Shown here piece after piece: positions 1 to 55,766 of a stretch of DNA of 55,766 nt. The notes beneath the pieces were generated by a model. It searched no databases and was not told the DNA's origin. It saw only the letters and a program-made list of their open reading frames with translations. A program made the position numbers and the translations under genes. Location of the stretch: contig CAYSUC010000001.1 of assembly GCA_964433865.1 (NCBI GenBank), forward strand, positions 1 through 55,766, read 5' to 3'. This DNA is from an uncultured Planctomycetaceae bacterium (GTDB lineage: Bacteria > Planctomycetota > Planctomycetia > Pirellulales > PNKZ01). How positions within the stretch are numbered: position 1 is the stretch's first letter; each line of letters opens with the position of its first letter.

Positions 1-210
1 GAGGCGAAGTTCTTCGCCTCGAACGCCGCCTGGGATGCGGCCGATCGGGCCGTGCAGATCTACGGCGGTCGCGGCTGGAGCGAACTGTACCGCGTGGGCC
101 GGCACCTGCAAGACGTGCGGGTCTGCCGCATCTACGAGGGGACCGACGAGATCATGCAATTGAAGATCGCGTCGGCGTTGCTCGGCAAAGACTTCGCGGC
201 CTTCGGCTGA
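1..210 (+). CDS. acyl-CoA dehydrogenase, C-terminal fragment (5' end outside window)
   Basis: Frame +1 is open from the window edge. The translation EAKFFASNAAWDAADRAVQIYGGRGW...RIYEGTDEIMQLKIASALLGKDFAAFG ends at TGA 208-210. The IYEGT-EI helix motif is typical of ACAD C-termini. Confidence 0.75.
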   Translation, partial: EAKFFASNAAWDAADRAVQIYGGRGWSELYRVGRHLQDVRVCRIYEGTDEIMQLKIASALLGKDFAAFG

Positions 211-243
211 CGCGCCCGCCTCGCGAAGACCGGTCGGTCGACG

Positions 244-1413
244 TTACTCGGCAGCGGCGTCTTCCAAGGTCGCCGACGGGGCCGCGGTCGGCACGCGCGG
301 CGGACCGGCCCGTCGCGCGCGTTTCCACTGCCGCAACCTTCGCAGCGCCGCGAATCGTAGCTCGCTCGATCGCCGCGGTGCTGCGACGCTCACGTGTTCG
401 GTCGGCGTCGGCAGGGCCCGCCAGTGCGCCTTGTACGGCTCGTCGCCGCGCAGCAGGTCGTAGCAGTCGAGGCCTTCGGCGATGGCGCGGCGCACGACGC
501 CGACGTTCGCCAAACGCCCCGGTTCGAGATCGAGCCGGTCGGGATCGATTCCCGCCTGATAGCCGTAGAGCGTCCGGCCGCCGACGAGTTGATACTCGGC
601 GGCGATCGGCGTCCCGTCGACTTCCAGATAGTGCAGACGCAGCCGCCCTTGGTCGAGCAGTCGCTCGGCAACCTCGCTGTGGAACGCCGCGAACCGCGGC
701 GAGGCGAAGCAGCCCGGCTCGCCGAGACTGCGCCGTCGCCGCTGATGCAGGTCGATCAGGATCGCCCAAGCGGGCTCGAACTCGTCGGGCGTGACGACCG
801 TGTGCCACGCGGCCCGCGGCGTGTCGAGCACGCGCTTGGCCAATTGCCGTTGTTCTTTGCGGTGCGATTTCGAGAGATGCGCGAGGTACGTCTCGTAGTC
901 GCCGGGCAGCGGCAATCGCCAGCAGTTGGGGCCGGGCCGGCGATCGACGACGACGTCGCGTCGCTCGAACGCGGCGGTCAGGGCCCGTAGCGGCCCGTCG
1001 TCCGCCGGCAGGCAGTCGAGTTCCAAGCGATCCCACCGCGAGCGGGCCGGGCCGCAGAGAAACTCGACGATCGCCGCGACCATCGCATCGCGCTCGACTT
1101 CCTCGCCGAGCAACGTCAGGTAGTCGGAACAGACCTCGCCGGTGCCGAGAAATCGCAGCGTTCGTCCTTGCCACAAGCTCCGTTCGCAATACCACGGCGC
1201 CAAGCCGACGGGCCGGCCGTCGCGCTCGACGACGAGCGCAAACAGCCGCGGCCGCGCCACGCCGCGGCGACCGGCATCGCCGTAATGTCGCCACCACGTG
1301 AGCAGCCACACGGGGCTGCGGAACGGAACGTCGCCGGCCCACGATTCCCAAACGGGACCGAGGTCGACCAAATCGGAAAACTTCTCGACGAGTCGGACGG
1401 AAAGCGGGCTCAT
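244..1413 (-). CDS. CelD/BioF2-like GNAT (FemAB-fold) acetyltransferase
   Basis: ATG at 1413; the track start at 1446 is a TTG. The C-terminal half reads ..YGYQAGIDPDRLDLEPGRLANVGVVRRAIAEGLDCYDLLRGDEPYKAHW, the hallmark block of the cellulose-biosynthesis CelD-like acetyltransferase family. Confidence 0.7.
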   Translation of the reverse strand: MSPLSVRLVEKFSDLVDLGPVWESWAGDVPFRSPVWLLTWWRHYGDAGRRGVARPRLFALVVERDGRPVGLAPWYCERSLWQGRTLRFLGTGEVCSDYLTLLGEEVERDAMVAAIVEFLCGPARSRWDRLELDCLPADDGPLRALTAAFERRDVVVDRRPGPNCWRLPLPGDYETYLAHLSKSHRKEQRQLAKRVLDTPRAAWHTVVTPDEFEPAWAILIDLHQRRRRSLGEPGCFASPRFAAFHSEVAERLLDQGRLRLHYLEVDGTPIAAEYQLVGGRTLYGYQAGIDPDRLDLEPGRLANVGVVRRAIAEGLDCYDLLRGDEPYKAHWRALPTPTEHVSVAAPRRSSELRFAALRRLRQWKRARRAGPPRVPTAAPSATLEDAAAE

Positions 1414-1590
1414 ACCGGAGTTTCGCTCATGCCGGAAGGAATGCAAATCGGCCGCGGGTGCCGCCGACGGGGACCTCGTCCGGTCGTCGCGATCGTCACA
1501 TTCGGAACTCGCCGCGCCACGGGCGACCTATGCTTTCCGGTGGTCGTGCCGCGCCCCTCGTGTCCGCCTTTTCGATCGTCCGCTTTCGCC

Positions 1591-3021
1591 ATGAACGAAC
1601 TCGTCGCTCCGGCGCTGCTCGTCGGCCTCGTTTGGGGCGCGGTGTTCGTGTTGCGCGGATCGATCGTCGTCGGCGGGTTGTCGGTGCTGCTGGCGTCGTG
1701 TTGCTTCGGCTACTTCTTCGTCCACTTCGCGCTCGGCCCGCTGCCGATGACGATCGATCGGCTGCTGCTCGGGCTGCTGATCGCCGCCTACGTCGTGCAG
1801 CGCGCGCTGCGGCGGACCGAGCCGAAACCGATGCACGCGGCCGACTGGCTGACCGCGGCGCTGGTCGGCTACTTGCTCTTGAACATGCTGTCGAGCGATT
1901 GGCGGACCGTTCAGAAGGGAGACATCTCGCCGTTGTGGCGCTGGTTCGGCGGTTACTGCGCGCCGCTGGTGCTGTACTGGGGAGCGAAGCAGGCGCCCTG
2001 GACCGAGCGGACGTCGAACCTCGTGCTGACGTGCCTCACCGCGTTCGGTCTGTATCTGGCCGTCACCGCACTCTGCGAGATCGCGCATCTGTGGGCCTTC
2101 GTCTTCCCGTCGTACATCGCCGATCCGAAGGTCGGGCTGCACTTCGGACGGGCCCGGGGACCGATGGTTCACGGCGTCAGTTACGGTCATTATCAGGGCG
2201 TGTGTTTGCTGGCCGCGTGGCTCGCGGCTTGGCGACTACGCGGAGTCGCGCGGGCCTCGATCGTCGGCCTGTTGCCCTTGTTCGCCGCGGGGGTGTACTT
2301 CAGCTACACGCGCAGCGTGTGGATGGGGGCGGGTTTGGGGCTGTGCACGCTCTTCTGCACCACGCTCCGCGGACGCACGCGCAGTCTCGTGCTCGGCGGC
2401 GTGGCGGCCGCGGCGCTGGTCGTCGGCGCGACGCAGATGGAAAAGATCGTCGGCTTCCAACGCGAGCAATCGGCCGCCGACACCGCCGACTCGGCCAACC
2501 TCCGCGTCAGTTTCGCCTACGTCTCGTGGCTGATGTTTCAAGACCGACCGCTGGTGGGCTTCGGCTTCGGACGGTTTCCCGGCGACAAACTGCCGTACCT
2601 CGCCGATCGGTCGTCGGAACTGCATCTCGAAGCGCTCCGCCCGTACGTGCATCACAATACGTTCCTCAGCCTGCTCGTCGACACCGGCCTCGTCGGCCTG
2701 GGATTGTTTCTGGCGATGCTCGGGGCCTGGATCGCGCAGGCCTGGCGAACCTACGCGGCGGCCGGCGCGCCCGATTGGGCCCGACGTCAAGCGATCTTGC
2801 TGCTCGGCGCCGTCGGCGTGTACGCCCCGCAACTGCTGTTTCACGAGTTGAGCTATACGCTGGTCGACAACGCGCTGGTGTTCTTTCTGGCCGGCGCCTC
2901 CTCGGCCGCGGCCGCCGGCCGATCGGCGATGGTCCGTCCCGGGCGAGCCGAAGTCGTAAGTCCCCGGAGCGTCGAAGCGTCGTACGCGGTTCGAGCCGCG
3001 ACCGTTCTCGCACCCACGTAG
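1591..3021 (+). CDS. O-antigen ligase / Wzy_C family polytopic membrane protein
   Basis: ATG 1591 gives MNELVAPALLVGLVW.. There are many hydrophobic helices, and the block FSYTRSVWMGAGLGL followed by a large loop is typical of WaaL/ExoQ-like proteins. The track start at 1168 overlaps the divergent gene, so it is unlikely. Confidence 0.7.
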   Translation: MNELVAPALLVGLVWGAVFVLRGSIVVGGLSVLLASCCFGYFFVHFALGPLPMTIDRLLLGLLIAAYVVQRALRRTEPKPMHAADWLTAALVGYLLLNMLSSDWRTVQKGDISPLWRWFGGYCAPLVLYWGAKQAPWTERTSNLVLTCLTAFGLYLAVTALCEIAHLWAFVFPSYIADPKVGLHFGRARGPMVHGVSYGHYQGVCLLAAWLAAWRLRGVARASIVGLLPLFAAGVYFSYTRSVWMGAGLGLCTLFCTTLRGRTRSLVLGGVAAAALVVGATQMEKIVGFQREQSAADTADSANLRVSFAYVSWLMFQDRPLVGFGFGRFPGDKLPYLADRSSELHLEALRPYVHHNTFLSLLVDTGLVGLGLFLAMLGAWIAQAWRTYAAAGAPDWARRQAILLLGAVGVYAPQLLFHELSYTLVDNALVFFLAGASSAAAAGRSAMVRPGRAEVVSPRSVEASYAVRAATVLAPT

Positions 3022-3042
3022 GGCTTCGCCACGGCACACGAC

Positions 3043-3102
3043 GGGAGGGCGAAGCTCCGCTGAGGCGGCGTCGGATCGGCTCGGCCGGAGCTTCGCCCTC
3101 CC
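3043..3102. repeat. REP-A palindromic intergenic element (short copy)
   Basis: Inverted repeat: gggagggcgaagctccg ... cggagcttcgccctccc. It contains ggctcggccggag, the reverse complement of the ctccggccgagcc core also seen at 19379 and 19463. Confidence 0.7.
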
Positions 3103-3151
3103 TTGGTTTCGGTTCGGCCCGCGACGCGCTCGACTTGCTATATTGCACCGC

Positions 3152-4390
3152 ATGAATCATCTGTGCATCGCTTTCGATCGGCTGCATGCGGGCTATCTGG
3201 GTTGCTTCGGCAACACCTGGATCGCGACGCCGGCCTTCGACCGCTTCGCCGCCGACGCCTTGTTGTTTCCTCAGGCGCACGTCGACGCGACCGATGCGGC
3301 CGAGGCGTACGATTCGCTGTGGCGCGGCACGCATCGTCTGGAACGTTTGCTGCGGCCGCACGATCCGTCTCGGCCCACGCTCGCCGAGGCGGCCCGGGCG
3401 GCGGGATTGCACACGTTGCTGGTGACCGACGATCCGTCGGTCGGCGGCCATGCGGCCGGCGCGGCGTTCGACGACGCGCTGATTCTCGAAGCGCCGGAAG
3501 ACGAAGTCGCGGCGGCCGCAGGCGTCGACGAGACGCACACGGCGCGGTTCTTCGCCGCCGCGATCGACCGGCTGGGCGACGTTCCGGAACCGTTCTTCGC
3601 TTGGATCCATGCGCGGTCGTTGGCCGGCGCGTGGGACGCCCCGTCGGAGTTTCGCGATCGGTACGTGGAAGAAGACGATCCGCCGGCGCCGACGTTCACG
3701 CGGCTCGAACGGCGCGAGTTGCCGGCCGACGTCGACCTCGACGAGCGCTTCGGCCTGTCGCAGGCGTACGCCGCGCAGGTCGCGCTGCTCGACGTTTGCC
3801 TGGGCGGCTTGCTCGAACATCTCGACGAGCGCGGACTCGACGAGCGGACGAACGTCGGCCTGCTGTCGATTCGCGGACTGGCGCTGGGCGAACACTCGGC
3901 CGTGGGTCCGTGGGACGATCGTCTACATGCCGAGACGGTCCGCGTGCCGTGGCTGTTGCGGCCCGCCGATCGTCGCATCGCCCGCTGTCGCTCGCAGGCG
4001 CTCGTGCAACCGGCCGATTGGTACGCCGCGTGGATCGAACTCGTGAGCGGCCGGGCCGACCCGGGTCGATATTGGAGTCGGAGCGTGCTGCCGGCGACGA
4101 CCGGCGCGACTTCGCAACGACGCGATCGGGCCGTCGTCGTCGGCCGCACCGAGACCGGCCTCGCCGTTCCCGGCTGGTATCTGCGCCGTTGCGGCGAGCG
4201 CGACGGCGCCGGCGACGCGCTGTACGTCAAGCCCGACGATTTTTGGGAAGCCAACGACGTCGCGGCCCGCTGCGCCGACGTCGCCGAGAACTTACGGGCG
4301 TTGGACGACGCCGTCCGCCGGGCCGTCGCCGACGGCTTCGATCCGCCGCCGCTGGCGGACGACGACGTGCTGGTGGTCGGCGCCGGCTAG
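3152..4390 (+). CDS. sulfatase-fold (alkaline-phosphatase superfamily) protein, apparently degenerate active site
   Basis: ATG 3152 (the track TTG is at 3143). Sulfatase-like blocks are present: FDRLHAGYLGCFGNTWIATPAFDRFA, PFFAWIHARS, and YAAQVALLDVCLGGLLEHLDERGLDERTNVGLLSIRGLALGEHS..ETVRVPWLLR. I could not find a C/S-x-P-x-R nucleophile motif, and the usual SDHG reads SIRG. Confidence 0.55.
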   Translation: MNHLCIAFDRLHAGYLGCFGNTWIATPAFDRFAADALLFPQAHVDATDAAEAYDSLWRGTHRLERLLRPHDPSRPTLAEAARAAGLHTLLVTDDPSVGGHAAGAAFDDALILEAPEDEVAAAAGVDETHTARFFAAAIDRLGDVPEPFFAWIHARSLAGAWDAPSEFRDRYVEEDDPPAPTFTRLERRELPADVDLDERFGLSQAYAAQVALLDVCLGGLLEHLDERGLDERTNVGLLSIRGLALGEHSAVGPWDDRLHAETVRVPWLLRPADRRIARCRSQALVQPADWYAAWIELVSGRADPGRYWSRSVLPATTGATSQRRDRAVVVGRTETGLAVPGWYLRRCGERDGAGDALYVKPDDFWEANDVAARCADVAENLRALDDAVRRAVADGFDPPPLADDDVLVVGAG

Positions 4391-4588
4391 CGCTGCGCCA
4401 CGTCGATTCGTTCGCGAAAGTTGCCGCGCTTCGCCGTCGAACCTCTTCGTACGAGAAATTCCTCAGGGAATCCTCGCACGATTCACAGGCGCCGCCCGTG
4501 GTGCGTTCGCCGGGGGTGAATATGATGGGGGCTTTCGGGCCGCGACGTTCGTGCGGCCTTCGTCGTCGCTTTCGGGAAGTCCGTCGCC

Positions 4589-5497
4589 ATGTCGTCGATC
4601 GTCGCCGAGCCTCGGTTCGTGAACTCCGTCGCGGTGCGTCGCGATTTGCTGCGCCGCTTCATGGCCGATGCGCCGTTTCAGCCGGCTACGAATCTGTGGC
4701 GCGCGGTGGAGTTGCCGGTGTTGGCGTCGGTGTTGCCGGCGACCGGGCGCGGGCTCGACGTCGGCTGCGGCGACGGCGTGCTGACTCGGCTGCTGCGCGA
4801 CCTCGCGGGGGCCTCGTGGACGTTGGTCGGCGTCGATCCCGATCCGCATGAGACCGCCGCGGCCAAGTCGGCCGGCATCTACGCGGCCGTCCACACGACC
4901 GGCGCCGACGCCGTTGCCGAGGCCGACGCCTCGTTCGACTTCGCCTTCTCGAACAGCGTGCTGGAACACATTCCGGATCTCGCGCCGTGCTTGGTGGAAA
5001 CGGCCCGGTTGTTGAAACCCGGCGGGTCGTTTTTCGCCACGGTTCCGGCCGCCGGTTTGCACTCGCTGATGGCCGGACCCGGCTGGACGCGTCGCATTTC
5101 GCGCGAGGCGTACTTGGCGGAAACCGACCGACGGATCGCACACTTGCGTTATCCGACGGTCCACCGGTGGCGCGGCCTGTTGAACGACGCGGGCCTGGAG
5201 TTGGTCGCCGTGCGGAGTTACCTTTCGGCGCGGCAGGTGCGCCGCTGGGAGACGTGGGCCAACTGGACGGGCGGGTTGCTGTATCGGTTGCAAGGAGCGC
5301 GGCGGCCGCCGATTCAGATCCAGCGGAGCTTGGGCCTGCGCCGGGCGATGCCGCGGCCGTTTCGCTGGTTGGCGACTCCGGCGGCGTTCTTCGCCGGATC
5401 GGGCGTGTTGGCCGACGAACCCGTCGTGCCGGCCGCGGGCGAAGAATCGGCGGCCGATCGGGGCGGGGGCCTGCTGTTCGAGGCCCGCCGTCGTTAA
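4589..5497 (+). CDS. class I SAM-dependent methyltransferase
   Basis: Motif I is GLDVGCGDGVLTRLL. The blocks FDFAFSNSVLEHI and LLKPGGSFF are also present. Confidence 0.75.
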   Translation: MSSIVAEPRFVNSVAVRRDLLRRFMADAPFQPATNLWRAVELPVLASVLPATGRGLDVGCGDGVLTRLLRDLAGASWTLVGVDPDPHETAAAKSAGIYAAVHTTGADAVAEADASFDFAFSNSVLEHIPDLAPCLVETARLLKPGGSFFATVPAAGLHSLMAGPGWTRRISREAYLAETDRRIAHLRYPTVHRWRGLLNDAGLELVAVRSYLSARQVRRWETWANWTGGLLYRLQGARRPPIQIQRSLGLRRAMPRPFRWLATPAAFFAGSGVLADEPVVPAAGEESAADRGGGLLFEARRR

Positions 5498-5561
5498 CTC
5501 GCCCGTTCGACGCACGGTCTCAGGCCCCGCCGAGGCGCCCCGCGCGAGCCCGCCGCATCGC

Positions 5562-5600
5562 GATCTGCACCTGCTCGATCTGCACCTGTTCGATCGGCAG
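5562..5600. repeat. 15-nt tandem direct repeat (2.6 copies)
   Basis: The copies read gatctgcacctgctc / gatctgcacctgttc / gatcggcag. The repeat lies about 90 nt from the 3' end of the tRNA. Confidence 0.6.
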
Positions 5601-5688
5601 CCCGACGGCTGTGGGAACAGCGACACCGTGGCAAGAGCGACACATTCACAGGACTTACGAGGTCGTCGTGAGTCCTTTCGTATCAAAG

Positions 5689-5771
5689 TACCGGAGGTGG
5701 GACTTGAACCCACACTATCTTGCGATAACTGGATTTTGAGTCCAGCGCGTCTGCCATTCCGCCACTCCGGC
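5689..5771 (-). tRNA. tRNA-Leu (anticodon CAA), long variable arm, no encoded CCA
   Basis: The reverse complement is GCCGGAGTGGCGGAATGGCAGACGCGCTGGACTCAAAATCCAGTTATCGCAAGATAGTGTGGGTTCAAGTCCCACCTCCGGTA. The acceptor stem is GCCGGAG/CTCCGGT (G1-U72). The anticodon stem is CTGGA/TCCAG with loop CT-CAA-AA. The variable arm is TATC/GATA and the T arm is GTGGG-TTCAAGT-CCCAC. Confidence 0.9.
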
Positions 5772-6705
5772 GCGGGCGTTCGGTCCGGCCGGGGCGGGAC
5801 CGCACATGCGGGCGTTCCCCGCAGACTTCTTAGTCTAGCATTTTCCCGAGAATTGCAACCCGCCGCGCAGGCGATTTCCCAAGGCCGCTCAAACATTGAG
5901 GATGCCGAGTCGGTTGCCGCGAGGAGTTTCGGCTCGGAAGGCGCTTTCTCGGCGGGGCGGCAGTCGCGGCTAGGTCGAGGGTGCGGAGCAAGTTCACGAT
6001 GCCCTCGTGCAGACAACTCGGGGCTTGCGGTGCGGTTCCGCAAATGCGGCCACCGCCGTCGACCACACGCGGTTCGCCGATCGTCACCAGGGTCTCGACC
6101 TTCGCCTGACCGGCGTCGAACCGGTTCGCGTGGTCAACGAACTGCCGGCGTGACGCCGTTCGGCGCCCTGCGGCGGCTCGCGCGCCGCCGACGCCTCGGC
6201 CGATTCCGTTGCAACGAATTAACGTGTTTATCCATCAAGAGTTAATTCATTGCATTGCATTGCATACACACCCCGGATCGCCGGCCCGACCGCGCCGGCC
6301 GCGGCTTGGGTAGTCGCCGCAATCGACGATCGGCTAGGGCTTTACAACGCCGGCCGAAAATCGCTTTGACAAATCCCCCCGGGCGCGGCACACTCCCCCT
6401 TCGCACGGCGGCGGTTTCCGAATCGAGTGTATTTCACCGCGACTCGCGGAGTTCTCGATTCGCAAATCCGCGGCGCGCCGCCGGCGCCAGAAGGTCTTCG
6501 TTCGCCCGACGGGGGTTTTCCATGAATCGCTTGACGACGTTTCTCGATCGCTACTTCGCCGTTTCGCCACAAGCCTTCCACTTGCGAGCCCGCTCTCGGC
6601 GATTCACCCTCTCTCAGGCTCCAATCGCTACTCTGCGAGGATCGAGCCCGATCTTGGCGATCATCCGCGCTTCGGTCCTACATCCATCGAAGGGAACACA
6701 GTTCC

Positions 6706-7518
6706 ATGCGCGACTGCTCCTTAGATTTGCTGCGATCTTACGGTGATTCCGTCGAATCTGCGGGAAAGCGTACCCGTGGAACTGTGTTGATTCTTACCGT
6801 GGCGTGCGTGCTCGGGTTGGCCGGGTTTCTGAATTCGTTCAAGCACGGCTGGATGCGACAGCGCATCGCCGCGGTTACGAATAAATCGAGTGACTATGTC
6901 AGCACGACACTCAAACTCGATCCTAGTGGATCCCCGAGAAATAGCGAAGAATACAAGGCCTTCGTCCAGAGCATCATCCGATCGTATGTCGAAAACTCGT
7001 TTTCGATTACGGTGCCGTTTTTCGGAGCGACTTTCGACGTGAACGACCTCGGACTGCTGGTGGGGATCGGTTTGACGATCATCTTGCTGATGCTGTGGTA
7101 TGGCTTGAAGTCGGAGAGAAGAGCGCTGGTCCTCGGATTCAGATACGCCAAACGGCACGATCTACTCGAGCCGTTTTACGCGATTCAAGCGGGCCGGCAA
7201 GTATTGGTCACGCCTCCGATCCAAGGCCGAACGAAACATGGTCCGACCAAGCTGGTGGCGATCGTTGCGAGGTTCTTTATCCAACTATTTCCCGCAATGG
7301 TGTACACGCTGATCGCGGTCAACGATTTTTATACGTCCGATATCGGCAATGCGATCAGTCCGACGCATACGAAAATCGTGATCGCCTACACTGCCGTGCT
7401 CTGGGTGGCGATTATTTGGGTCGGCCTACTCTGCTGGATGGAATGGCTGGCGATCGATCGAATTTGGGAAAAGCGCAACCCGTGGCCTGCTGAACGCGAT
7501 GACGAAGACGATGCTTGA
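6706..7518 (+). CDS. hypothetical 4-TM membrane protein (low-GC island)
   Basis: ATG 6706 is preceded by gaagggaa. There are four hydrophobic segments: VLILTVACVLGLAGFL, LLVGIGLTIILLMLWYGL, FFIQLFPAMVYTLIAV and IAYTAVLWVAIIWVGLLCW, plus an acidic tail. GC is about 52% by hand count. No family recognised. Confidence 0.6.
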   Translation: MRDCSLDLLRSYGDSVESAGKRTRGTVLILTVACVLGLAGFLNSFKHGWMRQRIAAVTNKSSDYVSTTLKLDPSGSPRNSEEYKAFVQSIIRSYVENSFSITVPFFGATFDVNDLGLLVGIGLTIILLMLWYGLKSERRALVLGFRYAKRHDLLEPFYAIQAGRQVLVTPPIQGRTKHGPTKLVAIVARFFIQLFPAMVYTLIAVNDFYTSDIGNAISPTHTKIVIAYTAVLWVAIIWVGLLCWMEWLAIDRIWEKRNPWPAERDDEDDA

Positions 7519-7764
7519 GTATTCGAAGTGTGAGGAGGAGCCACCGCCGCGGGGGCGATTCGGGTCACGGTCGAGCCGGCCTCTAACCGCAGTCCCGACG
7601 CCGTCGACGACGACTACGAACTGACGATCGGCCACGACGACGCGAGGGGCTACGTCGATTGGGGTTGGCTCCGCGACCAGTTCGTTCTGAGCAACGATAC
7701 CGACCCGGACGCGGGACAGACGCTGTCGGTAAGCCGGTGGGACGCGCCGACGTACGGCGAGTGG

Positions 7765-10296
7765 TTGTCCGCCGGCGAAAGCCGGTCGTACGCGTATGAA
7801 GCGAGCGACGGCCACGGCGGCAGCGACACGGCCACCCTGCGGGTCCGCGTGGTCCGCCCGAACCAAAGCCCCACGGCCCGCGACGACGTGAACGAGGTGC
7901 AGTTCGGCCGCGACGAATCGGGACGGTTCGTCGACCTGGGCTCGTACGCGCCGTCGACCGAGAACGACGAGGACCCGGACGGCGACGAACTATCGATCAC
8001 CGGCACGGGCGCCCCGAGCGGCCAGTCGTGGCTGGCGGCCGGGGCCGAACTGTTCTACCGCTACTTCCTCAGCGACGGCCACGGCGGCACGGCCGAAGCC
8101 CGCGTCGTCGTCCGCGGTTGGCCGGCGCCGAACGAGGACCCGGTAACGCAGGACGATGAGTACACGGTGCTTCCCTACGGGACGACGAACAACCTGGGGA
8201 GCGTGAAGGACAACGATCGCGATCCGGAAGGAGATCCGCTGTCGGTCCGAGCCGGCACGATCAGCACGACGGGCGGCGGCAGCGTGAGCATGAGCGCCGA
8301 CGGCACGTTCAGCTACGCGCCGAGTCCCGGGGAACTGAATCGGCAGTTCAGCGACTCGTTCGAGTACGTGCTGGAAGACGACCGCGGCGGCACGGCCGCC
8401 GGCCGCGTGACGCTGACCACGCCGCCGTTGCCGTCGGTGACGATCGCCGCCGTCGACGCGGACGCTTACGAAGGGATCGCGAACACGAGCTACTATCCGG
8501 TCGCGGGCCGTTTCACCGTGACCCGCAGCGGCGACCAGACCGACGCGCTGACCGTGACGTACTCGATCGGCGGCAGCGCGACGAACTATTACGACTATCG
8601 GCTGCTGTCGCGGACCGTGGTCATCGAGGCGGGCCGAGCGACGGCCGATGTCGTGATCGATCCGGTGAGCGACGGCCTGGACGAAGGAGACGAGACGGTC
8701 GAACTCGTCATCTCCGAGAGTGAAGCATATCAGCGCGGCGCCGAATGCCAGGCGACGGTCGTGATTCACGATCCGCCGAGCCTGACGGCGCCGGCCGACC
8801 AAACGCACCGCGAAGGCTCGCGCCCCACGCTGCAACTGACGGCGCAGAACCTCCGCGGCGGCGAGCGGTACGTCGTGACGGGCCTTCCGAGCGGCCTGAA
8901 CGTCGATGGGGCGAGCGGTCTGATCTCGGGCAAGATCGCGTACGATGCGTACGACCAAATGCCGTCCGGCGGCTACGGCATCACGGCCTACCTGCAAGAC
9001 GCCGCAGGCAACGTGCTGAGCACGGTGAACTTCCGGTGGAACGTCCTCAACGCCGCGATCGGGCGGTTGGTAGGTCGCGAGTTTCATCCGGCCGTCGGCG
9101 ACGATCCTCAGGGCTTCACCAGCAACTGGCAGTACGCCCAAGGCCTTACTTGGTCGCCGATCTACGTGTCGCCGCTCAATACCGTAAGACTCTCGGTCGG
9201 CGGCGTCGACGTGCCTCCGGATTACGCGGACATCTTATGGCAAGCGACCGAACAGGCGCACGGTGATTTCACGAACCCGGACGAAGCCGAGGTCGAACTC
9301 TACGCAGGCGTCGTGATCCAGGTGATCGCCGGCATCGATCTGAATCTGAACGGCGCGCTCGATGCGAACGAGCACACGCATTCCTTGTCGCTGCATCGCA
9401 TCAACTTCGACGGTGTAACGTTTACGTCGCGCCGAACGTCATCGTATGCGCCGGAAAGCACGGGCTTCGCGATTCGCGAGGACGAATTGTTCGAGGTCGA
9501 CGGAGAATTCGAATTCGAGGTTCAAGCGGGTCCGACATCGGTGATGGGTGACCCCAGCCTGATTCGAGCCGCCGTTTGGGACGCCGCGTCGAACTCTACG
9601 CTTTCCGACGACAACGATCCGACATTCAATTACGTCACGAACGTGGTGTCGACCTACCTTCGTACGCGCGTGTACGCCGATGCGAACGACAACCACCGTT
9701 ATGACGCAGGCGAGCTGTACGAAGACTCGGAGCGGTTCACGGTTATGCCGCGCAAGGAGTACTCGTTCGGCCTGTGGTGGTCGAGCGCCTTAGCGGCGGA
9801 TCCGTCGGTCCGAATCGAGGGCTGGATGGACTACGGCACGCGGATTTGTCTGACGCGCGACGACGTCGACGACTGGCGCGCGCCGGTGCTGTTCTCGTTG
9901 AACACCGATTCCTTTATGTTCACCGCAGGCGGTACGAGCGGTTGGGGACCGTGGAGCCACATGACGCCCGATCCGGTGATGACCTACGACGATGCGCTCG
10001 AACTCTTCGCCGCTGCACCGCAGTGGACTATTATCGCCGTCGGCAGTATGCAAGGCCTTCAGGCGCGAGGCATAGCGGAAGGGATCGATGGCTTTCCGTG
10101 GATCAACGAAATCATCATCGATATGAGCACCGCGCGCGATGAGACGCTTGCACACGAAATCGGACACCTTTCGGGATTGGCGCACGAGGACGCTCCGTCC
10201 AACGACCACATCATGCGCGACGGGACGCTTCGCAATCCCGGCGCCTCGAAGCTGACGAAACAGAATGCCTATGAATATGCCGAGCGGCTCCTCTGA
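7765..10296 (+). CDS. cadherin-like repeat / Calx-beta / Ig-like protein with C-terminal metzincin domain; probable 5'-truncated module (repeat homology open from 7534)
   Basis: Repeats read ..NDTDPDAGQTLSV.., ..NDEDPDGDELSI.. and ..NDRDPEGDPLSV.. A Calx-beta-like block is VTIAAVDADAYEG...DETVELVI. An Ig-like block is GLPSGLNVDGASGLISG. The extreme C-terminus reads TLAHEIGHLSGLAHEDAPSNDHIMRDG (HExxHxxGxxH plus a Met-turn). There is no signal peptide. The first canonical start is TTG 7765, but the repeat sequence is in frame from 7534. Confidence 0.7.
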   Translation: MSAGESRSYAYEASDGHGGSDTATLRVRVVRPNQSPTARDDVNEVQFGRDESGRFVDLGSYAPSTENDEDPDGDELSITGTGAPSGQSWLAAGAELFYRYFLSDGHGGTAEARVVVRGWPAPNEDPVTQDDEYTVLPYGTTNNLGSVKDNDRDPEGDPLSVRAGTISTTGGGSVSMSADGTFSYAPSPGELNRQFSDSFEYVLEDDRGGTAAGRVTLTTPPLPSVTIAAVDADAYEGIANTSYYPVAGRFTVTRSGDQTDALTVTYSIGGSATNYYDYRLLSRTVVIEAGRATADVVIDPVSDGLDEGDETVELVISESEAYQRGAECQATVVIHDPPSLTAPADQTHREGSRPTLQLTAQNLRGGERYVVTGLPSGLNVDGASGLISGKIAYDAYDQMPSGGYGITAYLQDAAGNVLSTVNFRWNVLNAAIGRLVGREFHPAVGDDPQGFTSNWQYAQGLTWSPIYVSPLNTVRLSVGGVDVPPDYADILWQATEQAHGDFTNPDEAEVELYAGVVIQVIAGIDLNLNGALDANEHTHSLSLHRINFDGVTFTSRRTSSYAPESTGFAIREDELFEVDGEFEFEVQAGPTSVMGDPSLIRAAVWDAASNSTLSDDNDPTFNYVTNVVSTYLRTRVYADANDNHRYDAGELYEDSERFTVMPRKEYSFGLWWSSALAADPSVRIEGWMDYGTRICLTRDDVDDWRAPVLFSLNTDSFMFTAGGTSGWGPWSHMTPDPVMTYDDALELFAAAPQWTIIAVGSMQGLQARGIAEGIDGFPWINEIIIDMSTARDETLAHEIGHLSGLAHEDAPSNDHIMRDGTLRNPGASKLTKQNAYEYAERLL

Positions 10297-10300
10297 AAAT

Positions 10301-10858
10301 ATGCGATTTCCGTTACCGGCCGGATGGAGCTCGTTTGTGTATCGCAGACGCTGGATTGCGGTCGTTGCGGCCGTCTATGCTTTGATTTGCGTCGTCGTCC
10401 CGGTGTTTGTCCGTCCGATGCCGACCGTTCCCGTCGACTCGATGTTCGGAGGATCGCGCGGGGGGTGCGGGAATCTGACGGCGTATCGCTTTAGTGAAGA
10501 CCGGCATATGGCGATCGTATTCGACTTGAACGACTATAAGGTGGAAAACGGCATCGTGCAGACTTTCTCCGTTGGTCCGCCGAAGGGGCAGTCTGCAATC
10601 CATGTCTACGAACTTGCGTCGCGCGACTATCGATTTTGCGACGACGTGCTTCCTCGCGATCCGCCGAAATACACGTGGAAGGCGACCGCCGGAAACGCGG
10701 AAGTGAGATACTTGCGGGACGGAAATACTGCTACCGGTTCGTTCTACGTCCGTGTGCGATTACGCGATGTCAACCTCACGAATACAAAGACGGGCGCCAT
10801 GGCGCATCTAAAGAGTGTCGATATCGAGGAGGTTATGGTAGGCTGGCTGAGCGGCTAG
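10301..10858 (+). CDS. hypothetical N-terminally anchored protein, paralog 1 (candidate immunity protein)
   Basis: ATG 10301 lies 5 nt after the upstream stop. There is one N-terminal helix (WIAVVAAVYALICVVVPVF). By hand alignment it is homologous to the next ORF. Low GC. Confidence 0.6.
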   Translation: MRFPLPAGWSSFVYRRRWIAVVAAVYALICVVVPVFVRPMPTVPVDSMFGGSRGGCGNLTAYRFSEDRHMAIVFDLNDYKVENGIVQTFSVGPPKGQSAIHVYELASRDYRFCDDVLPRDPPKYTWKATAGNAEVRYLRDGNTATGSFYVRVRLRDVNLTNTKTGAMAHLKSVDIEEVMVGWLSG

Positions 10859-10887
10859 ACGCATCGAGACACGAGGCGAGTTGCGTC

Positions 10888-11514
10888 ATGGTGGCATTTC
10901 CGACGATCGTCGGTGTCCGGACGTTACGATGGTTGCGAATCGGCGTCGTCTTCGCGTCGGGTTGCGCGGTCGGAGTGGGCGTTTGTTGGTATCGCGCTCT
11001 ACCGCGACACGTCGATCTCATCATGCCGACGGCGGCAATGTTCGAGCAGAAGCCCCGCGGAATCGGAACATTTGGAGCTTGCCGTTTCAGTCAACAGGGA
11101 AACGTGGTGTTCTACGTGTATTGGGAGAACGACTTAGCCAGGCTCCCCGACGGCGCGACGACGGTCGAGATCGCAGACCGTCCGCGGGCCTTGAGTGTTC
11201 AGGTCCTGCAATTCGACAGACCTTCGTGGGATTATTTCTACGACGACGTCGTCGACGGCGTGCCGCGGATCGTCGCAACCTGGCGCGCCATCGAAGGCCG
11301 GGTGACAATCAACAAAGAGCGCCGCGCCACCCAAGAAACCACACATCGCCTCAGTTTCGCCCTGCGCGGCGTTCGCATCGTCTGCGAAAGGGCGAATGCC
11401 GAAATCGTATTGGGAGACCTCGACCTCAAGGACGTCGATGCGGGACGTCGGCGAGAGGGTGCCCTCGACGACACCGAACCGCTGGCGACCGTGTCCGTCG
11501 CCGCTTCTCCCTAA
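10888..11514 (+). CDS. hypothetical N-terminally anchored protein, paralog 2 (candidate immunity protein)
   Basis: ATG 10888. The N-terminal helix is LRIGVVFASGCAVGVGVCW. It shares these blocks with 10301-10858: MPT..MF, (Y/C)RFS, DY..DDV, TW(K/R)A..G..V, and LR.V...L...D...V..G. Confidence 0.6.
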   Translation: MVAFPTIVGVRTLRWLRIGVVFASGCAVGVGVCWYRALPRHVDLIMPTAAMFEQKPRGIGTFGACRFSQQGNVVFYVYWENDLARLPDGATTVEIADRPRALSVQVLQFDRPSWDYFYDDVVDGVPRIVATWRAIEGRVTINKERRATQETTHRLSFALRGVRIVCERANAEIVLGDLDLKDVDAGRRREGALDDTEPLATVSVAASP

Positions 11515-11553
11515 AAAATCGACGGACGTCGATCCGGCAGCGACGAAGGTCGC

Positions 11554-13482
11554 GTGACGTTCATCGTGCATCCGAACCCGATCGCCGGTCCGAACGAGTA
11601 CACGGCCTACACGAACGAGCCGCTCGAGGTGCAACCCCGCGGCGTGCTGGGGAACGACGAGGACCCGGAAGACCCGACGGGGGATTCGCTGACGGTCGAC
11701 GCGCAGTCGAACCTGCGGACGGACCACGGGTATGTGAACCTCCGCGCCGGCGGCGGTTTCACCTACACGCCCGACCACGACTACTACGGCCCGGACGGCT
11801 TCGAGTACGTGGTCCGCAACGCCTACGGTCAGGCGACGGGTCGGGTGACGATCGACGTGGTGCGGACCTGGGCCGAGCCGGACAAGTATGCGATGCTGAA
11901 GGGGACGACGCTGGCGGTGGGCCCGGATCGGGCGTTGGTGCGGAACGACTGGGGCGAATGGCACCACCTGCGGATCGTCACCGGCCCGACGCAAGGGCAA
12001 CTGTCGGACTTCGACGACGTCGAGGGTACGTTCACGTACCAGTCGGACGTCGACACCGAGGAGCCCGACTTCTTCACCTACGCCCTGGTGCGAGCAGACG
12101 GCACCGAAGCGGCGTATACGACGGCGACGATTACTCCCAAGCGCGCTAAACTTAATTCGGTTTGGGGCATCCTGAAATCTCATGCAGGCACGAGCCTGCT
12201 GAACGATAACGGAGTAACGCAGGACGATGCCTGGATCGATCGCAACGGCGACGGCACGGACGATCCCGGAGACGTGCGCAACGCGTTCGTTACGACTCGG
12301 AACACGCAACTGAAGCTGAAACCGACCGTCACGTTGGACGACTTCGATCCGGAAAGAGACGTCTGGATTCGCGGCAACGGCAGCGGCCAGGTACGTCACG
12401 ATCTGCACGTCGTGCGGGCCGTCTTCGATCCGGTGAAACTCAATGACTTGGGTAACGGCCGTTACGGCTTCGCCCCGACGGACTTGGATGGTGCCGAAAC
12501 CACCGGCTCCTTCAGCGAGTCGGCGGGAATCGTAGACGATCTCGTCGTCGATTGGGAAGTCTCCGTCGATGGCGGACAGTCCTGGGCAAAGGCCGGTACC
12601 AGCGCCAATCGGGTGTACGTTTCGTGGGCCACGGCTCCGGCTTCGATTTTGGGCCTGCCGCTGTACGAGACGTTGTTGTCGCTCGGATGTACGGCCGCTG
12701 GAGGCGTCGGCGATGATGCAGCCGCGATCCAAGCGATCGCGGAAAGTCTCTCCGATCAGTTCGAGACGCAAAGCGTCGTTCGCCTCAGCGACGGGGCGGC
12801 GCTGAAATACTATGCCTCGTGGAACGCGACGTCGCAGTCGACCGCGGATCTGCTTCGTTCCACGGATGGTCGATGCGGATCGTTCGCTCGGATCTTCATC
12901 GATACCTTGCGGCTGCAAGGGATCGCGGATGCGCACCTCACGGAAGTTCGCGCTACGGACGCCGTTGCCGTGAGTGGACCGGAGGAGTATTCCCATTGGA
13001 TGCTGATCAACGATTGGACGTTCAGCGCCGTCGGCAGTTCAGGAGGCGCGTCGGACGGCTACACGCACGAGTTCGTCTTCGAAAAGGGCTTCAATCCGAA
13101 CACCTACCTGCACACGTCGTTTGAAATCATTCGCGGCGACGGCGCCGATCAATCGGGCATCGCCGGGCACGGAGGGGTCGCGAATCCCAAATCGAACCAC
13201 AACAACCATGCGCTCGTGCACATGGTGTTCGGGGGCGTCGAGCGCTGGTACGATCCCAGCTACGGTCGTGCCTATAACAGTCAGGCCGAGTTCGAGGAGC
13301 AGGCGCTCGCCGGCGTGTACCGCTGGGACCAGAAGAGCTTTCAAGAATCGTCCATAAGTCGCGACTTCGACGAAGACGGGGAAATCGAAATCGGCGTCGA
13401 AGCGCTGCTGAACGTGTGGTACGTGAAGCCGAAACGGGATCATCAGGCCGAACTGTTGACCGTATTTACGGACATTTCCTAG
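11554..13482 (+). CDS. cadherin-like repeat protein with C-terminal transglutaminase/papain-like Cys-His-Asp domain; probable 5'-truncated module
   Basis: GTG 11554 lies inside the repeat-junction motif (DEGR)VTFIVHPNPIAGPNEY. Repeat blocks include VLGNDEDPEDPTGDSLTV and GRVTIDVV. The C-terminal core reads DGRCGSFARIFIDTLRLQGI ... NHALVHMVFGGVERWYDPSYG. There is no signal peptide. Confidence 0.7.
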   Translation: MTFIVHPNPIAGPNEYTAYTNEPLEVQPRGVLGNDEDPEDPTGDSLTVDAQSNLRTDHGYVNLRAGGGFTYTPDHDYYGPDGFEYVVRNAYGQATGRVTIDVVRTWAEPDKYAMLKGTTLAVGPDRALVRNDWGEWHHLRIVTGPTQGQLSDFDDVEGTFTYQSDVDTEEPDFFTYALVRADGTEAAYTTATITPKRAKLNSVWGILKSHAGTSLLNDNGVTQDDAWIDRNGDGTDDPGDVRNAFVTTRNTQLKLKPTVTLDDFDPERDVWIRGNGSGQVRHDLHVVRAVFDPVKLNDLGNGRYGFAPTDLDGAETTGSFSESAGIVDDLVVDWEVSVDGGQSWAKAGTSANRVYVSWATAPASILGLPLYETLLSLGCTAAGGVGDDAAAIQAIAESLSDQFETQSVVRLSDGAALKYYASWNATSQSTADLLRSTDGRCGSFARIFIDTLRLQGIADAHLTEVRATDAVAVSGPEEYSHWMLINDWTFSAVGSSGGASDGYTHEFVFEKGFNPNTYLHTSFEIIRGDGADQSGIAGHGGVANPKSNHNNHALVHMVFGGVERWYDPSYGRAYNSQAEFEEQALAGVYRWDQKSFQESSISRDFDEDGEIEIGVEALLNVWYVKPKRDHQAELLTVFTDIS

Positions 13483-13559
13483 CCGTAAATGCCACGTGCC
13501 TCGAACTGATGAGAAAGGGCGTTCGGTATTCGTCTTGCCGACGATCGAAGGAACGTAAG

Positions 13560-14876
13560 ATGGCTCGATGCTTCCCCGTATTATGGATCACGTTAGGAAC
13601 CGCCGCGGTATGTGCGGGTTCGTCGGCCGCTGCCGAGACGTTCGACATGCGTCGGGCGATGTATGACCTGCGCGCGGTCTACCTGGATACGACATCGATC
13701 TACGTCTACGGTTATCGCGAAGAAAATCCGTATTCACGACGCATTATTCGCGCGGTAACGGAATGGTCCGTTGACGAGCCTCACTATAAGCACGAATGGC
13801 TGGATGGGAGCACATTCGGTGGGCACGGTGTACACGAAAAACCGTTTCCCAGTAGATTAAAGTACGACGGTGTTTGGGTATGGGAATCCGGAGCGCGAGA
13901 TTCGATGGGGTTCAGACGCTTGTGTCCGGCATTTGACTGTACACGCAACGACGTTCGCCGGTTTACAGACACCGGCCGATTCGACCAGATTCCGAAACCG
14001 CAATGGGGTGTGCCGCGGCCCGACTTCGGACGCGATCGACTTCTCGATTCCGTATACGGACTCTCCGGCCCTAAAGTGGAAGGCGTGGGGACATGGCTTC
14101 TTCCGCTCTACAATTCCTACTTGTTGGACTACGAACTCACACCCCGCGGGTATTGGGATGAAACCCGAAAAAGAGCCGTCGACCACGCGAAGGGCGACAT
14201 GCTCCGTTGCGCGCGCAGCGCGGCCTATGATTTCGTTCCCCTATCGGCGCAGAAGTACCGGTTGTTTTTCATTTCCGAGCCGGTCGGACGCCGGCGCCTG
14301 ATACTTCCCCCGACGTCGCAGCGAACGGCCTTCGTATTGGATTATGAATTTCACGATGCGTTCGACGCCAAGGCCCCATCGCCGAAACACTATTGGAACA
14401 ACTCGCTGACTTTGGCCGAGCAATTTCCCGTCGATTTCGTCACGCCGTTCCACTGCTACCCGCGTGACGGGGCGTACTTTTTCGTGCTGGATTCGGGCGA
14501 ATTGTACGGCACCACGGCGGCCGTCGCCGATCGGACTTCGCGGCGTCTGCCGCTGCGCGACGGCGAATTGATTCAGACCGTGATCACCGATCTCGATCGC
14601 AGCGGCGCCGCCTTCGCCTTCACGTCGAAGTATTGGTTCGAGGTGCGGGAGCCGATCGAGTATCGGCAGTTCGAACTGGGTCCGCTGAAGACGGACGACC
14701 CGCTGCCGACCTTGGTCCGCGCGGCCCGCGAGATCCGCAAGTTCTACCCCGCGATTCCGAAGCAAGACGCCCCCGCGAACGCCGCCGCACCGCCGGCCCC
14801 GCCGCCGTTGAGCAGCGGCAGGGCAACAAGGAGCCATGAACTCCCGGAACACTCATGGTGCCCCACCGTCAGATAA
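13560..14876 (+). CDS. hypothetical secreted protein (signal peptide), low GC
   Basis: ATG 13560 follows gaaggaa. The product starts MARCFPVLWITLGTAAVCAGSSAAAETF (Sec signal). It is 438 aa with a Pro/Ala-rich tail. No family recognised. Confidence 0.6.
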   Translation: MARCFPVLWITLGTAAVCAGSSAAAETFDMRRAMYDLRAVYLDTTSIYVYGYREENPYSRRIIRAVTEWSVDEPHYKHEWLDGSTFGGHGVHEKPFPSRLKYDGVWVWESGARDSMGFRRLCPAFDCTRNDVRRFTDTGRFDQIPKPQWGVPRPDFGRDRLLDSVYGLSGPKVEGVGTWLLPLYNSYLLDYELTPRGYWDETRKRAVDHAKGDMLRCARSAAYDFVPLSAQKYRLFFISEPVGRRRLILPPTSQRTAFVLDYEFHDAFDAKAPSPKHYWNNSLTLAEQFPVDFVTPFHCYPRDGAYFFVLDSGELYGTTAAVADRTSRRLPLRDGELIQTVITDLDRSGAAFAFTSKYWFEVREPIEYRQFELGPLKTDDPLPTLVRAAREIRKFYPAIPKQDAPANAAAPPAPPPLSSGRATRSHELPEHSWCPTVR

Positions 14877-14880
14877 TGCT

Positions 14881-15480
14881 TCATTCGGCGTCGGCTGGCG
14901 GAGACCACTTTTCGATCTTCGGCCCCCGCCAGTTACCGAAGAACATGTAACTGCCGCTCGCAACAAGCCCGGTGAAGGTCACGAGCAAATACCAATTTGG
15001 CTCGATACGGAATGCGACAAGGTACAAGAGAACCAAGAGACCGGCAAGGAACCCGAGGGACGCGACGCCGAGCTTGATAATATCCATTAGCCCCTTGCGT
15101 TTTGCCTCCTTCAAGTCATGTTCCATGTCTTTCGCTCTTCGGATAGCAGTGTCGGCCTGTTGCGCGAACCGGGCCGCTTCCGCTCTTAGCGACTCAAGCT
15201 CCTCGGTATTGACTGCGTTATAAGACGCGCCAAGTTTCGTTTCGCTAATGATCTTGTCGCAAATACCGGACAGTGAAAGAACCAGCGGCTTAAAGTCGTC
15301 GAAGTATTCCAGCTGGCCGCCGGAATTCTCTGCTACGAAACGGGTTTTAAATTCACCATCTTCCCAAACCCAGACCTCCCACAGGTCGAGCGTCAGGAAG
15401 CGAGTCGGGGTATAGGCTTTCACGACCGACCCCTCGTTTTGGGACCTCACAAAGTTCTTAATGTCGCTCTTGGTCGCCAC
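14881..15480 (-). CDS. hypothetical protein: soluble N-domain, coiled coil, two C-terminal TM helices
   Basis: GTG 15480 is preceded by gggagagg. GC is about 47% by hand count. The coiled-coil segment is EELESLRAEAARFAQQADTAIRRAKDMEHDLKEAKRK. The TM helices are LGVASLGFLAGLLVLLYLVAF and WYLLVTFTGLVASGSYMFF. It is convergent with 13560-14876, with a 4-nt gap. Confidence 0.6.
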   Translation of the reverse strand: MATKSDIKNFVRSQNEGSVVKAYTPTRFLTLDLWEVWVWEDGEFKTRFVAENSGGQLEYFDDFKPLVLSLSGICDKIISETKLGASYNAVNTEELESLRAEAARFAQQADTAIRRAKDMEHDLKEAKRKGLMDIIKLGVASLGFLAGLLVLLYLVAFRIEPNWYLLVTFTGLVASGSYMFFGNWRGPKIEKWSPPADAE

Positions 15481-15722
15481 CTAAACCTCTCCCGTGTTAA
15501 CGCGGAACTTGTGACTCCGTCGATCCCGTCGACATCAACACCCTAGGAAGTCGGCGCGCCGATGTAAAGCGAAACGTTACCGGACGGTGCGGCGCCTCGG
15601 AACCTAGCGTTCAACGCACCGCGGGCTTCGTGTCGTGATGCGCCGAAGCACGACTTCGGTCCGTGCGCGCGGCGTGTGCGCTTTGGCGCCGAGCGGCGGC
15701 GCCGTTGCTTGCGGGCCCCTCC

Positions 15723-15746
15723 GGTCGCTGACGCTCCCGGCTCGCC
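15723..15746. repeat. REP-B half-site
   Basis: ggtcgctgacgctcccggctcgcc nearly matches the right arm of the 41044-41133 palindrome (cgtcgctgacgctccgggctcgcc). cccggctcgcc recurs at about 15769. Confidence 0.5.
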
Positions 15747-15821
15747 TTGCGCATTGGTCGCCTTCGTTCCCGGCTCGCCGTTCGATTCGTTCGGCCGGCC
15801 TGTCGGCGCTGCGACCGACGT

Positions 15822-17036
15822 TTACTCCGCGGCGAAGGCGTAGACGCACGTCTGTTTGTACGTGGCGCCGGGCTTAAGAACGACCGATGGAAAACTCGGC
15901 TGGTTCACCGAGTCGGGAAAGTGTTGCGTCTCCAGGCAGACGGCGCTCCGCGGCGCGTACGTCTTTCCCCCTTTGCCCGTCTGCCCATTGAGATGGTTCC
16001 CCGAGTAGAGTTGCACGCCGGGCTGGTTCGTGAACACGCTCAGCACGCGGCCGCTGGTCGGGTCCTTCAGCTTCGCCGCGAACGTGGCCTGCTCTTCGCG
16101 CTTGCTCAACACGAAGTTGTGGTCGTAGCCCGTCGTCGGCGTCGCCACCTGCTCGATCCGATCGCCGATCCGCGCGGGCTTGGTGAAGTCGAGCGGCGTT
16201 CCGGCGACCGGTTCGATCTTGCCCGTGGGAATCAGCGTCTCGTCGACCGGCGTGTAGTCCGCGGCCGACAGCGTCAGTTCATGATCGAGGGCCGTCGCGG
16301 CGCCCGCGCCGGCCAAGTTGAAGTAGCTGTGGTTCGTCAGGTTGATCGGCGTCGCCTTGTCGGTCGTCGCTTGGTACTCGATCCACAATGCATCCTGATC
16401 GGAAAGCGTGAACGTCACGCCGGCTTGCACCGTGCCCGGATAGCCTTCTTCGCCGTCGGGACTGACGACGCTGAACCGTACGCCGGCCAAGATGCTGTTG
16501 CCCCGCGCGGTGACGATCTTCTCGGCGGTCCAAATCAGTTTGTCGAAGCTTCGCAGTTTGCCGCCGTGCAAATGGTTCGGCTCGCTGTTGATTTCGAGTT
16601 GATAGGGCTGTCCGTCGAGCGTGAAGCGTCCTTTGGCGATGCGATTGCAGACCCGCCCCGTGGTGCATCCGAAATACTGATTCGCCGCCGACTCGTACCC
16701 GGCGACGTTGTCGAAACCCAACACGACGTCGGCCAGGTTGCCTTGCCGATCGGGCGCGAGAATTTCGGTGATCGTGGCGCCGCGGTTCATCACCTTCACC
16801 GTCACCTTGCTCCCCACCAGCGTGTAGGTTTCCACCGGTTGACCGTCGACGGTGGCGCCGAACGGGTGCGGGCCGGAGACTTCCGCGCCGCCGGCAGGCG
16901 CGCCGATCGAACAGGCCACGGGAATCATCAGCAACCAGCTTCGAAGGAACGTCGAACCTTGAGGGGGACGGACGGCACGGGCAGGCACGGGGTGGAACAT
17001 CGGGGGCGACTCCGGGGGCGAACTCTGCGGATGCAT
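15822..17036 (-). CDS. galM: aldose 1-epimerase (galactose mutarotase), exported
   Basis: Family blocks are GFDNVAGYESAANQYFGCTTGRVCNRIAKGRFTLDGQPYQLEINSEPNHLHGG and ..TNHSYFNL.. An N-terminal signal-like segment is FLRSWLLMIPVACSIGAPAGG. An alternative ATG is at 17000. Confidence 0.85.
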   Translation of the reverse strand: MHPQSSPPESPPMFHPVPARAVRPPQGSTFLRSWLLMIPVACSIGAPAGGAEVSGPHPFGATVDGQPVETYTLVGSKVTVKVMNRGATITEILAPDRQGNLADVVLGFDNVAGYESAANQYFGCTTGRVCNRIAKGRFTLDGQPYQLEINSEPNHLHGGKLRSFDKLIWTAEKIVTARGNSILAGVRFSVVSPDGEEGYPGTVQAGVTFTLSDQDALWIEYQATTDKATPINLTNHSYFNLAGAGAATALDHELTLSAADYTPVDETLIPTGKIEPVAGTPLDFTKPARIGDRIEQVATPTTGYDHNFVLSKREEQATFAAKLKDPTSGRVLSVFTNQPGVQLYSGNHLNGQTGKGGKTYAPRSAVCLETQHFPDSVNQPSFPSVVLKPGATYKQTCVYAFAAE

Positions 17037-17174
17037 CTACGATACCACACCCGCCGGCCCTAGGGGACCCGCGCGGGCGCCGCGCCCGCCGGCCCTGCGA
17101 CCTCGGTGGATGGCGACGTTCGGCGCACGAGTCGCCCGCGGGGTCGGCCGGGGGCTCCGCCGGCATTCGGCCTC

Positions 17175-17205
17175 GAACCGCTGGAACTCGGACCGCTGGA
17201 ACTCG
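17175..17205. repeat. tandem direct repeat, 2 x ~15 nt
   Basis: The copies read gaaccgctggaactcg / gaccgctggaactcg. The repeat lies about 140-170 nt upstream of the galM start. Confidence 0.6.
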
Positions 17206-17224
17206 ATCCGCCGTCGGCCCGGCC

Positions 17225-17890
17225 TTACGAGCGGAATCGAATCGCCGACGGCTGCGAACGGTCGAGAAACCATGGTCGAGACGGCCCCGGCTCGGCCGCC
17301 GACGGTGCGCGGCGCAGCGTCTCGGCGATCGAGACCAGGCTGCGTGTTCGGAACGCCTGAAAGATCCTACGGCGTCGCGCCTCGACGGTTCGCAGGGCGA
17401 TCGTCAGTTCGGCCGCGATCTTCTTATTGGCTTTGCCGGCAAGCATCAGCTCGAGCACGTGCCGATCGCCCGGCCGCAGACCGTCGAGAATCCGGCCGCA
17501 GTCGGCCTCGGCGGCGCGGCGGTCGGCCCACTCGTGGACCACGCAGCGGGCCCGCAGCAACACCGCTTCCCAACGACCGTTCTCGGCCGGCCAATCCAAC
17601 ACGTCGATCGCGCCGCAGCGGATGGCTTCGAGGGCCGGCCGCAGCCGAGGCCCCTCGGTCACGAACACGACCACGGTCGGCGCCGGCCGGCGTTCTCTGC
17701 GACCGAACCACTCGCATAGCTCGTCGACCGTCGCCGGCAGCGACGTCAAGATACAAACCGCGTCGCCGGTCGGTTCTTCAAGAACGGGCGGTGAATCAGG
17801 CGTCGGCCGTGCTTCGATTCCGATCGCCGCGCCGGCCGCGGCGGCGTCAGGCATCCACGGGGAAGCCGGTCCTTCAAAGCGGCAAATCAT
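17225..17890 (-). CDS. LuxR-family HTH regulator with degenerate receiver-like N-domain
   Basis: ATG 17890. The C-terminus, LRPGDRHVLELMLAGKANKKIAAELTIALRTVEARRRRIF, is a GerE/LuxR HTH. The receiver-like part reads VVVFVTEGP where the phospho-acceptor ..D..P normally sits. Confidence 0.65.
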   Translation of the reverse strand: MICRFEGPASPWMPDAAAAGAAIGIEARPTPDSPPVLEEPTGDAVCILTSLPATVDELCEWFGRRERRPAPTVVVFVTEGPRLRPALEAIRCGAIDVLDWPAENGRWEAVLLRARCVVHEWADRRAAEADCGRILDGLRPGDRHVLELMLAGKANKKIAAELTIALRTVEARRRRIFQAFRTRSLVSIAETLRRAPSAAEPGPSRPWFLDRSQPSAIRFRS

Positions 17891-18094
17891 GGTCCTTCGC
17901 TCAGAACGAGGCGATACGACCCCCCGTCTTTCCCCCCCGGAAGACGTCTCTTCGGCTCTATCGGCTGGCCGCCGTTCGCTTCGCGCGGCGTAGATCCGCC
18001 ATTTGCGCGCCGTTCCACCCCGACACTTTTCGCCCCGGCACCTTCTTAATAACGACGGCACTCGGCCCGGGGTGCGGTTCGACCGGGGCCGGCG

Positions 18095-18718
18095 TCACGC
18101 CGTCTCCGGGTCGACCTTGGCCAGCAACAGGGCCAAGTCGGAGATCGAGGTCGCGTTCAATTTCGTCATGATGGCGCTGCGGCGGCGGTCGACGGTCCGC
18201 ATGCTCAGATCGAGCCGCAGGGCGATGGCCTTGTTCGGCAGGCCCGCCACGATGAACTTCAGCACCGCTTTTTCATCGTCGGTCAGCAAGGCGTAACGAC
18301 GATGCGCGATCGTGCGTTCATGCCGAAGTTGACGACGATGCCGGGTCCGCGCGACCGCCTTTTCGACCGCCGTAGTCAGATCCTCGGGCGGATAAGGCTT
18401 CTCCAAAATCGTGACGGCGCCGGCCTCCATCAGCTGCACGGCCGTTCGAACGTCGGTATCGCCGGTGATGAACACCAACGCCACGTCGCTGTCCCGTTCG
18501 ATCAGGCGCCGTTGCAGCGTGGGGCCGTCGATCGTCGGCAGATGCAGATCGGAGACGACGGCGTCGGTTCGCTGCTCGTCGAAATCGGCGAGCAAGTCGC
18601 CGCCGTCGGCATACGCCTTCACCCGATAGCCCGCCCCTTCGAGCGCCGTCGCAATCGCGGAGCGTATTTCGTCGTGATCTTCGATCACGCAAATCGTCGG
18701 TAGCTCGATGAAGTCCAT
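18095..18718 (-). CDS. FixJ/NarL-type response regulator (REC + LuxR HTH)
   Basis: The REC domain reads ICVIEDHDEIRSAI..AVVSDLHLPTIDG..VFITGDTD..LEKP. The HTH reads LTDDEKAVLKFIVAGLPNKAIALRLDLSMRTVDRRRSAIMTKL. An alternative ATG is at 18739. Confidence 0.85.
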   Translation of the reverse strand: MDFIELPTICVIEDHDEIRSAIATALEGAGYRVKAYADGGDLLADFDEQRTDAVVSDLHLPTIDGPTLQRRLIERDSDVALVFITGDTDVRTAVQLMEAGAVTILEKPYPPEDLTTAVEKAVARTRHRRQLRHERTIAHRRYALLTDDEKAVLKFIVAGLPNKAIALRLDLSMRTVDRRRSAIMTKLNATSISDLALLLAKVDPETA

Positions 18719-18968
18719 TCGCCCATTAGGATCGACCATTCGGCGAAAAGAGTGCCGGCGTTTTCGCGCAATCCGCACGGCACTTGCCTTCCACGATCAA
18801 TCGTTTCCGTAAGAACATGCGGGTTCGGCGGAATGCCCCACATCTGGAAATCTAGTAGGCCGGCCTGGAACGGCCAGTGCGCAAGCGTGTCGCACCGGGT
18901 GCTCGGGGGGAACCGCCGGCCTCGCTCCGGTGGAGCTTTCGGTCCTGCCGGAATTTCCGATCTGATCG

Positions 18969-19271
18969 CTACGGGGCGTCCGGTTCGATCGGCGTAGCAC
19001 CCGCCGGGGGCGTTCCCCCGCCCGCGCGAATGTAGGCGGCTCGAGCTTGGCCGTAGGCCGCGGCGTCGAGGTCGGTCTCGGTCGTGGGCGTGGTCGACCG
19101 CGTCGCCTCGAACAGGCGTTCCAGGTACCGACGACACCAGCCGCAGCCGGTTCCCGCACCGAAGCACTCGCTCATCTGCGCGGGCCGCCGCGGCTTTTCC
19201 ACGCGCAGGAAACTAAGCAGCTTCCGCTTCGTCACATGGAAACACAGGCACACTTCGTCGTCGAGTTGCAT
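18969..19271 (-). CDS. BFD-like [2Fe-2S]-binding domain protein
   Basis: ATG 19271. The Cys pattern is VCLCFHVTKRKL ... CFGAGTGCGWC (C-x-C ... C-x2-C), as in bacterioferritin-associated ferredoxin-like domains. Confidence 0.6.
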   Translation of the reverse strand: MQLDDEVCLCFHVTKRKLLSFLRVEKPRRPAQMSECFGAGTGCGWCRRYLERLFEATRSTTPTTETDLDAAAYGQARAAYIRAGGGTPPAGATPIEPDAP

Positions 19272-19366
19272 GGCGGAATCGCGAGCGGCGACCGGAGCGA
19301 AAGGGCAAGGAACTTCTATCTTAACGCGAGGGCGAATCTCCTGCGCAATCGCATTTGCAACCACCA

Positions 19367-19512
19367 GGGAGGGCGAGGCTCCGGCCGAGCCTCATTTAGC
19401 CGCGGGGCTTGCCCCGCGGGTTCGTCGTCTCCTACGCCGGCCTCCGATCGGGGAGAGCGATACTCCGGCCGAGCCGAACGTGGGCGCGGCTCAGCAGGAG
19501 CCTCGCCCTCCC
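19367..19512. repeat. REP-A composite palindromic element (long copy)
   Basis: The outer arms are gggagggcgaggctcc ... ggagcctcgccctccc. There are two internal ctccggccgagcc cores (19379, 19463) and the inner palindrome gccgcggggcttgccccgcggg. It lies between two minus-strand genes. Confidence 0.7.
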
Positions 19513-19518
19513 GAAATT

Positions 19519-21426
19519 TTACAGATCGCTGAGTTCGCGCGGCGGGCGGGCGGCGCGCAGCGCGTTGGCGATCGCCAACACGTCGATCGCCTCTTGCGCC
19601 ACCGCTCCGGCGACCGGCGGCAGGTAGCCGAGGGCCGCGGCGATCATCCCCACGACGCTCAGCGCCATGCCGCCGACGGCGCTTTGCAAGGCGATGCGAC
19701 GCATGCGGCCGCTGATGTGCAGCAGCTCGTCGACCTTGCCGAGCGACGTATCCATCACCACGACGCCCGCCGCTTCGCTCGTGACGTCGCTTTGCCGACC
19801 GAAGGCGATGCCGACCGTCGCCGCCAGCAGGGCCGGAGCGTCGTTGATGCCGTCTCCCAAAAACAACGTGTTCGCCTCGGCCGTTTCGCGGCGAACCAGG
19901 TTCACCTTGTCTTCCGGACTCTGATCCGCATACACGTCGGCGATGCCCACGCGCTCGGCCAGGTACCGTACCTCGCTCGGCCGATCGCCCGAGACCAGCA
20001 TCAACTTCTTGAACAGATGGTTCGTGCCGAGGTGGCCGATGAACCGCGGGCTGTCGCGGCGCGGCTCGTCGCGGAAATAGAACGTCGCCGCCGGACGATC
20101 GTCGACCGTGACGACGCATTCCAACCCGGGCTGTTGCGGCGGCAACCGGTCGGCAAGCGCCGGATCTTCGCGGGCGAGAATCTTACGACTAGTGACGTGC
20201 AGACGACGGTTCTCGACGACGCCGCGGAGTCCGTCGCCGGGACGTTCGGAAAGTTCGGTCGCTTCGGCCGAGGTCGCGCCGCGCTCGTCGGCCGCCGACG
20301 TCAGGGCCCGCGCCAGCGGATGCTTCGAGTAGCGTTCCAAGCTCGCGGTCCAGCGCAGCACGTCGTCCTCGGCATGGCCGTCGAGCGATACGATCTCGGT
20401 CAGCCGCGGTTCGCCGTAGGTCAGCGTCCCCGTTTTGTCGAAGATCATCGTGCGGCAGGTGTCGATCTGTTCGAGCACCGCCGGATTGCGGACGATGATG
20501 CCGCGCTGCGCCGCCAGGGATACGCTGCCCAAGATGACGATGGGAATGGCCAGCAGCAGCGGACAAGGAGTGGCCACGACCAGCACCGCCAGAAACCGCA
20601 GCGGGTCGCCGGAGACCCACCACGCGACGAGTCCCAGCAGTACGGCCGGCGGAGTGTACCAAGCCCCCAGCACGTCGCCCAATCGTCGCAGCCGGGGGCG
20701 GCGCTGTTCGCTTTCGTGCATCACCCGCATGATCTGCGCGTAGCGCGAATCGACGGCTCGGCGGTCGGCGCAGATCGTCAGCGCCGTCTCGCCGTTGATC
20801 GAACCGGAGAGCACCGCGGCTCCGGGAGCTTTCGACATCCGGTAGGGCTCGCCCGTCAGATACGATTCGTCCATCGAACCGTGCCCCGTGACCACGGTGC
20901 CGTCGACCGGGCAACTCTCGTGCGGATGGACGACCAGCAGATCGCCGACACCGACGGATTCCAGCGCCACGTCGATCGTGCCGCCGTCCTGCTTGCGATG
21001 GGCGACGTTGGGCATCCGCCGGGCGAGAGCTTCCAGCACGCGCGAAGCGCTGCGGACGGCGTACGACTCCAGGGCTTCGCCGCCCGACAGCATCAGCACC
21101 ACGATCGACCCGGCCAGGTATTCGCCCAGCAAGACGCTGGTGACGATCGACAGCCCGGCCAGCAGATCGGAACCGAACTCGCCGCGGCGCAGTCGCAACG
21201 TCAGTTCGACGAGCAGCGGCAGTCCGCCGAGCAACATCACGGCGTACAGCGGCCGGTCGGCCACGTGCGGCGCGACGGCGAGCCCGTAGCGCAGCGCCAG
21301 ATGCAGGGCGATGCCGCAGGCCGCCGCCGCGGCGATGATCAAGGTCCGGCGACGGACGAGGAAGCGGGCCGCGCGCAAAACGGTGGGAATCACGGGACCT
21401 CGACCGGCGATCGTCGGGCGGCGCAC
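19519..21426 (-). CDS. heavy-metal-translocating P1B-type ATPase without N-terminal metal-binding domain
   Basis: P-type motifs present: [12 protein letters not shown] (DKTGT), [10 protein letters not shown] and SGEP. The transmembrane metal motif is [12 protein letters not shown] (a TPC/PCP variant of CPx). The protein is 635 aa and starts directly with TM helices. The start is GTG 21426. Confidence 0.85.
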
Positions 21427-21637
21427 GAAGACCGAACGTCGGTCTCCGCCGCAAGCCGTGCGGCATTCTTCGCCGGCCGAGGCCTTTTGAATAGCGACGA
21501 ACGAACGTTTTGGGCAAGCAAAGTGCCGAATTCGAGGCGCCGCCCCGCGACCGCAAGCCGATGCCGACCGCCGGCACCCCGGGGCCGACGACGGCGCAAG
21601 CCGGCGACGCCGCGCGACGACGTTCTCGAAACCGGAT

Positions 21638-22831
21638 CTAACGCCGGGCTCGGGCGTGCTTCAGCGGCAGCCAGGCGCCGGCCTGCTTGCTGCTCTCCAC
21701 GCATTGCTGGATGAAGTACATCCCTTCGACGCCGTCGTGAACGTTCGGATACACGGTGTCGACCGCGGCGAACTTCTTACCCTCGGCTCGTTCGATCATG
21801 GCATCGTAGGCGAAGCGGTAGACGTTGGCGAAGGCCTCGAAGAACGCCTCGGGATGACCTGCTGGGAGACGGCAACTGGCGCCGGCCAGCGGCGTCATGT
21901 AGGGGCCGCCGTTGCGGGTGTAAATCTGATGAGGTTCGCCGTTCTTGCGGACGACCAGCCGATTCGGCTCTTCCTGGCGCCACTCGATCGCCCCCTTCGT
22001 GCCGTCGACCTCGATGAACAGATCGTTCTCGCGACCGTGACTGATTTGCGACGCCGTGACGGTTCCCAACGCACCGTTCTCCATCCGCACGACGGCGTGG
22101 CCGTAGTCGTCCAACTTGCGACCTTCGGCGAAGATCTTCAGGTGGCAACTGACGGTGTCGGGCAGCAGGCCGGTCATATAGCGCGCCAGATTGTAGGCGT
22201 GCGTGCCGATGTCGCCGAAGCAACCGGCCGCGCCGCTCTTCGACGGATCGGTTCGCCAGGCGGCCTGCTTCTGATCGCTCGATTCGAGCCGCGTGCGCAG
22301 CCAGCCTTGGATGTAGTTCGAGCGGAAGGCGTTGATCTCGCCCAACTCGCCGCCGAGGATCATCTCGCGTGCTTGGCGCACCAGCGGGTAGCCCGTGTAG
22401 TTGTGCGAGACGGCGAAGACGACGCCGGCCCGATCGACGGCGGCCGCGAGGTCCTCGGCCTGCTTCAAGTCGAAGGTCATCGGCTTGTCGCAGACGACGT
22501 TGAAGCCGGCCTCGACCGCGGCCTTGGCGATCGCGAAGTGCGTGTGGTTCGGCGTGGCGACGGAAACGAAATCGATCCGGCGATCGGCAGGCAGCTTCAG
22601 TTCGCCGGCGATGAGTTCCTGGTACGAGCCGTAGGCCCGTTCGGGGGCGATGTCGTAATCGGCGGCCGAGGCCTTGGCTTTGACCGGGTCGCTGGAGAGA
22701 GCGCCTGCGACGAGGGCCGCGCGGTTATCGAGCACGGCGGCCGTGCAATGCACGCGACCGATGAACGCTCCTTGTCCTCCACCCACCAGGGCCATGCGAA
22801 GCTTGCGATCGAGCGAACCGTTGACGGCCAT
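21638..22831 (-). CDS. Gfo/Idh/MocA family NAD(P)-dependent oxidoreductase
   Basis: ATG 22831 gives [28 protein letters not shown], a Rossmann N-terminus. ..VCDKP.. and a typical C-terminal alpha/beta domain are present. Confidence 0.8.
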
Positions 22832-23088
22832 GCGTGGTACGACTCCCGAGAACGTGAGACGGATGAAAGACCGGGGACCGGCCGAGTTTCTCGTTGTAGC
22901 ATCCCCCCGGTCGAACTCAAGCGGCCGCACCGTCGGCTCGCCCGGCCTCGCCGATCGGTCGCGGCTCGGGCCCACGGCCGGTCGCCGCAGGCCGTTTCTC
23001 GCACCCTGCGGCGCTGTTCACCAGCGCAAAAAGCGGTACGATGATCCCTAGCGCTTCGCAACCCGAACGGATCAGGAGCAAGACGACG

Positions 23089-23592
23089 ATGATGAAGCAG
23101 AAACTGGTGTGGCTGGCCGCGGGCGTGGCGGTCGGCTTGGTCGCCGGGGGTTTCTTGCCCCACGCCCCGTTGCACGCCGTGGCCACCGATCGTCAAGATA
23201 ACTTCGCGATCTGCACCTGCCCGCTCGACGGCGATCAGGAAGCGGTCGTGTTCCTCGACTTCCTCACCGGCGACCTGACGGCCACGGCCTACAACGTCGC
23301 CGTGCCGCAACCGGTCGTCGGCGTCGTCTACAGTCGCAACATCCTGACCGACCTCGGCGTCGACGCTACGAAGAGTCCGAAGTTCCTCATGGTTTCGGGG
23401 CTGCTGCAAATGCGCCCGCAAGGCCAGCTTCAGTTCGGTGCGTCGGTCGTGTACGTCGCCGAGATCACGAGCGGCAAGGTCGCCGCCTATGCCATGCCGT
23501 ATAATAAGGGACGTCTGAATCAGTCGACCGGCGCCGTCGGCCAGTTTCAATTGTTGCACGTCGGGCCGTTCCGTCAGAACGTCGTTCGCTAA
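23089..23592 (+). CDS. hypothetical protein with N-terminal signal anchor
   Basis: The ATGATG at 23089 follows caggag. The product starts MMKQKLVWLAAGVAVGLVAGGF. No family recognised. Confidence 0.6.
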   Translation: MMKQKLVWLAAGVAVGLVAGGFLPHAPLHAVATDRQDNFAICTCPLDGDQEAVVFLDFLTGDLTATAYNVAVPQPVVGVVYSRNILTDLGVDATKSPKFLMVSGLLQMRPQGQLQFGASVVYVAEITSGKVAAYAMPYNKGRLNQSTGAVGQFQLLHVGPFRQNVVR

Positions 23593-23622
23593 CGTCGCCC
23601 CAGCTCGTTCGACCGTCGCCGT

Positions 23623-23664
23623 CTGCCGTCGGCGGAACCGTCCGTCGACGGCAGCGTTGTTTTC
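23623..23664 (+). terminator. putative intrinsic terminator
   Basis: A 9-bp perfect stem ctgccgtcg / cgacggcag (23623-23631 and 23646-23654) is followed by cgttgttttc. Confidence 0.45.
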
Positions 23665-23686
23665 GTCGTCTCCGGTGCCGTACTCC

Positions 23687-23899
23687 GTGACCGAATTCAT
23701 CCGCATCGTCTGCAACGGCGAAGAGCGCCGCATCGCCGCCGGGGCGACGGCGGCCGACTTGCTGGCCGAACTGCGCTTGGAGCCGAAGCACGTCGCCGTC
23801 GAGTTGAATCTGCGCCTGGTGCCGCGAGCCCGCCACGCCGCCGAGCCTCTGGCCGAGGGAGATCGAGTGGAAATCGTCACGCTCGTGGGAGGAGGATGA
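23687..23899 (+). CDS. thiS: sulfur-carrier protein ThiS
   Basis: The product reads ..[43 protein letters not shown]...[13 protein letters not shown], ending in the C-terminal Gly-Gly. The GTG 23687 start is preferred because the track TTG 23657 lies inside the terminator T-run. The stop overlaps the thiG ATG (ATGA). Confidence 0.75.
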
Positions 23900-24765
23900 C
23901 CTTGGACCCCGCCGTTGCGCCGTCGACCGAGACCCTTGCCGCAGCCGCCGAGCCGTTGCGGATCGGCACGCATACGCTTCGCAGCCGGCTGATCGTCGGC
24001 ACCGGAAAATACTCGTCGTACGGGCTGATGGCCGAGTGTCTGGAACTGTCCGGCACCGACTGCATCACGGTCGCCGTGCGCCGCGAACGTTTGATCGACG
24101 CCGAGGGGCGCAACATCCTCGACTTTATCGACTCGCGCCGTTATACGCTGTTGCCGAACACCGCCGGTTGCTTCACCGCCGACGATGCGGTCCGTACGGC
24201 CCGGCTGGGACGCGAGATCCTGCTCGGCCTGGAGAATCCGGGGGCCGACTGGGTGAAACTCGAGGTGCTCGGCGACACGAAAACGTTGCTGCCCGATCCG
24301 ATCGCCACGGTCGCAGCGACCGAGCGTCTCGTGGCCGAAGGGTTTCAGGTACTCTGCTACACGACCGACGATCCGATCACGGCGCGGCGTTTGAAGCAGG
24401 CCGGCGCGGCCAGCGTCATGCCCGCGGGAAGTCCGATCGGCTCGGGCCAAGGGATCTTGAATCCGAACAACATCCGAATTTGTTTGGAGTATCTGAAGGA
24501 CGGCGATCCGGATTATCCGGTGATCGTCGATGCCGGCGTGGGGACGGCCGGCGACGTCGCCTATGCGATGGAACTGGGCGTCGACGGCGTGCTGCTGAAC
24601 ACGGCCGTGGCCCACGCCCGCGATCCGCGCCTGATGGCCCGCGCCATGCGCGCCGGCACCGAGGCCGGACGTTGGGCGTATCTGGCCGGACGCATCCCGC
24701 GCAAGTTGTACGCCACGGCGAGCAGTCCGACCGAAGGCCTCGTCTCGCCGGCCGAACCCCGCTGA
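23896..24765 (+). CDS. thiG: thiazole synthase ThiG
   Basis: Family blocks are [39 protein letters not shown] and [32 protein letters not shown]. Confidence 0.9.
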
Positions 24766-24871
24766 CGACGCCGCAGGGTCGCCGCGTCCGACGCCCGCGC
24801 GGTCGCCGTCGGTCGAAGGTTTCCGCTGCCGAAGTTCCGCGCTTCGCTTATCGCTTGCCGACTTTTCGCCG

Positions 24872-26980
24872 ATGCTGACCCCGCAATCGATACTCGGACC
24901 CGAGGGGCGGATCGCGGCCCGACTGCGGCACTACGAAGATCGTCCGCAGCAGTCGGAGATGGCGTCCGCCGTGGCCCGGGCGCTGCGCGAAGGTCGGCAT
25001 TTGGTGGTCGAGGCGGGTACGGGGGTCGGCAAGAGCTTCGCCTACCTGGTGCCGGCCGTCCTGGCCGTGGCGCAAGACGAACCTCCGGCCGAGCCCGCGA
25101 GCCGGCAACGTTCGATCTCGCCGGACGATGCCGACGACGAACCGCACGACGACGCGGCCGCTCCGCGCCGCCGCCGAATCGTGATCTCGACGCACACGAT
25201 CAGCCTGCAAGAACAACTGATCGAGAAGGACCTTCCGCTGTTGAACGCGGTGATTCCGCTGGAGTTCACCGCCGTGCTGGTCAAAGGGCGAAGCAACTAC
25301 CTGAGCCTGCGGCGGATGCAGAACGCGCTGCGCCGCGCCGGTTCGATGTTTCACGACGACGCCGAGTTCGACCAACTGCGCGCCATCTCGAGCTGGTCGC
25401 AGGCCACCGGCGGCGGCTCGCTCAGCGAACTCGACTTCCGGCCGTTGCCGCAGGTCTGGGACGAAGTGCAAAGCGAACATACGAACTGCATGGGGCGCGC
25501 CTGTCCGACGCACGCCGACTGCTTCTACTACCGCGCCCGGCGACGAGCGGCCAACGCGCAGCTTTTGATCGTCAACCACGCCTTGTTCTTCAGCGACCTC
25601 GCCCTGCGGATGCAAGGCGCGAGCATCTTGCCCGAGTACGACGCCGTGATCTTCGACGAGGCCCACACGCTCGAAGCCGTGGCCGGCGATCATCTGGGTC
25701 TCGGCGTCTCCAGCGGACAGGTCGAGTACGTGCTGAGCAAGCTCTATAACGATCGCACGAACCGGGGGCTGCTCGTGCATCACCGGGCGCACGAAGCCCA
25801 ACGTTCGGTCGACGATTGTCGTTTCGCGGCCGACGACTTCTTCGAGTCGCTGCGCGTGTGGCGCAACCGACACGCCGGCGGCAACGGCCGCGTGCGCGAA
25901 AGCGAGATCGTCGAGAACAAGCTGACGCCGACGTTGACGAAGCTGGCCAAGCAGGTGCGCAAACTGCAGGACGGCGTCGACGCGGTCGACGAGAAGCAGG
26001 ACCTGACGGCCGCCGGCGATCGTTTGCAGGCGCTGGCCGGCGAGGTCGACGCCTGGTGCAAGCAATCGCTGGCCGACGGCGTGTATTGGATCGAAACGAC
26101 GCAAGGTCGCCGGCCGCGGACGATCTTGAACGCGGCGCCGCTCGACGTCGGCGGATTGCTCCGCGAGCATTTGTTTCAAAAAACGTCGAGCGTCGTCATG
26201 ACCAGCGCCACGCTGACCGTTCGCCCGTCGGGCGACCGCCGCTCGGCCGACGCGCACGCCTTCGACTACTTCAAGAGCCGCATCGGCCTGACGCAGGTCG
26301 ACGCGCTGGCCTTGGGCAGCCCGTTCAACTACCGCGAACAGGCCGAGATCGTACTGCTCGACGGCATGCCCGACCCCGCCGACGATCCGCACGCCTTCCA
26401 ACAGCGGATGGTGCGGATGATCGAGCGCTATGCGGGCCGGACCGACGGCCGGACGTTCGTGCTGTTCACCAGTTACGAGATGCTGCGCGAGACGGCCTCG
26501 CGCCTCGCCCCGTGGTTGACGGCGCACGACCTGGCCTTGTATTCGCAAGCCGACGGCGTGCCGCGTTCCACGATGATCGAACGGTTCAAGGAGAATCCGC
26601 GGGGCGTGCTGTTGGGAACCGACAGCTTCTGGCAGGGCGTCGACGTTCCGGGCGACGCGCTGCAAACGGTCATCATCACGAAGCTGCCGTTCGCCGTTCC
26701 CGATCGTCCGCTGATCGAGGCGCGGCTCGACGCCGTGCGGGCCGCCGGCGGTAATCCGTTCATGGATTTTCAACTGCCCGAGGCGGTGCTGAAGCTGAAG
26801 CAGGGCTTCGGCCGGTTGATTCGCACGGCCCGCGATCGGGGGAAGGTCGTGATCCTCGACCCGCGGATGCGAACGAAGCGTTACGGCCGGGTGTTTTTGA
26901 ATTCGTTGCCGGACTGCCGGGTCACGATCGAGCGCGCCGACCGTGAAGGCGCGCCTTCGGACGGCGAGGCCTCGGGCTGA
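24872..26980 (+). CDS. dinG: DinG/XPD-family ATP-dependent DNA helicase
   Basis: Motif I is [17 protein letters not shown]. The Fe-S Cys cluster region is [16 protein letters not shown]. The DEAH-type box is FDEAHTLE. Helicase C motifs include VLFTSY and ..[14 protein letters not shown].. Confidence 0.85.
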
Positions 26981-27075
26981 AGCGCGCCACGAACCGCGAT
27001 CCGGCGTCGCGTGTTCGTCGCGGCGCTGCGCCGTCGAGCGCTCCGCTGCGCGTCGCGGCTCACGACCGTAGCGGG

Positions 27076-29715
27076 TTACCGTTGCGCGTCGAGTTCGGCC
27101 AGCAACTTCATCAGGGCGACGGGATCGATGGGCTTGACCAGGTGGCGATCGAAGCCGGCGTCTTGCGAGCGGCGGCGGTCTTCATCCTGACCCCAGCCGG
27201 TGACGGCGATCAGGCACGCCGGCGCCCCGTCGGCCGACTCGCGGATGCGTCGACAAGCTTCGTAGCCGTTGAGCTTCGGCAGGCCGATGTCGAGCAGTAC
27301 GACGTCGGGCCGCAGACGGAGCGCGGCGTCGACCGCTTCCTGGCCGTCGTAGGCGGCATGCGTTTCGTTGCCGCCGAGCCTCAGCATCAGGCTCAGCGTG
27401 TCGGCCGCGTCGCGGTTGTCGTCGACGACGAGAATACGGAGAGCCGACGTCGAGGCCGCCGGGGGCGCAACGTCTGCCGACGGCTGGGTCGTCGCGTCGA
27501 CGACGATCGGCAGGCGAACGATGAATTCCGATCCGCGGCCGAGGCCTTCGCTGCGGGCCTCGACGCAGCCGCCGTGCATTTCGACCAGCCGCTTGACCAG
27601 GGTCAAGCCGATTCCCAATCCGCCCCGCGACCGTTCGAGCGAAGCATCCAACTGCCGGAACATGTCGAAGATGCTCCCCAGCTTGTCGGCGGGAATGCCG
27701 ATGCCCGAGTCGCGGACCGAGACGACGAGGTCGCCGGCTTGCGACTCGGCGGTGAGCGTGATTCGGCCCCCCGGCTCGCTGTACTTGGCCGCGTTGGTCA
27801 GCAGGTTGGCCAAGACCTGGGCGAGTCGAACGGCATCGGCGTCGACGACGACCGTATGCCCCGGCTGCGCGACGGACAGTACGTGGCCCATTTGGTCGAT
27901 CAGCGGTTGCGCGGCCTCGACGGCGCCGTCGATCACCGTCGCCAGCGGCACGCGCGTCCGGCGCAGTTCGATGCGGCCCGTCGTGATCCGCGACAGGTCC
28001 AGCAGGTCGTCGACCAATCGGGCCATGTGCGTCACTTGGCGTTCCATCGTGCCGCAGGCGTTGTCGACCACGGCGGGGTCGCCGTCGGCCAGCTTGATGA
28101 CGTGCAGCACGTTGCGAATGGGCGCCAACGGATTGCGGAGCTCGTGGGCCAGCGTGGCCAGGAATTCGTCTTTGCGCCGGCTGTTTTCGGATAGTTCGGC
28201 GGCGACGTGTCGCAGATCGTCCTCGAGCTTCTTGCGATCGGTGACGTCGTAGTTGATGCCGTCGAAGCGGACCGCCGCGCCGTTCTCGTACGTCGCCCGG
28301 CCGGCCGATCGCACCCAACGGAACTCGCCGGTGTTCGGGTTCACCACGCGGTGATCGACGGCGTAGAGCGCGCCGTCGCGAAGGGCCGTTTCCATGGCCA
28401 GGCGGGTCGCTTCGCGGTCGTCGGGGTGCAATCGGCTCCAAAACAAGTCCAACGTCGGCTCCGCACCGGGCGGAACGAAGAACAGCTCGCGAGTGCGGTC
28501 GTCCCAATTCAGAGCGCTCAGGGGAAGTGCGTTCAGCCACATGCCGACCCCGGTCGTATCGAGGGCGAAGGCCAATTGCGCCGTTCGCTCGCGGAGGGCC
28601 TGTTCCACACGCTTCTGCTCGGTGATGTCGCGGCTGACGCCGACCACGCCCACGACCTGCCCGGCCTCGTCGCGCAGCGGCGTCTTGGTGGAAAGAAAGA
28701 TGCGTTTCACGCCGTCGGCGCAGGTGTAAGGCTCTTCACCCCCGGCCACGGCCCCCGTGTCGAACACTCGCTGATCGAGGGCGGCGATCGCGGGCCGATC
28801 GGCCGGATCGTGAAAGCGGGCCTCTTCGCTTGCGTCGACGGCCGCCTCGTAGCTCATCCCCATCGCCTTGAGCGTGGCGGCGTTGGCGTACATCAGACGT
28901 CCGGCGCGGTCTTTGACGAAAATCAACTCCGTGGTGGCGTCGTTCACCGTGCGGACGAGCCGTTCTCGCTCGTGCGCCGCCGCTTCGGCCTGTTTACGCT
29001 GCGTGATGTCGCGAAACACCAGCACGCAGCCGACGATCTCGCCTTGCCGCCCGCGGATGGGAGCGGCGCTGTCGTCGATGGCCCGCTCCGTACCGTCCTT
29101 CGCGATCAGCACCGTGTGATTCGCCAAGCCGACGATCGTTCCCTCGCGCAACGCCTTCGTCGCCGGATTCTCGACCGGCCGGCGAGTCGATTCGTTGACG
29201 ATGCGGAACACGGCCTCGAGCGGCCGACCCGCGGCCTCGGCGCACGTCCACCCGCAGAGCATTTCCGCCACGGGGTTCATGCTCGCGATCCGGCCGTCGG
29301 CATCGGTCGTAATCACTCCGTCGCCGATGCAGGCCAGCGTCGTGCGCAGCCTCTCGGCCTGTTCGGCCGTACGCCGCCGCGCTCGACGCGCCGCTTCGCC
29401 CAACCCGGCGAAGGCCAGACAGACGAGCCCGTAGACCACCAACCCGTTCGAATGCGGACCGGTGGGAATCTTGAACGTGAACCGCGGCGGAACGAAAAAG
29501 TACCAGGTCGTCGCCAGTCCGAGCGCGGCGGCGAACAACGCGGGCCCGAACCCGCCCCACCACGCCATCGCCGCGACGGCGACGAAGAAGGTGGGGAACG
29601 GCACGTGATCGTCTAAGAAAGGGTCGACGAGCCCGCGCAAGACCCCCGCAACGACGACGGCTGCGATCGCCGAAAGATAAACGGCGACATCGCGCGGCGT
29701 CTCGTCGCTCGTCAT
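27076..29715 (-). CDS. hybrid sensor histidine kinase (DUF4118-like TM module, PAS repeats, HisKA, HATPase, REC)
   Basis: ATG 29715. The H-box is LAHELRNPLAPI. The G-boxes are VRDSGIGIP and GGLGIGLTLVKRLVEMHGG. The C-terminal receiver reads ILVVDDNRDAADTL..VLLDIGLPKLNG. Confidence 0.85.
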   Translation of the reverse strand: MTSDETPRDVAVYLSAIAAVVVAGVLRGLVDPFLDDHVPFPTFFVAVAAMAWWGGFGPALFAAALGLATTWYFFVPPRFTFKIPTGPHSNGLVVYGLVCLAFAGLGEAARRARRRTAEQAERLRTTLACIGDGVITTDADGRIASMNPVAEMLCGWTCAEAAGRPLEAVFRIVNESTRRPVENPATKALREGTIVGLANHTVLIAKDGTERAIDDSAAPIRGRQGEIVGCVLVFRDITQRKQAEAAAHERERLVRTVNDATTELIFVKDRAGRLMYANAATLKAMGMSYEAAVDASEEARFHDPADRPAIAALDQRVFDTGAVAGGEEPYTCADGVKRIFLSTKTPLRDEAGQVVGVVGVSRDITEQKRVEQALRERTAQLAFALDTTGVGMWLNALPLSALNWDDRTRELFFVPPGAEPTLDLFWSRLHPDDREATRLAMETALRDGALYAVDHRVVNPNTGEFRWVRSAGRATYENGAAVRFDGINYDVTDRKKLEDDLRHVAAELSENSRRKDEFLATLAHELRNPLAPIRNVLHVIKLADGDPAVVDNACGTMERQVTHMARLVDDLLDLSRITTGRIELRRTRVPLATVIDGAVEAAQPLIDQMGHVLSVAQPGHTVVVDADAVRLAQVLANLLTNAAKYSEPGGRITLTAESQAGDLVVSVRDSGIGIPADKLGSIFDMFRQLDASLERSRGGLGIGLTLVKRLVEMHGGCVEARSEGLGRGSEFIVRLPIVVDATTQPSADVAPPAASTSALRILVVDDNRDAADTLSLMLRLGGNETHAAYDGQEAVDAALRLRPDVVLLDIGLPKLNGYEACRRIRESADGAPACLIAVTGWGQDEDRRRSQDAGFDRHLVKPIDPVALMKLLAELDAQR

Positions 29716-29907
29716 GTTGCACCGTCTTTCGACACGCCGCTCGTGCGATTCGCAATCATCCCGGGTCGAGGTCCGATCAGGCGATCTTACCAACTCTTGC
29801 GGAGGGTTCCAGTTGTTCACCCCCCCGGCTCGCCGCGACGTCGACGCTGGCAAGACGACCGCGGCGGCGTTACTCTCGTACGCAGCCCACTTGGAGGACC
29901 CGCGTCG

Positions 29908-31071
29908 ATGACCGAGATCGCTTCCCCTGCCGACCTACGTCCGTGGCTCCGTCGTGCATTCCTCAAGTCGTGCGGCGCCGCGGCCGCCGGCGTGTTCGCA
30001 ACCCCTTCGGTTCGCGCCGCAACCACGGAGCCGGAGTTTCGTCCGTTCGCCGACTATGCCGAAGTGCCGGCGACGTTACGTCGTCGCGGACGCGAGCTGC
30101 GCATCTTGGGATCCGCGCTCGACGGCTCGCCGCTCGTCGCCGTGCGTTGCGGCGGAAAGAAACTGCCGGCGATCTTCATCAGCGGCGGCGCGCACTCGAC
30201 CGAGCACGCAGGCGCCCTGGCCACGGTCGAAGTCGTCGAGCGGCTCCGAACCGAACACGTCGTCTGGGTCGTACCGGCCCGCGATCCGGTCGGGCTCGGA
30301 GGTTTTCGCCATGCGCTGAGCCTGGGGTTGGGGCGAGCGCCGAAGTTGGAATCGGCCGACGACGTCGACGATTTTCTCCGCGCGCACGGCGAGGTGCTCG
30401 TCGACGCCGATGGGATCGTGCTCACGCTCATCGGCGAACACGGCTACGCCAATCAGAACCTGTTGCAAAAGATCGCCAAGGGATCGCCGCCGCTCGAACC
30501 GTTGCGAGGCCGGCGCATCTGGTGCGCCTCGCGACGGACCGATACGCCCGGCTCGGCGCCGTTGGAACGCGCCTACACGCTCATCGTTTCGCCCGACGGC
30601 GAAGTGCTGCACCTCAACCGATTTCACGACACCCGTTGGGCGCCGGCCGAAGTGCGGGCCGTGCGCACGTTGATGGCCGAGATCAAGCCCGCCCTCACGT
30701 TCGACCTGCACGAGCACGATCACGGCCCGTTCTTCTGGATGTCGGCCCGCAAGCAACGGACCGAGGACGACGAGATTTGGGAACGGCGGATGGCGACCGA
30801 AGCGGCGCGAGCCGTCGCCGCGACGGGATCGGAACTGGCGCCCGATTCGTACTCGCCGGGCTCGTTCTTCGAGCGCCTCGAGCGGGGCGTGTTCTGGCTC
30901 GACCCCGGCAAACGGGGCGAAGGGCTGAACCTCGTCGACTTCGCCGCCCGGCACTACGGCCCGGGCTTCACGATCGAAACCGGCATGCAATGCCCGTTCG
31001 ACGAGCGCGTGAACCAACACCTGCGCGTCGTCGAAACGGCCGTGCGCGTCTTCGAGCGGCGCTACGCCTGA
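29908..31071 (+). CDS. M14-like zinc carboxypeptidase-fold protein with TAT signal
   Basis: ATG 29908 follows ggagga. The twin-arginine signal is LRRAFLKSCGAAAAG. M14-like blocks are ISGGAHSTEHAG (HxxE), VVPARDPVG and FDLHEH. Confidence 0.55.
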   Translation: MTEIASPADLRPWLRRAFLKSCGAAAAGVFATPSVRAATTEPEFRPFADYAEVPATLRRRGRELRILGSALDGSPLVAVRCGGKKLPAIFISGGAHSTEHAGALATVEVVERLRTEHVVWVVPARDPVGLGGFRHALSLGLGRAPKLESADDVDDFLRAHGEVLVDADGIVLTLIGEHGYANQNLLQKIAKGSPPLEPLRGRRIWCASRRTDTPGSAPLERAYTLIVSPDGEVLHLNRFHDTRWAPAEVRAVRTLMAEIKPALTFDLHEHDHGPFFWMSARKQRTEDDEIWERRMATEAARAVAATGSELAPDSYSPGSFFERLERGVFWLDPGKRGEGLNLVDFAARHYGPGFTIETGMQCPFDERVNQHLRVVETAVRVFERRYA

Positions 31072-31089
31072 ACGGTGCCGCCGTCCGCC

Positions 31090-33399
31090 TCAGACCAAGC
31101 CCCACTTCTTGCGCAGAAACCACTCCGCGGCCAGCAGCGCGACGAACGCCAGCAGAAACTCCCAGCGGTCCCACAGCGAACGCAGTTCCGGCGTTTCCGA
31201 ACGTTTCTGCTGCGAGGCCTCGCGCAACTGCCGTACCACGTCGCCGAACTCGCCGATCGTGATCGCGCGGCCTCCGGGCGTCATCTCGGCCAAGCCCTTG
31301 AGCAAGCCGGGATAGGCGTTCGGGTTGTCGAGTTCCAGGTCTTGCCCGAAGACGTGAAACCGGGCCTGCGCCTTCCCCAGCGGCTTTTTCTTCGCGTCTT
31401 CGGCCGTCACCTCCAGCAGGTAATCGCCCGAGGGCCCCGGGGGCAGCGCGAGTTCGCCGTACGATTCGTCTCCGCGGCGGCGCACGGCGGGTTTGAACTT
31501 CTGGCCGTCCGGCGCGGTCACCACCGGCGCAAACACGGCGTCGGCGATCGGCGCGCGGTCGGGAGTTTGCGCGCCGAGCGTGAACTGCAACTGCGCATTG
31601 GGGCTGAACGTGCGCTGCGGCAAGCGGACCCACACGCCTTCGCCCGCTTGGTCTTCACGATGCGCGAGCCACAACACCGTGCGCCGCCAAAACCGTTTGT
31701 GCTCCGCCTCGTGCCCGCGCATCCGCCAGCGCCAGGTCGAGTCGACGGCACAGGCCAGAACACGTCCGCGGTCGAAATCGCGGCTGACGATCAGCGGTGC
31801 GCCGTCCGGACCGTCGGCGGCCGCCAACGTGAGCGCGCCTTCGACGACGCCGGCGAACTTGTTGGCCCCCGAAAGCGGCGGCAGCGCCTTCCAAGCGTCG
31901 TCGTTCGCCGCGTCGCCGGCCGCCAGTTGCAACAGCGACTGCGTGCGACCGATCCGCGTCGGCAGCAGGCGGAACGTCGCGTCGAGGTGCAGGTCGGGGC
32001 GAATCTCTTCGTTGAAGTTCTGCCGCTCGAAGCGATCGATGCGAATCGGCAACAGCGAGGCCAGCGGCGTCGCGCCGTAACCGCCGGCGCCGAAACTATG
32101 CAACCCGCCGAGCATGGCGAAGCCCGCCCCTCGCCGCACCGCTTCGACCAGCGACGTCAACTCGTCGGCCGTAAAGGCCGCGGCATCGATGTCGCCGAAA
32201 AGATACACGTCGTACGCGCCGGGTGCGAAACGCTTCGCCAGGTCGGCGGGACGCGTCTGCGGCTTCGTCGCATCAATCTCGAGGTAGTCGACTTGAATGT
32301 CGGGCGAGGCTTCCAACGAACGGCGGAGGAACGTTTGTTCGACCCGCGCGCCCCCTTCGACGTACAGCACGTTCAGCCCTTCGCCGAACACCGTGACGAA
32401 CGTGATGACTTCGTTGTTCGTGGTCTTCAACTCCCCCGGCTGCGGAGGCGAACGAAGGGCCACGCGAAACTCTCCCGGCTTCGTCGGCACGGTTTCCAAG
32501 CGGACGGGCTGTCCGAGTTCGCCGCGCGCCCGACCGCCGTCGACGCGCATCGCGGCCGCAGGTTCCATCCGCCCGCTTCCCGGTGCGCTCTCGATCAGCA
32601 ATTGCACCTCGATCGGCTGATTTTCGAAACCCTCGACGTGCGCCGAGCCTTCGACCGTCAGCGGATTCTTGACGAACACCGGCTCGCTGGTCAGCAGGTT
32701 GCGCAGTTCGATATCGCGGGCCTGTCCGGCGGCCCGTTCCTTTCCCAAGGCGACGGTGAACAACGGGAACCCGCGGTCGGCGAGCCACTGCTTCACGGGG
32801 ATCTCCGGCAGCAGCGGGTTGGGGGCTAGCGTCCGCTGCGCCCCGTCGGAAACCAGGAACACGCCGGCCAGCCGCTTTCCGGCCTCGGGTCGCAAGGCTT
32901 GTTCGAGCGCCGTTCCCAGCGCGGTTTCGTCGCCGTTCGGGGGCGAATCGTAACGATACGCGCCGTCGGTAGGTTCCAGCCGTGCCGCGCCGGCGTCGAA
33001 GCCGTACACTTGCAACGTGAGATCGCTGCGCAGGTCGTCGAAGACCGAGCCGGCCGCGGCCAGCAACTCTTCGACGGCCTGCCAGCGCGTCTTGCCCGCC
33101 TCGAGGTCGGCGTTTTGCATGCTCCGCGAACGGTCGACGAGCAGGATCACGGTGTCCGGACGATCGTCGATCCGCGGCACCAGCAGCGACGGCCGGAGCA
33201 TGGCCGACAGCACCAGCGCGATGACCGCCAGTCGCAGGACGACCAACGTCGTGCGGCGTCGCGGCGTGGTCCGATTGCGGCCCGGCCCGAACCACAATAG
33301 CAGCAGCAACACCGCGCCGACGCCGACGACGGTCGCGTATCCGCCGACGGGATCGAACAGCGGCGTGCCGGTCGTCGGAGTGGCGGAGGTCGGTTCCAT
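31090..33399 (-). CDS. membrane-anchored vWA-domain protein (BatB/aerotolerance-related class)
   Basis: ATG 33399. There are two N-terminal TM helices, followed by VILLVDRSRSMQ (a vWA MIDAS-like DxSxS) and a C-terminal TM. It sits directly downstream of the BatA_N gene. Confidence 0.65.
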   Translation of the reverse strand: MEPTSATPTTGTPLFDPVGGYATVVGVGAVLLLLLWFGPGRNRTTPRRRTTLVVLRLAVIALVLSAMLRPSLLVPRIDDRPDTVILLVDRSRSMQNADLEAGKTRWQAVEELLAAAGSVFDDLRSDLTLQVYGFDAGAARLEPTDGAYRYDSPPNGDETALGTALEQALRPEAGKRLAGVFLVSDGAQRTLAPNPLLPEIPVKQWLADRGFPLFTVALGKERAAGQARDIELRNLLTSEPVFVKNPLTVEGSAHVEGFENQPIEVQLLIESAPGSGRMEPAAAMRVDGGRARGELGQPVRLETVPTKPGEFRVALRSPPQPGELKTTNNEVITFVTVFGEGLNVLYVEGGARVEQTFLRRSLEASPDIQVDYLEIDATKPQTRPADLAKRFAPGAYDVYLFGDIDAAAFTADELTSLVEAVRRGAGFAMLGGLHSFGAGGYGATPLASLLPIRIDRFERQNFNEEIRPDLHLDATFRLLPTRIGRTQSLLQLAAGDAANDDAWKALPPLSGANKFAGVVEGALTLAAADGPDGAPLIVSRDFDRGRVLACAVDSTWRWRMRGHEAEHKRFWRRTVLWLAHREDQAGEGVWVRLPQRTFSPNAQLQFTLGAQTPDRAPIADAVFAPVVTAPDGQKFKPAVRRRGDESYGELALPPGPSGDYLLEVTAEDAKKKPLGKAQARFHVFGQDLELDNPNAYPGLLKGLAEMTPGGRAITIGEFGDVVRQLREASQQKRSETPELRSLWDRWEFLLAFVALLAAEWFLRKKWGLV

Positions 33400-33431
33400 C
33401 GTTGCGTCGCGCGGTTCGAATCCGCCGCGAT

Positions 33432-35576
33432 CTATTCCCGATAAAACCGGTTGGCCAACACCTGCTCGCAACCGAGCACGACCGCCGTCAAACAGATGAG
33501 CAACGGAAACAGTTCGCTGCCGCGCCGGTCGGGGTTCGATTCCCGTTTCACCTCGGCGAAACGGCGCGAGACGCCGTGCGGCGCATCCCCCAACAACGCG
33601 GCCAAGCGTTCGGGGTCCAGGCGTCGCAGGGCGTCGGCATCGGCCGACAGGTTGACGCTGAAGCCGCGCTCGACGCCCCCCTCGCTTCCTCCCGCCTGAA
33701 CCCGATAGTTGCCCGGCTCGTCGGTGATCGGCACGGTCAGCAGGTTGCGGCGCAGGTCGGCCGCCACGCGCAGCGGCGGGCCTTCGGAACCGCGCCGCGT
33801 CACCAAGTACGTCTCGAATCGCTTCCCCGACTCGAGGCGAACTCGCGCCGTCTCTTGCGCCAAATAGTTCACCGCCTCTTCACGGCCGGCCAGGTACGTC
33901 GTCAGTCCGTTCATCAACACCACGAACGGCCACGGCTCCGGACCGATCGGCAGGAAATTCCAACGGTCGCTCTCACGGACGTCGGCGGGTTCGGAAATCG
34001 GCGTCGTCATGGTCACGGCGCGACCCAGCCCGATCGGCCGTTCGACCAGCGCCGCGGCGTCGTTGTTGTACGAGGCGACCAGCACCGTCCCCTCGGCCGG
34101 CGCCAACTTCCAATAGCGGTACACCGGAAAATCGGGCCACGGCGTCGTGTTCTTCACCGGCTTGAAGTCGGCCGACATCGGATGCTGATCGGCGTCGGGC
34201 CAGAGATACAAGTCGCCGTCCGGGTAACGAGCCTGGATGTCGAGCTTGCCGGCCAGCACCGACTGCGCCGCGTCGCCGTTGAACGCCTCGGGCTTGGCCT
34301 GCGGACCGAGGACGACGGCCGCACCGCCGCCGGAGCGAGCGTAGCCCTCGATCTGCTGCCAGACGGGATCGGCCAGCGGCGGCGGGTCGAGCAGCAGCAC
34401 GGCCGCGAAGCCGTCCAACTCGGCGGTCGCCAGCGCATCGTACGAGATCGTCTGCACGTCGTACGGGGCGATTCCGTTGACGACCAACTCGCGCCCCGCG
34501 ACGGCCTGCGTGTAGTACGTGCTGCGGGCCGCCGGCGGCGCCGGGGACGCCACGAGAATCCGTTGCGCCGGACGCACCAACACCGTGAAGTAGCGAACGT
34601 TGTCGTCCGGCAGATGATCGGGCTCGTCGATACGAACCTCCCCCTGATGCACGCCGACGTCGAGCCCGCCGAGCGTGAAGCCGAGGTCTTTCGTTTCGTC
34701 GGCCGCGAGGTCGAGTTCTTCGACGCCCCGCTCGCGGGCGGCGCCGGTCGCACGATCGAACGTCGTCACGCGCACCAAGCGTTTGCCTCCGGTGCCCAAC
34801 GCGGAGAGCGAACAGGTGACGATCAGCGGGCGATTGCGAACCGGCGTCTGTTCGGACAGCCCGATGTTGCCGAGAGCGAAATTCTCCGGCTTTTCGGCGC
34901 CGACGTCGACGAGTTGCACCTTGGCGACGCCGGCGTCGACGGCCCGGCGAACCCACTCCCCCGCGCGATGCCCCGACCACGCGCCGACCGAAAGATCGGT
35001 GAAGACGTACAGTTCCTTGCGATCGTGCGCCGCGGACCGCAACAGTTCGGCGGCTCCTTCGCAGGCCTCGGACAACGGACGTCCGCGGCCCGCGATTTTG
35101 AGGTTGCCCAGCCGTTCGCGGGCGATGGTCGGGTCGGCCTCGAAGACCCGCGCCGGCGCGGCGTTGTCGACGATGCCGATCTCGCTTTTCGGCGGCAGGG
35201 CGTCGAGCAGTTGCCGAGCGAACTCTTGGGCCGCGGCCAGGCGCGTCTTGCGCTCGGCCACGTAGCCCATCCGCGGCGAGACGTCGAAGACCAGCACGGC
35301 CGAGATCGGGCTTTCGACGGAGCCGAACCATCCGAACAAGTGCGCCGAAGGCCGGGCCAGCGCGAAGGCCAACAGCGCCACGGCCGCCGCGCGGAGCGCC
35401 AACAGCAGCAGGTGCCGCAGGTTGAGCGTCCGCCGATTCGACGACCGCCGCGCCTGCACGAACCGCAAGGCCGGAAACTCCAGCGGCTTCGGACGCTGCC
35501 GCATCACCAAATGCAGCACCACGGGAATCGCGGCGAACAGGCCTCCCGCCAAAAGTCCCGGATGCATGAATTCCAT
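33432..35576 (-). CDS. BatA N-terminal domain-containing membrane protein
   Basis: The product starts MEFMHPGLLAGGLFAAIPVVLHLVMRQRPKPLEFPALRF, an aerotolerance-regulator N-terminal motif. It has a vWA-like core VLVFDVSPRMG and a C-terminal TM. Confidence 0.7.
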   Translation of the reverse strand: MEFMHPGLLAGGLFAAIPVVLHLVMRQRPKPLEFPALRFVQARRSSNRRTLNLRHLLLLALRAAAVALLAFALARPSAHLFGWFGSVESPISAVLVFDVSPRMGYVAERKTRLAAAQEFARQLLDALPPKSEIGIVDNAAPARVFEADPTIARERLGNLKIAGRGRPLSEACEGAAELLRSAAHDRKELYVFTDLSVGAWSGHRAGEWVRRAVDAGVAKVQLVDVGAEKPENFALGNIGLSEQTPVRNRPLIVTCSLSALGTGGKRLVRVTTFDRATGAARERGVEELDLAADETKDLGFTLGGLDVGVHQGEVRIDEPDHLPDDNVRYFTVLVRPAQRILVASPAPPAARSTYYTQAVAGRELVVNGIAPYDVQTISYDALATAELDGFAAVLLLDPPPLADPVWQQIEGYARSGGGAAVVLGPQAKPEAFNGDAAQSVLAGKLDIQARYPDGDLYLWPDADQHPMSADFKPVKNTTPWPDFPVYRYWKLAPAEGTVLVASYNNDAAALVERPIGLGRAVTMTTPISEPADVRESDRWNFLPIGPEPWPFVVLMNGLTTYLAGREEAVNYLAQETARVRLESGKRFETYLVTRRGSEGPPLRVAADLRRNLLTVPITDEPGNYRVQAGGSEGGVERGFSVNLSADADALRRLDPERLAALLGDAPHGVSRRFAEVKRESNPDRRGSELFPLLICLTAVVLGCEQVLANRFYRE

Positions 35577-35984
35577 AAACGAAAAACGCCGCCGGCGTCC
35601 GCTGCCCGAGGGGTCGCGCGAACGTCGCGCCTGTGCGAAAGCGACCGCTCGCCCCTGTATTCTAACAAAACCGCACGTCGGGCGAAGCGGCCGACATCGA
35701 GACCCGGGGCGAAGCAGCGCTCGAAAGCAACGCGGCCGATGAACCACTCCTCATCGAGCCGAAATCGTGGACGGTTCTCGATTTCAAGCTCCGTCTCGAC
35801 CGTGGTCGCGATCCGTTGTCCGGCGCGTGGCGAAGGCCCTGCTCGAGCGTTCCGCGAGCGCGGCATCACCCGCCGCCCGGACGTCGACGCGGGGTCGATC
35901 CGTCGGCCGACGACGGAAAGCGGACGGGCTCCGCCGGTTCAGCGTTTCCGCCCCCGGCGCCTTCGACCACCGCGGAGTTGCCTG

Positions 35985-36635
35985 TTACAGATGACAATTC
36001 GACAGGCCGCGCTTTTCCAGGTACTGCTGGTGGTACTCTTCGGCCCGATGAAACTCGGCGGCCGGCACGATCTGCGTTACGATCGGTCGGCCCCAGCGGT
36101 TGCTTTCACCCAACGCTCGCTTGGCCGCTTCGGCCGTATCCCGCTGCGCGTCGTCGTGGTAGAACACCGCCGACCGGTACTGCGAACCGACGTCGGGCCC
36201 CTGGCGGTTGAGCGTCGTGGGATTGTGATTGGCGAAGAAGACGTCGACCAGTTGCGCGTAGGAAATCCGCTCGGGATCGAACTCTACCTGCACCGCTTCG
36301 GCGTGGCCCGTGTTGCGGTAGCAAACGTCTTCATAGGTGGGGGCTTGCGTCGCGCCGCCGGTGTAGCCGACGCTGGTGGCGACGACCCCCGGCAGTTTGC
36401 GAAACACGGCCTCGACGCCCCAAAAACAGCCCGCTCCGAACGTGGCCTTTTCGACGCGGCCGCTCTTCAACTCGGCGATCCGATCGGCGTTCATGCTCGT
36501 TTGCTCCGGGGTACGAACGGGGACCGAGGCGGGATTCGACCGGCCGTAGCCGGTCCAACCGTACAGGGCCGCACTGGCCGCCGCAATCGCCGCCGCCGCC
36601 GTCACTAGGTCGCCGAGACCGCTGCGTCGCTTCAT
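35985..36635 (-). CDS. msrA: peptide-methionine (S)-S-oxide reductase MsrA (membrane/secreted form)
   Basis: ATG 36635 follows ggagg. The catalytic block is ATFGAGCFWGVEAVFRKLPGVVATSVGYTGG, with ..GHAEAVQVEFDP.. also present. An N-terminal hydrophobic segment is present. Confidence 0.9.
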   Translation of the reverse strand: MKRRSGLGDLVTAAAAIAAASAALYGWTGYGRSNPASVPVRTPEQTSMNADRIAELKSGRVEKATFGAGCFWGVEAVFRKLPGVVATSVGYTGGATQAPTYEDVCYRNTGHAEAVQVEFDPERISYAQLVDVFFANHNPTTLNRQGPDVGSQYRSAVFYHDDAQRDTAEAAKRALGESNRWGRPIVTQIVPAAEFHRAEEYHQQYLEKRGLSNCHL

Positions 36636-36755
36636 GGTTCGCACCTCCGAAGCGGCGAGTCGACGCAACTTCGGTGCCCATTGCCGCGATCGTTCGGCCA
36701 CGTCCTCGTCGGCCGGGGCCGAGGGTCCGTTCTTCGGCGAAATCCGCAGGCGCCG

Positions 36756-38654
36756 TCAACCCGCGACCGCTGCCGCCCTGCGCGGCTTTCTCCGTTCTAC
36801 GTTCGCACCGGCGCGCCGGTTCGCGCGCGGTGTGACATTCGGTGCCGTGCTCCGCTGGGGCAGCGTGCGAGCGTTGCGCGCCTCGTCGTCCGCCGGATGG
36901 CACCAATTGAACGCCGTCGGCGACTTCGCCAACAGTCGCATTTGCAGGGCCAGCAGGTCGACGAACGACCCGGCCGCCGGGCCAACCGCGACGCGGACGT
37001 CGCCCGACCGATCGAAGGCCCGCAGCCGCTGCGGCTTCAGCAGTTGCCCCACCCGCTCGCGGAGCCGCGAGGCGACGCCGACGTACAGCCGGGTCCCCTC
37101 GTTGTCGAAGATCGCGAACAGGCCCGGCCCGTTCGGCAAGGCGCGGAGTCGGGCCGGTTTTTGCGCCGAAACGGGTACTTCGAACCGCAACTCGACGTGG
37201 GGCAGTTCCTCGGCCCGGCGCCGCACGGCCTTGGCCTCCTTGCGTAACTTCAGCGCCGTCCAGCGATGCTCGAAGACGCGACGTCCGCCGAAGCGGGCCG
37301 CTTGCTTGTCGAACTCCGCGGCCCGCGCGGGATCGGCCAAGACGTCGTCGAACCCGTCGCTCGCGCGGCCGCGGGTCGCCAAGGCGGCGGCGATCTCGGC
37401 GGCGGCGGCGAACGGCTCCGCGTCATCCCACGTCAGTTCGGTCCGCTCGGTCGTCGGCACGCTCGTCAGCCGGCCGGCTTTCCGCAGCCGCAGCAGCGCG
37501 GCGTTCCAGGCGTGCAGATCGCCGGGAAGGCGCAGCTCGCGGCAATGTTCGGCCAACGCGGTCTGCAACTTCGGATCGGCCACGACCCGGTCGAGCGAGT
37601 ACCCGCCGCAAGCCCGGCGAAAGGCCTCGACCAGCGGCGCGTGCGGATCGACCGGCGGCGCGGGTTCGGCCTCCGCCGCCTCGACGACCGCCGGCGAGGT
37701 CGCGATCGTTGCAGGGATCGCCTCGGGCGCGATCGGCTCCTGCGCGGGCGCGATCCGTTCGGCGACGGCGTCCGCCGCCGTCGGTTCGCCGTTCGACGTC
37801 GGCGTCGCCGGAGCGCTGCGCGTCGGATCGGCCGAGCCTACCAGCGGCTCGCCCACTTGGGCCGCGGCCAGACGTTCCGATCCGCGGCGGGCATAATCCG
37901 TCGACAGTTCGAAACCGAGGTACTGCCGGCCCAGCTTCTTCGCCGTGACCAACGTCGTCGCGCTGCCGGAGAACGGATCGAGCACGACGTCTCCTTCGTG
38001 CGAGCAGGTGCGAATGATCCGCCCCAGCAATTGTTCGGGCATTTGACAGCCGTGGAACCCGGCCCGCTCTTTGAACGTTCCGGCGACGCGAGGAAAGTAC
38101 CACGTGTCTTCCTCGACCGTGAAGCAGTCCGACAGATCCTGCGGCCGCAGGATCCAGGTGTCGTCGGGCAGTCGGCCGCGCGGATTGGCCCGGGCGTCGT
38201 TGTAGACCAACTGTCGGGCCGAGGGGATGCGGTTGGCCGGATCGTCGGCGCGGAACGTGAACGACTTCGCATCCTTCACGAAGTAGAACAGATGCGCATG
38301 CGAGCGCGTGAACTTGTTTACGCAATTGACGCCGAACGTGTAGTACCACACGACCCAACTACGGCAGGTGAAGCCGATCTGCTGGGCGCTGAGCTTCAAT
38401 TCCGCGGCATACTCGTCGCCGATGGCCAACCAGAACGTGCCGTCGGGCTTCAACAGCCGATGCACGGCCCGCATCCACTGCTCCGACCAGTCGAGGTAGT
38501 GTTCGCGTTCGCGTCGATCGTCGTACTCGTCGTACTTGTAGCCGATGTTGAACGGCGGATCGGCGAACGCCAGATCGACGATGCCGGCGGGCAGGGCGTT
38601 CATTCCGGCGACGCAATCGGAGTGATGGATGCGGTTCAGAACGTCGGGCGACAT
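36756..38654 (-). CDS. beta-class (N6-adenine/N4-cytosine) DNA methyltransferase fused to a C-terminal UvrC-like GIY-YIG domain
   Basis: ATG 38654 follows ggagg. Motif IV (FADPPFNIGYKY) precedes motif I (VLDPFSGSATTLVTAKKLGRQYLGFE). A Pro/Ala linker and two similar helical modules follow. The C-terminal domain (about 36900-37145) reads LPNGPGLFAIFDNEGTRLYVGVASRLRERVGQLL ... VDLLALQMRLLAKSPTAFNW. Confidence 0.75.
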   Translation of the reverse strand: MSPDVLNRIHHSDCVAGMNALPAGIVDLAFADPPFNIGYKYDEYDDRREREHYLDWSEQWMRAVHRLLKPDGTFWLAIGDEYAAELKLSAQQIGFTCRSWVVWYYTFGVNCVNKFTRSHAHLFYFVKDAKSFTFRADDPANRIPSARQLVYNDARANPRGRLPDDTWILRPQDLSDCFTVEEDTWYFPRVAGTFKERAGFHGCQMPEQLLGRIIRTCSHEGDVVLDPFSGSATTLVTAKKLGRQYLGFELSTDYARRGSERLAAAQVGEPLVGSADPTRSAPATPTSNGEPTAADAVAERIAPAQEPIAPEAIPATIATSPAVVEAAEAEPAPPVDPHAPLVEAFRRACGGYSLDRVVADPKLQTALAEHCRELRLPGDLHAWNAALLRLRKAGRLTSVPTTERTELTWDDAEPFAAAAEIAAALATRGRASDGFDDVLADPARAAEFDKQAARFGGRRVFEHRWTALKLRKEAKAVRRRAEELPHVELRFEVPVSAQKPARLRALPNGPGLFAIFDNEGTRLYVGVASRLRERVGQLLKPQRLRAFDRSGDVRVAVGPAAGSFVDLLALQMRLLAKSPTAFNWCHPADDEARNARTLPQRSTAPNVTPRANRRAGANVERRKPRRAAAVAG

Positions 38655-38873
38655 ACGGACGACCTCCGGCAACGATCGGCGACGGAACGGATGGGGCGAT
38701 TCTAGCGCATCGACGACGGCTCGCAAGCGCGCCGCATGCGAATCGGTGCCAGGTGCCACTGGTCAGCGCAGTCGACCAGTGCTCGTACGACACCGCCTCC
38801 CGAACGCCCGGGTCGACGTCGCTGACCCGGGGCACCCGTTTCTAAACGGGTCGACTTCGCCGCCCGGGGCACG

Positions 38874-39473
38874 TTACGCCGTCGAATCGCCGGGCGTCAC
38901 GCGGCGCGGCCGGTAGAACGTCCGCACGTCGACGACCTCCATGCCCGCTCGCCGGGCCGCCTCGATTCCCAGGTCGGCGTCTTCGTAGACCAAGCACCCG
39001 CCGGGTGCGATGCCGATCCGCCGCGCCGCTACTAGAAAGATGTCCGGCTCCGGCTTGTGTCGGGCCACGTCGTCGCTCGTGACCAGCGCGTCGAACCAGT
39101 CGGCCATCTTCAGGTAGCCGAGAATCTTCGATCCGATCGCCCGGTCGGCCCCGGTCGCTACGGCCAACGGAATGCGGCCGCGAAACGTGCGGGCCACGTC
39201 GACCACCGGCTCGATCGGAGTAACGCGGTCGATGAGTTCGAGAAACAGTCGTTCCTTCTCGGCGGCCAAAGCCAAGATGTCGAGCGGTTGCCCCGACTCG
39301 CCGACGACGAGCTTCGTGACCTCGACCGTGGGGCGTCCGCCGAGCGCGTAGAACCGGTCTTCGGAAAGTTCCAGTCCGTAGCGGCCGCACATGGTCCGCC
39401 AGGCCTCGTAGTGCAGCGGCATCGTATCGGCCAGCGTGCCGTCGAGATCGAAAATCACACCCTGCGGTTCCAT
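38874..39473 (-). CDS. HAD-superfamily hydrolase (beta-phosphoglucomutase-like subfamily IA)
   Basis: Motif I is VIFDLDGTLADT. Also present are ..AVATGA.. and a C-terminal ..VYEDADLGIEAARRAGM.. Confidence 0.8.
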   Translation of the reverse strand: MEPQGVIFDLDGTLADTMPLHYEAWRTMCGRYGLELSEDRFYALGGRPTVEVTKLVVGESGQPLDILALAAEKERLFLELIDRVTPIEPVVDVARTFRGRIPLAVATGADRAIGSKILGYLKMADWFDALVTSDDVARHKPEPDIFLVAARRIGIAPGGCLVYEDADLGIEAARRAGMEVVDVRTFYRPRRVTPGDSTA

Positions 39474-39677
39474 CGAGGCATCTCGAAACGTGTGCGGTCC
39501 GGTCGCGGTTCGGCCGGCGAAACTCGCGATTTTACCCGGCTTCCGCCGACGCGGCCGGCCCTAAACGGGGTGCGGGTCCGCGGCGCCGGCCGATCTGCGC
39601 TCGTCGGTGGTTCTTGCCCTCGTCGCCTCTGCTATGATGCACCGCGCCGGCGGGGGCGAGGCTTCCAGGAGGCGCCG

Positions 39678-40163
39678 ATGTCCGAATCCGAAAACGATCA
39701 ATTCTCGTGGCGCGATACCTACTTCGTTTGGTTCGCATCGTCGCGTAGGCCGACGATGGCCGAAGTCGAGAAGGTGCTCCGCGCGTTGCCCGACAAGTAC
39801 GGCGTCGAACACCCGGAGCAGGACGATGCCGGACGGTTCGAGTCGATCACGCTGCAATCGCCGCTGGATCATGCGGTGCTCGAGGTGTCGTACCTGGAAG
39901 GGCCCGACATTCGCGAGCAAGCTCAGACGCTGGCCGAAGAGTTGAAGGCGGCCGGCGATTGCGAACCCGCGCAGCTTCACCGCTTGGCGCAGTGCGACGC
40001 CCGCTTCGACGTCATGCAGTTCGAGCGACTCGAAACGGGCGACGACGATGAAGATCTGGAAGATGAAATGTTCGATCCCAGTGCGCTGCTGGTCGTCATG
40101 CAGGCGCTGACGAAGCTCGTCGGCGGCATCGGCGTCGATCCGCAGTCGGGCCTGATGGTGTAG
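39678..40163 (+). CDS. hypothetical acidic cytoplasmic protein
   Basis: ATG 39678 follows ccaggagg. The 161-aa product starts MSESENDQFSWRDTYFVWF.. and has an acidic patch GDDDEDLEDEM. No family recognised. Confidence 0.55.
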   Translation: MSESENDQFSWRDTYFVWFASSRRPTMAEVEKVLRALPDKYGVEHPEQDDAGRFESITLQSPLDHAVLEVSYLEGPDIREQAQTLAEELKAAGDCEPAQLHRLAQCDARFDVMQFERLETGDDDEDLEDEMFDPSALLVVMQALTKLVGGIGVDPQSGLMV

Positions 40164-40190
40164 GAAGCCCTGCTGAATTCGGAGTGCGGA

Positions 40191-41030
40191 ATGCGGAACG
40201 ATGCAAGACGGCGGATGCCTGCCTGGGCGGGCGTTTCATTTTGCCTGTTGACGTTCGCGTGCGGCGTCTCCGGTTCGGCCGACGAACCCGTGAAGCGGCT
40301 GCTCTTGCTCAGTCAACAGCCCGACGGTCATCCGCCGGGTACGCACGAGTACGCCGCCGGCCAGCGAATCCTGGCGCACTTGCTGAAAGGCGCGGCGGGA
40401 TTGGAGGTCGAAGTCGTGCAGGCCGACGGCGCTTGGACCGAAGGACCCGAGCGCCTGGCGAAGGCCGACGGGGTCGTGCTGTTCGTGTCGGAAGGAGCCC
40501 GCTGGGTGAACGAAGACCCGCGGCGTTACGAGGCCTTCGCCCGGCTGGCCCAGCGTGGCGGCGGGCTGTCGGCCTATCACTGGGGTACCGGCACCAAAGA
40601 CGCGCGAAACATCGAGCCCTTCGTCCGACTGTTCGGCGCCTCGCACGGCGGGCCCGACAGAAAGTTTCGCGTCGTCGAAACGCGGCTCGCACCGGTCGCT
40701 GCCGAACATCCGATCGTCGCGGGCCTGACGCCGATCGACGTCCGCGAAGAGTTCTACTTCGCGCTGAAGCGCGATCGTTCGCCGGGTGCCGTGCTCACGC
40801 CGTTGGTGACGGCCCGCATCGACGACACGGATGAAATGGTCGGCTGGGCGTTGGAGCGAGCCGACGGCGGTCGCAGCTTCGGCTTCACGGGCCTGCACTA
40901 CCACGACAATTGGCGACGTCCCGAATATCGTCGACTGCTGGCCCACGGCGTATTGTGGACGCTGCGGCTGCCGATTCCCGCGGGCGGCGCCGACGTCGAC
41001 GTTCCCGAAGAATTGCTGCGATTAAAGTAG
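40191..41030 (+). CDS. ThuA-domain protein, exported
   Basis: A signal peptide is present. The blocks LLLLSQQPDGHPPGTHEYAAGQRIL.. and ..GLHYHDNW.. are typical of planctomycete ThuA-like proteins. Confidence 0.65.
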   Translation: MRNDARRRMPAWAGVSFCLLTFACGVSGSADEPVKRLLLLSQQPDGHPPGTHEYAAGQRILAHLLKGAAGLEVEVVQADGAWTEGPERLAKADGVVLFVSEGARWVNEDPRRYEAFARLAQRGGGLSAYHWGTGTKDARNIEPFVRLFGASHGGPDRKFRVVETRLAPVAAEHPIVAGLTPIDVREEFYFALKRDRSPGAVLTPLVTARIDDTDEMVGWALERADGGRSFGFTGLHYHDNWRRPEYRRLLAHGVLWTLRLPIPAGGADVDVPEELLRLK

Positions 41031-41043
41031 CGACGACTGTGTA

Positions 41044-41133
41044 GGCGAGCCCGGAGCGTTAGCGACGGGAGGTCCTGCGTCGCAGTCGAAAACTCCCGTC
41101 GAAAAATCCCGTCGCTGACGCTCCGGGCTCGCC
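41044..41133. repeat. REP-B long palindrome between convergent genes
   Basis: The arms are ggcgagcccggagcgttagcgacggga (41044-41070) and tcccgtcgctgacgctccgggctcgcc (41107-41133). They are complementary at 26 of 27 positions. tcccgtcg is duplicated internally. Confidence 0.75.
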
Positions 41134-41155
41134 GACGGAGTCGCGCGCCGTATGC

Positions 41156-42163
41156 TCAGCGCGTCGTCGTCGGTCGGACGACGATGCGCCCGGTCGTCTC
41201 TCCCTTGAGAATCCGCTCGACGTAGGTCCCCACTTCGTCGAGCGTGATCTCGGTCGTGAGGTCTTCCAGTTGCGGCAGGCTCCAAGGGCCGGCGAGGTTC
41301 GACCAAATGCGCCGCCGCTGGTCGGGCGGACACTCGACCGAATCGATGCCCGCCAGGTCGACGCCGCGCAGAATGAAGGGGAAAACGGTGAGCGGCAACT
41401 CCGCGCCGCCGACCAGTCCGCAGGCCGCGACGACTCCGCCCCGCTGCATGCTTTTGAGCAGCGTGGCCAGCGTGTTGCCCCCCACCGAGTCGACCGCGCC
41501 GATGTAGCGAGCGGCCAGCAGCGGCTTGCCGCTCTTGTCGTCGACGTCGCCGCGCCCCACGATCCGTCGCGCTCCTAATCGTTGCAGCAATTCGGCCGCG
41601 GCGGGTTTGCCCGAGACTGCGGTCACGTCGTAACCCAACTTCGCCAACAGGCCGACGGCGATGCTGCCGACCCCGCCGGACGCCCCGGTGACGATCACCT
41701 CGCCCGCGCCGGGCATCACGCCCCGCAGTTGCAACGCCTCGACGCATTGCGCGGCCGTAAGTCCGGCCGTTCCGTAACTCATGGCGGCGCGCGGCGTCAG
41801 GCCCGCGGGCAACTTCACGATCCAACCGGCCGGCACGCGGACGAACCCCGCTAGGCCGCCCCAGGTGTTCTGCCCCTGGTCGTGCCCGGTGATGACGACG
41901 GCCTCGCCCGGCCGGAGATCGGCGGCCCTGCTTGCTTCGACCGTGCCGGCGCAGTCGATTCCCGGCACGTGGGGAAACTTCCGCGTCACGCCGGGATTGC
42001 CGGTGGCCGACAGGCCGTCCTTGTAATTCAGCGACGAATACGCGACCCGCACCAGGACGTCGCCCGGCGGCAGGTCGGCGAGCGTCCGACGGGTCGGCTC
42101 GGCGCGAACCCCGGAGGCATCCTTCTGCACGTAGTAGCAGGGAAACGAAACGTCGTCGGCCAT
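41156..42163 (-). CDS. YhdH/YhfP-family (AcuI-like) medium-chain quinone/enoyl reductase
   Basis: The N-terminal block is VLVRVAYSSLNYKDGLSATGNPGVTRKFPHVPGIDCAGTV. The Rossmann block is VTGASGGVGSIAV. ATG 42163; the track GTG is at 42172. Confidence 0.8.
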   Translation of the reverse strand: MADDVSFPCYYVQKDASGVRAEPTRRTLADLPPGDVLVRVAYSSLNYKDGLSATGNPGVTRKFPHVPGIDCAGTVEASRAADLRPGEAVVITGHDQGQNTWGGLAGFVRVPAGWIVKLPAGLTPRAAMSYGTAGLTAAQCVEALQLRGVMPGAGEVIVTGASGGVGSIAVGLLAKLGYDVTAVSGKPAAAELLQRLGARRIVGRGDVDDKSGKPLLAARYIGAVDSVGGNTLATLLKSMQRGGVVAACGLVGGAELPLTVFPFILRGVDLAGIDSVECPPDQRRRIWSNLAGPWSLPQLEDLTTEITLDEVGTYVERILKGETTGRIVVRPTTTR

Positions 42164-42199
42164 CGCGGGCACCCGATCCTTTCGTCAGGACGGCTTGCG

Positions 42200-42227
42200 T
42201 TGACGACCGCCGCCGGCCGCCTATAAT
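42200..42227 (+). promoter_or_regulatory. near-consensus sigma-70-type promoter upstream of trxA
   Basis: TTGACG (42200-42205), a 16-nt spacer, then TATAAT (42222-42227). It lies about 60 nt upstream of the trxA ATG, with aaggag at 42274. Confidence 0.5.
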
Positions 42228-42287
42228 TCTCGGTTCACGTCAACCTATCTATAAGTGTTCCAAGGGCTTTCGCCAAGGAGTCGTTCG

Positions 42288-42614
42288 ATGGGCGCCAACA
42301 CCAAAGAGTTTACCGACGACAACTTCCAGGCCGAAGTGCTGGAATCGACCCAGCCGGTGCTGGTCGACTTCTGGGCCCCTTGGTGCGGACCGTGCCGCAT
42401 GATCGCTCCGTTGGTCGAAGAGCTGGCGACCGAATACTCCGGCAGCGTGAAGGTCGGAAAGGTCAACGTCGACGACAGCCCGAACGCCGCCGGTCAATAC
42501 GGCGTGAGCAGCATTCCGACGCTGATGATCTTCAAAGGGGGCGAGGTGGTCGACCGATTCGTGGGCGTGCAACCGAAGAGCCGGCTGCAATCGGCGATCG
42601 ACGCCGCTCGCTAG
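42288..42614 (+). CDS. trxA: thioredoxin
   Basis: The product reads VLVDFWAPWCGPCRMIAP (WCGPC active site) ... IPTLMIFKGGE. Confidence 0.92.
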   Translation: MGANTKEFTDDNFQAEVLESTQPVLVDFWAPWCGPCRMIAPLVEELATEYSGSVKVGKVNVDDSPNAAGQYGVSSIPTLMIFKGGEVVDRFVGVQPKSRLQSAIDAAR

Positions 42615-42650
42615 CGATCCGCCGTTTCGGAATTTTGCCGCGTCAATTCG

Positions 42651-42678
42651 CCGCGGGCCTCGTGCCCGCGGTTTTTTT
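42651..42678 (+). terminator. intrinsic terminator of trxA
   Basis: An 8-bp GC stem ccgcgggc / gcccgcgg with a 5-nt loop is followed by TTTTTTT (42672-42678). Confidence 0.75.
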
Positions 42679-42905
42679 GCGCGGTTGCCTCCTCTTCGAC
42701 TTCGCGCCGGCTTCGCCCGCGCTTCGCCCGGGGGGCCGCCGGCAGTTCCTGCGGCGGTAAACTTCTTGCCGTTCTCCCAGTTTCGCGTGAACTCGCCGCG
42801 CGGCGTTGCCGATCTACGAACGTAGACGAACTTTGCCGGTTAGGGCGACTGCGCATGCGCGCCGCGGTCGTAGGCGCCGGCGTCGCAGGCATCGCGGGGT
42901 CTCCG

Positions 42906-44408
42906 ATGGCGAAATCACAAACATCGAAAGCGTCCGAGTCTCAGGGATCGCGCCCGACGGGGCGTTTTCTTTCGACCGACACGCGGATCGATCCGCCGCA
43001 CGTCTTCGCGGGGTCGGAAGCCGAAGCCCGACCCGGCGCTAAGACTCCGCCGACCGACGCCCGCGCCGAAGTCGCGGAGTCGCCGCCGCCGGCCGGCACC
43101 GACGGGGTCGATCTGGAAACGGTCGAGGCCCTGCGCAACCAGGCACGGCAGTTGGCCGTGCTGTTGGCCGCGCGTCAGGAAGATCTCGATCGTCGCGATG
43201 CGCAGTGGCAAACCGACGTCGCCCGATTCGAGAACGAACGCCGCACGTCGCGGCTGTGGTTCGAGTCGCGTCGAGGCGAACTCGACGAACACGACGCGGC
43301 CGTCGCGGCGCGTGCGCAAGAAATCGACGAACGATTCGTTCGCCTGCGCGATGCCGAGGCCGCCGTCGAGAAGCTGCACTCCGAAGCCGCCGCCGCCTTG
43401 GCGACTCGCGAAGAGGCCGTCCGTCGGCGCGAAGCCGAACTCGAACACCGCGCGACCGTCGCCGGGCTCGACGAGGCCGCGCACCGCAACGCCGTCGCGG
43501 AGTTCGCCGACCGTTCGGCCCGCCGGGAGGCGGAGATCGAACTTCGCCGCGCCGAGTTCTTGGAAGAACGGGCCGTGCTGCAGACCGAACGCGAGGCGCA
43601 TGCCGCGCGGCAGGCCGACTGCGAACGGCTGGCGGCGTTGCCCAGCGCCTATCAGGAGAAGTTGCAGAAGGCGCTCGATGAACGCGAAGCGGAACTCGAT
43701 CGCCGCGAACAGGCCGTGGCCGAACAGGAATCGCGGCTGCGGCAATCGCTGGTCGAGTGGGAACGCCTGAGCGGCGAACTGGCCGAACAGCGCACGCGCG
43801 TCGAAGCCCAGGCCCGACACGATCGACTGGAGACGGCCGAAGCCCGACGATCGGCCGAGGCCGAACTGGCCGAGAAGCGGGCGGAGTTGGAACGTCAGAG
43901 CGAGCAGCTCGATTTTCGTCGCGCGGCGGTCCGTCGCGAACAGGACGATCTGGCGGCGACGCAGCGCGACCTGCTCGAGCAACGGCTGGCCGCCGAAGAG
44001 TTGTGGACGCGGCTTTCCGGCAGCGTGCCGCCGGCGGCGCTGGCCGAACAATTGGCCCGGCTCCGCTCGCGGTTGACCGAACAGTATCGACTGTCGCACG
44101 ACGAACTGGCCGCGCAGCGCCACGAGTTGGAAGCCTTGCGGACCGACCTGGCGGCCGAGGCGGAGCGGCTCCGTCGGCAAACGAGCGAACTGCGACGTTG
44201 GGCCGACGCGCGCCACGAGGAGATCGAACGCCAAGCGGCCTTCCTCACGCAGCGCGATGCCGAGTTGGAACGCCAAGAAGCGCGGTTCCGTCAGGAAGCT
44301 CAGGCCTGGCGGCAAGAACGATTTCGCATGGAGCAGGAAACACGGCGACTGAAGGCCGAACTGCGACGAGCGGGCCTCGACGAGACCCGCAGCTTCGCCC
44401 GCGGTTGA
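42906..44408 (+). CDS. long Glu/Arg/Ala-rich coiled-coil protein
   Basis: ATG 42906. About 400 aa of heptad-like E/R/A/L sequence follows a Pro-rich N-terminus. There is no TM helix and no enzymatic motif. Confidence 0.6.
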   Translation: MAKSQTSKASESQGSRPTGRFLSTDTRIDPPHVFAGSEAEARPGAKTPPTDARAEVAESPPPAGTDGVDLETVEALRNQARQLAVLLAARQEDLDRRDAQWQTDVARFENERRTSRLWFESRRGELDEHDAAVAARAQEIDERFVRLRDAEAAVEKLHSEAAAALATREEAVRRREAELEHRATVAGLDEAAHRNAVAEFADRSARREAEIELRRAEFLEERAVLQTEREAHAARQADCERLAALPSAYQEKLQKALDEREAELDRREQAVAEQESRLRQSLVEWERLSGELAEQRTRVEAQARHDRLETAEARRSAEAELAEKRAELERQSEQLDFRRAAVRREQDDLAATQRDLLEQRLAAEELWTRLSGSVPPAALAEQLARLRSRLTEQYRLSHDELAAQRHELEALRTDLAAEAERLRRQTSELRRWADARHEEIERQAAFLTQRDAELERQEARFRQEAQAWRQERFRMEQETRRLKAELRRAGLDETRSFARG

Positions 44409-44641
44409 ATGCGCGAACGAACGGCGAATTTCGACTGACCCTCGGGCCCGGGTGTGGCGAAATCGACAAGCGCGCCCGGGTCGGAACGTGCGGAAACGGC
44501 GCGTCCGTGAACTCCGCGCGCCACGCGAGAGCGAAATCCGCCTCGCACGGCTCGACGTTGCTCGGGCGGCACGGCGGTTGCTTCACGCCTGCCGTCGGTC
44601 TCGAGCGACGAGCCGAACGATCTTCCACGGGAGCCGCAACG

Positions 44642-45025
44642 ATGGCCGATGAAACCGACGCGACGACGACGCCCTACGCGCGAATCGGCGGCGCGCCGGC
44701 CGTGGCCGCGCTCGTCGAGTCGTTCTACCGCCGGGTGCTCGCCGATCCGACCCTGGCGCCGTTCTTCGCGCACGCCGAGATGCAGAAGCTGCATCGCATG
44801 CAACGCGAGGTCTTCGCCGCGATGCTCGGCGGACCGGCTGCGGTCGGCGAGCTCGATTTGAAATGGGCCCACGGCGGACGAGGCATCCAGCGCGAGCACT
44901 TCGCCCGTTTCATCGGCCACCTGCTCGCCGAGTTGGAGCCGTTTCAACTCTCGGCCGACGACGTCGACACGATGATGCACCGCATCGTAACGTACAAGAA
45001 CGACATCACGGGCGAAGCCTATTGA
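44642..45025 (+). CDS. glbN: group-1 truncated hemoglobin
   Basis: The product reads YARIGGAPAVAALVESFYRRVLADPTLAPFF...QREVFAAMLGGP...HGGRGIQREHFARFIGHLLAEL, the 2-on-2 globin pattern. Confidence 0.75.
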   Translation: MADETDATTTPYARIGGAPAVAALVESFYRRVLADPTLAPFFAHAEMQKLHRMQREVFAAMLGGPAAVGELDLKWAHGGRGIQREHFARFIGHLLAELEPFQLSADDVDTMMHRIVTYKNDITGEAY

Positions 45026-45058
45026 GGGCTCGTCCCGACGCGACCGGGAGACCGCGCG

Positions 45059-46687
45059 TCAGTCGGCGGTTCCCAAGAGCGATGCCTCGACGCGCCGCAG
45101 CGCCTCTTCGAACCGGCACCGACCGGCGACGGTCTCCGAGGCTTCACCGTCGGTCAGCCACTCGGTCACCTTGCGCTGCGCCGAGATGACCGTGCTGTGA
45201 CTGCGGCCGCCGAAGTAGCGGCCGATCTCGCTCAGCGCGGCCCGCGTGTACTTCCGCGCCAGCCACATGGCCAACATCCGCGGCCGAACGACGTCCTTCG
45301 CTTTCCGCGACGATTGCAGCGTCTGCTGCTCCAGTCCGAACACGTCGCACACGGCTCGTTCGATGTCGGTCAGGCGGACCGTCTTCCGCCGATTGCGCAG
45401 CAGTTCTTCGAGCGCCTCCTCGGCCATCGCACGGTCGATCTTCCGATCGAAGGCCCGGCTGACCGCGACCAGCCGCTTCAGCGCGCCGATCAGTTCGCGC
45501 GGATCGCCGGGAAACGAGGCGGCCACGTACTCGCCGACGTCGGCCGCCAGATTCAAACCCAGCTTCTTGGCGACCTGGGCGACGATGCCGACGCGCGTCG
45601 TCGCATCGGGTAGTTGCAGGTCGACGACCAGGCCGGCCGTCAGACGATTGCGCAGTTCGTTGCCCAAAAACGCCAACTCGGCGGGATGTCGGTCGGCGCT
45701 GACGACGATCTGACGACCGGCTCGCTGTAAGGCGTCGACCGTGTGGATGAATTCGACGAGCGTGGCCCGCTTGCCGGCGAAGAACTGCAAGTCGTCGACG
45801 ACGAGCAGGTGCAGTTCGCGAAACTTGCGGCGAAAGCTGGGGAGCCCGCCTCCCTGCAACCCTTCAAGAAAACTCGACGTGAATTGCTCGGCGGAGAGCA
45901 TCGTCGCCTGCACGTCGCGACCCAAGCGCCGCGCGGCCCCCGCGACCGCTTCGAGCAGATGCGTCTTGCCGACGCCGTGCGGCCCATGCACCACCAACGG
46001 CGACAGACTTCCCAACCGTTCGACCACGCCCAGCGCCGAGGCGTACGCCAGCCGATTCGTCGGCCCGACGACGAACTCATCGAACGTGGCGGGCCTGCGC
46101 GGGGCGGGCAGGTGCGAGGCAGGTCGAAACGTCGCCGGGCTCCCCGCCGGCGAACTCGGCAACGTCGAACTCGGCCGCGACGAGTTGCGTAACGCCGCAT
46201 CGTCCGCGCCGCGCCGCATCGTAAGAGGTTCGACCGTGCTCGAGTCGCCGAACCCGCGGTCGGGTGCGACGCCGGCCGCGGCGACCGTCGTCGGCCCGTC
46301 GAGCGCCGCATTCGTCGGCCCGCTCGCCACTCCCGTCGACCCGACTTCCGCAGAAACCGCGGACGGGTTCGTGGTACGGCGCACGGCGAGCGTCGGGTCG
46401 ACCTCGAAACTAACCGACGCGGCGGGCCCCAGCGTTTCGCAAGCGGCGGCTTCGATCGCCCGGCGAAAGTTCTTACGGAGCCAGTCCTGCAGAAAGGCGT
46501 TGGCGGTCTCGACGACGAGCCGTTCGCCGGAGGCGCGAAACCGCGTGGCGGCGCCGAACCACAGGTCGTAGCGCTCGCCGCCGATTCGGTCGGCCAGCGC
46601 GCGACGCACTGCCGGTACGATTTCCGTATCGTCGCTCTTCACGTCCTGCCGCTCCGCCACATCGTTGTGTCCGACCGGTTCCCGCAT
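45059..46687 (-). CDS. dnaA: chromosomal replication initiator protein DnaA
   Basis: The N-terminal domain I is ERYDLWF. The AAA+ Walker A is LVVHGPHGVGKTHLL and Walker B is LLVVDDLQF. The domain IV block reads MLAMWLARKYTRAALSEIGRYFGGRSHSTVISAQRKV. Confidence 0.93.
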   Translation of the reverse strand: MREPVGHNDVAERQDVKSDDTEIVPAVRRALADRIGGERYDLWFGAATRFRASGERLVVETANAFLQDWLRKNFRRAIEAAACETLGPAASVSFEVDPTLAVRRTTNPSAVSAEVGSTGVASGPTNAALDGPTTVAAAGVAPDRGFGDSSTVEPLTMRRGADDAALRNSSRPSSTLPSSPAGSPATFRPASHLPAPRRPATFDEFVVGPTNRLAYASALGVVERLGSLSPLVVHGPHGVGKTHLLEAVAGAARRLGRDVQATMLSAEQFTSSFLEGLQGGGLPSFRRKFRELHLLVVDDLQFFAGKRATLVEFIHTVDALQRAGRQIVVSADRHPAELAFLGNELRNRLTAGLVVDLQLPDATTRVGIVAQVAKKLGLNLAADVGEYVAASFPGDPRELIGALKRLVAVSRAFDRKIDRAMAEEALEELLRNRRKTVRLTDIERAVCDVFGLEQQTLQSSRKAKDVVRPRMLAMWLARKYTRAALSEIGRYFGGRSHSTVISAQRKVTEWLTDGEASETVAGRCRFEEALRRVEASLLGTAD

Positions 46688-47222
46688 CGCCGCCGACGCA
46701 ATCGCAAAGCGTGCCGTGATTCGTTCGACGGCGGACTCGCCTTCCGATTGCGCCGCGCGCGCAGGCCGAGAGGCCCGCGCCGAGGGCGATAGGAACCGTG
46801 TCAGGTATGCTCCCCACGCATCTCGTCCGGGGGTTCGCGACCCCTTCCGGCCGCGCCTCGTCGGCGGGTGGAAACGACCGCGAGTCCGGACGACGATCGA
46901 CGCTGCAACCCGTTGTCGCCGGTGTGTTTACGGCGGTCGCGTGGCCAGGCTTCGATCGTCGGACGTCACCCGAGAAGAGTTGGGATTTTACGCCTGCCGG
47001 CACCGCTGTCAAACCGCCGGTTTTCATCGTTCGCAATCGCTACCGGCGGCCGCCGCGGCGGAGGTCTTGTTTCGCGACGGATCGTGTCGAATTCGTTCGT
47101 TCGAGACGGCGAAAATTTTCTCGTCGCCCGAGGTCGCGGGGTGGAAAACGTGTCGCTCCAGCCCGACCTCAGCGGGCAAGCTTTCGCACACCGCGCGACG
47201 TAACCCCTGCGCGGACGAACGA

Positions 47223-48194
47223 TTACGTACGCAGGTCGACGTCGGGCGACGTGGGCGAAAGAAAAAGAATCCACGCCGCTCGTCGGTCGAACACCGTAAA
47301 GCCCGCGCGGCGATACAGATTCACGGCCGGTCGATTCGCGGCGTCGACGGCCAGCACGACCCGCCCACGTCGCCAGGCTCGCGCCTGTTGCCGCGCCCGC
47401 AGGGCTACAAGTTCCCCCCAGCCTCGACCCCGGACTTCCGGCACGAGACCCATGTACACCAGTTCCACCTGATCTTGCTGCGGATGATCGGCCAGCAGCA
47501 AGCAACCGACGTCGACGCCCGCGGCTCGAACGATCTGCCACCGCTGGTCGCGCGGCGCGCCGATCCGTTCGTAGTCGGCCAATACGTGCCGCGCGTCTTG
47601 TCGTCCGTTGAGCGGCGGACAATCGAGCGTGGCGACGTACGTACGTTCGACGATCGCGGCCAGTTGCGCGTGTTCCGCGGCCGTCGCCGCGATGAACTCC
47701 ACCGCTCCGTCGGCCGACGCGCTGCGCCGTAGCGCCGCATCGTCGGCCGCGGCCGGAGCCGCGAGGTATTCCAACGCGGCCAGCCGTTCGAAGCCCGCCG
47801 AAGCCAAACCCTGTTCGGACAGGGAATCGTCGCTGGGGAGCAGGCTCTGCGCCAACGTGCAACCGCGCGCCGCCGCATCCTCGGCCAGGGCGCACAACAG
47901 CGGATCGGGGCGCGGCGGCCCGTCGACGGTCCACTGCGAGGGCCAGAACGTGGCAGTCCCGCCCGCGTGCCACTGAGCCCAAGCCGCCCCCAGCAGACGA
48001 CCGTCGGCCGAGAGGGCCCGACGCAGCGTGTGAGGTTCCGCGGGCCGGGCTCCGGCCGGTGCCGTATAGGCCGTGGCCAGGGCCTCGGCCGTCGTCGCGG
48101 GAAGCGTCCGCAGCACGAGCCGCAAGGCGTCGGCCGCTCCGGCGGGGTCGACGTCGAAATCGACGGATTCGCAGCGCAAGGTGGGGCCTGTCAT
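47223..48194 (-). CDS. two-domain GNAT N-acetyltransferase
   Basis: The C-terminal GNAT core reads VELVYMGLVPEVRGRGWGELVA...VLAVDAANRPAVNLYRRAGF. Confidence 0.7.
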   Translation of the reverse strand: MTGPTLRCESVDFDVDPAGAADALRLVLRTLPATTAEALATAYTAPAGARPAEPHTLRRALSADGRLLGAAWAQWHAGGTATFWPSQWTVDGPPRPDPLLCALAEDAAARGCTLAQSLLPSDDSLSEQGLASAGFERLAALEYLAAPAAADDAALRRSASADGAVEFIAATAAEHAQLAAIVERTYVATLDCPPLNGRQDARHVLADYERIGAPRDQRWQIVRAAGVDVGCLLLADHPQQDQVELVYMGLVPEVRGRGWGELVALRARQQARAWRRGRVVLAVDAANRPAVNLYRRAGFTVFDRRAAWILFLSPTSPDVDLRT

Positions 48195-48285
48195 GTCGGG
48201 AAGAATACGCGAAATCGGCCCCGCCGTCTTCCGCGGAGGTTATATTCGATCAGGGCCCTCAATTCCCTTCGAGAGGATCGCTGCC

Positions 48286-49374
48286 ATGACGGTGCGGAGG
48301 TTGACGTTCGTCGCGGTCGTGCTGGTCGTCGCGGTGCCGAAGGTCGGGGCCCAACAAGCGCTGGTCGATCTGGAACAACGGCTGCAAAACGAGTTGCCGA
48401 ATCCGGCGACCCTGGCCGACCCTGCCGCGGCGCAAGAGCCGGGCTACCTGGGGATCTTGGCGAACGAAAGCGCGCCGCTCGGGCGAGGCGTGACGTTGGT
48501 CGACGTGCTGCCGGGCGGACCCGCCGCCGTCGCCGGATTGCAGGTCGGCGACCTCGTCACCAGCATCGACGGCCGCGGCGTGCATTCGCTCGACGACATG
48601 GCCGCGCTGTTGGCGTCGCGGGCCGTCGGCGAACGTTTGGCCTTCGTGGCGATCCGCGGCGTCGACGCCCTGCGGATCGACGTGACCCTCACGAAGCGCC
48701 CCCCGCCCGATGCGCGACGCTTCCCGACGTTCGGCCGCCTGGGCGACGCGGCGGGTGCGGAAACGCCGGTCGAAATCGCTTCGCCCGTGCCGCAGCCGAC
48801 GCCGACGATCGTGGCGCCCGCGCCGATGCCGGAATTGCCCGCGCCGCTGCCGGCGCCGACGTCGCCGAGCCCGAGCGGTGCGCAAGAACCGGCAGCGACC
48901 GACCTGCCGCGGACCGGACTGTTGGGCATTCGGGCCGTGGAGGTGACGCCGGAGTTGGCGTTGGCGATGAACTTGCCGGAGCCGAAAGGGGCGATGATCG
49001 TCGAGGTCCGGCCGCAATCGCCGGCGGCGCTGGCCGGAGTTCCGGTGGGAGCGGTGATTACGTCGGCCATGGGTCGGCCGGTGACGACTCCCGCCGAACT
49101 GGCCGCCGCCGTGCGCGGTTTGGGAGACGGCGCGGAACTGAAGTTGTCGTACACGCGGTTCGGCCAGTCGACCGAGAAGTCGATCCGGCTGGCTGCCCCC
49201 GCGGCGACGCCGGCGACGTCGCCGATCGCGAACGAACCGCTGCTGCCGGCGGCGCCGAAGTCGGTCGCCGAGGAGAATGCGCAGTTGCGCAAGCAAGTCG
49301 AGCAGTTGGAGGCGCGGCTGAAGGAACTGGAAGCGGCCCGGGCGTCGCAACCCGCCGCGCCGCAACAACCGTGA
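48286..49374 (+). CDS. exported protein with two PDZ domains and a C-terminal coiled coil
   Basis: ATG 48286 gives a signal peptide, MTVRRLTFVAVVLVVAVPKVGAQQ. The PDZ blocks are GYLGI..VTLVDVLPGGPAAVAGLQVGDLVTSIDG and LLGIRAVEV..GAMIVEVRPQSPAALAGVPVGAVITS. The tail reads ENAQLRKQVEQLEARLKELE. Confidence 0.75.
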   Translation: MTVRRLTFVAVVLVVAVPKVGAQQALVDLEQRLQNELPNPATLADPAAAQEPGYLGILANESAPLGRGVTLVDVLPGGPAAVAGLQVGDLVTSIDGRGVHSLDDMAALLASRAVGERLAFVAIRGVDALRIDVTLTKRPPPDARRFPTFGRLGDAAGAETPVEIASPVPQPTPTIVAPAPMPELPAPLPAPTSPSPSGAQEPAATDLPRTGLLGIRAVEVTPELALAMNLPEPKGAMIVEVRPQSPAALAGVPVGAVITSAMGRPVTTPAELAAAVRGLGDGAELKLSYTRFGQSTEKSIRLAAPAATPATSPIANEPLLPAAPKSVAEENAQLRKQVEQLEARLKELEAARASQPAAPQQP

Positions 49375-49381
49375 GGTCGGC

Positions 49382-49576
49382 GTGGATCCTCACGGGCTGA
49401 AACTGTGGCTGATTTTCCTGGCGACGTGGGTCGTCTTCTGGGGAACGGCCGGAGGCTTGGCGGCGCGTTGGGCCGGACGTCGCGTGGGGCGCGGCATCGT
49501 GCTCGGCGGCATCTTGGCGATCGTCGGCGTGATGCTCACGCTGCTCGTCGAAGACGAGCCGACCGATCGCGGTTAG
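49382..49576 (+). CDS. small two-helix membrane protein (hypothetical)
   Basis: GTG 49382 lies 8 nt after the PDZ gene stop. The hydrophobic segments are LWLIFLATWVVFWGTAGGL and IVLGGILAIVGVMLTLLV. Confidence 0.4.
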   Translation: MDPHGLKLWLIFLATWVVFWGTAGGLAARWAGRRVGRGIVLGGILAIVGVMLTLLVEDEPTDRG

Positions 49577-50085
49577 CTCTTCTTCGTCTCGGCCGGGGTT
49601 TCGGCCGTTTGCTCCTCGGTCTCGAACGTGGCCAGTTCGGCGGCCGTGGTCTCGCGCAGTTCCTCCCACTTCTTCACTTGGCTCTCGTCGCCGTTGTACA
49701 CGGCTTCCAGCGTCGTGATCTGCGACTTCAGCAACGACGCGATGTTTTGCAGCCGCCCGACCACGGCGCGGTCGTCGGCGTCCAAGTCGGGCGACTTCTT
49801 CAGGGTCGTGAGCCGCGCCTCGACGTTCGTCACCAGCGCCAGGTGGGCGCCCAGCAACTCCGACACCTGCTCGTCTTCGTACAGGTCGGTCGACAGGGCG
49901 TCGCCGAAGATGCCGATGCCGAGATACGACTGATTCAGATACGCCAGGCTCATCGTCAGGAACGAATCGACGAACGGGTCGGCGGCCGGTGCAGCCGGTT
50001 CCTCGGCCGACGCCGACGACGCCGCCCAGCAGAGCGCGACCAACAGAGTAAGACGACGAACGACCGGCGTACGGAACGTGTTCAT
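49573..50085 (-). CDS. hypothetical secreted helical protein
   Basis: ATG 50085. The signal peptide is VVRRLTLLVALCWAASSASAEEP. The 170-aa product has an acidic C-terminus. Confidence 0.55.
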   Translation of the reverse strand: MNTFRTPVVRRLTLLVALCWAASSASAEEPAAPAADPFVDSFLTMSLAYLNQSYLGIGIFGDALSTDLYEDEQVSELLGAHLALVTNVEARLTTLKKSPDLDADDRAVVGRLQNIASLLKSQITTLEAVYNGDESQVKKWEELRETTAAELATFETEEQTAETPAETKKS

Positions 50086-50206
50086 GGCGCGAGGGTCCGA
50101 AGGGGCTGCGGCGAAACGGATCGTGAGGGGGTGATATACCCGCGCGCTGCGGCCCGGTGCAACGTCGGCCGGCCGCGGGCGTCGCCGAGGGGGGCCGGGT
50201 CCGCCG

Positions 50207-51580
50207 TCACTGCCGGCGCATCACGTCGTTCCCTTCCGAGGTATGCCCGGTGCCTTCGATCACCAGCGCGTCGTACCTGCCGTTTTGCTCGGCCGAGGCG
50301 TCGAGCACGCGATTGCGGACGATACGGCAGGCATCGCCTTCGACCGCGATTCCCTGCCGACCGGCCCGAACGACCGTGTTGCCGGTCAACTGCTGGCCGG
50401 AGCCGCGAACGAGGAACCCGACGCGGCCGCACTCCCGCACCTCGTTGAACTCGAACACGTTGTTCGTCGTTTCGGCGCCGACGACGACGGCCGAGCCGGC
50501 GATGCGGTCGAAGCGGTTGCGCGCCACGGCGATCTTCTCGTTCCACCCCGGCAGCTTGCAGAACCGCCACAGGTTCAGGCCGACGTCGCAGTCGGCGATC
50601 TCGTTCTCCTCGACGACGCACTCGCGAGCATCATTCAACTCGATGCCCACTCGGCAACGAGCGATCTTGTTGCGCCGGGCCACGCCCAGCCGTGTGAAGT
50701 GGTCGAAATCGATCGCCTCGTCCAGCGTGTCGACGATCGTGCAATCTTCGACCGAGGCGAACTGCACGCCGTAGAACGCGGCGCCGCGCCCCAAGCAGTT
50801 GCGGATCGTGCAGCCCTGCACGGCGACGTCGACGATCGGCGGCTCGAGCAGGCCCTTCTCGTACGAATAGCGGCTCTGCGCATACACGCCGCAACGTTCG
50901 GCATGTCCCGGGATCGGCGGATCGTCCGCTCGGCGACCGCCGTCGAGCGTCAGGTCGGCGATGTGAATACCTTCGCAGCCCCGGCCGATGTCGAACAGGT
51001 TCGGGCTGTCGAGCAACAGCATCCGCGTCCCCTCGCGCACTTCGTACGGCAGCGGTTCGGCCCAGCGGATACGCCCCGGCTCGAGGGCCGCGATGCGGGC
51101 GAGAAAATAGTTCGTGGGGCGGCCGGTGAACGCATCGACGGCGCCGGGGGCCAGCACGCGCAGCGTCTGCCCGACGGCCAAGCCCGAGGACCGCGCGACG
51201 CGGAGCGTCGAGGCCCCTTTCGGCATCGACTCGCCGGCGATCGCATAGACGGCCGGGCCGAGTTCGAGCACGGCGCCGGGAAGTCCTTTGAAGTGCACGT
51301 TGCGGACGTCGACGAGCCGTAGCCCGCCGGCCAGTCGGTAGGTGCCGGCATCGACGACGACGATGCCTCCGCCGGCCTTATTCGCCGCGGCGACGGCGGC
51401 CAGGATCGGCTGCTCGTCGGTGCCGCGAAATTGCGACGATTCAGTCTGCCCGACGGTGAACTGCGGCAGTTCGACCTGCGAGGCCTCGCGCTGCGGCGCG
51501 GCGGGTGCGGGCTCGGCGGCCGCGACCGGCGCCGCGATCCACGCCAGGCACCCTCCGGCGATCTGAAGAATTCGCATCAT
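50207..51580 (-). CDS. right-handed parallel beta-helix repeat protein, secreted
   Basis: ATG 51580 gives MMRILQIAGGCLAWIAAPVAAAEP. Repeated PbH1-like turns are present (CTIRNCLGRGAAF, VEDCTIVDT, NKIARCRVGIEL, NEIADCDVGLNL). Confidence 0.7.
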   Translation of the reverse strand: MMRILQIAGGCLAWIAAPVAAAEPAPAAPQREASQVELPQFTVGQTESSQFRGTDEQPILAAVAAANKAGGGIVVVDAGTYRLAGGLRLVDVRNVHFKGLPGAVLELGPAVYAIAGESMPKGASTLRVARSSGLAVGQTLRVLAPGAVDAFTGRPTNYFLARIAALEPGRIRWAEPLPYEVREGTRMLLLDSPNLFDIGRGCEGIHIADLTLDGGRRADDPPIPGHAERCGVYAQSRYSYEKGLLEPPIVDVAVQGCTIRNCLGRGAAFYGVQFASVEDCTIVDTLDEAIDFDHFTRLGVARRNKIARCRVGIELNDARECVVEENEIADCDVGLNLWRFCKLPGWNEKIAVARNRFDRIAGSAVVVGAETTNNVFEFNEVRECGRVGFLVRGSGQQLTGNTVVRAGRQGIAVEGDACRIVRNRVLDASAEQNGRYDALVIEGTGHTSEGNDVMRRQ

Positions 51581-51734
51581 CGGTCGCAATCCGACATGAA
51601 CGGCAGGACGGAAGGCGGGGGCCTCGCGCCGCGGCTACGACTTCCGACGACGGGGCGACGTTTAGGGTAACGCGCCGCACGACGGACCACTATAATGCGC
51701 GGCGACTTCTCCCCCGCGCGCATCGGAACCGCAC

Positions 51735-52868
51735 ATGAACGCCTCGGCCGACGGGCTCTCGAACGACGGCCGCAGTCTCGAACTCAAGCTCCGGTTGTCG
51801 CTCATCGAGGGCATCGGCCCCCGGCTCACGCAGGCCCTGCTCGAACGGTTCGGCAACGAAGAGGCGATCTTCGCCGCCGACGAAGACGAGCTGCAGACCG
51901 CGCCGGGGATCGGACCGAAGCTGAGCCGCGCCATCCGCGTGGGGCGCGACATCGACGTCGGCCCCGAGCTGAAGCTGTGCCGCGAGCACGGCGTGCGCCT
52001 GATCGCGCGCGGCGACGCCGACTATCCGCAGGGCCTCGCGCAGATTCCCGACCCGCCGTCGATCTTGTACGTCAAAGGATCGATCGAGCCGCGCGATGCC
52101 GCGGCCGTCGCCGTCGTCGGAGCCCGACACGCCACCGAGTACGGCATGAAGATCGCCGCGCAACTGGCCGGAGGTTTGGCGCGGGCCGGCATCACGGTGG
52201 TCAGCGGCCTGGCCCGCGGCATCGACGAAGCGGCCCACCGCGGCGCGCTCGAGGCCGGTGGTCGAACGATCGCCGTATTGGGGAGCGGCCTGGCCAAGAT
52301 CTATCCGCCGGAACACGAGGCGCTGGCCCGCGAGGTCGCGGCGCACGGCGCATTGGTCAGCGAGTCGGCGCTGCTGGCCGAGCCGATCGCGGGGGCGTTT
52401 CCGCAGCGCAATCGCATCATCAGCGGGCTGTCGCTGGGGGCGGTCGTGGTCGAGGCCGCGCACCGCAGCGGATCGCTCATCACGGCCGGCCACGCCGCCG
52501 AACAAGGGCGCGAAGTCTTCGCCGTTCCCGGCCGCGTCGACAGCCGCATGTCGCACGGTTGCCATCGGCTGCTGCGCGACGGGGCCAAGCTCGTCGAAAC
52601 CGTGGACGACATCTTGGAAGAACTCGGCCACCTGGCCGCGCCGGTCGAGCAAGCCGACGGCACGACCCTGCACAAACCCGCCGAGTTGCTGCTCAATTCC
52701 AACGAGAAGCTGGTCCTGAGCATGCTGGGGGAAGGCCGCGCCACGACGGTCGACGAGGTGATCGGCGCAACCGGGTTGGCCGTCGCGCAGGTGCTGACGA
52801 CGCTGAGCGTGCTCGAGATGCGACGCCTGATCCGCCGCGTCTCGGGCAACGCCGTCGTCCGGCTCTAG
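51735..52868 (+). CDS. dprA: DNA-processing protein DprA (Smf)
   Basis: Family blocks are DADYPQGLAQIPDPPSILYVKGS and VAVVGARHATEYGMKIAAQLAGGLARAGITVVSGLARGIDEAAHRGAL. A C-terminal winged-helix is present. A TATAAT hexamer sits at 51691-51696. Confidence 0.9.
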   Translation: MNASADGLSNDGRSLELKLRLSLIEGIGPRLTQALLERFGNEEAIFAADEDELQTAPGIGPKLSRAIRVGRDIDVGPELKLCREHGVRLIARGDADYPQGLAQIPDPPSILYVKGSIEPRDAAAVAVVGARHATEYGMKIAAQLAGGLARAGITVVSGLARGIDEAAHRGALEAGGRTIAVLGSGLAKIYPPEHEALAREVAAHGALVSESALLAEPIAGAFPQRNRIISGLSLGAVVVEAAHRSGSLITAGHAAEQGREVFAVPGRVDSRMSHGCHRLLRDGAKLVETVDDILEELGHLAAPVEQADGTTLHKPAELLLNSNEKLVLSMLGEGRATTVDEVIGATGLAVAQVLTTLSVLEMRRLIRRVSGNAVVRL

Positions 52869-52913
52869 GAGCGCTCCGTTGCGAGTCGCGGGTAACCAGC
52901 GCCGAAAGCGCGA

Positions 52914-53699
52914 CTACTTCCCGGCCCGCACCGCGGCGAAGCCCTGTTCCAGGGCTTCCTTCAGCAGGGCGCCGTCGTTCGAGAAGCAATTGAACCGGGC
53001 TCCTTGACGGATCGTACGGAGCATCTGCTCGCGCTTGCCGAACCAGCAGCCCGCCGCCACGTGCTTGCGGTCGGCCGTGTCGATGATCCGCTCGAGCAGC
53101 GCGATCAGGTCGGGATGATCGTACTCGTTCGGAATGCCCATGTTCGTCGTCAGGTCGTTCGGACCGACGAACACGGCATGCACGCCCGGAACGGCGCAGA
53201 TGGCTTCGAGGTTTTCGACGCCGCGGACCGATTCGATCATCGGCACGAACACCGTATCGGCGCAGCGCTGGTCGTGAACGTAGGCGCGGGTCGCCTCGCT
53301 GGGCCACTTGTTCTCGTTGAGCACGCGCTCGAGCGCCGCGCCTTTGAGCGGGCGATACACGGCGGCCGCCGCCAAACGTCGGGCATGCTCCACGTCTTCG
53401 ACGTACGGCACCACGGCGCCGTCGAACGAGTCGCACACTTTGGCCACGTCGTCGGGCTCGCGGCTGTGGGTCCGCGCCAAGACGGCGATGCCCTTGGCCG
53501 CCAGCGCGTAGCGCAACGGCAGGAAGTCGGCCAACTCGAGCGCGTTGTGCTCGGCCGACACGATCACGAAATCCAAGGCCCCTTCCGGCACGACGTCGAC
53601 GATCGCCGGATTCACGGTGTATTGAACGAACGTGCCGAACACGCGCTCGCCGCGCGTCAGCTTGTCACGCAACACTCGGCCTGGTTTCACGGCGGGCAT
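52914..53699 (-). CDS. HpcH/HpaI-family aldolase
   Basis: ATG 53699. Family blocks are RVFGTFVQYTVNPAIVDVVPEGALDFVIVSAEHNALE, ..VVPYVEDVEHA.., ..MIESVRGVENLEAI.. and ..VFVGPNDL.. Confidence 0.75.
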   Translation of the reverse strand: MPAVKPGRVLRDKLTRGERVFGTFVQYTVNPAIVDVVPEGALDFVIVSAEHNALELADFLPLRYALAAKGIAVLARTHSREPDDVAKVCDSFDGAVVPYVEDVEHARRLAAAAVYRPLKGAALERVLNENKWPSEATRAYVHDQRCADTVFVPMIESVRGVENLEAICAVPGVHAVFVGPNDLTTNMGIPNEYDHPDLIALLERIIDTADRKHVAAGCWFGKREQMLRTIRQGARFNCFSNDGALLKEALEQGFAAVRAGK

Positions 53700-53740
53700 G
53701 GCGGCTCTCTGCGGAATGGGGAAACGTTGAATGAGAAACA

Positions 53741-53908
53741 CACTCGCCTCTCCCGGCGGGAGAGGCCCGTCGCGGCAGCGGCGGGGTGAGGGTCCGCTGC
53801 GAAACGCTGCAGACTCCACTCCGACCGACGCCCCCCTCATCCGCCCTTCGGGCACCTTCTCCCGGCGGGAGAAGGAAAGCGCTCGCCTCTCCCGCCGGGA
53901 GAAGGAAT
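53741..53908. repeat. REP-C cluster: three short GC hairpins
   Basis: The hairpins are cctctcccggcgggagagg (53747-53765), ccttctcccggcgggagaagg (53855-53875) and cctctcccgccgggagaagg (53886-53905). The last starts 6 nt past the stop of the upstream minus-strand gene, so it may act as a terminator hairpin. Confidence 0.65.
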
Positions 53909-53910
53909 CC

Positions 53911-55766
53911 CTACTTCGCCTGCCTGCCGATGTACTCGAACAGGTCGGCCGCCTCTTGCGCCGTCAGGTCGCTCAACACGCGGTCGGGCATCAGCGACTT
54001 CGGGCTCTTGGCCAACTCTTCGACGTCGGCGCGTTTCAAACGCACCAACTGCTTCTCCGTCGTCTTCAGCACGATCTCGCGCGGGTTCTGTTCGACGAGC
54101 AAGCCGCTGACGGTCCGGCCGTCGGTCGTCACGGCCGCATACGCCGCGTAGGCATCGTCCACCTTCAACGACGGTTGGAGCGCGTGACGAACCAGTTCCG
54201 TCCGGTCCGGAAACTTCTTCACGATCTCGAACAACGTCGGCCCGAGCGACTTCGCCTTGTCGTCGAACTCGTGGCAATTGCGACACCGGGCCCCGTCGCT
54301 GTAGAAGATCAACTTTCCGCGCTCGTAATCTCCCTGCTTGGCCAGAACCACCTGCGGGTCGACGACGGCCCCCAGCGTCGGCCTGCGCTCGGCTTCCGGG
54401 ACGAACGTCTCGAACAGCCCGCGAACGTCGCTCGAGGCGGCGGCGCCGGCCTTCACGACGGCCTGGAATTGCGCGGGGTTCAGTTCGCCGCCCAGCGCCG
54501 CGACCTCCAGAGCCAGCGCCCCGGCCGTCGTCTTCACCAGTTCGCCGGCGTTCGAGCCGTCGGCGGCCAAGTTCGGCGCGGCGGTCGGCGATGCGCCGTC
54601 CGCCGACGGCGGCAGCGAGCGAATCCAATCGTGAACCAGTCGTACGCCGAGGCCGTCGACCACGCGCGACCCGACGTACGGCATCCGCGCGTAGCCGAGC
54701 TTCGACATGCGGTACGTCAGCACGCTCCGCAGCGGATCGCCCGGCACGATCAGCCGAGCGTCGCGCAGCCCGAACGTGCCGATGCCCGTCCCCTTGTTCG
54801 TGTTCAACTTCTCGAACGGCAGATCGCGCCGCAGATAGAACGACACGATGGCGTTGCCGCCCGGATGATGGCACATCGCGCAGTTGGCATGCAAGTACGA
54901 TCGGGCCCGATCTTCCAGCGAGTGCGACTCGTCGCGCGGATCGACCAGCCGCGCAGGGTCGTTCTTCGAGACCTGCGGCGCGCGGTCCACGACACCCGCT
55001 GCGGCCCCCTCGTCGAGCCCGCGCAGTTGATGCCGCGTGAAACCGAGGACGAATTTCGGGCCCGCGTTGTGGCAGAGCTTGCACTCGTTTACGGCGCCGG
55101 CCTGCCAGGTGCGTTGTTCGGTTCGCCCGCCGGCGGAGTAGTCGAACATACGACTTGCGCCCTGGGGCGGCACGAGCGCGGCCTCGCTTCCGTCGTCGTT
55201 CCAGAGGTACGCATAGGGCCGCCACGTGCCGTGCTCATAGTGCAGCAACTGCGTTTCCAGCGGCGCTTGCGAACCCGGCGCGGCGAGGTGCTTGACCAAC
55301 ACCGTCCCTTCGGGATACGCGGCCTCGTCGGCGGCGTTCGCGGCCAGGTGAATCCGACCGTCGCCGGGGATCGCCACCCACCGCCGGGCCGAGGCTTCGT
55401 CCAGCCACCGCGGCGCGACGACGTCGTACGCCACCACGCCCGCCGCCGGCGACAACGGCTTCAGGTTCGCGAACAAGCCGGTCTCGCTCAGTCGCCGAGG
55501 GAACGCAGCCGAGGTGTCGGGCAAGTCCGTGGGGCGTAGTTCGTACAGCCGGCCGGTGAGGTCGTAATCGAGCACGAGCAGCCGGCCCGCGCGGGTCTCG
55601 GTGAAGGCGATGATCCGCTGATCGGTATCGCACAGCGTTTGATGCGCGTACGAACCGTCGGCCTCGCGGCGCAATGCCCAGAGCTTGCCGTTTATGTATT
55701 CGCCTTAGACGAACGAACCGTCAAGAAGCGGCAGTTGCGAACCCCGATACACCGGACCGCCGATGA
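53911..55766 (-). pseudogene. PQQ-dependent sugar (sorbosone/glucose) dehydrogenase beta-propeller fused to three CxxCH heme-binding domains; interrupted by in-frame TAA at 55705-55707; N-terminus outside window
   Basis: The minus-strand translation reads IGGPVYRGSQLPLLDGSFV*GEYINGKLWALRREADGSY.., with the family propeller motif continuing in frame across the stop. Downstream are CKLCHN, CAMCHH, CRNCHE and the Pirellula-type heme-binding tail. The longest ORF after the stop starts at TTG 55674. Confidence 0.6.

Follow-up and report, generated by a model that had tools for sequence, protein, structure and literature searches.

Two candidate head-plus-partner modules on truncated cadherin-like stalk genes between tRNA-Leu(CAA) and galM of an uncultured Planctomycetaceae bacterium

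Two genes, B and E, of an accessory block in an uncultured Planctomycetaceae bacterium are compositional chimeras, in which the break falls at the junction between a cadherin-like trunk and an enzyme head and the changed composition runs on into the genes downstream. We tentatively propose, at a little under an even chance, that this is an accessory locus, variable between strains, in which two head-plus-partner modules were grafted onto beheaded fragments of resident cadherin-like stalk genes. Judged from sequence, these look like cassette-like modules on truncated stalks, with the appearance of a swappable enzyme plus its protector, for which a toxin role is a candidate.

The window analysed here is the whole stretch of 55,766 nucleotides. 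An initial annotation of it had placed a low-GC accessory block between tRNA-Leu(CAA) and galM, and we found both landmarks, with the block lying on the 5′ side of the tRNA gene. Between them we recognised six plausible same-strand genes (A to F) rather than the seven previously listed, together with the convergent gene G that had been listed as well. The composition of each gene is given as GC3 (third-position GC), for which fifteen flanking genes provide a background of 0.836 ± 0.022. The features are as follows:

5688-5771, minus strand: tRNA-Leu(CAA), left landmark (ARAGORN; Rfam RF00005, 60 bits)
5772-6705, no strand: ORF-poor stretch, GC ~0.64-0.65, no Pfam, Rfam or att-like match
6706-7518, plus strand: gene A, 270 aa, four predicted TM segments, GC3 0.66, no family match
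7534-9069, plus strand: gene B, trunk part, host-like GC3 of 0.87 (Pfam domains, GC3)
9070-10296, plus strand: gene B, C-terminal region of ~410 aa, GC3 0.75, ending in a metzincin-type zinc site
10265-10858, plus strand: gene C, 197 aa (185 aa if the start is ATG 10301), one N-terminal TM segment, GC3 0.67, no family match
10888-11514, plus strand: gene D, 208 aa, one N-terminal TM segment, 27% identical to C
11515-12090, plus strand: gene E, trunk part, Big_9 domain(s), host-like GC3 of 0.89 (Pfam Big_9/Cadherin_5)
12091-13482, plus strand: gene E, head, predicted beta-sandwich and transglutaminase-like core, GC3 0.73 (AlphaFold, Foldseek, motifs)
13560-14876, plus strand: gene F, 438 aa, signal-peptide-like N-terminus, no Pfam family, C-terminal ~70 aa very conserved
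14881-15480, minus strand: gene G, 199 aa, convergent, C-terminal TM segments, singleton
15822-17036, minus strand: galM (aldose 1-epimerase), right landmark (Aldose_epim, E 7e-95)

Pfam searches of its ORFs, Rfam and a search for att-like repeats recognised no gene, RNA or mobile-element remnant in the ORF-poor stretch at 5772-6705. GC in 500-nt windows drops to 0.53-0.62 in parts of 6500-15500, compared with 0.67-0.71 in the flanks, and the 60-nt lines at 6720, 13680 and 15240 have GC contents of 0.53, 0.45 and 0.45. The low GC reported earlier was seen in the sliding windows, but as a mosaic and not as a uniform property of the block: GC stays host-like where B and E encode Big_9 domains, and GC3 is 0.66-0.71 in the small genes and partner genes.

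The reading frames of B and E both start within a repeat, right after a stop codon, in what was the last strand of an upstream repeat that has been lost. B (7534-10296, an intact frame of 920 codons) opens after the stop at 7531-7533, inside a Big_9 repeat, with TTG 7765 as its first canonical start, and its trunk is made up of some three Big_9/cadherin-like repeats together with Calx-beta and He_PIG (Pfam; Big_9/Cadherin_4/Cadherin_5). E (11515-13482, an intact frame of 655 codons) opens straight after the TAA of D and in the same frame; its candidate starts are GTG 11554, which is not conserved in relatives, and GTG 11629, which is, and the relatives too have an in-frame stop just upstream of E. 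Neither gene has an upstream start codon, a signal peptide or a hydrophobic N-terminus, so that the earlier remark that the large proteins lack a signal peptide is accurate, the true N-terminus being absent altogether. The description of B and E as trunks that have lost their 5′ part and end in enzyme heads unrelated to each other likewise held, but the trunk that they were said to share came down to membership of the same domain family: the two are 33% identical over about 114 aa, within one domain, and the trunk fragments have no nucleotide similarity to each other or elsewhere in the contig. The composition changes at nt 9070 in B (GC3 from 0.873 to 0.748) and at nt 12091 in E (from 0.891 to 0.730), with log-likelihood ratios of 11.9 and 11.2 and permutation maxima of 8.3 and 9.4, respectively. 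GC3 also falls from trunk to head to partner at the homologue P0020 (0.64, 0.54, 0.50), and in the same direction at P0009, a homologue of B (0.83, 0.70, 0.605, 0.525). Expression level, or biased gene conversion among repeats, could account for the reduced GC3 of heads and partners in place of transfer.

The head of E carries the motifs RCGSFARIF, NHALVHM and WYDPSYG within 12868-13266, as the initial annotation had stated, and AlphaFold and Foldseek agree with its assignment to a transglutaminase-like core. The model (pLDDT 84.9, pTM 0.86) is matched best by TG3, TG2 and FXIII; E values start at 7e-5 and the probability reaches 1.0, but the TM-score is only ~0.25. From this model, the head is predicted to have the transglutaminase core fold. 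Its Cys-His-Asp triad lies at codons 12874, 13207 and 13252 (C441, H552 and D567), and its chemistry might be that of a peptidase, an amidase or a cross-linking enzyme. The head resembles TG2, TG3, factor XIII and the Transglut_core superfamily in having a beta-sandwich followed by the Cys-His-Asp core, and has the motifs G-x-C-G-x-F/W-A, N-H and Y-D-P-S-Y-G in common with transglutaminases, but it is only 9-12% identical to them, and its Pfam Transglut_core score of 17.3 bits (E 0.006) is under the 23-bit cut-off. The triad is invariant in 63/63 E-head homologues, with 45-84 aa between the Asp and the C-terminus. This family, which has no family name, comprises 1,446 cluster representatives (E ≤ 1e-3); its head is always C-terminal and often sits on Big_9/cadherin stalks, and the stalks overall include Big_9/cadherin, fn3/dockerin, PKD/DUF11, Big_2 and CBM96, with Sec-like signals or LE.R..L motifs. 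Comparison of the window with L007 (dS 0.12-0.16) gave a dN/dS of 0.17 in the E head, as against 0.32 in F and 0.19 in galM. These values indicate purifying selection on the E head, which argues that E is expressed as it stands and is not silent. That a gene with neither a signal peptide nor an agreed start codon should be under such selection sits awkwardly with the modular reading.

The partner of this head was judged from its genomic neighbourhoods. A same-strand signal-peptide gene begins 2-78 nt past the head gene in 5/5 contexts examined. A distant 2,135-aa homologue of the E head is also trailed by an F-family gene: the gene downstream of P0020 is homologous to F (hhalign probability 93.5%, E 2e-7). 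Homology of the partners is robust in only one extra context, two others being only weakly linked (E 0.016) and one unrelated. Tandem F-like paralogues without a head gene were found in L012, with GC3 of 0.68 versus 0.84-0.89. These comparisons support the view that the E head is accompanied from place to place by a partner with a signal peptide, whose membership of the F family was seen in a second, distant genome. The downstream genes had been described as small membrane-anchored or signal-peptide proteins of no recognisable family; the single TM segment at the N-terminus of C and of D and the signal-peptide-like N-terminus of F agree with this, but F is not small, and its 438 aa are large for an immunity protein, a point against the modules.

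The head of B ends in HEIGHLSGLAH at 10153-10185, then HIM, exactly as first reported, and this matches the HExxHxxGxxH zinc-binding consensus. The zinc site is kept in the homologues P0001, P0008 and P0009, and the C-terminal region is 39-42% identical to P0001 and P0009. B is similar to metzincins (adamalysin/reprolysin, matrixin) in having HExxHxxGxxH, after which come H-I-M and a short helix at the C-terminus, but it differs in that all matches are sub-threshold (alignments of the zinc helix to ADAMTS-5 and Reprolysin_2/5 have E 0.03-0.17; Pfam Reprolysin_2/5 E 0.03) and that H-I-M reads H-I-V in P0001 and P0009, where Val takes the place of the Met. The head is a candidate metzincin by its motif; AlphaFold gave a pLDDT of only 30.7 for the C-terminal region. 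The downstream genes C and D are paralogues. They are unrelated to the partner of P0009, and no DNA is common to the two trunks; both observations run against the modular reading.

A scan of genome contigs found no close relative, and locus variation was followed in metagenome assemblies. A 93%-identical relative has E and F in synteny, and the order in relatives is a 3′ remnant of D (its last 125 nt alone survive), E, F, a B-like trunk fragment and galM; G is missing, and the B-like fragment, of 180 nt, occupies its place. Five independent assemblies reproduce the arrangement D 3′ end, E, F, galM, and the five metagenome assemblies of the relative all end just upstream of E. Genes A and D were met again in Logan assemblies, where A has one relative of at least 90% identity on a 1.2-kb contig; plasmid matches were sought for A and G, and none were found. 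Sequence comparison indicates that E-F is syntenic and vertically inherited. The initial annotation had held that synteny and similar composition of the block in all relatives would speak against its proposal of a polymorphic-toxin array; the locus does vary, with G absent and the B-like fragment after F, but the synteny, vertical inheritance and purifying selection of E-F go part of the way against that proposal.

In the classical form of such an array, B and E would be silent cassettes, an exported main gene elsewhere would share their repeats, and C, D and F would provide immunity, which we consider improbable. What stood of the proposal is a truncated trunk with head and downstream gene, the composition break and the locus variation. 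The order of trunk fragment, head and downstream gene occurs twice, so that both B and E have the orphan-cassette form (5′-truncated trunk, head and downstream gene), and relatives have a third trunk fragment after F; the composition breaks at the junction, and recognised toxin classes include domains of both kinds, transglutaminase-like and HExxH peptidase (PMC3482391). Compared with Rhs, CdiA and MafB (Zhang et al. 2012, PMC3482391), the block likewise has a trunk fragment, a variable head and a downstream gene in tandem, a lower-GC head and partner beside a host-like trunk, variation among close relatives, and heads of peptidase and transglutaminase type, which are known toxin classes there, and computational predictions of polymorphic toxins in planctomycetes exist (PMC3482391). 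However, the block has neither RHS, FilH, TPS, LXG, PAAR or MafB-N domains nor a junction motif, and its trunk, a cadherin-like Big_9 array, is not the conserved, recombination-competent trunk of those systems, given the low identity between B and E and the absence of DNA similarity. Neither B nor E has an N-terminal trafficking or secretion domain; no trafficking or pre-toxin domain was found in the block (Pfam, NCBIfam) or in 15 long homologues, no block protein matched the Tox-* Pfam models or Pfam toxin families, and no full-length exported gene with the same repeats lies within the 55.8-kb contig. The heads are 400-450 aa multi-domain units and not short tips, complete family members look like secreted adhesin-enzymes, and the purifying selection on E suggests expression as is. 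To our knowledge, and as the initial annotation also remarked, no polymorphic toxin has been experimentally characterised in Planctomycetota.

It is quite possible, if somewhat doubtful, that B and E are instead broken 3′ pieces of planctomycete surface enzymes for attachment or extracellular protein processing, with no antagonism or immunity, and that the downstream genes encode maturation, anchoring or unrelated envelope proteins. Full-length relatives are of secreted adhesin type, with Sec signals or an N-terminal LE.R..L (P0009 has LESRCMLSA, Calx-beta and He_PIG); homologues of the E head have stalks of Big_9, CBM96, dockerin, fn3 and PKD type, no toxin family was matched in Pfam, and E-F is syntenic with galM in relatives. 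Giant cadherin/tandem-95 genes are a recognised feature of planctomycete genomes, one being annotated 'Matrixin' (PMC7717043), and the genes here share with such proteins, for instance those of Stieleria varia, the Big_9/cadherin/Calx-beta/He_PIG stalks, the terminal hydrolase domain and, in their homologues, the N-terminal LE.R..L-type motif or Sec signal. They differ from them in being beheaded, short (about 920 and 655 codons), compositionally chimeric and interleaved with genes for small membrane or exported proteins. Against this reading, purifying selection still acts on E although it is truncated and lacks a signal, and the composition steps fall exactly at the stalk/head junctions; nor would simple decay lead one to expect that head and partner stay adjacent or that head-less tandem partner paralogues occur. 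An assembly or binning chimera, or a graveyard of dead pseudogenes, might be suspected from a window that is an entire draft contig and from the five metagenome assemblies that stop just upstream of E, but seems highly improbable given the gene order reproduced in five independent assemblies, the recurrence of A and D in Logan assemblies, the two intact frames and the low dN/dS. A tRNA-targeted mobile island (phage or ICE) or an anti-phage defence island is scarcely credible: the block adjoins a tRNA gene, has lower GC and varies among relatives, but it flanks the tRNA gene at the 5′ end of the latter, no integrase, transposase, att repeat or duplicated tRNA 3′ end was found at it, PADLOC gave no matches, and A and G lack plasmid matches.

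Under the head-plus-partner reading, which we tentatively favour, the stalks would derive from a resident Big_9/tandem-95 cadherin-like gene that was beheaded. One module would consist of the C-terminal region of B, with its metzincin-type zinc site, and the paralogous, membrane-anchored C and D; the other would consist of the beta-sandwich and Cys-His-Asp core of E and the signal-peptide protein F. Head and partner would move as a unit, with recombination joining both to stalk genes, and B and E would be displaced, orphan-like copies. The partner may be an exported protein that binds or neutralises an envelope-acting enzyme, as an immunity protein or inhibitor does, and by analogy antagonism between bacteria is a possible use. 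In the Tse1-Tsi1 pair, a type VI amidase with its periplasmic immunity protein, an enzyme of papain-like fold without a signal peptide lies beside a signal-peptide protein, and the E-F pair is alike in layout. It differs in that the window has no T6SS genes, complete members of the E-head family use Sec-type signals, and F is unrelated to known immunity families.

More broadly, and with a probability that we regard as fairly low, these genes may belong to an undescribed modular effector class, in which Big_9 stalk proteins of Planctomycetota and other phyla carry exchangeable C-terminal enzyme heads, each with a cognate exported protector (F family). If so, the commonest head would be the transglutaminase-like family, with more than 1,400 clusters, and a stalk-based analogue of the Rhs/CDI polymorphic toxins would have left orphan cassettes and protector arrays without heads in its wake.

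The block between tRNA-Leu(CAA) and galM was proposed in the initial annotation to be an orphan array of polymorphic-toxin and immunity cassettes. Both landmarks could be placed, and the 930-nt ORF-poor stretch after the tRNA, which had been taken as the left boundary, was empty of identifiable genes, RNAs and remnants of mobile elements. The same-strand ORFs number six rather than seven, and a convergent one follows:

tRNA-Leu(CAA), 5688-5771, reverse strand: left landmark
gene A, 6706-7518, forward strand: four transmembrane segments
gene B, ORF open 7534-10296, forward strand: large, cadherin-like repeats plus enzyme motif
gene C, 10265 or 10301-10858, forward strand: one N-terminal transmembrane segment
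gene D, 10888-11514, forward strand: one N-terminal transmembrane segment, 27% identical to C
gene E, ORF open 11515-13482, forward strand: large, cadherin-like repeats plus enzyme motif
gene F, 13560-14876, forward strand: signal-peptide-like N-terminus
gene G, 14881-15480, reverse strand: convergent, C-terminal transmembrane segments
galM, 15822-17036, reverse strand: right landmark

No match to A, C, D, F or G was found in Pfam, NCBIfam or PADLOC, and A and G matched nothing on plasmids (tblastn). Rfam recovered the tRNA alone from 5000-16000, Pfam matched no ORF of the ORF-poor stretch or the galM upstream region, and a promoter and terminator scan yielded none exceeding shuffled expectation. 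A, B, D and E share one reading frame (window 6706-7533 and 10888-11556), with two TGA codons 12 nt apart dividing A from B and a single TAA dividing D from E; since relatives without most of D retain E, read-through is seemingly not required. A GC-rich element of ~27-33 nt, which may be a REP-like intergenic repeat, forms a tandem pair upstream of galM (15718-15788) and recurs near 41.1 kb (41043-41133) in both orientations at 90-93% identity. The left flank (244-5497) carries genes for a GNAT acetyltransferase, a Wzy_C/O-antigen-ligase-like membrane protein, a sulfatase and a methyltransferase, so that genes for cell-envelope glycans border the block. The window also includes dnaA (45059-46687) and a gene for an N6/N4 DNA methylase (36756-38759); the replication origin may therefore lie some 30 kb or less from the block.

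Judged from their open frames, both large genes are beheaded, in agreement with the 5'-truncation proposed earlier. The frame of B (Pfam Big_9/Cadherin_4/5, Calx-beta and He_PIG) stays open upstream of its first canonical start (TTG 7765) back to the stop at 7531-7533, and its opening, ...AIRVTVEPASNRSPDAVDDDYEL..., spans the final strand of one repeat and the opening of the next. The frame of E (Big_9/Cadherin_5) starts immediately past the TAA of D (11512-11514) and reads ...GSDEGRVTFIVHPNPIAGPNEY...; in a 93%-identical relative, represented by five metagenome contigs, there is an in-frame TGA 8 codons upstream, and GTG 11554 is GTA, leaving GTG 11629, inside the domain, as the sole common start candidate. 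Neither protein has a hydrophobic N-terminus, consistent with the reported lack of signal peptides. The shared trunk described for B and E holds as a domain type, with stalks 33% identical across about 114 aa, but not as DNA: at nucleotide level the stalks resemble neither each other nor any other part of the contig.

The lower GC of the block was borne out by sliding-window analysis, falling to 0.53-0.62 in 500-nt windows versus 0.67-0.71 in the flanks, and third-position GC (GC3) of the small genes was 0.66-0.71 versus 0.836 +/- 0.022 in flanking genes (n=15). Likelihood change-point analysis of GC3 with 500 permutations placed a step in B at nt 9070, the end of He_PIG (0.873 to 0.748; log-likelihood ratio 11.9, permutation maximum 8.3), and in E at nt 12091, the stalk/head junction (0.891 to 0.730; 11.2, permutation maximum 9.4), the observed value being reached in 0/500 permutations for each gene. 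Thus, B and E are both compositional chimeras, and the lowered GC3 of their enzyme heads extends into the downstream genes. Similar gradients run through homologues of the two heads: 0.64 (stalk), 0.54 (head) and 0.50 (partner) in the E-head homologue P0020, and 0.83, 0.70, 0.605 and 0.525 (partner) in the B-head homologue P0009.

The transglutaminase/papain-like core assigned to E was upheld. The motifs RCGSFARIF, NHALVHM and WYDPSYG fall within 12868-13266, and Cys249, His360 and Asp375 (C441, H552 and D567 of the 642-aa protein) are invariant in a 65-sequence alignment. AlphaFold modelled the head from this alignment (pLDDT 84.9, pTM 0.86) with two beta-sandwich units leading into an alpha/beta core, for which Foldseek ranked TG3, TG2 and factor XIII on top in the PDB (E from 7e-5, probability up to 1.0, TM-score only about 0.25). 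Pfam Transglut_core stayed sub-threshold, PDB sequence and profile searches with E gave no significant match, and the family has no model in Pfam or NCBIfam. A word-index search recovered one cluster, and exhaustive HMMER searching 1,446 representatives (E<=1e-3); among the matches listed, which span 276-2,135 aa, the head is at the C-terminal end. The catalytic-site Asp lies 45-84 residues before the C-terminus in all 63 homologues. Stalks of 15 long homologues comprised Big_9/cadherin (five), fn3/dockerin, PKD/DUF11, Big_2 and an N-terminal Transglut_core domain, and none of the 15 carried RHS, PAAR, LXG or TPS domains. Two proteins (P0031 and P0037) combine N-terminal Pfam Transglut_core with the C-terminal E-type head, i.e., two transglutaminase-like domains each.

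For B, HEIGHLSGLAH was located at 10153-10185. The metzincin assignment rests on the HExxHxxGxxH motif, sub-threshold Reprolysin_2/5 matches and an ADAMTS-5 zinc-helix match (E 0.17); the Met of the H-I-M is Val in homologues, AlphaFold of the C-terminal 415 aa (4-sequence alignment) gave pLDDT 30.7 and no fold evidence for a metzincin, and PDB searches with B and its family profile returned nothing significant. A word-index search with these 415 aa found one cluster; this is a lower bound, as B's own cluster (P0171) is part of the protein collection and was missed. The homologues recovered form a single family (P0001, P0008, P0009) at 39-42% identity. Both B and G are singletons in that collection, and a metagenome scan matched B at domain level only. 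The seemingly full-length P0009 (860 aa) runs from an N-terminal ...AAELLESRCMLSA... motif through an unknown domain, Calx-beta and He_PIG to a B-like ~420-aa region ending in HEVGHLAGVRH. A 117-aa protein with an N-terminal anchor, unrelated to C or D, is encoded after it.

The LE[SDG]R..L motif, which follows an Arg-rich stretch, occurs at residues 40-56 of P0009 and in 9/63 E-head homologues otherwise without a classical signal peptide, and is probably a planctomycete export signal; we found no usable literature account of it and know it here from sequences alone. About 26/63 E-head homologues have either a crude Sec-like signal or LE.R..L near the N-terminus. The called N-terminus of P0020 shows no evident signal.

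In all five readable E-head contexts, a signal-peptide protein is encoded on the same strand, its gene beginning 2-78 nt past the stop codon; four of these proteins have 306-438 aa, and the other (L013) is truncated at 224 aa where its contig ends. F has a homologue in the gene following the 2,135-aa P0020 (tblastn E 2e-5, HMM E 2e-8, hhalign probability 93.5%). Those following P0014 and P0010 (contigs L013 and L020) are mutually related (E 8e-5) and match F weakly and collinearly, not significantly (E 0.016), and the one following P0025 (L023) is unrelated to the F family. F-like genes also occur beside PSCyt2/PSD1/DUF1501 genes and as tandem paralogues without a nearby head gene, as on the planctomycete-type contig L012 (8901-11155; P0162 and P0160), where their GC3 is 0.68 versus 0.84-0.89 in adjoining genes. 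The C-terminal ~70 aa of the F family are nearly invariant among paralogues just about 30% identical elsewhere (F residues 328-400, window 14541-14759: …RRLPLRDGELxQ…AFAFTSKYWFEVxEPxEY…DDPLPTLVRAAREVR…) and match no known family or structure; PDB searches with the F family found nothing significant. On P0020's contig (L014), a repeated element is present in about three tandem copies ahead of the gene (4500-5000), and past its partner lie two transposase genes, then the beginning of a 3,498-aa cadherin-repeat gene (12799-16408). The small membrane-anchored or signal-peptide partners of no family described in the initial annotation are recognisable in C, D and F, except that F is not small.

A galM scan of GTDB species genomes found relatives at 43-55% identity only and no close genome (best, a Planctomycetota MAG at 55%). 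Together with the PSCyt2/PSD1/DUF1501 surroundings of F-like genes, this makes the window, an entire draft contig of 55,766 bp, probably planctomycetal. The 93% relative comprises five independent assemblies (L002, L007, L008, L010 and L011) with a common layout: window 11390-14791 at 93% identity (the last 125 nt of D, E and F), a 173-nt piece 83% identical to 7681-7860 of B with a 7-nt deletion, and window 15620 onwards (galM and two LuxR-type genes). The locus varies between relatives in the absence of G from all five and in the B-like piece after F, and not in E-F, which is kept. Against L007, dS was 0.12-0.16 throughout and dN/dS was 0.17 (E head), 0.39 (E stalk), 0.32 (F) and 0.19 (galM), indicating that E and F have descended vertically alongside the adjoining genes since the two lineages diverged; the truncated E is kept by selection. 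Each of the five assemblies stops 53-138 nt before the homology break (window 11390 equivalent), in sequence that is identical among them and has no match in the window, pointing to a multi-copy element or a polymorphic junction ahead of E in this relative.

We hypothesize that head and partner modules were joined to cadherin-like stalk genes, and that the block contains displaced, orphan-like copies. This reading as cassettes, or putative effectors with protectors, is tentative, and we place it a little short of an even chance. Its logic is that of polymorphic toxin loci (PMC3482391), although the searches of the block found no conserved trunk, no trafficking domain and no match to a known toxin family, and no main locus lies in this contig; with complete relatives that look adhesin-like as well, the array proposed earlier is only partly supported. 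A classical orphan array with its main locus elsewhere in the genome would account for the truncated copies, and is improbable given that neither a conserved trunk nor a trafficking domain was found.

Ordinary adhesin-enzyme remnants are a possible though somewhat doubtful explanation: complete family members resemble secreted adhesin-type enzymes, which are abundant in planctomycetes (PMC7717043), and the locus would then be a routine variable region. A tRNA-borne island is suggested by position and unlikely, as the ORF-poor stretch holds no mobile-element remnant; a defence island is likewise unlikely with zero PADLOC matches, as is an assembly artefact with the same layout in five independent assemblies.

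Should the modules prove to be true pairs of effector and protector, the logic of polymorphic toxins would also apply to cadherin-like stalk proteins and reach a phylum with no known characterised example. The modules would then also provide a first functional handle on the transglutaminase-like head, with its many cluster representatives, and on the F-type partner, and would pose the puzzle of a beheaded, signal-less enzyme gene that selection still keeps.

What the first reader, a model, noticed from the sequence alone, without database searches (positions are those of the whole stretch)
7519..10296. Repeat homology runs upstream of every canonical start codon, behind a strong SD-like GAGGAGGAG
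Seen in sequence:
- After TGA 7531-7533 the frame is open from 7534 and reads GGATAAGAIRVTVEPASNRSPDAVDDDYELTIGHDD...SNDTDPDAGQTLSV... This is a bona fide repeat junction plus a repeat unit.
- There is no in-frame ATG, GTG or TTG before TTG 7765. The only candidates are ATT 7558 and CTG codons.
- GAGGAGGAG (7532-7540) looks like a ribosome-binding site with nothing canonical to start on.
- The upstream 4-TM ORF (6706-7518) is in the same frame, separated only by TGA-gta-ttc-gaa-gtg-TGA.

Inference: one of three things explains this. It may be a 5'-truncated orphan module, non-canonical initiation, or a recombination scar that cut off the trunk and export signal.
Basis: partly seen in the sequence, partly recalled or inferred. 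Interest (0 to 1): 0.6.

Follow-up and report, generated by a model that had tools for sequence, protein, structure and literature searches.

The report
Start-less orphan cadherin-repeat metalloprotease cassette
The open frame 7534-10296 is a headless copy of a large exported cadherin-repeat metalloprotease: it lacks a start codon and an export signal yet is still kept intact by selection, much like the silent spare toxin cassettes of CDI/Rhs systems, here in a planctomycete-type genome with a different kind of gene body.

Summary
The frame opens at 7534, right after TGA 7531-33. It has no in-frame ATG, GTG or TTG before TTG 7765. The 77 codons in between are true cadherin-like repeat sequence.

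The SD-like GAGGAGGAG is probably fortuitous. It has no start at working distance and is absent from two orthologous loci.

- **Orthologues:** L010/L011 and L014 (about 90% nt identity) show the module always begins at about 7534, behind two different upstream genes.
- **Selection:** the stretch before TTG 7765 is under frame-specific purifying selection (omega 0.15, p=4e-6).
- **No conserved start:** none of the loci shares a start codon.
- **Missing head:** full-length relatives (P0125, and C50 in this genome) carry an N-terminal LE[DEQ]RxxL-type export signal and a long trunk. This ORF lacks both.
- **Composition:** GC3 is about 0.66 in the upstream 4-TM gene, 0.84-0.89 in the repeat part and 0.74-0.76 in the C-terminal metzincin part. 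It is 0.67-0.71 in the two downstream partner genes.
- **Second case:** a second start-poor module (11515-13482) follows at the same repeat phase.

Best reading (0.55): an orphan 5'-truncated effector plus partner cassette, analogous to cdiA-CT/rhs orphans. In-situ non-canonical translation is not excluded. Toxicity, immunity and expression are all untested.

The parts
6706..7518 (+). 270-aa four-helix membrane protein ORF directly upstream, in the same frame. It may be a left-over partner or immunity gene of a lost module.
   Evidence: ORF and translation. No Pfam or NCBIfam family. GC3 is 0.66. A 93%-identical orthologue exists in L010/L011, with omega 0.115. My hand reading of the positive-inside rule puts both termini in the cytoplasm; this is inference.
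7519..7533 (+). 15-nt spacer (GTA TTC GAA GTG TGA) holding the second in-frame TGA. This is the junction or breakpoint.
   Evidence: Sequence. L010 has a spacer of equal length that matches at only 6 of 15 positions and has no second stop. L014 has unrelated sequence here.
7532..7540 (+). SD-like GAGGAGGAG, partly made of two Gly codons (GGA GGA) of the repeat tail. Probably fortuitous.
   Evidence: No start-like triplet lies 5-10 nt downstream. In this genome the working SD-to-ATG spacing is 6-8 nt. There are 26 genomic copies, mostly inside ORFs. L010 reads CAGCGCGGG and L014 reads ATGGTAGGG at this position.
7534..7587 (+). Orphan tail of a preceding repeat plus linker (GGATAAGAIRVTVEPASN). 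This is the 5' edge of the module.
   Evidence: It aligns with the internal repeat tails GGSDTATLRVRVVRPN and GGTAEARVVVRGWPAPN. Three-way homology among window, L010 and L014 starts at about 7534-7540.
7558..7560 (+). ATT (Ile) codon, the only conserved near-cognate candidate start.
   Evidence: It is conserved in the window, L010/L011 and L014. ATT makes up 17% of Ile codons in high-GC3 ORFs. It lies 19 nt after the GGAGG core, which is too far. No SD is conserved upstream of it in the orthologues.
7588..7845 (+). First complete cadherin-like (Big_9 / tandem-95) domain. It straddles the annotated start.
   Evidence: Pfam Big_9 covers residues 19-104, model positions 2-88 of 89.
7765..7767 (+). 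TTG, the first canonical in-frame start and the gene caller's choice. It lies inside a domain and is not the biological start.
   Evidence: The upstream codons are under purifying selection.
7534..8361 (+). High-GC3 repeat module (three Big_9 repeats) shared at about 90% nt identity with L014 and L010/L011.
   Evidence: blastn matches L014 1227-2046 to window 7540-8359 at 90.1%. GC3 is 0.84-0.89 against 0.66 upstream. Omega is 0.24 over 276 codons, p=6e-9.
8512..9045 (+). Calx-beta-like domain (residues 327-414) and He_PIG Ig-like domain (residues 414-504).
   Evidence: Pfam E=0.0025 and E=9.9e-5, both just below their cut-offs. Colinear homology to P0125 starts at residue 415.
9046..9750 (+). 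Two Ig-like beta-sandwich domains of the conserved C-terminal unit.
   Evidence: AlphaFold2 model with mean pLDDT 75.7. Foldseek matches tandem Ig domains. The family has 78 representatives, and in the members I inspected the unit lies at or near the C-terminus.
9754..10293 (+). Metzincin catalytic domain. HEIGHLSGLAH is at 10153-10185 and the Met-turn M894 at 10213-10215.
   Evidence: H370, E371, G373, H374 and H380 are invariant and M390 nearly invariant in the 13-sequence alignment A2. Foldseek gives probability 1.00 to mature fragilysin 9xvw_A (TM 0.50 on the target) and to ADAM-8 4dd8_A (0.46).
10301..10858 (+). Partner gene 1 (185 aa, one N-terminal hydrophobic helix). Candidate inhibitor or immunity protein.
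   Evidence: Translation. It is 32% identical over 75 aa (E=7e-6) to the gene right after the full-length relative P0125 in L006. GC3 is 0.67.
10888..11514 (+). Partner gene 2 (208 aa), a paralogue of partner 1.
   Evidence: 26% identity over 143 aa, E=2e-5. GC3 is 0.71.
11515..13482 (+). Second module. Its frame opens right after TAA 11512-14 at the same repeat phase (KIDGRRSGSDEGRVTFIVHPNP). It holds one or two Big_9 repeats and a C-terminal transglutaminase-like domain. Its only start is GTG 11554, a Val codon of the repeat tail.
   Evidence: There is no signal peptide. GC3 is 0.88 in the 5' part and 0.72-0.75 in the rest.
13560..14876 (+). 438-aa signal-peptide protein following the second module. 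Possible partner.
   Evidence: Translation. No Pfam family. GC3 is 0.70.

Best explanation
7534-10296 is an orphan cassette. It is the 3' 920 codons of a modular, normally exported protein: N-terminal LE[DEQ]RxxL-type signal, long cadherin-like/Calx-beta trunk, He_PIG, two Ig-like domains and an ADAM/fragilysin-like metzincin. The signal and the upstream trunk were cut off at a repeat junction.

The cassette travels with its own downstream partner genes (10301-11514). It sits in a low-GC accessory block in tandem with a second cassette of the same design (11515-13482 plus 13560-14876).

Its 5' edge is a fixed module boundary, because recombination has placed the same module behind different genes in different genomes. 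It has no start codon of its own, and the GAGGAGGAG is an accident of two Gly codons.

Most likely it is transcribed with its neighbours but not translated, or barely so, from this position. It stays intact because it can be joined by recombination in the repeat region to a full-length gene, and because its partner genes are useful. That is how orphan cdiA-CT/cdiI and rhs-CT modules are thought to work.

**Shown:** the truncation relative to family members, the conserved 5' edge in two contexts, purifying selection, the composition mosaic, and co-variation of the partner gene.

**Inferred:** silence in situ, recombinational re-use, and the antagonistic (toxin/immunity) role.
For: 1. Missing head. 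Full-length relatives have export signals and trunks:
   - P0125 (2870 aa) reads ...HLEQRVVLNAAP followed by Big_9.
   - P0140 carries LEDRSLLSAAP.
   - P0139 and P0143 carry Sec signals.
   - The own-genome C50 protein (1394 aa) reads ...EQLEMRVVLNADP followed by Big_9, Calx-beta and a metzincin C-terminus.
   - About 14 proteins of this genome use the LE[DE]R motif.
   - P1 starts instead with the tail of an internal repeat.
2. Fixed 5' edge in different contexts.
   - L010/L011 (two runs) keep the order 4-TM, stop, module.
   - L014 has the module (90% nt) behind a C50-type metzincin C-terminus (33% identity, E=6e-27) and a 116-aa WD40-like ORF.
   - Homology starts at 7534-7540 in all of them.
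3. No conserved initiation signal. The window and L010 have no canonical start. L014 has GTGs only in its unrelated spacer, plus an out-of-frame AAGGAG-N5-ATG. GAGGAGGAG is not conserved.
4. Kept intact.
   - Omega is 0.24 over 276 codons (p=6e-9) and 0.15 over the 77 codons before TTG 7765. Control frames give 1.2 and 4.7-6.4.
   - HExxHxxGxxH and the Met-turn are intact.
   - The model has a metzincin fold.
5. Composition mosaic typical of exchangeable tips.
   - In P1, GC3 is 0.84-0.89 in the trunk part, 0.74-0.76 in the C-terminal part and 0.67-0.71 in the partner genes.
   - The second module shows the same pattern.
   - L014 gives 0.51, 0.54, 0.88 and 0.57 across its segments.
   - L006 gives 0.73-0.76 for the trunk, 0.60 for the C-terminal part and 0.55 for the partner.
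6. The partner gene co-varies with the C-terminal subtype.
   - An imm1-like gene follows both P1 and P0125.
   - LRR proteins follow P0130 and P0133.
   - WD40 proteins follow the C50 gene and the L014 upstream gene.
7. Precedent. [quoted passage not shown] Their shared homology between genomes starts exactly at a conserved motif (PMC3150448). Cassettes occur as toxin-immunity pairs that recombine onto a constant 5' gene body (PMC3482391).
8. The junction is not an assembler artefact. Logan contig L005, an independent assembly, is 100% identical across 6379-8618, and the orthologous contigs show the same order.
Against: - No full-length gene lies next to the array in the window.
- No gene in this roughly 90%-complete, 797-contig assembly shares more than 29% identity with the repeat module. 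The homologous recombination partner is therefore missing or unassembled.
- The module keeps about 500 residues of trunk, far more than typical CDI/Rhs orphans.
- No toxicity or immunity has been shown. The C-terminal unit (about 500 aa including He_PIG) could simply be a secreted protease with an inhibitor or partner.
- Purifying selection, together with a 5' edge that is the same in every copy, is also what a gene translated in situ would show.
- ATT 7558 is conserved.
- In all three independent junctions the upstream ORF is in frame with the module (chance about 0.04). The orphan model does not predict this.
- Only three orthologous contigs exist, and all are short.
Confidence: 0.55

Rival explanations
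1. The ORF is a working gene translated in situ without a canonical start. Translation would begin by weak initiation at the conserved AUU 7558 or another near-cognate codon, or by re-initiation of ribosomes that terminate at the upstream ORF. The product would be a signal-less cadherin-metzincin protein, perhaps deliberately made at a low level.
For: - Frame-specific purifying selection covers the first 77 codons.
- The 5' edge is the same in three loci and two contexts.
- ATT is conserved although it makes up only 17% of Ile codons.
- The upstream ORF ends 0-15 nt before the module and is in the same frame at 3 of 3 independent junctions.
- The second module has GTG 11554 with a GAAGG 4 nt upstream.
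Against: - No SD or spacing is conserved before ATT: 19 nt in the window, 31 nt in L014, none in L010.
- In the 8 codons upstream of ATT, 4 codons carry only synonymous changes against 3 amino-acid changes between window and L010. By hand count, this hints that constraint reaches beyond ATT.
- A signal-less cytoplasmic cadherin/Calx-beta protein is biologically odd, since every complete relative inspected is built for export.
- From my own knowledge, AUU starts give roughly 1% or less of AUG output in E. coli.
Confidence: 0.25
2. It is a plain decaying pseudogene. A deletion or insertion in a genomic island removed the 5' half of a once complete gene, and the remainder is on its way out.
For: - There is no start, no signal and no main gene nearby.
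- The L014 copy is also cut at its 3' side, at the position equivalent to window 8359, followed by low-GC DNA and a stop.
- One family member (L003/L004) carries an in-frame TAG.
Against: - 920 codons are open with the catalytic motif intact.
- Omega of 0.15-0.24 has accumulated since the three copies, which already shared the truncated edge, diverged (dS 0.26-0.6).
- The same edge recurs behind different genes.
Confidence: 0.12
3. The 4-TM ORF and the repeat ORF form one protein made by read-through of the in-frame stop codon(s), giving a membrane-anchored cadherin-metzincin.
For: - The two ORFs share a frame.
- In L010 only a single TGA separates them.
- The 116-aa ORF in L014 and imm2 before the second module are likewise in frame.
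Against: - The window has two TGAs. The three junctions use TGA, TAG and TAA respectively.
- TGA is this ORF's own terminator.
- By the positive-inside rule (my inference) the 4-TM C-terminus is cytoplasmic, so the fused domains would face the wrong way.
- GC3 and the history of the two parts differ.
Confidence: 0.04
4. The junction is an assembly chimera of a metagenome-assembled genome.
For: - The genome has 797 contigs and 5.9% estimated contamination.
- Composition changes abruptly at the junction.
Against: - An independent Logan assembly is identical across the junction.
- Two further runs give orthologous contigs with the same gene order.
Confidence: 0.02

Closest known systems
Orphan cdiA-CT/cdiI and rhs-CT/rhsI modules of CDI and Rhs polymorphic toxin systems (Poole et al. 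2011, PMC3150448; Zhang et al. 2012, PMC3482391)
   Same: - A 5'-truncated open frame without a translation start keeps a piece of the conserved gene body plus an intact C-terminal enzyme.
- It is followed by its own small partner gene(s).
- Several such modules lie in tandem.
- The module edge falls at a conserved sequence motif and is shared between genomes.
- The tip and partner have lower GC than the body.
- The ORF is kept intact.
   Different: - The gene body is made of cadherin-like Big_9/tandem-95, Calx-beta and Ig-like domains, not FHA or RHS repeats. 'Cadherin' is not mentioned at all in the 2012 survey.
- There is no VENN or PxxxxDPxGL motif, and the edge is a repeat junction.
- The retained body is about 500 aa.
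- No main gene lies in the locus and no close parent is in the assembly.
- Export of full-length relatives appears to rest on a planctomycete-type N-terminal LE[DE]RxxL signal or a Sec signal, not on T5SS or T6SS.
- Toxicity and immunity are untested.
Adamalysin/ADAM-type metzincins, including Bacteroides fragilis fragilysin
   Same: The HExxHxxGxxH motif, the Met-turn and the predicted fold match (Foldseek probability 1.00).
   Different: - Sequence identity is only about 13%.
- The catalytic motif lies within about 45 residues of the C-terminus.
- Two Ig-like domains and a He_PIG domain precede the catalytic domain instead of a pro-domain.
- No Pfam metzincin family reaches its cut-off.
Large bacterial tandem-95 / Big_9 repeat adhesin-like proteins
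   Same: Three Big_9/Cadherin_4 repeats score above the Pfam cut-offs.
   Different: Those proteins are complete exported proteins with N-terminal signals or T1SS signals. This one starts inside the repeat array.

Membership tests
Polymorphic-toxin orphan cassette (CDI/Rhs type) | An open frame that lacks its own start codon and initiation signal and begins inside the conserved gene body | tested here: met
   No in-frame ATG, GTG or TTG lies in 7534-7764. The frame begins with a repeat tail. No start is conserved in the orthologues.
Polymorphic-toxin orphan cassette (CDI/Rhs type) | Lies downstream of a full-length main gene of the same system | tested here: not met
   In the window the upstream neighbours are a 4-TM ORF, about 930 nt without a gene, and tRNA-Leu. 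Only in L014 does a C50-type metzincin gene end precede the module.
Polymorphic-toxin orphan cassette (CDI/Rhs type) | Close sequence homology of the retained body to a main gene, allowing recombination | tested here: not met
   The best own-genome match is C50 at 29% amino-acid identity, with no nucleotide match. 60 related genomes reach at most 38%. The assembly is incomplete, so absence is not proven.
Polymorphic-toxin orphan cassette (CDI/Rhs type) | A cognate partner (immunity) gene lies immediately downstream and co-varies with the C-terminal domain | tested here: inconclusive
   An imm1-like gene follows both P1 and P0125. LRR and WD40 partners follow other subtypes. The sample is small and function is untested.
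Polymorphic-toxin orphan cassette (CDI/Rhs type) | The C-terminal domain is toxic to cells and is neutralised by the partner | not testable with these tools
   This needs expression assays.
Polymorphic-toxin orphan cassette (CDI/Rhs type) | The same C-terminal family is joined to varied N-terminal bodies, and the tip differs in composition from the body | tested here: met
   There are 78 representatives. In the members inspected the unit lies at or near the C-terminus of proteins of 400-2870 aa with different N-terminal domains. The GC3 mosaic is shown.
Metzincin metallopeptidases | HExxHxxGxxH zinc-binding motif | tested here: met
   HEIGHLSGLAH at 10153-10185. H, E, G, H and H are invariant in alignment A2.
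Metzincin metallopeptidases | Conserved Met-turn downstream of the third His | tested here: met
   M894 (in HIM) is nearly invariant, at 90% or more of sequences.
Metzincin metallopeptidases | Metzincin catalytic fold | tested here: met
   The model has pLDDT 75.7. Foldseek gives probability 1.00 and target TM-scores of 0.46-0.50 to fragilysin and ADAM-8. The loop after the motif (377-401) has low confidence.
Bacterial cadherin-like Big_9 / Cadherin_4 repeats | Pfam score above the gathering cut-off | tested here: met
   Cadherin_4 scores 80 bits, Big_9 72 bits and Cadherin_5 40 bits. The 77-aa leader alone scores 29.6 bits against a cut-off of 25.1.
Exported planctomycete-type large proteins | N-terminal basic stretch plus an LE[DEQ]RxxL motif, or a Sec signal | tested here: not met
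   The feature is absent from 7534 onward. It is present in C50, in about 14 other proteins of the genome, and in P0125, P0140 and the L003 gene.
Ordinary SD-led bacterial gene start | A Shine-Dalgarno motif 5-10 nt before a start codon, conserved in orthologues | tested here: not met
   No start-like triplet lies at 7543-7552. The genome's working spacing is 6-8 nt. The motif is absent from L010 and L014.

The most novel reading that the evidence does not exclude
The start-less cadherin modules are really expressed where they lie. Ribosomes finishing the small upstream partner ORF, which is in frame at 3 of 3 junctions, would re-initiate or initiate on a non-canonical codon such as the conserved AUU. 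This would define a conserved, deliberately weak mode of making signal-less effector proteins in planctomycete-type bacteria. The repeat-junction edge would then be a functional N-terminus rather than a scar.
Probability: 0.15. Interest if true: 0.75.

Novelty: new variant of a known kind. Interest (0 to 1): 0.55.

Why it matters
If the reading is right, the orphan-cassette logic known from CDI and Rhs systems also operates in a planctomycete-type lineage. There it works on a quite different chassis: a cadherin-like/Calx-beta trunk, an LE[DE]R-type export signal, a large Ig-plus-metzincin tip, and repeat-protein or membrane partners.

It would also show that tandem-95 repeat junctions can act as the exchange point. 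This gives a testable handle on why such repeat proteins are so mosaic.

Practically, it flags a class of gene-caller errors. A TTG chosen inside a domain gives a wrong 843-aa product.

It also supplies a clean test case of an ORF that is under selection but has no start codon.

Tried and rejected
- **Parent gene in the same genome.** tblastn and blastn of the ORF and of 7400-9000 against all 797 contigs found only C50 (29% aa) and the second module (33%). There is no nucleotide-level parent.
- **Orthologues in 60 related genomes.** None for the C-terminal unit, and at most 38% identity for the repeat module.
- **Public collections.** A DNA pattern scan of genome contigs gave one chance match, L022, with no homology.
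- **Recombination scars.** Direct and inverted repeats around the modules showed nothing beyond the internal repeat periodicity. A DNA-level alignment of the junction with the internal repeat junctions was too diverged to place a breakpoint.
- **Promoter and terminator scan.** No promoter-like sites, and terminator-like sites at the chance level.
- **GAGGAGGAG as an RBS.** Rejected.
- **tRNA-linked island integration.** tRNA-Leu(CAA) is on the minus strand with its 3' end facing away from the block, so there is no classical attachment geometry.
- **Downstream genes of five family loci as one conserved immunity family.** Rejected. They fall into several unrelated families that track the C-terminal subtype.


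Full report
**1.

The window is a whole contig (C1) of a 797-contig, 6.1-Mb, 65% GC assembly.

- TGA 7516-18 ends a 270-aa four-helix membrane ORF. A second in-frame TGA lies at 7531-33. The frame is then open for 920 codons to TGA 10294-96.
- A codon-by-codon scan finds no in-frame ATG, GTG or TTG between 7534 and TTG 7765. The only near-cognate codons are ATT 7558, ATC 7627 and three CTGs.
- The public gene call for this contig starts at TTG 7765, giving 843 aa.
- The 77 residues upstream of that TTG score 29.6 bits (E=1e-6) against Pfam Cadherin_4, above the cut-off.
- A complete Big_9 domain covers residues 19-104, so the TTG lies inside a domain.
- Residues 1-18 (GGATAAGAIRVTVEPASN) align with the tail and linker of the internal repeats.

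**2. What the protein is**

- Pfam finds three Cadherin_4/Big_9 repeats, a Calx-beta-like domain and a He_PIG domain.
- An exhaustive search with the last 416 residues found 78 cluster representatives. In the members I inspected the unit lies at or near the C-terminus of proteins of 400-2870 aa with varied N-terminal parts.
- A 13-sequence alignment has H-E-x-x-H-x-x-G-x-x-H invariant and the Met-turn methionine nearly invariant.
- An AlphaFold2 model (pLDDT 75.7) shows two beta-sandwiches followed by an alpha/beta domain. Foldseek matches that domain with probability 1.00 to mature fragilysin and to ADAM-8 and ADAM-10.
- The catalytic apparatus of this copy is intact.

**3. It lacks the head that complete relatives have**

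- P0125 (2870 aa) begins with a basic stretch and ...HLEQRVVLNAAP, followed directly by a Big_9 repeat.
- P0140 has ...LEDRSLLSAAP. P0139 and P0143 have Sec signals.
- In the L003 homologue an 85-aa piece carrying ...ETLEDRCLPSG is split from the rest by an in-frame TAG.
- The window's own genome has about 14 proteins with this N-terminal motif.
- One of them is on contig C50 (7104-11288). It is a complete 1394-aa protein with signal, Big_9, Calx-beta and a metzincin C-terminus, followed by two WD40 paralogues.
- The ORF under study starts instead with the end of an internal repeat.

**4. Composition**

- Core genes of the window have GC3 of 0.83-0.86.
- The 4-TM gene has 0.66, and the repeat part of the ORF 0.84-0.89.
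- The C-terminal unit of the ORF has 0.74-0.76, and the two downstream genes 0.67 and 0.71.
- The step at the junction, from 0.60 to 0.82, falls within one 50-codon window.
- The next large ORF (11515-13482) repeats the pattern: 0.88, then 0.72-0.75, with its downstream gene at 0.70.
- L014 shows the same mosaic across its segments: 0.51, 0.54, 0.88 and 0.57.
- The full-length P0125 locus shows it too: trunk 0.73-0.76, tip 0.60 and partner 0.55.

**5. Orthologous loci: the decisive evidence**

- The 4-TM protein has a 93%-identical orthologue on short contigs from two other runs, L010 and L011.
- There the 4-TM stop is followed by a 15-nt spacer of the same length but only 6 of 15 matching positions, with no second TGA and no GAGGAGGAG. 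It reads ELVDQ-RGATATGTIRVTVEP..., and the module follows.
- A third locus, L014, from an unrelated wastewater assembly, carries the module at 90.1% nt identity (window 7540-8359). It sits behind different genes:
  - the C-terminal end of a C50-type metzincin protein (33% identity, E=6e-27);
  - a 116-aa signal-peptide WD40-like ORF.
- Three-way homology begins at about 7534-7540, so the 5' edge is a fixed module boundary.
- No start is conserved:
  - L014 has GTGs only in its unrelated spacer, plus an out-of-frame AAGGAG-N5-ATG;
  - L010 and the window have none.
- ATT 7558 is conserved in all three.

**6. Selection**

- Nei-Gojobori counts for window versus L014 give omega 0.24 over 276 codons (46.5 synonymous and 39.5 non-synonymous changes, p=6e-9).
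- Over the 77 codons before TTG 7765, omega is 0.15 (p=3.6e-6).
- The other two frames give 1.2 and 4.7-6.4.
- Window versus L010 gives 0.23. The 4-TM gene gives 0.115.
- All copies already share the truncated edge, so this constraint acted on the headless form. The ORF is not a dead remnant.

**7. The SD-like motif**

- The genome does use SD motifs in a minority of genes. AGGAG followed 6-8 nt later by an ATG that opens at least 100 codons is enriched 3-4 fold.
- Nothing start-like lies at that distance from GAGGAGGAG.
- The 9-mer occurs 26 times genome-wide, mostly as Glu codons.
- It is not present in the orthologues.
- It is best read as tGA GGA GGA Gcc, that is, a stop followed by two Gly codons.

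**8. Partner genes**

- The two genes after the ORF are paralogues (E=2e-5).
- The first is homologous to the gene directly after P0125 (32% identity over 75 aa, E=7e-6).
- The LRR proteins after P0130 and P0133 are homologous to each other.
- WD40 proteins follow the C50-type tips.
- The partner family therefore tracks the tip subtype.

**9. Interpretation**

The anatomy matches the orphan cdiA-CT/cdiI and rhs modules on these points:

- start-less fragments that retain part of the gene body;
- intact and functional tips with their own partner genes;
- tandem arrays;
- shared homology between genomes that begins exactly at a conserved motif (PMC3150448; PMC3482391).

It differs in these respects:

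- the trunk type is different, and cadherin is not mentioned in the 2012 survey;
- the retained body is long;
- no adjacent or closely similar main gene was found;
- the antagonistic role is unproven.

An independent Logan assembly identical across 6379-8618 and the orthologous contigs make an assembly chimera unlikely.

**10. What remains open**

- A conserved edge together with purifying selection is also what in-situ translation would give.
- At all three independent junctions the upstream ORF is in frame with the module (chance about 0.04).
- Both modules of the window open at the same repeat phase.

I therefore give the orphan-cassette reading 0.55, in-situ non-canonical translation 0.25, plain decay 0.12, read-through fusion 0.04 and assembly artefact 0.02.

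Noticed in passing
window 6213-6275: A dispersed element of about 60 nt, TGCAACGAATTAA-N16-18-TTAATTCRTTGCATTGCATTGCAYACAC. It is an inverted repeat followed by a TTGCA repeat. It occurs on 47 contigs of the genome in both orientations. Here it lies about 430 nt upstream of the 4-TM gene. It could be a regulatory site, a small RNA or a REP/MITE-like element.
   Followed up: partly
window 11515-13482: A second module of the same design. Its frame opens right after TAA 11512-14 with KIDGRRSGSDEGRVTFIVHPNP, also a repeat tail. Its only start, GTG 11554, is the Val codon that aligns with GTC 7564 of the first module. It has no signal peptide and a weak Transglut_core hit (E=0.006).
   Followed up: partly
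window 7516-7534; window 11512-11515; L014 1158-1161: At three independent junctions the upstream small ORF and the start-less module are in the same reading frame. They are separated only by stop codon(s): TGA..TGA, TAA and TAG respectively. The chance of this is about 0.04 and I have no explanation.
   Followed up: partly
window 7519-7557 versus L010: A 39-nt patch at the junction is only about 56% identical between the window and its orthologue, while the flanks are 90-93% identical. dS of the first 77 codons (0.5-0.6) is three times that of 7765-8361 (0.18). This suggests mosaic ancestry inside the module.
   Followed up: partly
genome contig C50 7104-13476: A complete 1394-aa protein with an LEMRVVLNADP-type signal, Big_9 and Calx-beta domains and a metzincin C-terminus. 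Two WD40 paralogues with signal peptides follow it, with GC3 of 0.64 and 0.83. It is the same type as the gene end that precedes the module in L014.
   Followed up: partly
L003 1909-1911 (also L004): The family member P0130 is split by an in-frame TAG. The stop separates an 85-aa signal-bearing head from the 728-aa body. The sequence is identical in an NCBI assembly and in a Logan contig from another run.
   Followed up: partly
L014 1208-1221 and 2047-2119: A good AAGGAG-N5-ATG sits one base out of frame with the module. At the 3' side the module breaks off inside repeat 3 into 49% GC DNA and the contig ends. This could be an insertion-sequence end.
   Followed up: no
L006 12638-13849: A phage-type integrase gene lies about 3.7 kb downstream of the full-length relative P0125 and its imm1-like partner.
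   Followed up: no
window 5688-5771: tRNA-Leu(CAA) on the minus strand borders the low-GC block (about 6200-15700). Its 3' end points away from the block.
   Followed up: partly

Follow-up and report, generated by a model that had tools for sequence, protein, structure and literature searches.

The window, i.e. the whole stretch of 55,766 nucleotides that was analysed, encodes on its minus strand a protein of 632 aa in a single uninterrupted open reading frame (36756-38654), as read in the initial annotation and reproduced by translation. The frame runs from an ATG at 38654 to a TGA at 36756-36758. This start agrees with the start positions of the homologues; an in-frame GTG at 38759 would add 35 residues, which are absent from the homologue P0002 (631 aa). 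The protein is composed of four parts, namely a PF01555 methyltransferase, a Pro/Ala linker, a two-repeat helical domain and a C-terminal UvrC-type GIY-YIG fold. The features are as follows:

36756..38654, minus strand: whole gene, methyltransferase with a putative pseudo-nuclease tail (open reading frame, translation, more than 120 full-length homologues)
37830..38654, minus strand, residues 1-275: beta-class N6_N4 DNA methyltransferase domain (PF01555, E 1.4e-49; PADLOC MTase_II, E 2.7e-53)
38550-38561, minus strand, residues 32-35: motif IV, DPPF (sequence)
37953-37973, minus strand, residues 228-234: motif I, FSGSATT (sequence)
37644..37829, minus strand, residues 276-337: acidic Pro/Ala-rich linker (48% Pro+Ala, pI 4.05)
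37185..37643, minus strand, residues 338-490: two-repeat all-helical domain (AF2, internal repeat by hhalign)
36885..37184, minus strand, residues 491-590: UvrC-type GIY-YIG fold with an apparently disabled active site (family profile, AF2, Foldseek)
Minus strand, F513 (Tyr of GIY), Y524 and G526 (YIG), R534, L538, Q571 and N583: key residues of the GIY-YIG fold (residue table)
36942-36944, minus strand, codon CAA: Q571, at the position of the catalytic Glu (HMMER alignment)
36759..36884, minus strand, residues 591-632: Arg-rich basic tail (11 Lys+Arg versus 2 Asp+Glu, pI 12)
45620-46090, minus strand: Bac_DnaA domain, about 7 kb from the methylase gene

The N-terminal domain matches PF01555 with 169.5 bits (cut-off 26.7) over residues 26-256, which correspond to profile positions 1-217 of 221. 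In beta-class enzymes, motif IV (D/S-P-P-Y/F) precedes motif I (F-x-G-x-G), and the motif order on which the initial annotation had based its assignment is indeed the circularly permuted one, with DPPF ahead of the SAM-binding FSGSATT; an Ala replaces the second Gly of motif I throughout the family. The Asp of motif IV favours N6-adenine over N4-cytosine, of which it is no proof, and the methylase is, judging from its motifs, most likely N6-adenine specific. The nearest solved structure of this domain is CcrM (6pbd, E 1.4e-26), and its dN/dS is 0.084. An ortholog-level methylase core (E < 1e-90; 61-86% identity across the catalytic domain) is encoded in 37 of 41 related genomes. The methylase gene is chromosomal and almost universal in its planctomycete order, and this retention of the core makes an epigenetic or housekeeping role plausible. 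A target motif was also sought in genome k-mer statistics and then dropped, given that CAGCTG (O/E 0.22), GTGCAC and CTGCAG are depleted, that GANTC (O/E 0.95) is not, and that none of them is attributable to the methylase.

The methyltransferase domain is followed, as had been pointed out, by a Pro/Ala linker, which aligns poorly across the family and, with a dN/dS of 1.05, evolves neutrally. The two similar helical modules described after it were recovered as an internal repeat by hhalign (probability 94.4%, E 8.9e-8), and the AF2 model of the domain (pLDDT 91.9) is all-helical, with eight helices. The motifs S-x-DR..DP and LRK are present in both repeats, and the domain alignment (A3) holds 24 invariant columns among sequences that are 41-63% identical to the domain of the 632-aa protein. 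These repeats (pI 9.4, dN/dS 0.112) are the best-conserved stretch of the methylase tail, ahead of the GIY-YIG fold. The domain has no family match in Pfam, NCBIfam or PADLOC, and Foldseek gave no hit below E 1 (best E 1.1 in PDB, 2.1 in BFVD). A profile search of the PDB retrieved designer pentatricopeptide (PPR) proteins (E 4.3e-7), but this match was discarded as a sign of homology: it adds up eight matches of about 3 bits each between one 33-residue hairpin and a synthetic repeat, none of which reaches significance by itself, and Foldseek returned no PPR proteins. A domain that folds with high confidence and is unmatched in Pfam, PDB and BFVD is a candidate for a new nucleic-acid-binding domain.

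For the C-terminal domain, the single sequence remains under the cut-off of the Pfam GIY-YIG profile (PF01541, E 0.045), which is matched by 38 of 63 homologues. The family profile retrieves from the PDB, over the whole domain, the N-terminal domains of UvrC (1yd6, E 2.8e-12; 1ycz, E 2.5e-9). The AF2 model (pLDDT 90.6) contains a three-stranded sheet and helices, and its top Foldseek matches are the same two UvrC domains (TM 0.66-0.72, probability 1.00), followed by Eco29kI, T4 EndoII and PD-T4-3. The UvrC-type identity put forward in the initial annotation, which had called for a profile or structure-prediction check, is thus borne out, and so is the proposed Glu-to-Gln change. Indeed, in the HMMER alignment, a consensus Gln faces the catalytic Glu of UvrC (LILEmnLIKK), 12 residues ahead of the conserved Asn; in this protein it is Q571, which corresponds to E76 of UvrC, E142 of Eco29kI and E75 of I-TevI. 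Among 68 fused homologues, this position is occupied by Q (49), A (10), R (6), L (1) or E (2), i.e. by a residue other than Glu in 66 of 68. The position of UvrC Y43 and I-TevI H31 is L538 here, and Q (43), L (18), H (6) or F (1) in the same set. The YIG motif is kept as LYVG, the Tyr of GIY is a Phe in this protein (GLF) and a Tyr in 61 of 68 homologues, R534 (UvrC R39) is conserved in 61 of 68 and N583 (UvrC N88) in 65 of 68. The resulting signatures are F-Y-G-V-R-L-Q-N for the 632-aa protein, Y-Y-G-K-R-Y-E-N for UvrC and Y-Y-G-E-R-H-E-N for the intact paralogues described below. On the basis of these residues, the domain is predicted to be a structural but not a catalytic member of the superfamily. 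Residual or altered chemistry may nevertheless persist, since Tyr524, Arg534 and Asn583 are strongly conserved and two members keep the Glu.

More than 120 full-length homologues (50-94% identity) are encoded in Planctomycetia, the fused architecture is also present in single-contig genomes, and three metagenomes independently yielded a 94%-identical protein of equal length. The phylogenetic survey of the fusion suggested in the initial annotation was run and located the module in 68 of the 201 genomes covered for the order, and also in another family of the same class. Short tail-less orthologues (~310-340 aa) are common in the same order and mixed with the fused forms in the methylase tree; therefore, methylation as such does not require the tail, and the sequence specificity of the methylase does not come from it. 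This methylase-domain tree is weakly supported, parsimony giving eight tail changes where strongly supported branches force one. Both tail domains have a dN/dS of 0.11-0.12 (0.117 for the GIY-YIG domain) versus 1.05 in the linker, as calculated from one sequence pair with four amino-acid changes in the GIY-YIG domain. The dead GIY-YIG domain is under purifying selection.

Furthermore, a stand-alone paralogue composed of the same helical domain and of a GIY-YIG domain with an intact Glu is encoded after the methylase in 12 of the 68 module-bearing genomes of the order (~18%), and in none of the 133 genomes without the module (Fisher p 1.1e-6, uncorrected for phylogeny). In three relatives (L008, L009 and L010), the paralogue genes encode 251-267 aa and directly follow the methylase gene, whose stop is overlapped by the paralogue gene in L010. 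The stand-alone copies exceed the Pfam GIY-YIG cut-off, whereas the fused copy falls below it. In genomes with the separate nuclease gene, the methylase keeps its own fused copy, which is badly degenerated in L008. The source genome, which is 90% complete in 797 contigs, contains the helical domain in one copy only and neither a second copy nor a paralogous GIY-YIG; a separate UvrC-like match lies on its contig C336. A search for a Type II restriction-modification system found no cognate endonuclease beside the methylase, as the initial annotation had stated, or elsewhere in this 90%-complete genome. A partner nuclease may lie on a contig missing from the assembly.

Taken together, these data lead us to regard as probable, with some reserve, that an orphan beta-class methylase has kept a pseudo-nuclease module which serves in DNA binding or targeting, and that it descends from a methylase-nuclease pair. 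The C-terminal half of the protein would be a diverged paralogue of the small nuclease (helical two-repeat domain and UvrC-type GIY-YIG domain) which lost catalytic residues and is nevertheless maintained by selection. We infer that this tail is a nucleic-acid-binding module, because it is basic (pI 10.4 for the GIY-YIG domain) and is similar to the engineered E-to-Q mutants of GIY-YIG enzymes whose crystal structures contain DNA; indeed, PDB entry 3mx4, from a DNA-binding study of R.Eco29kI, is titled 'inactive variant E142Q'. The tail would tether or direct the methylase on DNA, much like the C-terminal domain of CcrM. In the ancestral two-gene state, it could have brought the methylase to the sites read by the sister nuclease; in the source genome, the nuclease would have been lost, leaving a solitary methylase, probably with an epigenetic or housekeeping function. 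A more specific proposal, which we consider possible but rather doubtful, is that the helical domain is a DNA-reading module copied from the nuclease onto the methylase, which it delivered to the nuclease sites as a built-in antidote-targeting device, and that after the loss of the nuclease this replica positions a solitary epigenetic methylase conserved throughout the order. A live paralogue that occurs beside the fused form only could be a natural example of how the two enzymes of a restriction-modification pair become matched to the same DNA, and the tail itself appears to be a natural pseudo-nuclease, in which the GIY-YIG shape and several active-site residues are kept, the metal ligand is lost and selection still acts.

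Several other explanations were weighed against a retained DNA-binding module. An assembly or frameshift artefact joining two genes, that of the methylase and a small separate one, a risk raised in the initial annotation, is effectively refuted: the assembly is fragmented and a related separate gene does follow the methylase in some relatives, but the same architecture recurs in the more than 120 homologues, including those of single-contig genomes, was obtained independently in the three metagenomes, and is retained by the methylase where the separate gene is present. The initial annotation had also left a choice between an active single-chain methyltransferase-nuclease and a methyltransferase using an inactivated GIY-YIG fold for binding or targeting. 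The second option stands, the fold being real and basic, its Glu replaced family-wide and its sequence under purifying selection. The first, an enzyme of Type IIC/IIG-like or repair nickase character in which the Gln or a nearby acidic residue replaces the Glu, is very unlikely. Several features would suit an active enzyme, namely the intact fold and its confident model, the conservation of Tyr524, Gly526, Arg534 and Asn583, the purifying selection on the domain, and an almost invariably acidic residue (D/E566) five positions ahead of Q571. However, the Ala and Arg variants at the Glu position indicate that this position is not retained for metal binding, and this protein has a Phe at the GIY Tyr and a Leu at the UvrC Tyr43 / I-TevI His31 position. 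D/E566 corresponds to the leading Glu in the EAllLE block of UvrC, a residue that is not known to be the metal ligand. The intact paralogues, which retain both His and Glu, represent the active form of the lineage, and the PDB titles of the E-to-Q and E-to-A variants of Eco29kI and T4 EndoII describe these proteins as inactive.

It is likewise improbable that a restriction-modification pair has decayed and left the tail as a relic without function, now being lost from a methylase that is the sole working part. Such decay would fit the common tail-less orthologues scattered among fused forms in the tree, the fall of the fused GIY-YIG below a Pfam cut-off that stand-alone copies exceed, and the degenerated copy of L008; against it stand the low dN/dS of both tail domains compared with about 1 for the linker, the 24 invariant helical-domain columns at 41-63% identity and the persistence of the module in a third of the order's surveyed genomes (68/201) as well as in another family of the same class. 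Live enzymes are commonly regulated by dead paralogous subunits, which offers a parallel for a further reading, in which the tail acts mainly by protein-protein contacts, pairing with the live nuclease or with itself so as to control cleavage or dimerise the methylase, and not binding DNA. The restriction of the nuclease to genomes with the fused methylase form (12/12) speaks for such contacts, as do the dimeric state of some GIY-YIG restriction enzymes and the several chains contained in Eco29kI structures, but this reading is quite improbable, the partner nuclease being absent from 56 of the 68 module-bearing genomes and from the source genome while the module is still selected, and the module having a strongly basic character and conserved Arg/Lys motifs (LRK, RW..LKLRK).

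Dam and CcrM are known taxon-wide orphan methylases in bacterial epigenetic control, and Planctomycetia appear to own one of their own. CcrM (6pbd) is likewise a solitary, chromosomal and taxon-wide beta-class PF01555 enzyme with a DPPF/Y motif and a C-terminal extension, which in CcrM is required for DNA binding. However, the planctomycete methylase scores 109.7 bits against the CcrM equivalog NF050803 (cut-off 830), stretches of the catalytic core alone align, the CcrM extension is unrelated to the helical two-repeat domain and GIY-YIG fold carried here instead, and GANTC is undepleted in the planctomycete genome (O/E 0.95). The N-terminal domain of UvrC/Cho (1yd6, 1ycz) has the same fold and is the nearest in both sequence and structure, the Tyr-x-Gly, Arg and Asn being kept; in contrast, the methylase tail has Gln for E76, Leu for Tyr43, Phe for the GIY Tyr and Val for Lys32, lacks the UvrB-binding, Endo V-like and HhH domains, and has its GIY-YIG at the C-terminus of a methylase.

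The arrangement in the relatives, i.e. a methylase gene and, directly behind it, a gene for a small GIY-YIG nuclease whose catalytic residues are intact, resembles the Type II systems Eco29kI, Cfr42I and Hpy188I. These systems differ in that the planctomycete genome lacks the nuclease and its methylase holds a dead nuclease copy, an arrangement that is, to our knowledge, without precedent among GIY-YIG Type II systems. They also differ in that the extra domain of the planctomycete nuclease is an N-terminal helical repeat and not a set of insertions in the catalytic core, and in their sporadic occurrence, whereas the planctomycete genes are chromosomally fixed across the order. A restriction-modification fusion of Eco29kI has been engineered (PMC3039593). 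In the Slx1 cluster of Lactobacillales, a Rossmann-fold amino-methyltransferase (COG4123-type, NPPY) is fused N-terminally to an Slx1-type GIY-YIG domain. A parallel operon of two genes points to a fusion event as the origin, and the proteins were interpreted as likely active in both modification and cleavage (Dunin-Horkawicz et al. 2006, PMC1564403). The N-terminal position of the methyltransferase and the parallel two-gene form are shared with the planctomycete protein, which differs by its beta-class PF01555 methylase, its UvrC-like inactivated GIY-YIG and the helical repeat between them. These Slx1-type cases and DnmA-YeeC of B. subtilis were set aside as belonging to different families. 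Neither a methylase/GIY-YIG fusion in Planctomycetes nor a planctomycete methylome assigning this methylase was found in the searchable literature.

The gene lies among ordinary metabolic genes, with msrA (PMSR) downstream and a HAD hydrolase upstream, in agreement with the initial annotation; such neighbours, like the orthologues in 37 of 41 related genomes, speak for a vertically inherited, housekeeping-like core. The distance of about 7 kb to dnaA, from which a cell-cycle role had been considered, is correct, but this proximity was rejected as a functional clue: the neighbourhood is conserved in the 94%-identical relative only, and in the next-closest relative (66% identity) the gene is flanked by those of a histidine kinase and an ammonium transporter. 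Lastly, the Arg-rich tail at the end of the protein occurs in a minority of homologues only and has a dN/dS of 0.60; the AT_hook model gives weak matches in two family members.

The gene at 36756-38654 on the minus strand encodes a beta-class methylase whose C-terminal tail consists of a novel helical repeat domain and of a UvrC-type GIY-YIG fold lacking its metal ligand. As the initial annotation had reported, it is a single unbroken open reading frame, running from an ATG at 38654 to a TGA at 36756-36758 and coding for 632 aa. An alternative in-frame GTG start (38759) would lengthen the protein by 35 residues; the ATG is the start that matches the closest homologue (P0002; 631 aa, 94% identity) and the family alignment. 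The beta-class motif order recognised initially is indeed present, DPPF (residues 32-35) preceding FSGSATT (residues 228-234), and the protein matches Pfam PF01555 (N6_N4_Mtase; E 1.4e-49) and the type II methylase models of PADLOC (best E 2.7e-53). The closest solved structure to the methylase is CcrM (6pbd; E 1.4e-26), followed by 8urk (an unnamed methyltransferase), M.MboIIA and M.RsrI; with the CcrM equivalog model, the protein scores 109.7 bits, far below the cut-off of 830. Motifs IV starting with Asp tend toward N6-adenine methylation and, because motif IV begins with this residue, the window enzyme is predicted to modify N6 of adenine. In motif I (37953-37973), an Ala replaces the usual second Gly of F-x-G-x-G; at least 90% of the members of the fused family (methylases with the tail module) share this Ala, and some relatives (loci L007 and L008) have GSGTT.

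Segments of the protein, with dN/dS (Nei-Gojobori) between the window gene and its 94%-identical relative (one pair, few substitutions)
Residues 1-275: catalytic methylase core, pI 6.1; dN/dS 0.084
Residues 276-337: acidic linker, 48% Pro+Ala; dN/dS 1.05
Residues 338-490: basic helical domain, pI 9.4; dN/dS 0.112
Residues 491-590: basic GIY-YIG-like domain, pI 10.4; dN/dS 0.117
Residues 591-632: basic, Arg-rich tail, pI 12; dN/dS 0.60

The UvrC-type GIY-YIG assignment proposed initially holds because of family evidence, the signal of the single sequence being weak: alone, it matches PF01541 with E 0.045, under the gathering score, and UvrC models align only with the first 40 residues of the domain. 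PF01541 is matched by 38 of 63 full-length homologues (best E 2.6e-5), and a profile of the C-terminal domain built from 41 homologues matches the N-terminal GIY-YIG domain of UvrC in the PDB over its full length (1yd6, E 2.8e-12; 1ycz, E 2.5e-9), then I-TevI, Slx1 and T4 EndoII. The AlphaFold2 model obtained from the same alignment is confident (pLDDT 90.6, pTM 0.80); when it is compared with the PDB by Foldseek, these UvrC domains again rank first (probability 1.00, TM 0.66-0.72), ahead of R.Eco29kI, EndoII and PD-T4-3. The Glu-to-Gln change first seen in a hand alignment was correctly placed, since in the HMMER alignment a family-consensus Gln stands opposite the Glu of the UvrC LILEmnLIKK block, 12 residues ahead of the conserved Asn, and the residue counts agree. 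Among 68 fused homologues, the Glu position is occupied by Q (49), A (10), R (6), L (1) or E (2) and the Tyr/His position by Q (43), L (18), H (6) or F (1). Judging from these sequences, the Glu replacement is a family trait and not a private mutation of the window protein. The catalytic metal of UvrC has a single protein ligand, E76, and 3' incision is lost in the E76A mutant. PDB titles list Eco29kI E142Q and EndoII E118A as inactive variants used for work on DNA complexes. The window tail shares the GIY-YIG structure with UvrC but lacks the metal ligand that defines the catalytic members.

Residues at eight diagnostic positions, in the order GIY Tyr, YIG Tyr, YIG Gly, UvrC K32, R39, Y43 (I-TevI H31), E76 and N88 (68 fused homologues, three stand-alone paralogues and two UvrC sequences aligned to one profile)
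UvrC: Y Y G K R Y E N
Intact stand-alone paralogues: Y Y G E R H E N
Window protein: F Y G V R L Q N

The two similar helical modules noticed initially proved to be a true internal repeat (profile-profile comparison of the halves: probability 94.4%, E 8.9e-8, 45 columns). No other part of the tail is conserved as well as this domain, in which 24 columns are invariant across 22 sequences (domains 41-63% identical to that of the window protein); AF2 models the domain confidently, as eight helices (pLDDT 91.9). It is novel: no family corresponds to it in Pfam, NCBIfam or PADLOC, and no significant Foldseek match was obtained (best E 1.1 in PDB and 2.1 in BFVD). A sequence-profile match to designer PPR proteins was rejected, since it adds up repeats that are each insignificant. 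When 1.84 billion representative proteins were searched with a profile, the domain was retrieved in 674 at E <= 0.001 (512 at E <= 1e-10); out of 109 sampled, 32 match the methylase model and 30 match GIY-YIG, with no other recurring partner domain. Three architectures were found:

Methylase fusion, about 560-640 aa
Stand-alone helical domain plus GIY-YIG, about 250-300 aa
Unrelated N-terminal extension, about 310-430 aa

Proteins of the third type (e.g. G438:C37:1499-2224, G002:C80:1344-2090 and G318:C254:18439-19086) carry helical and GIY-YIG-like domains away from the methylase, and several come from genomes in which no fused module was found. The catalytic Glu position is Val, Lys or Arg in several representatives, so that the pseudo-nuclease module also occurs without being fused to the methylase.

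The fusion, for which a survey had been suggested initially, has more than 120 full-length homologues (50-94% identity), those that are named being MAGs labelled Planctomycetia, Pirellulales or Pirellulaceae. An ortholog-level methylase is encoded in 37 of 41 related genomes (E < 1e-90; core 61-86% identical), many of these orthologues being tail-less and only about 306-370 aa long, one of them from a single-contig genome. The tail module is present in 68 of 201 genomes evenly sampled from the order and, in a phylum sample of 251 genomes, is confined to the class of the window organism. A stand-alone paralogue (250-300 aa) directly adjoins the fused methylase in 12 of the 68 module-bearing genomes, one being stop-interrupted, and in no genome among the 133 that lack the module (Fisher p 1.1e-6, phylogeny ignored). 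The three paralogues read in detail (L008, L009 and L010) all exceed the Pfam cut-off for GIY-YIG and retain both His and Glu; at L010, the paralogue start overlaps the methylase stop. At locus L007 (G023:C59; about 1727-2311 of the locus), the paralogue beside the fused methylase is broken by an in-frame TGA, as if this nuclease were being lost. The paralogues are closer to each other (45-62% identity) than to the fused modules (30-45%), and the duplication is therefore old. In the methylase-core tree, the window gene belongs to a clade of nine fused forms (SH-aLRT 99), two of which lie next to the nuclease gene; the tree mixes short with fused forms, but with weak support. The window's own genome (90% complete) encodes no second copy of the helical domain, the window gene being the sole one, and its only other GIY-YIG match is a UvrC-like frame on contig C336. 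A live paralogue thus adjoins the methylase in some relatives and none does in the window genome.

The basic tail would bind nucleic acid and tether or position the methylase, and it probably goes back to a methylase-nuclease pair whose two members shared the helical domain. In tail-less orthologues, the catalytic and target-recognition region is just as well conserved, so the methylase does not owe its sequence specificity to the tail; the tail would more likely contribute affinity, processivity or site choice. That the nuclease occurs strictly together with the fused form points to a role of the dead copy in protection or control wherever the nuclease is present. As judged from one sequence pair with few substitutions, the tail is under purifying selection, the dead nuclease fold being constrained about as strongly as the attached enzyme in a lineage without the partner nuclease; a functionless relic is an unlikely description of it. 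A tail acting as a protein-protein regulator is slightly less probable still. For a protein with Gln at the position of the catalytic Glu, a residue that two fused homologues retain, an active single-chain enzyme is very improbable. Independent assemblies of three metagenomes each contain a gene 94% identical to that of the window and flanked by the same neighbours, and an artefactual fusion can practically be dismissed.

With a tail that positions the methylase, the window enzyme would work most like CcrM, another beta-class methylase that is solitary, occurs taxon-wide and has a helper domain at its C-terminus; the two are not orthologues. The two-gene form of the relatives, methylase plus nuclease, resembles Eco29kI-like GIY-YIG Type II systems; to our knowledge, the methylases of such systems do not carry a dead nuclease copy. 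The methylase-GIY-YIG fusions of Lactobacillales, interpreted as likely active in both modification and cleavage (2006, PMC1564403), differ in belonging to other methylase and GIY-YIG families. No paper describing the methylase/pseudo-GIY-YIG family of the window protein was found in a literature search.

The initial annotation was also right about the surroundings of the gene, with msrA (PMSR) downstream, a HAD hydrolase gene upstream and dnaA about 7 kb off; BatA/VWA, ThuA and zinc-dehydrogenase genes lie further out.

35985-36701, minus strand: msrA
39675-40163, plus strand: 162-aa acidic protein without a Pfam family, between the HAD hydrolase and ThuA genes
45620-46090, minus strand: Bac_DnaA domain

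In the msrA frame, the PMSR domain starts only at residue 85 and the N-terminal part contains a hydrophobic stretch; the product could be anchored in the membrane or exported, unless translation actually begins further downstream. The msrA call in the 94%-identical relative has 216 aa. The acidic protein is conserved in this relative, where a 161-aa gene without a Pfam match occupies the corresponding position. A second Bac_DnaA frame (402 aa, 68.8 bits) is encoded elsewhere in the genome (C55:4123-4497, minus strand) and may correspond to a DnaA paralogue or an Hda-like protein. Several palindromes are strongly depleted in the genome relative to the maximal-order Markov expectation (O/E: CAGCTG 0.22, GTGCAC 0.36, CTGCAG 0.40, AAGCTT 0.47), and GANTC is not (0.95); the depleted A-containing palindromes may reflect past or present restriction systems, and nothing ties them to the window methylase. 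Finally, G+C is 0.59-0.65 over about 10 kb (6000-16000) vs 0.66-0.70 elsewhere in the window, and this stretch is possibly an acquired island.
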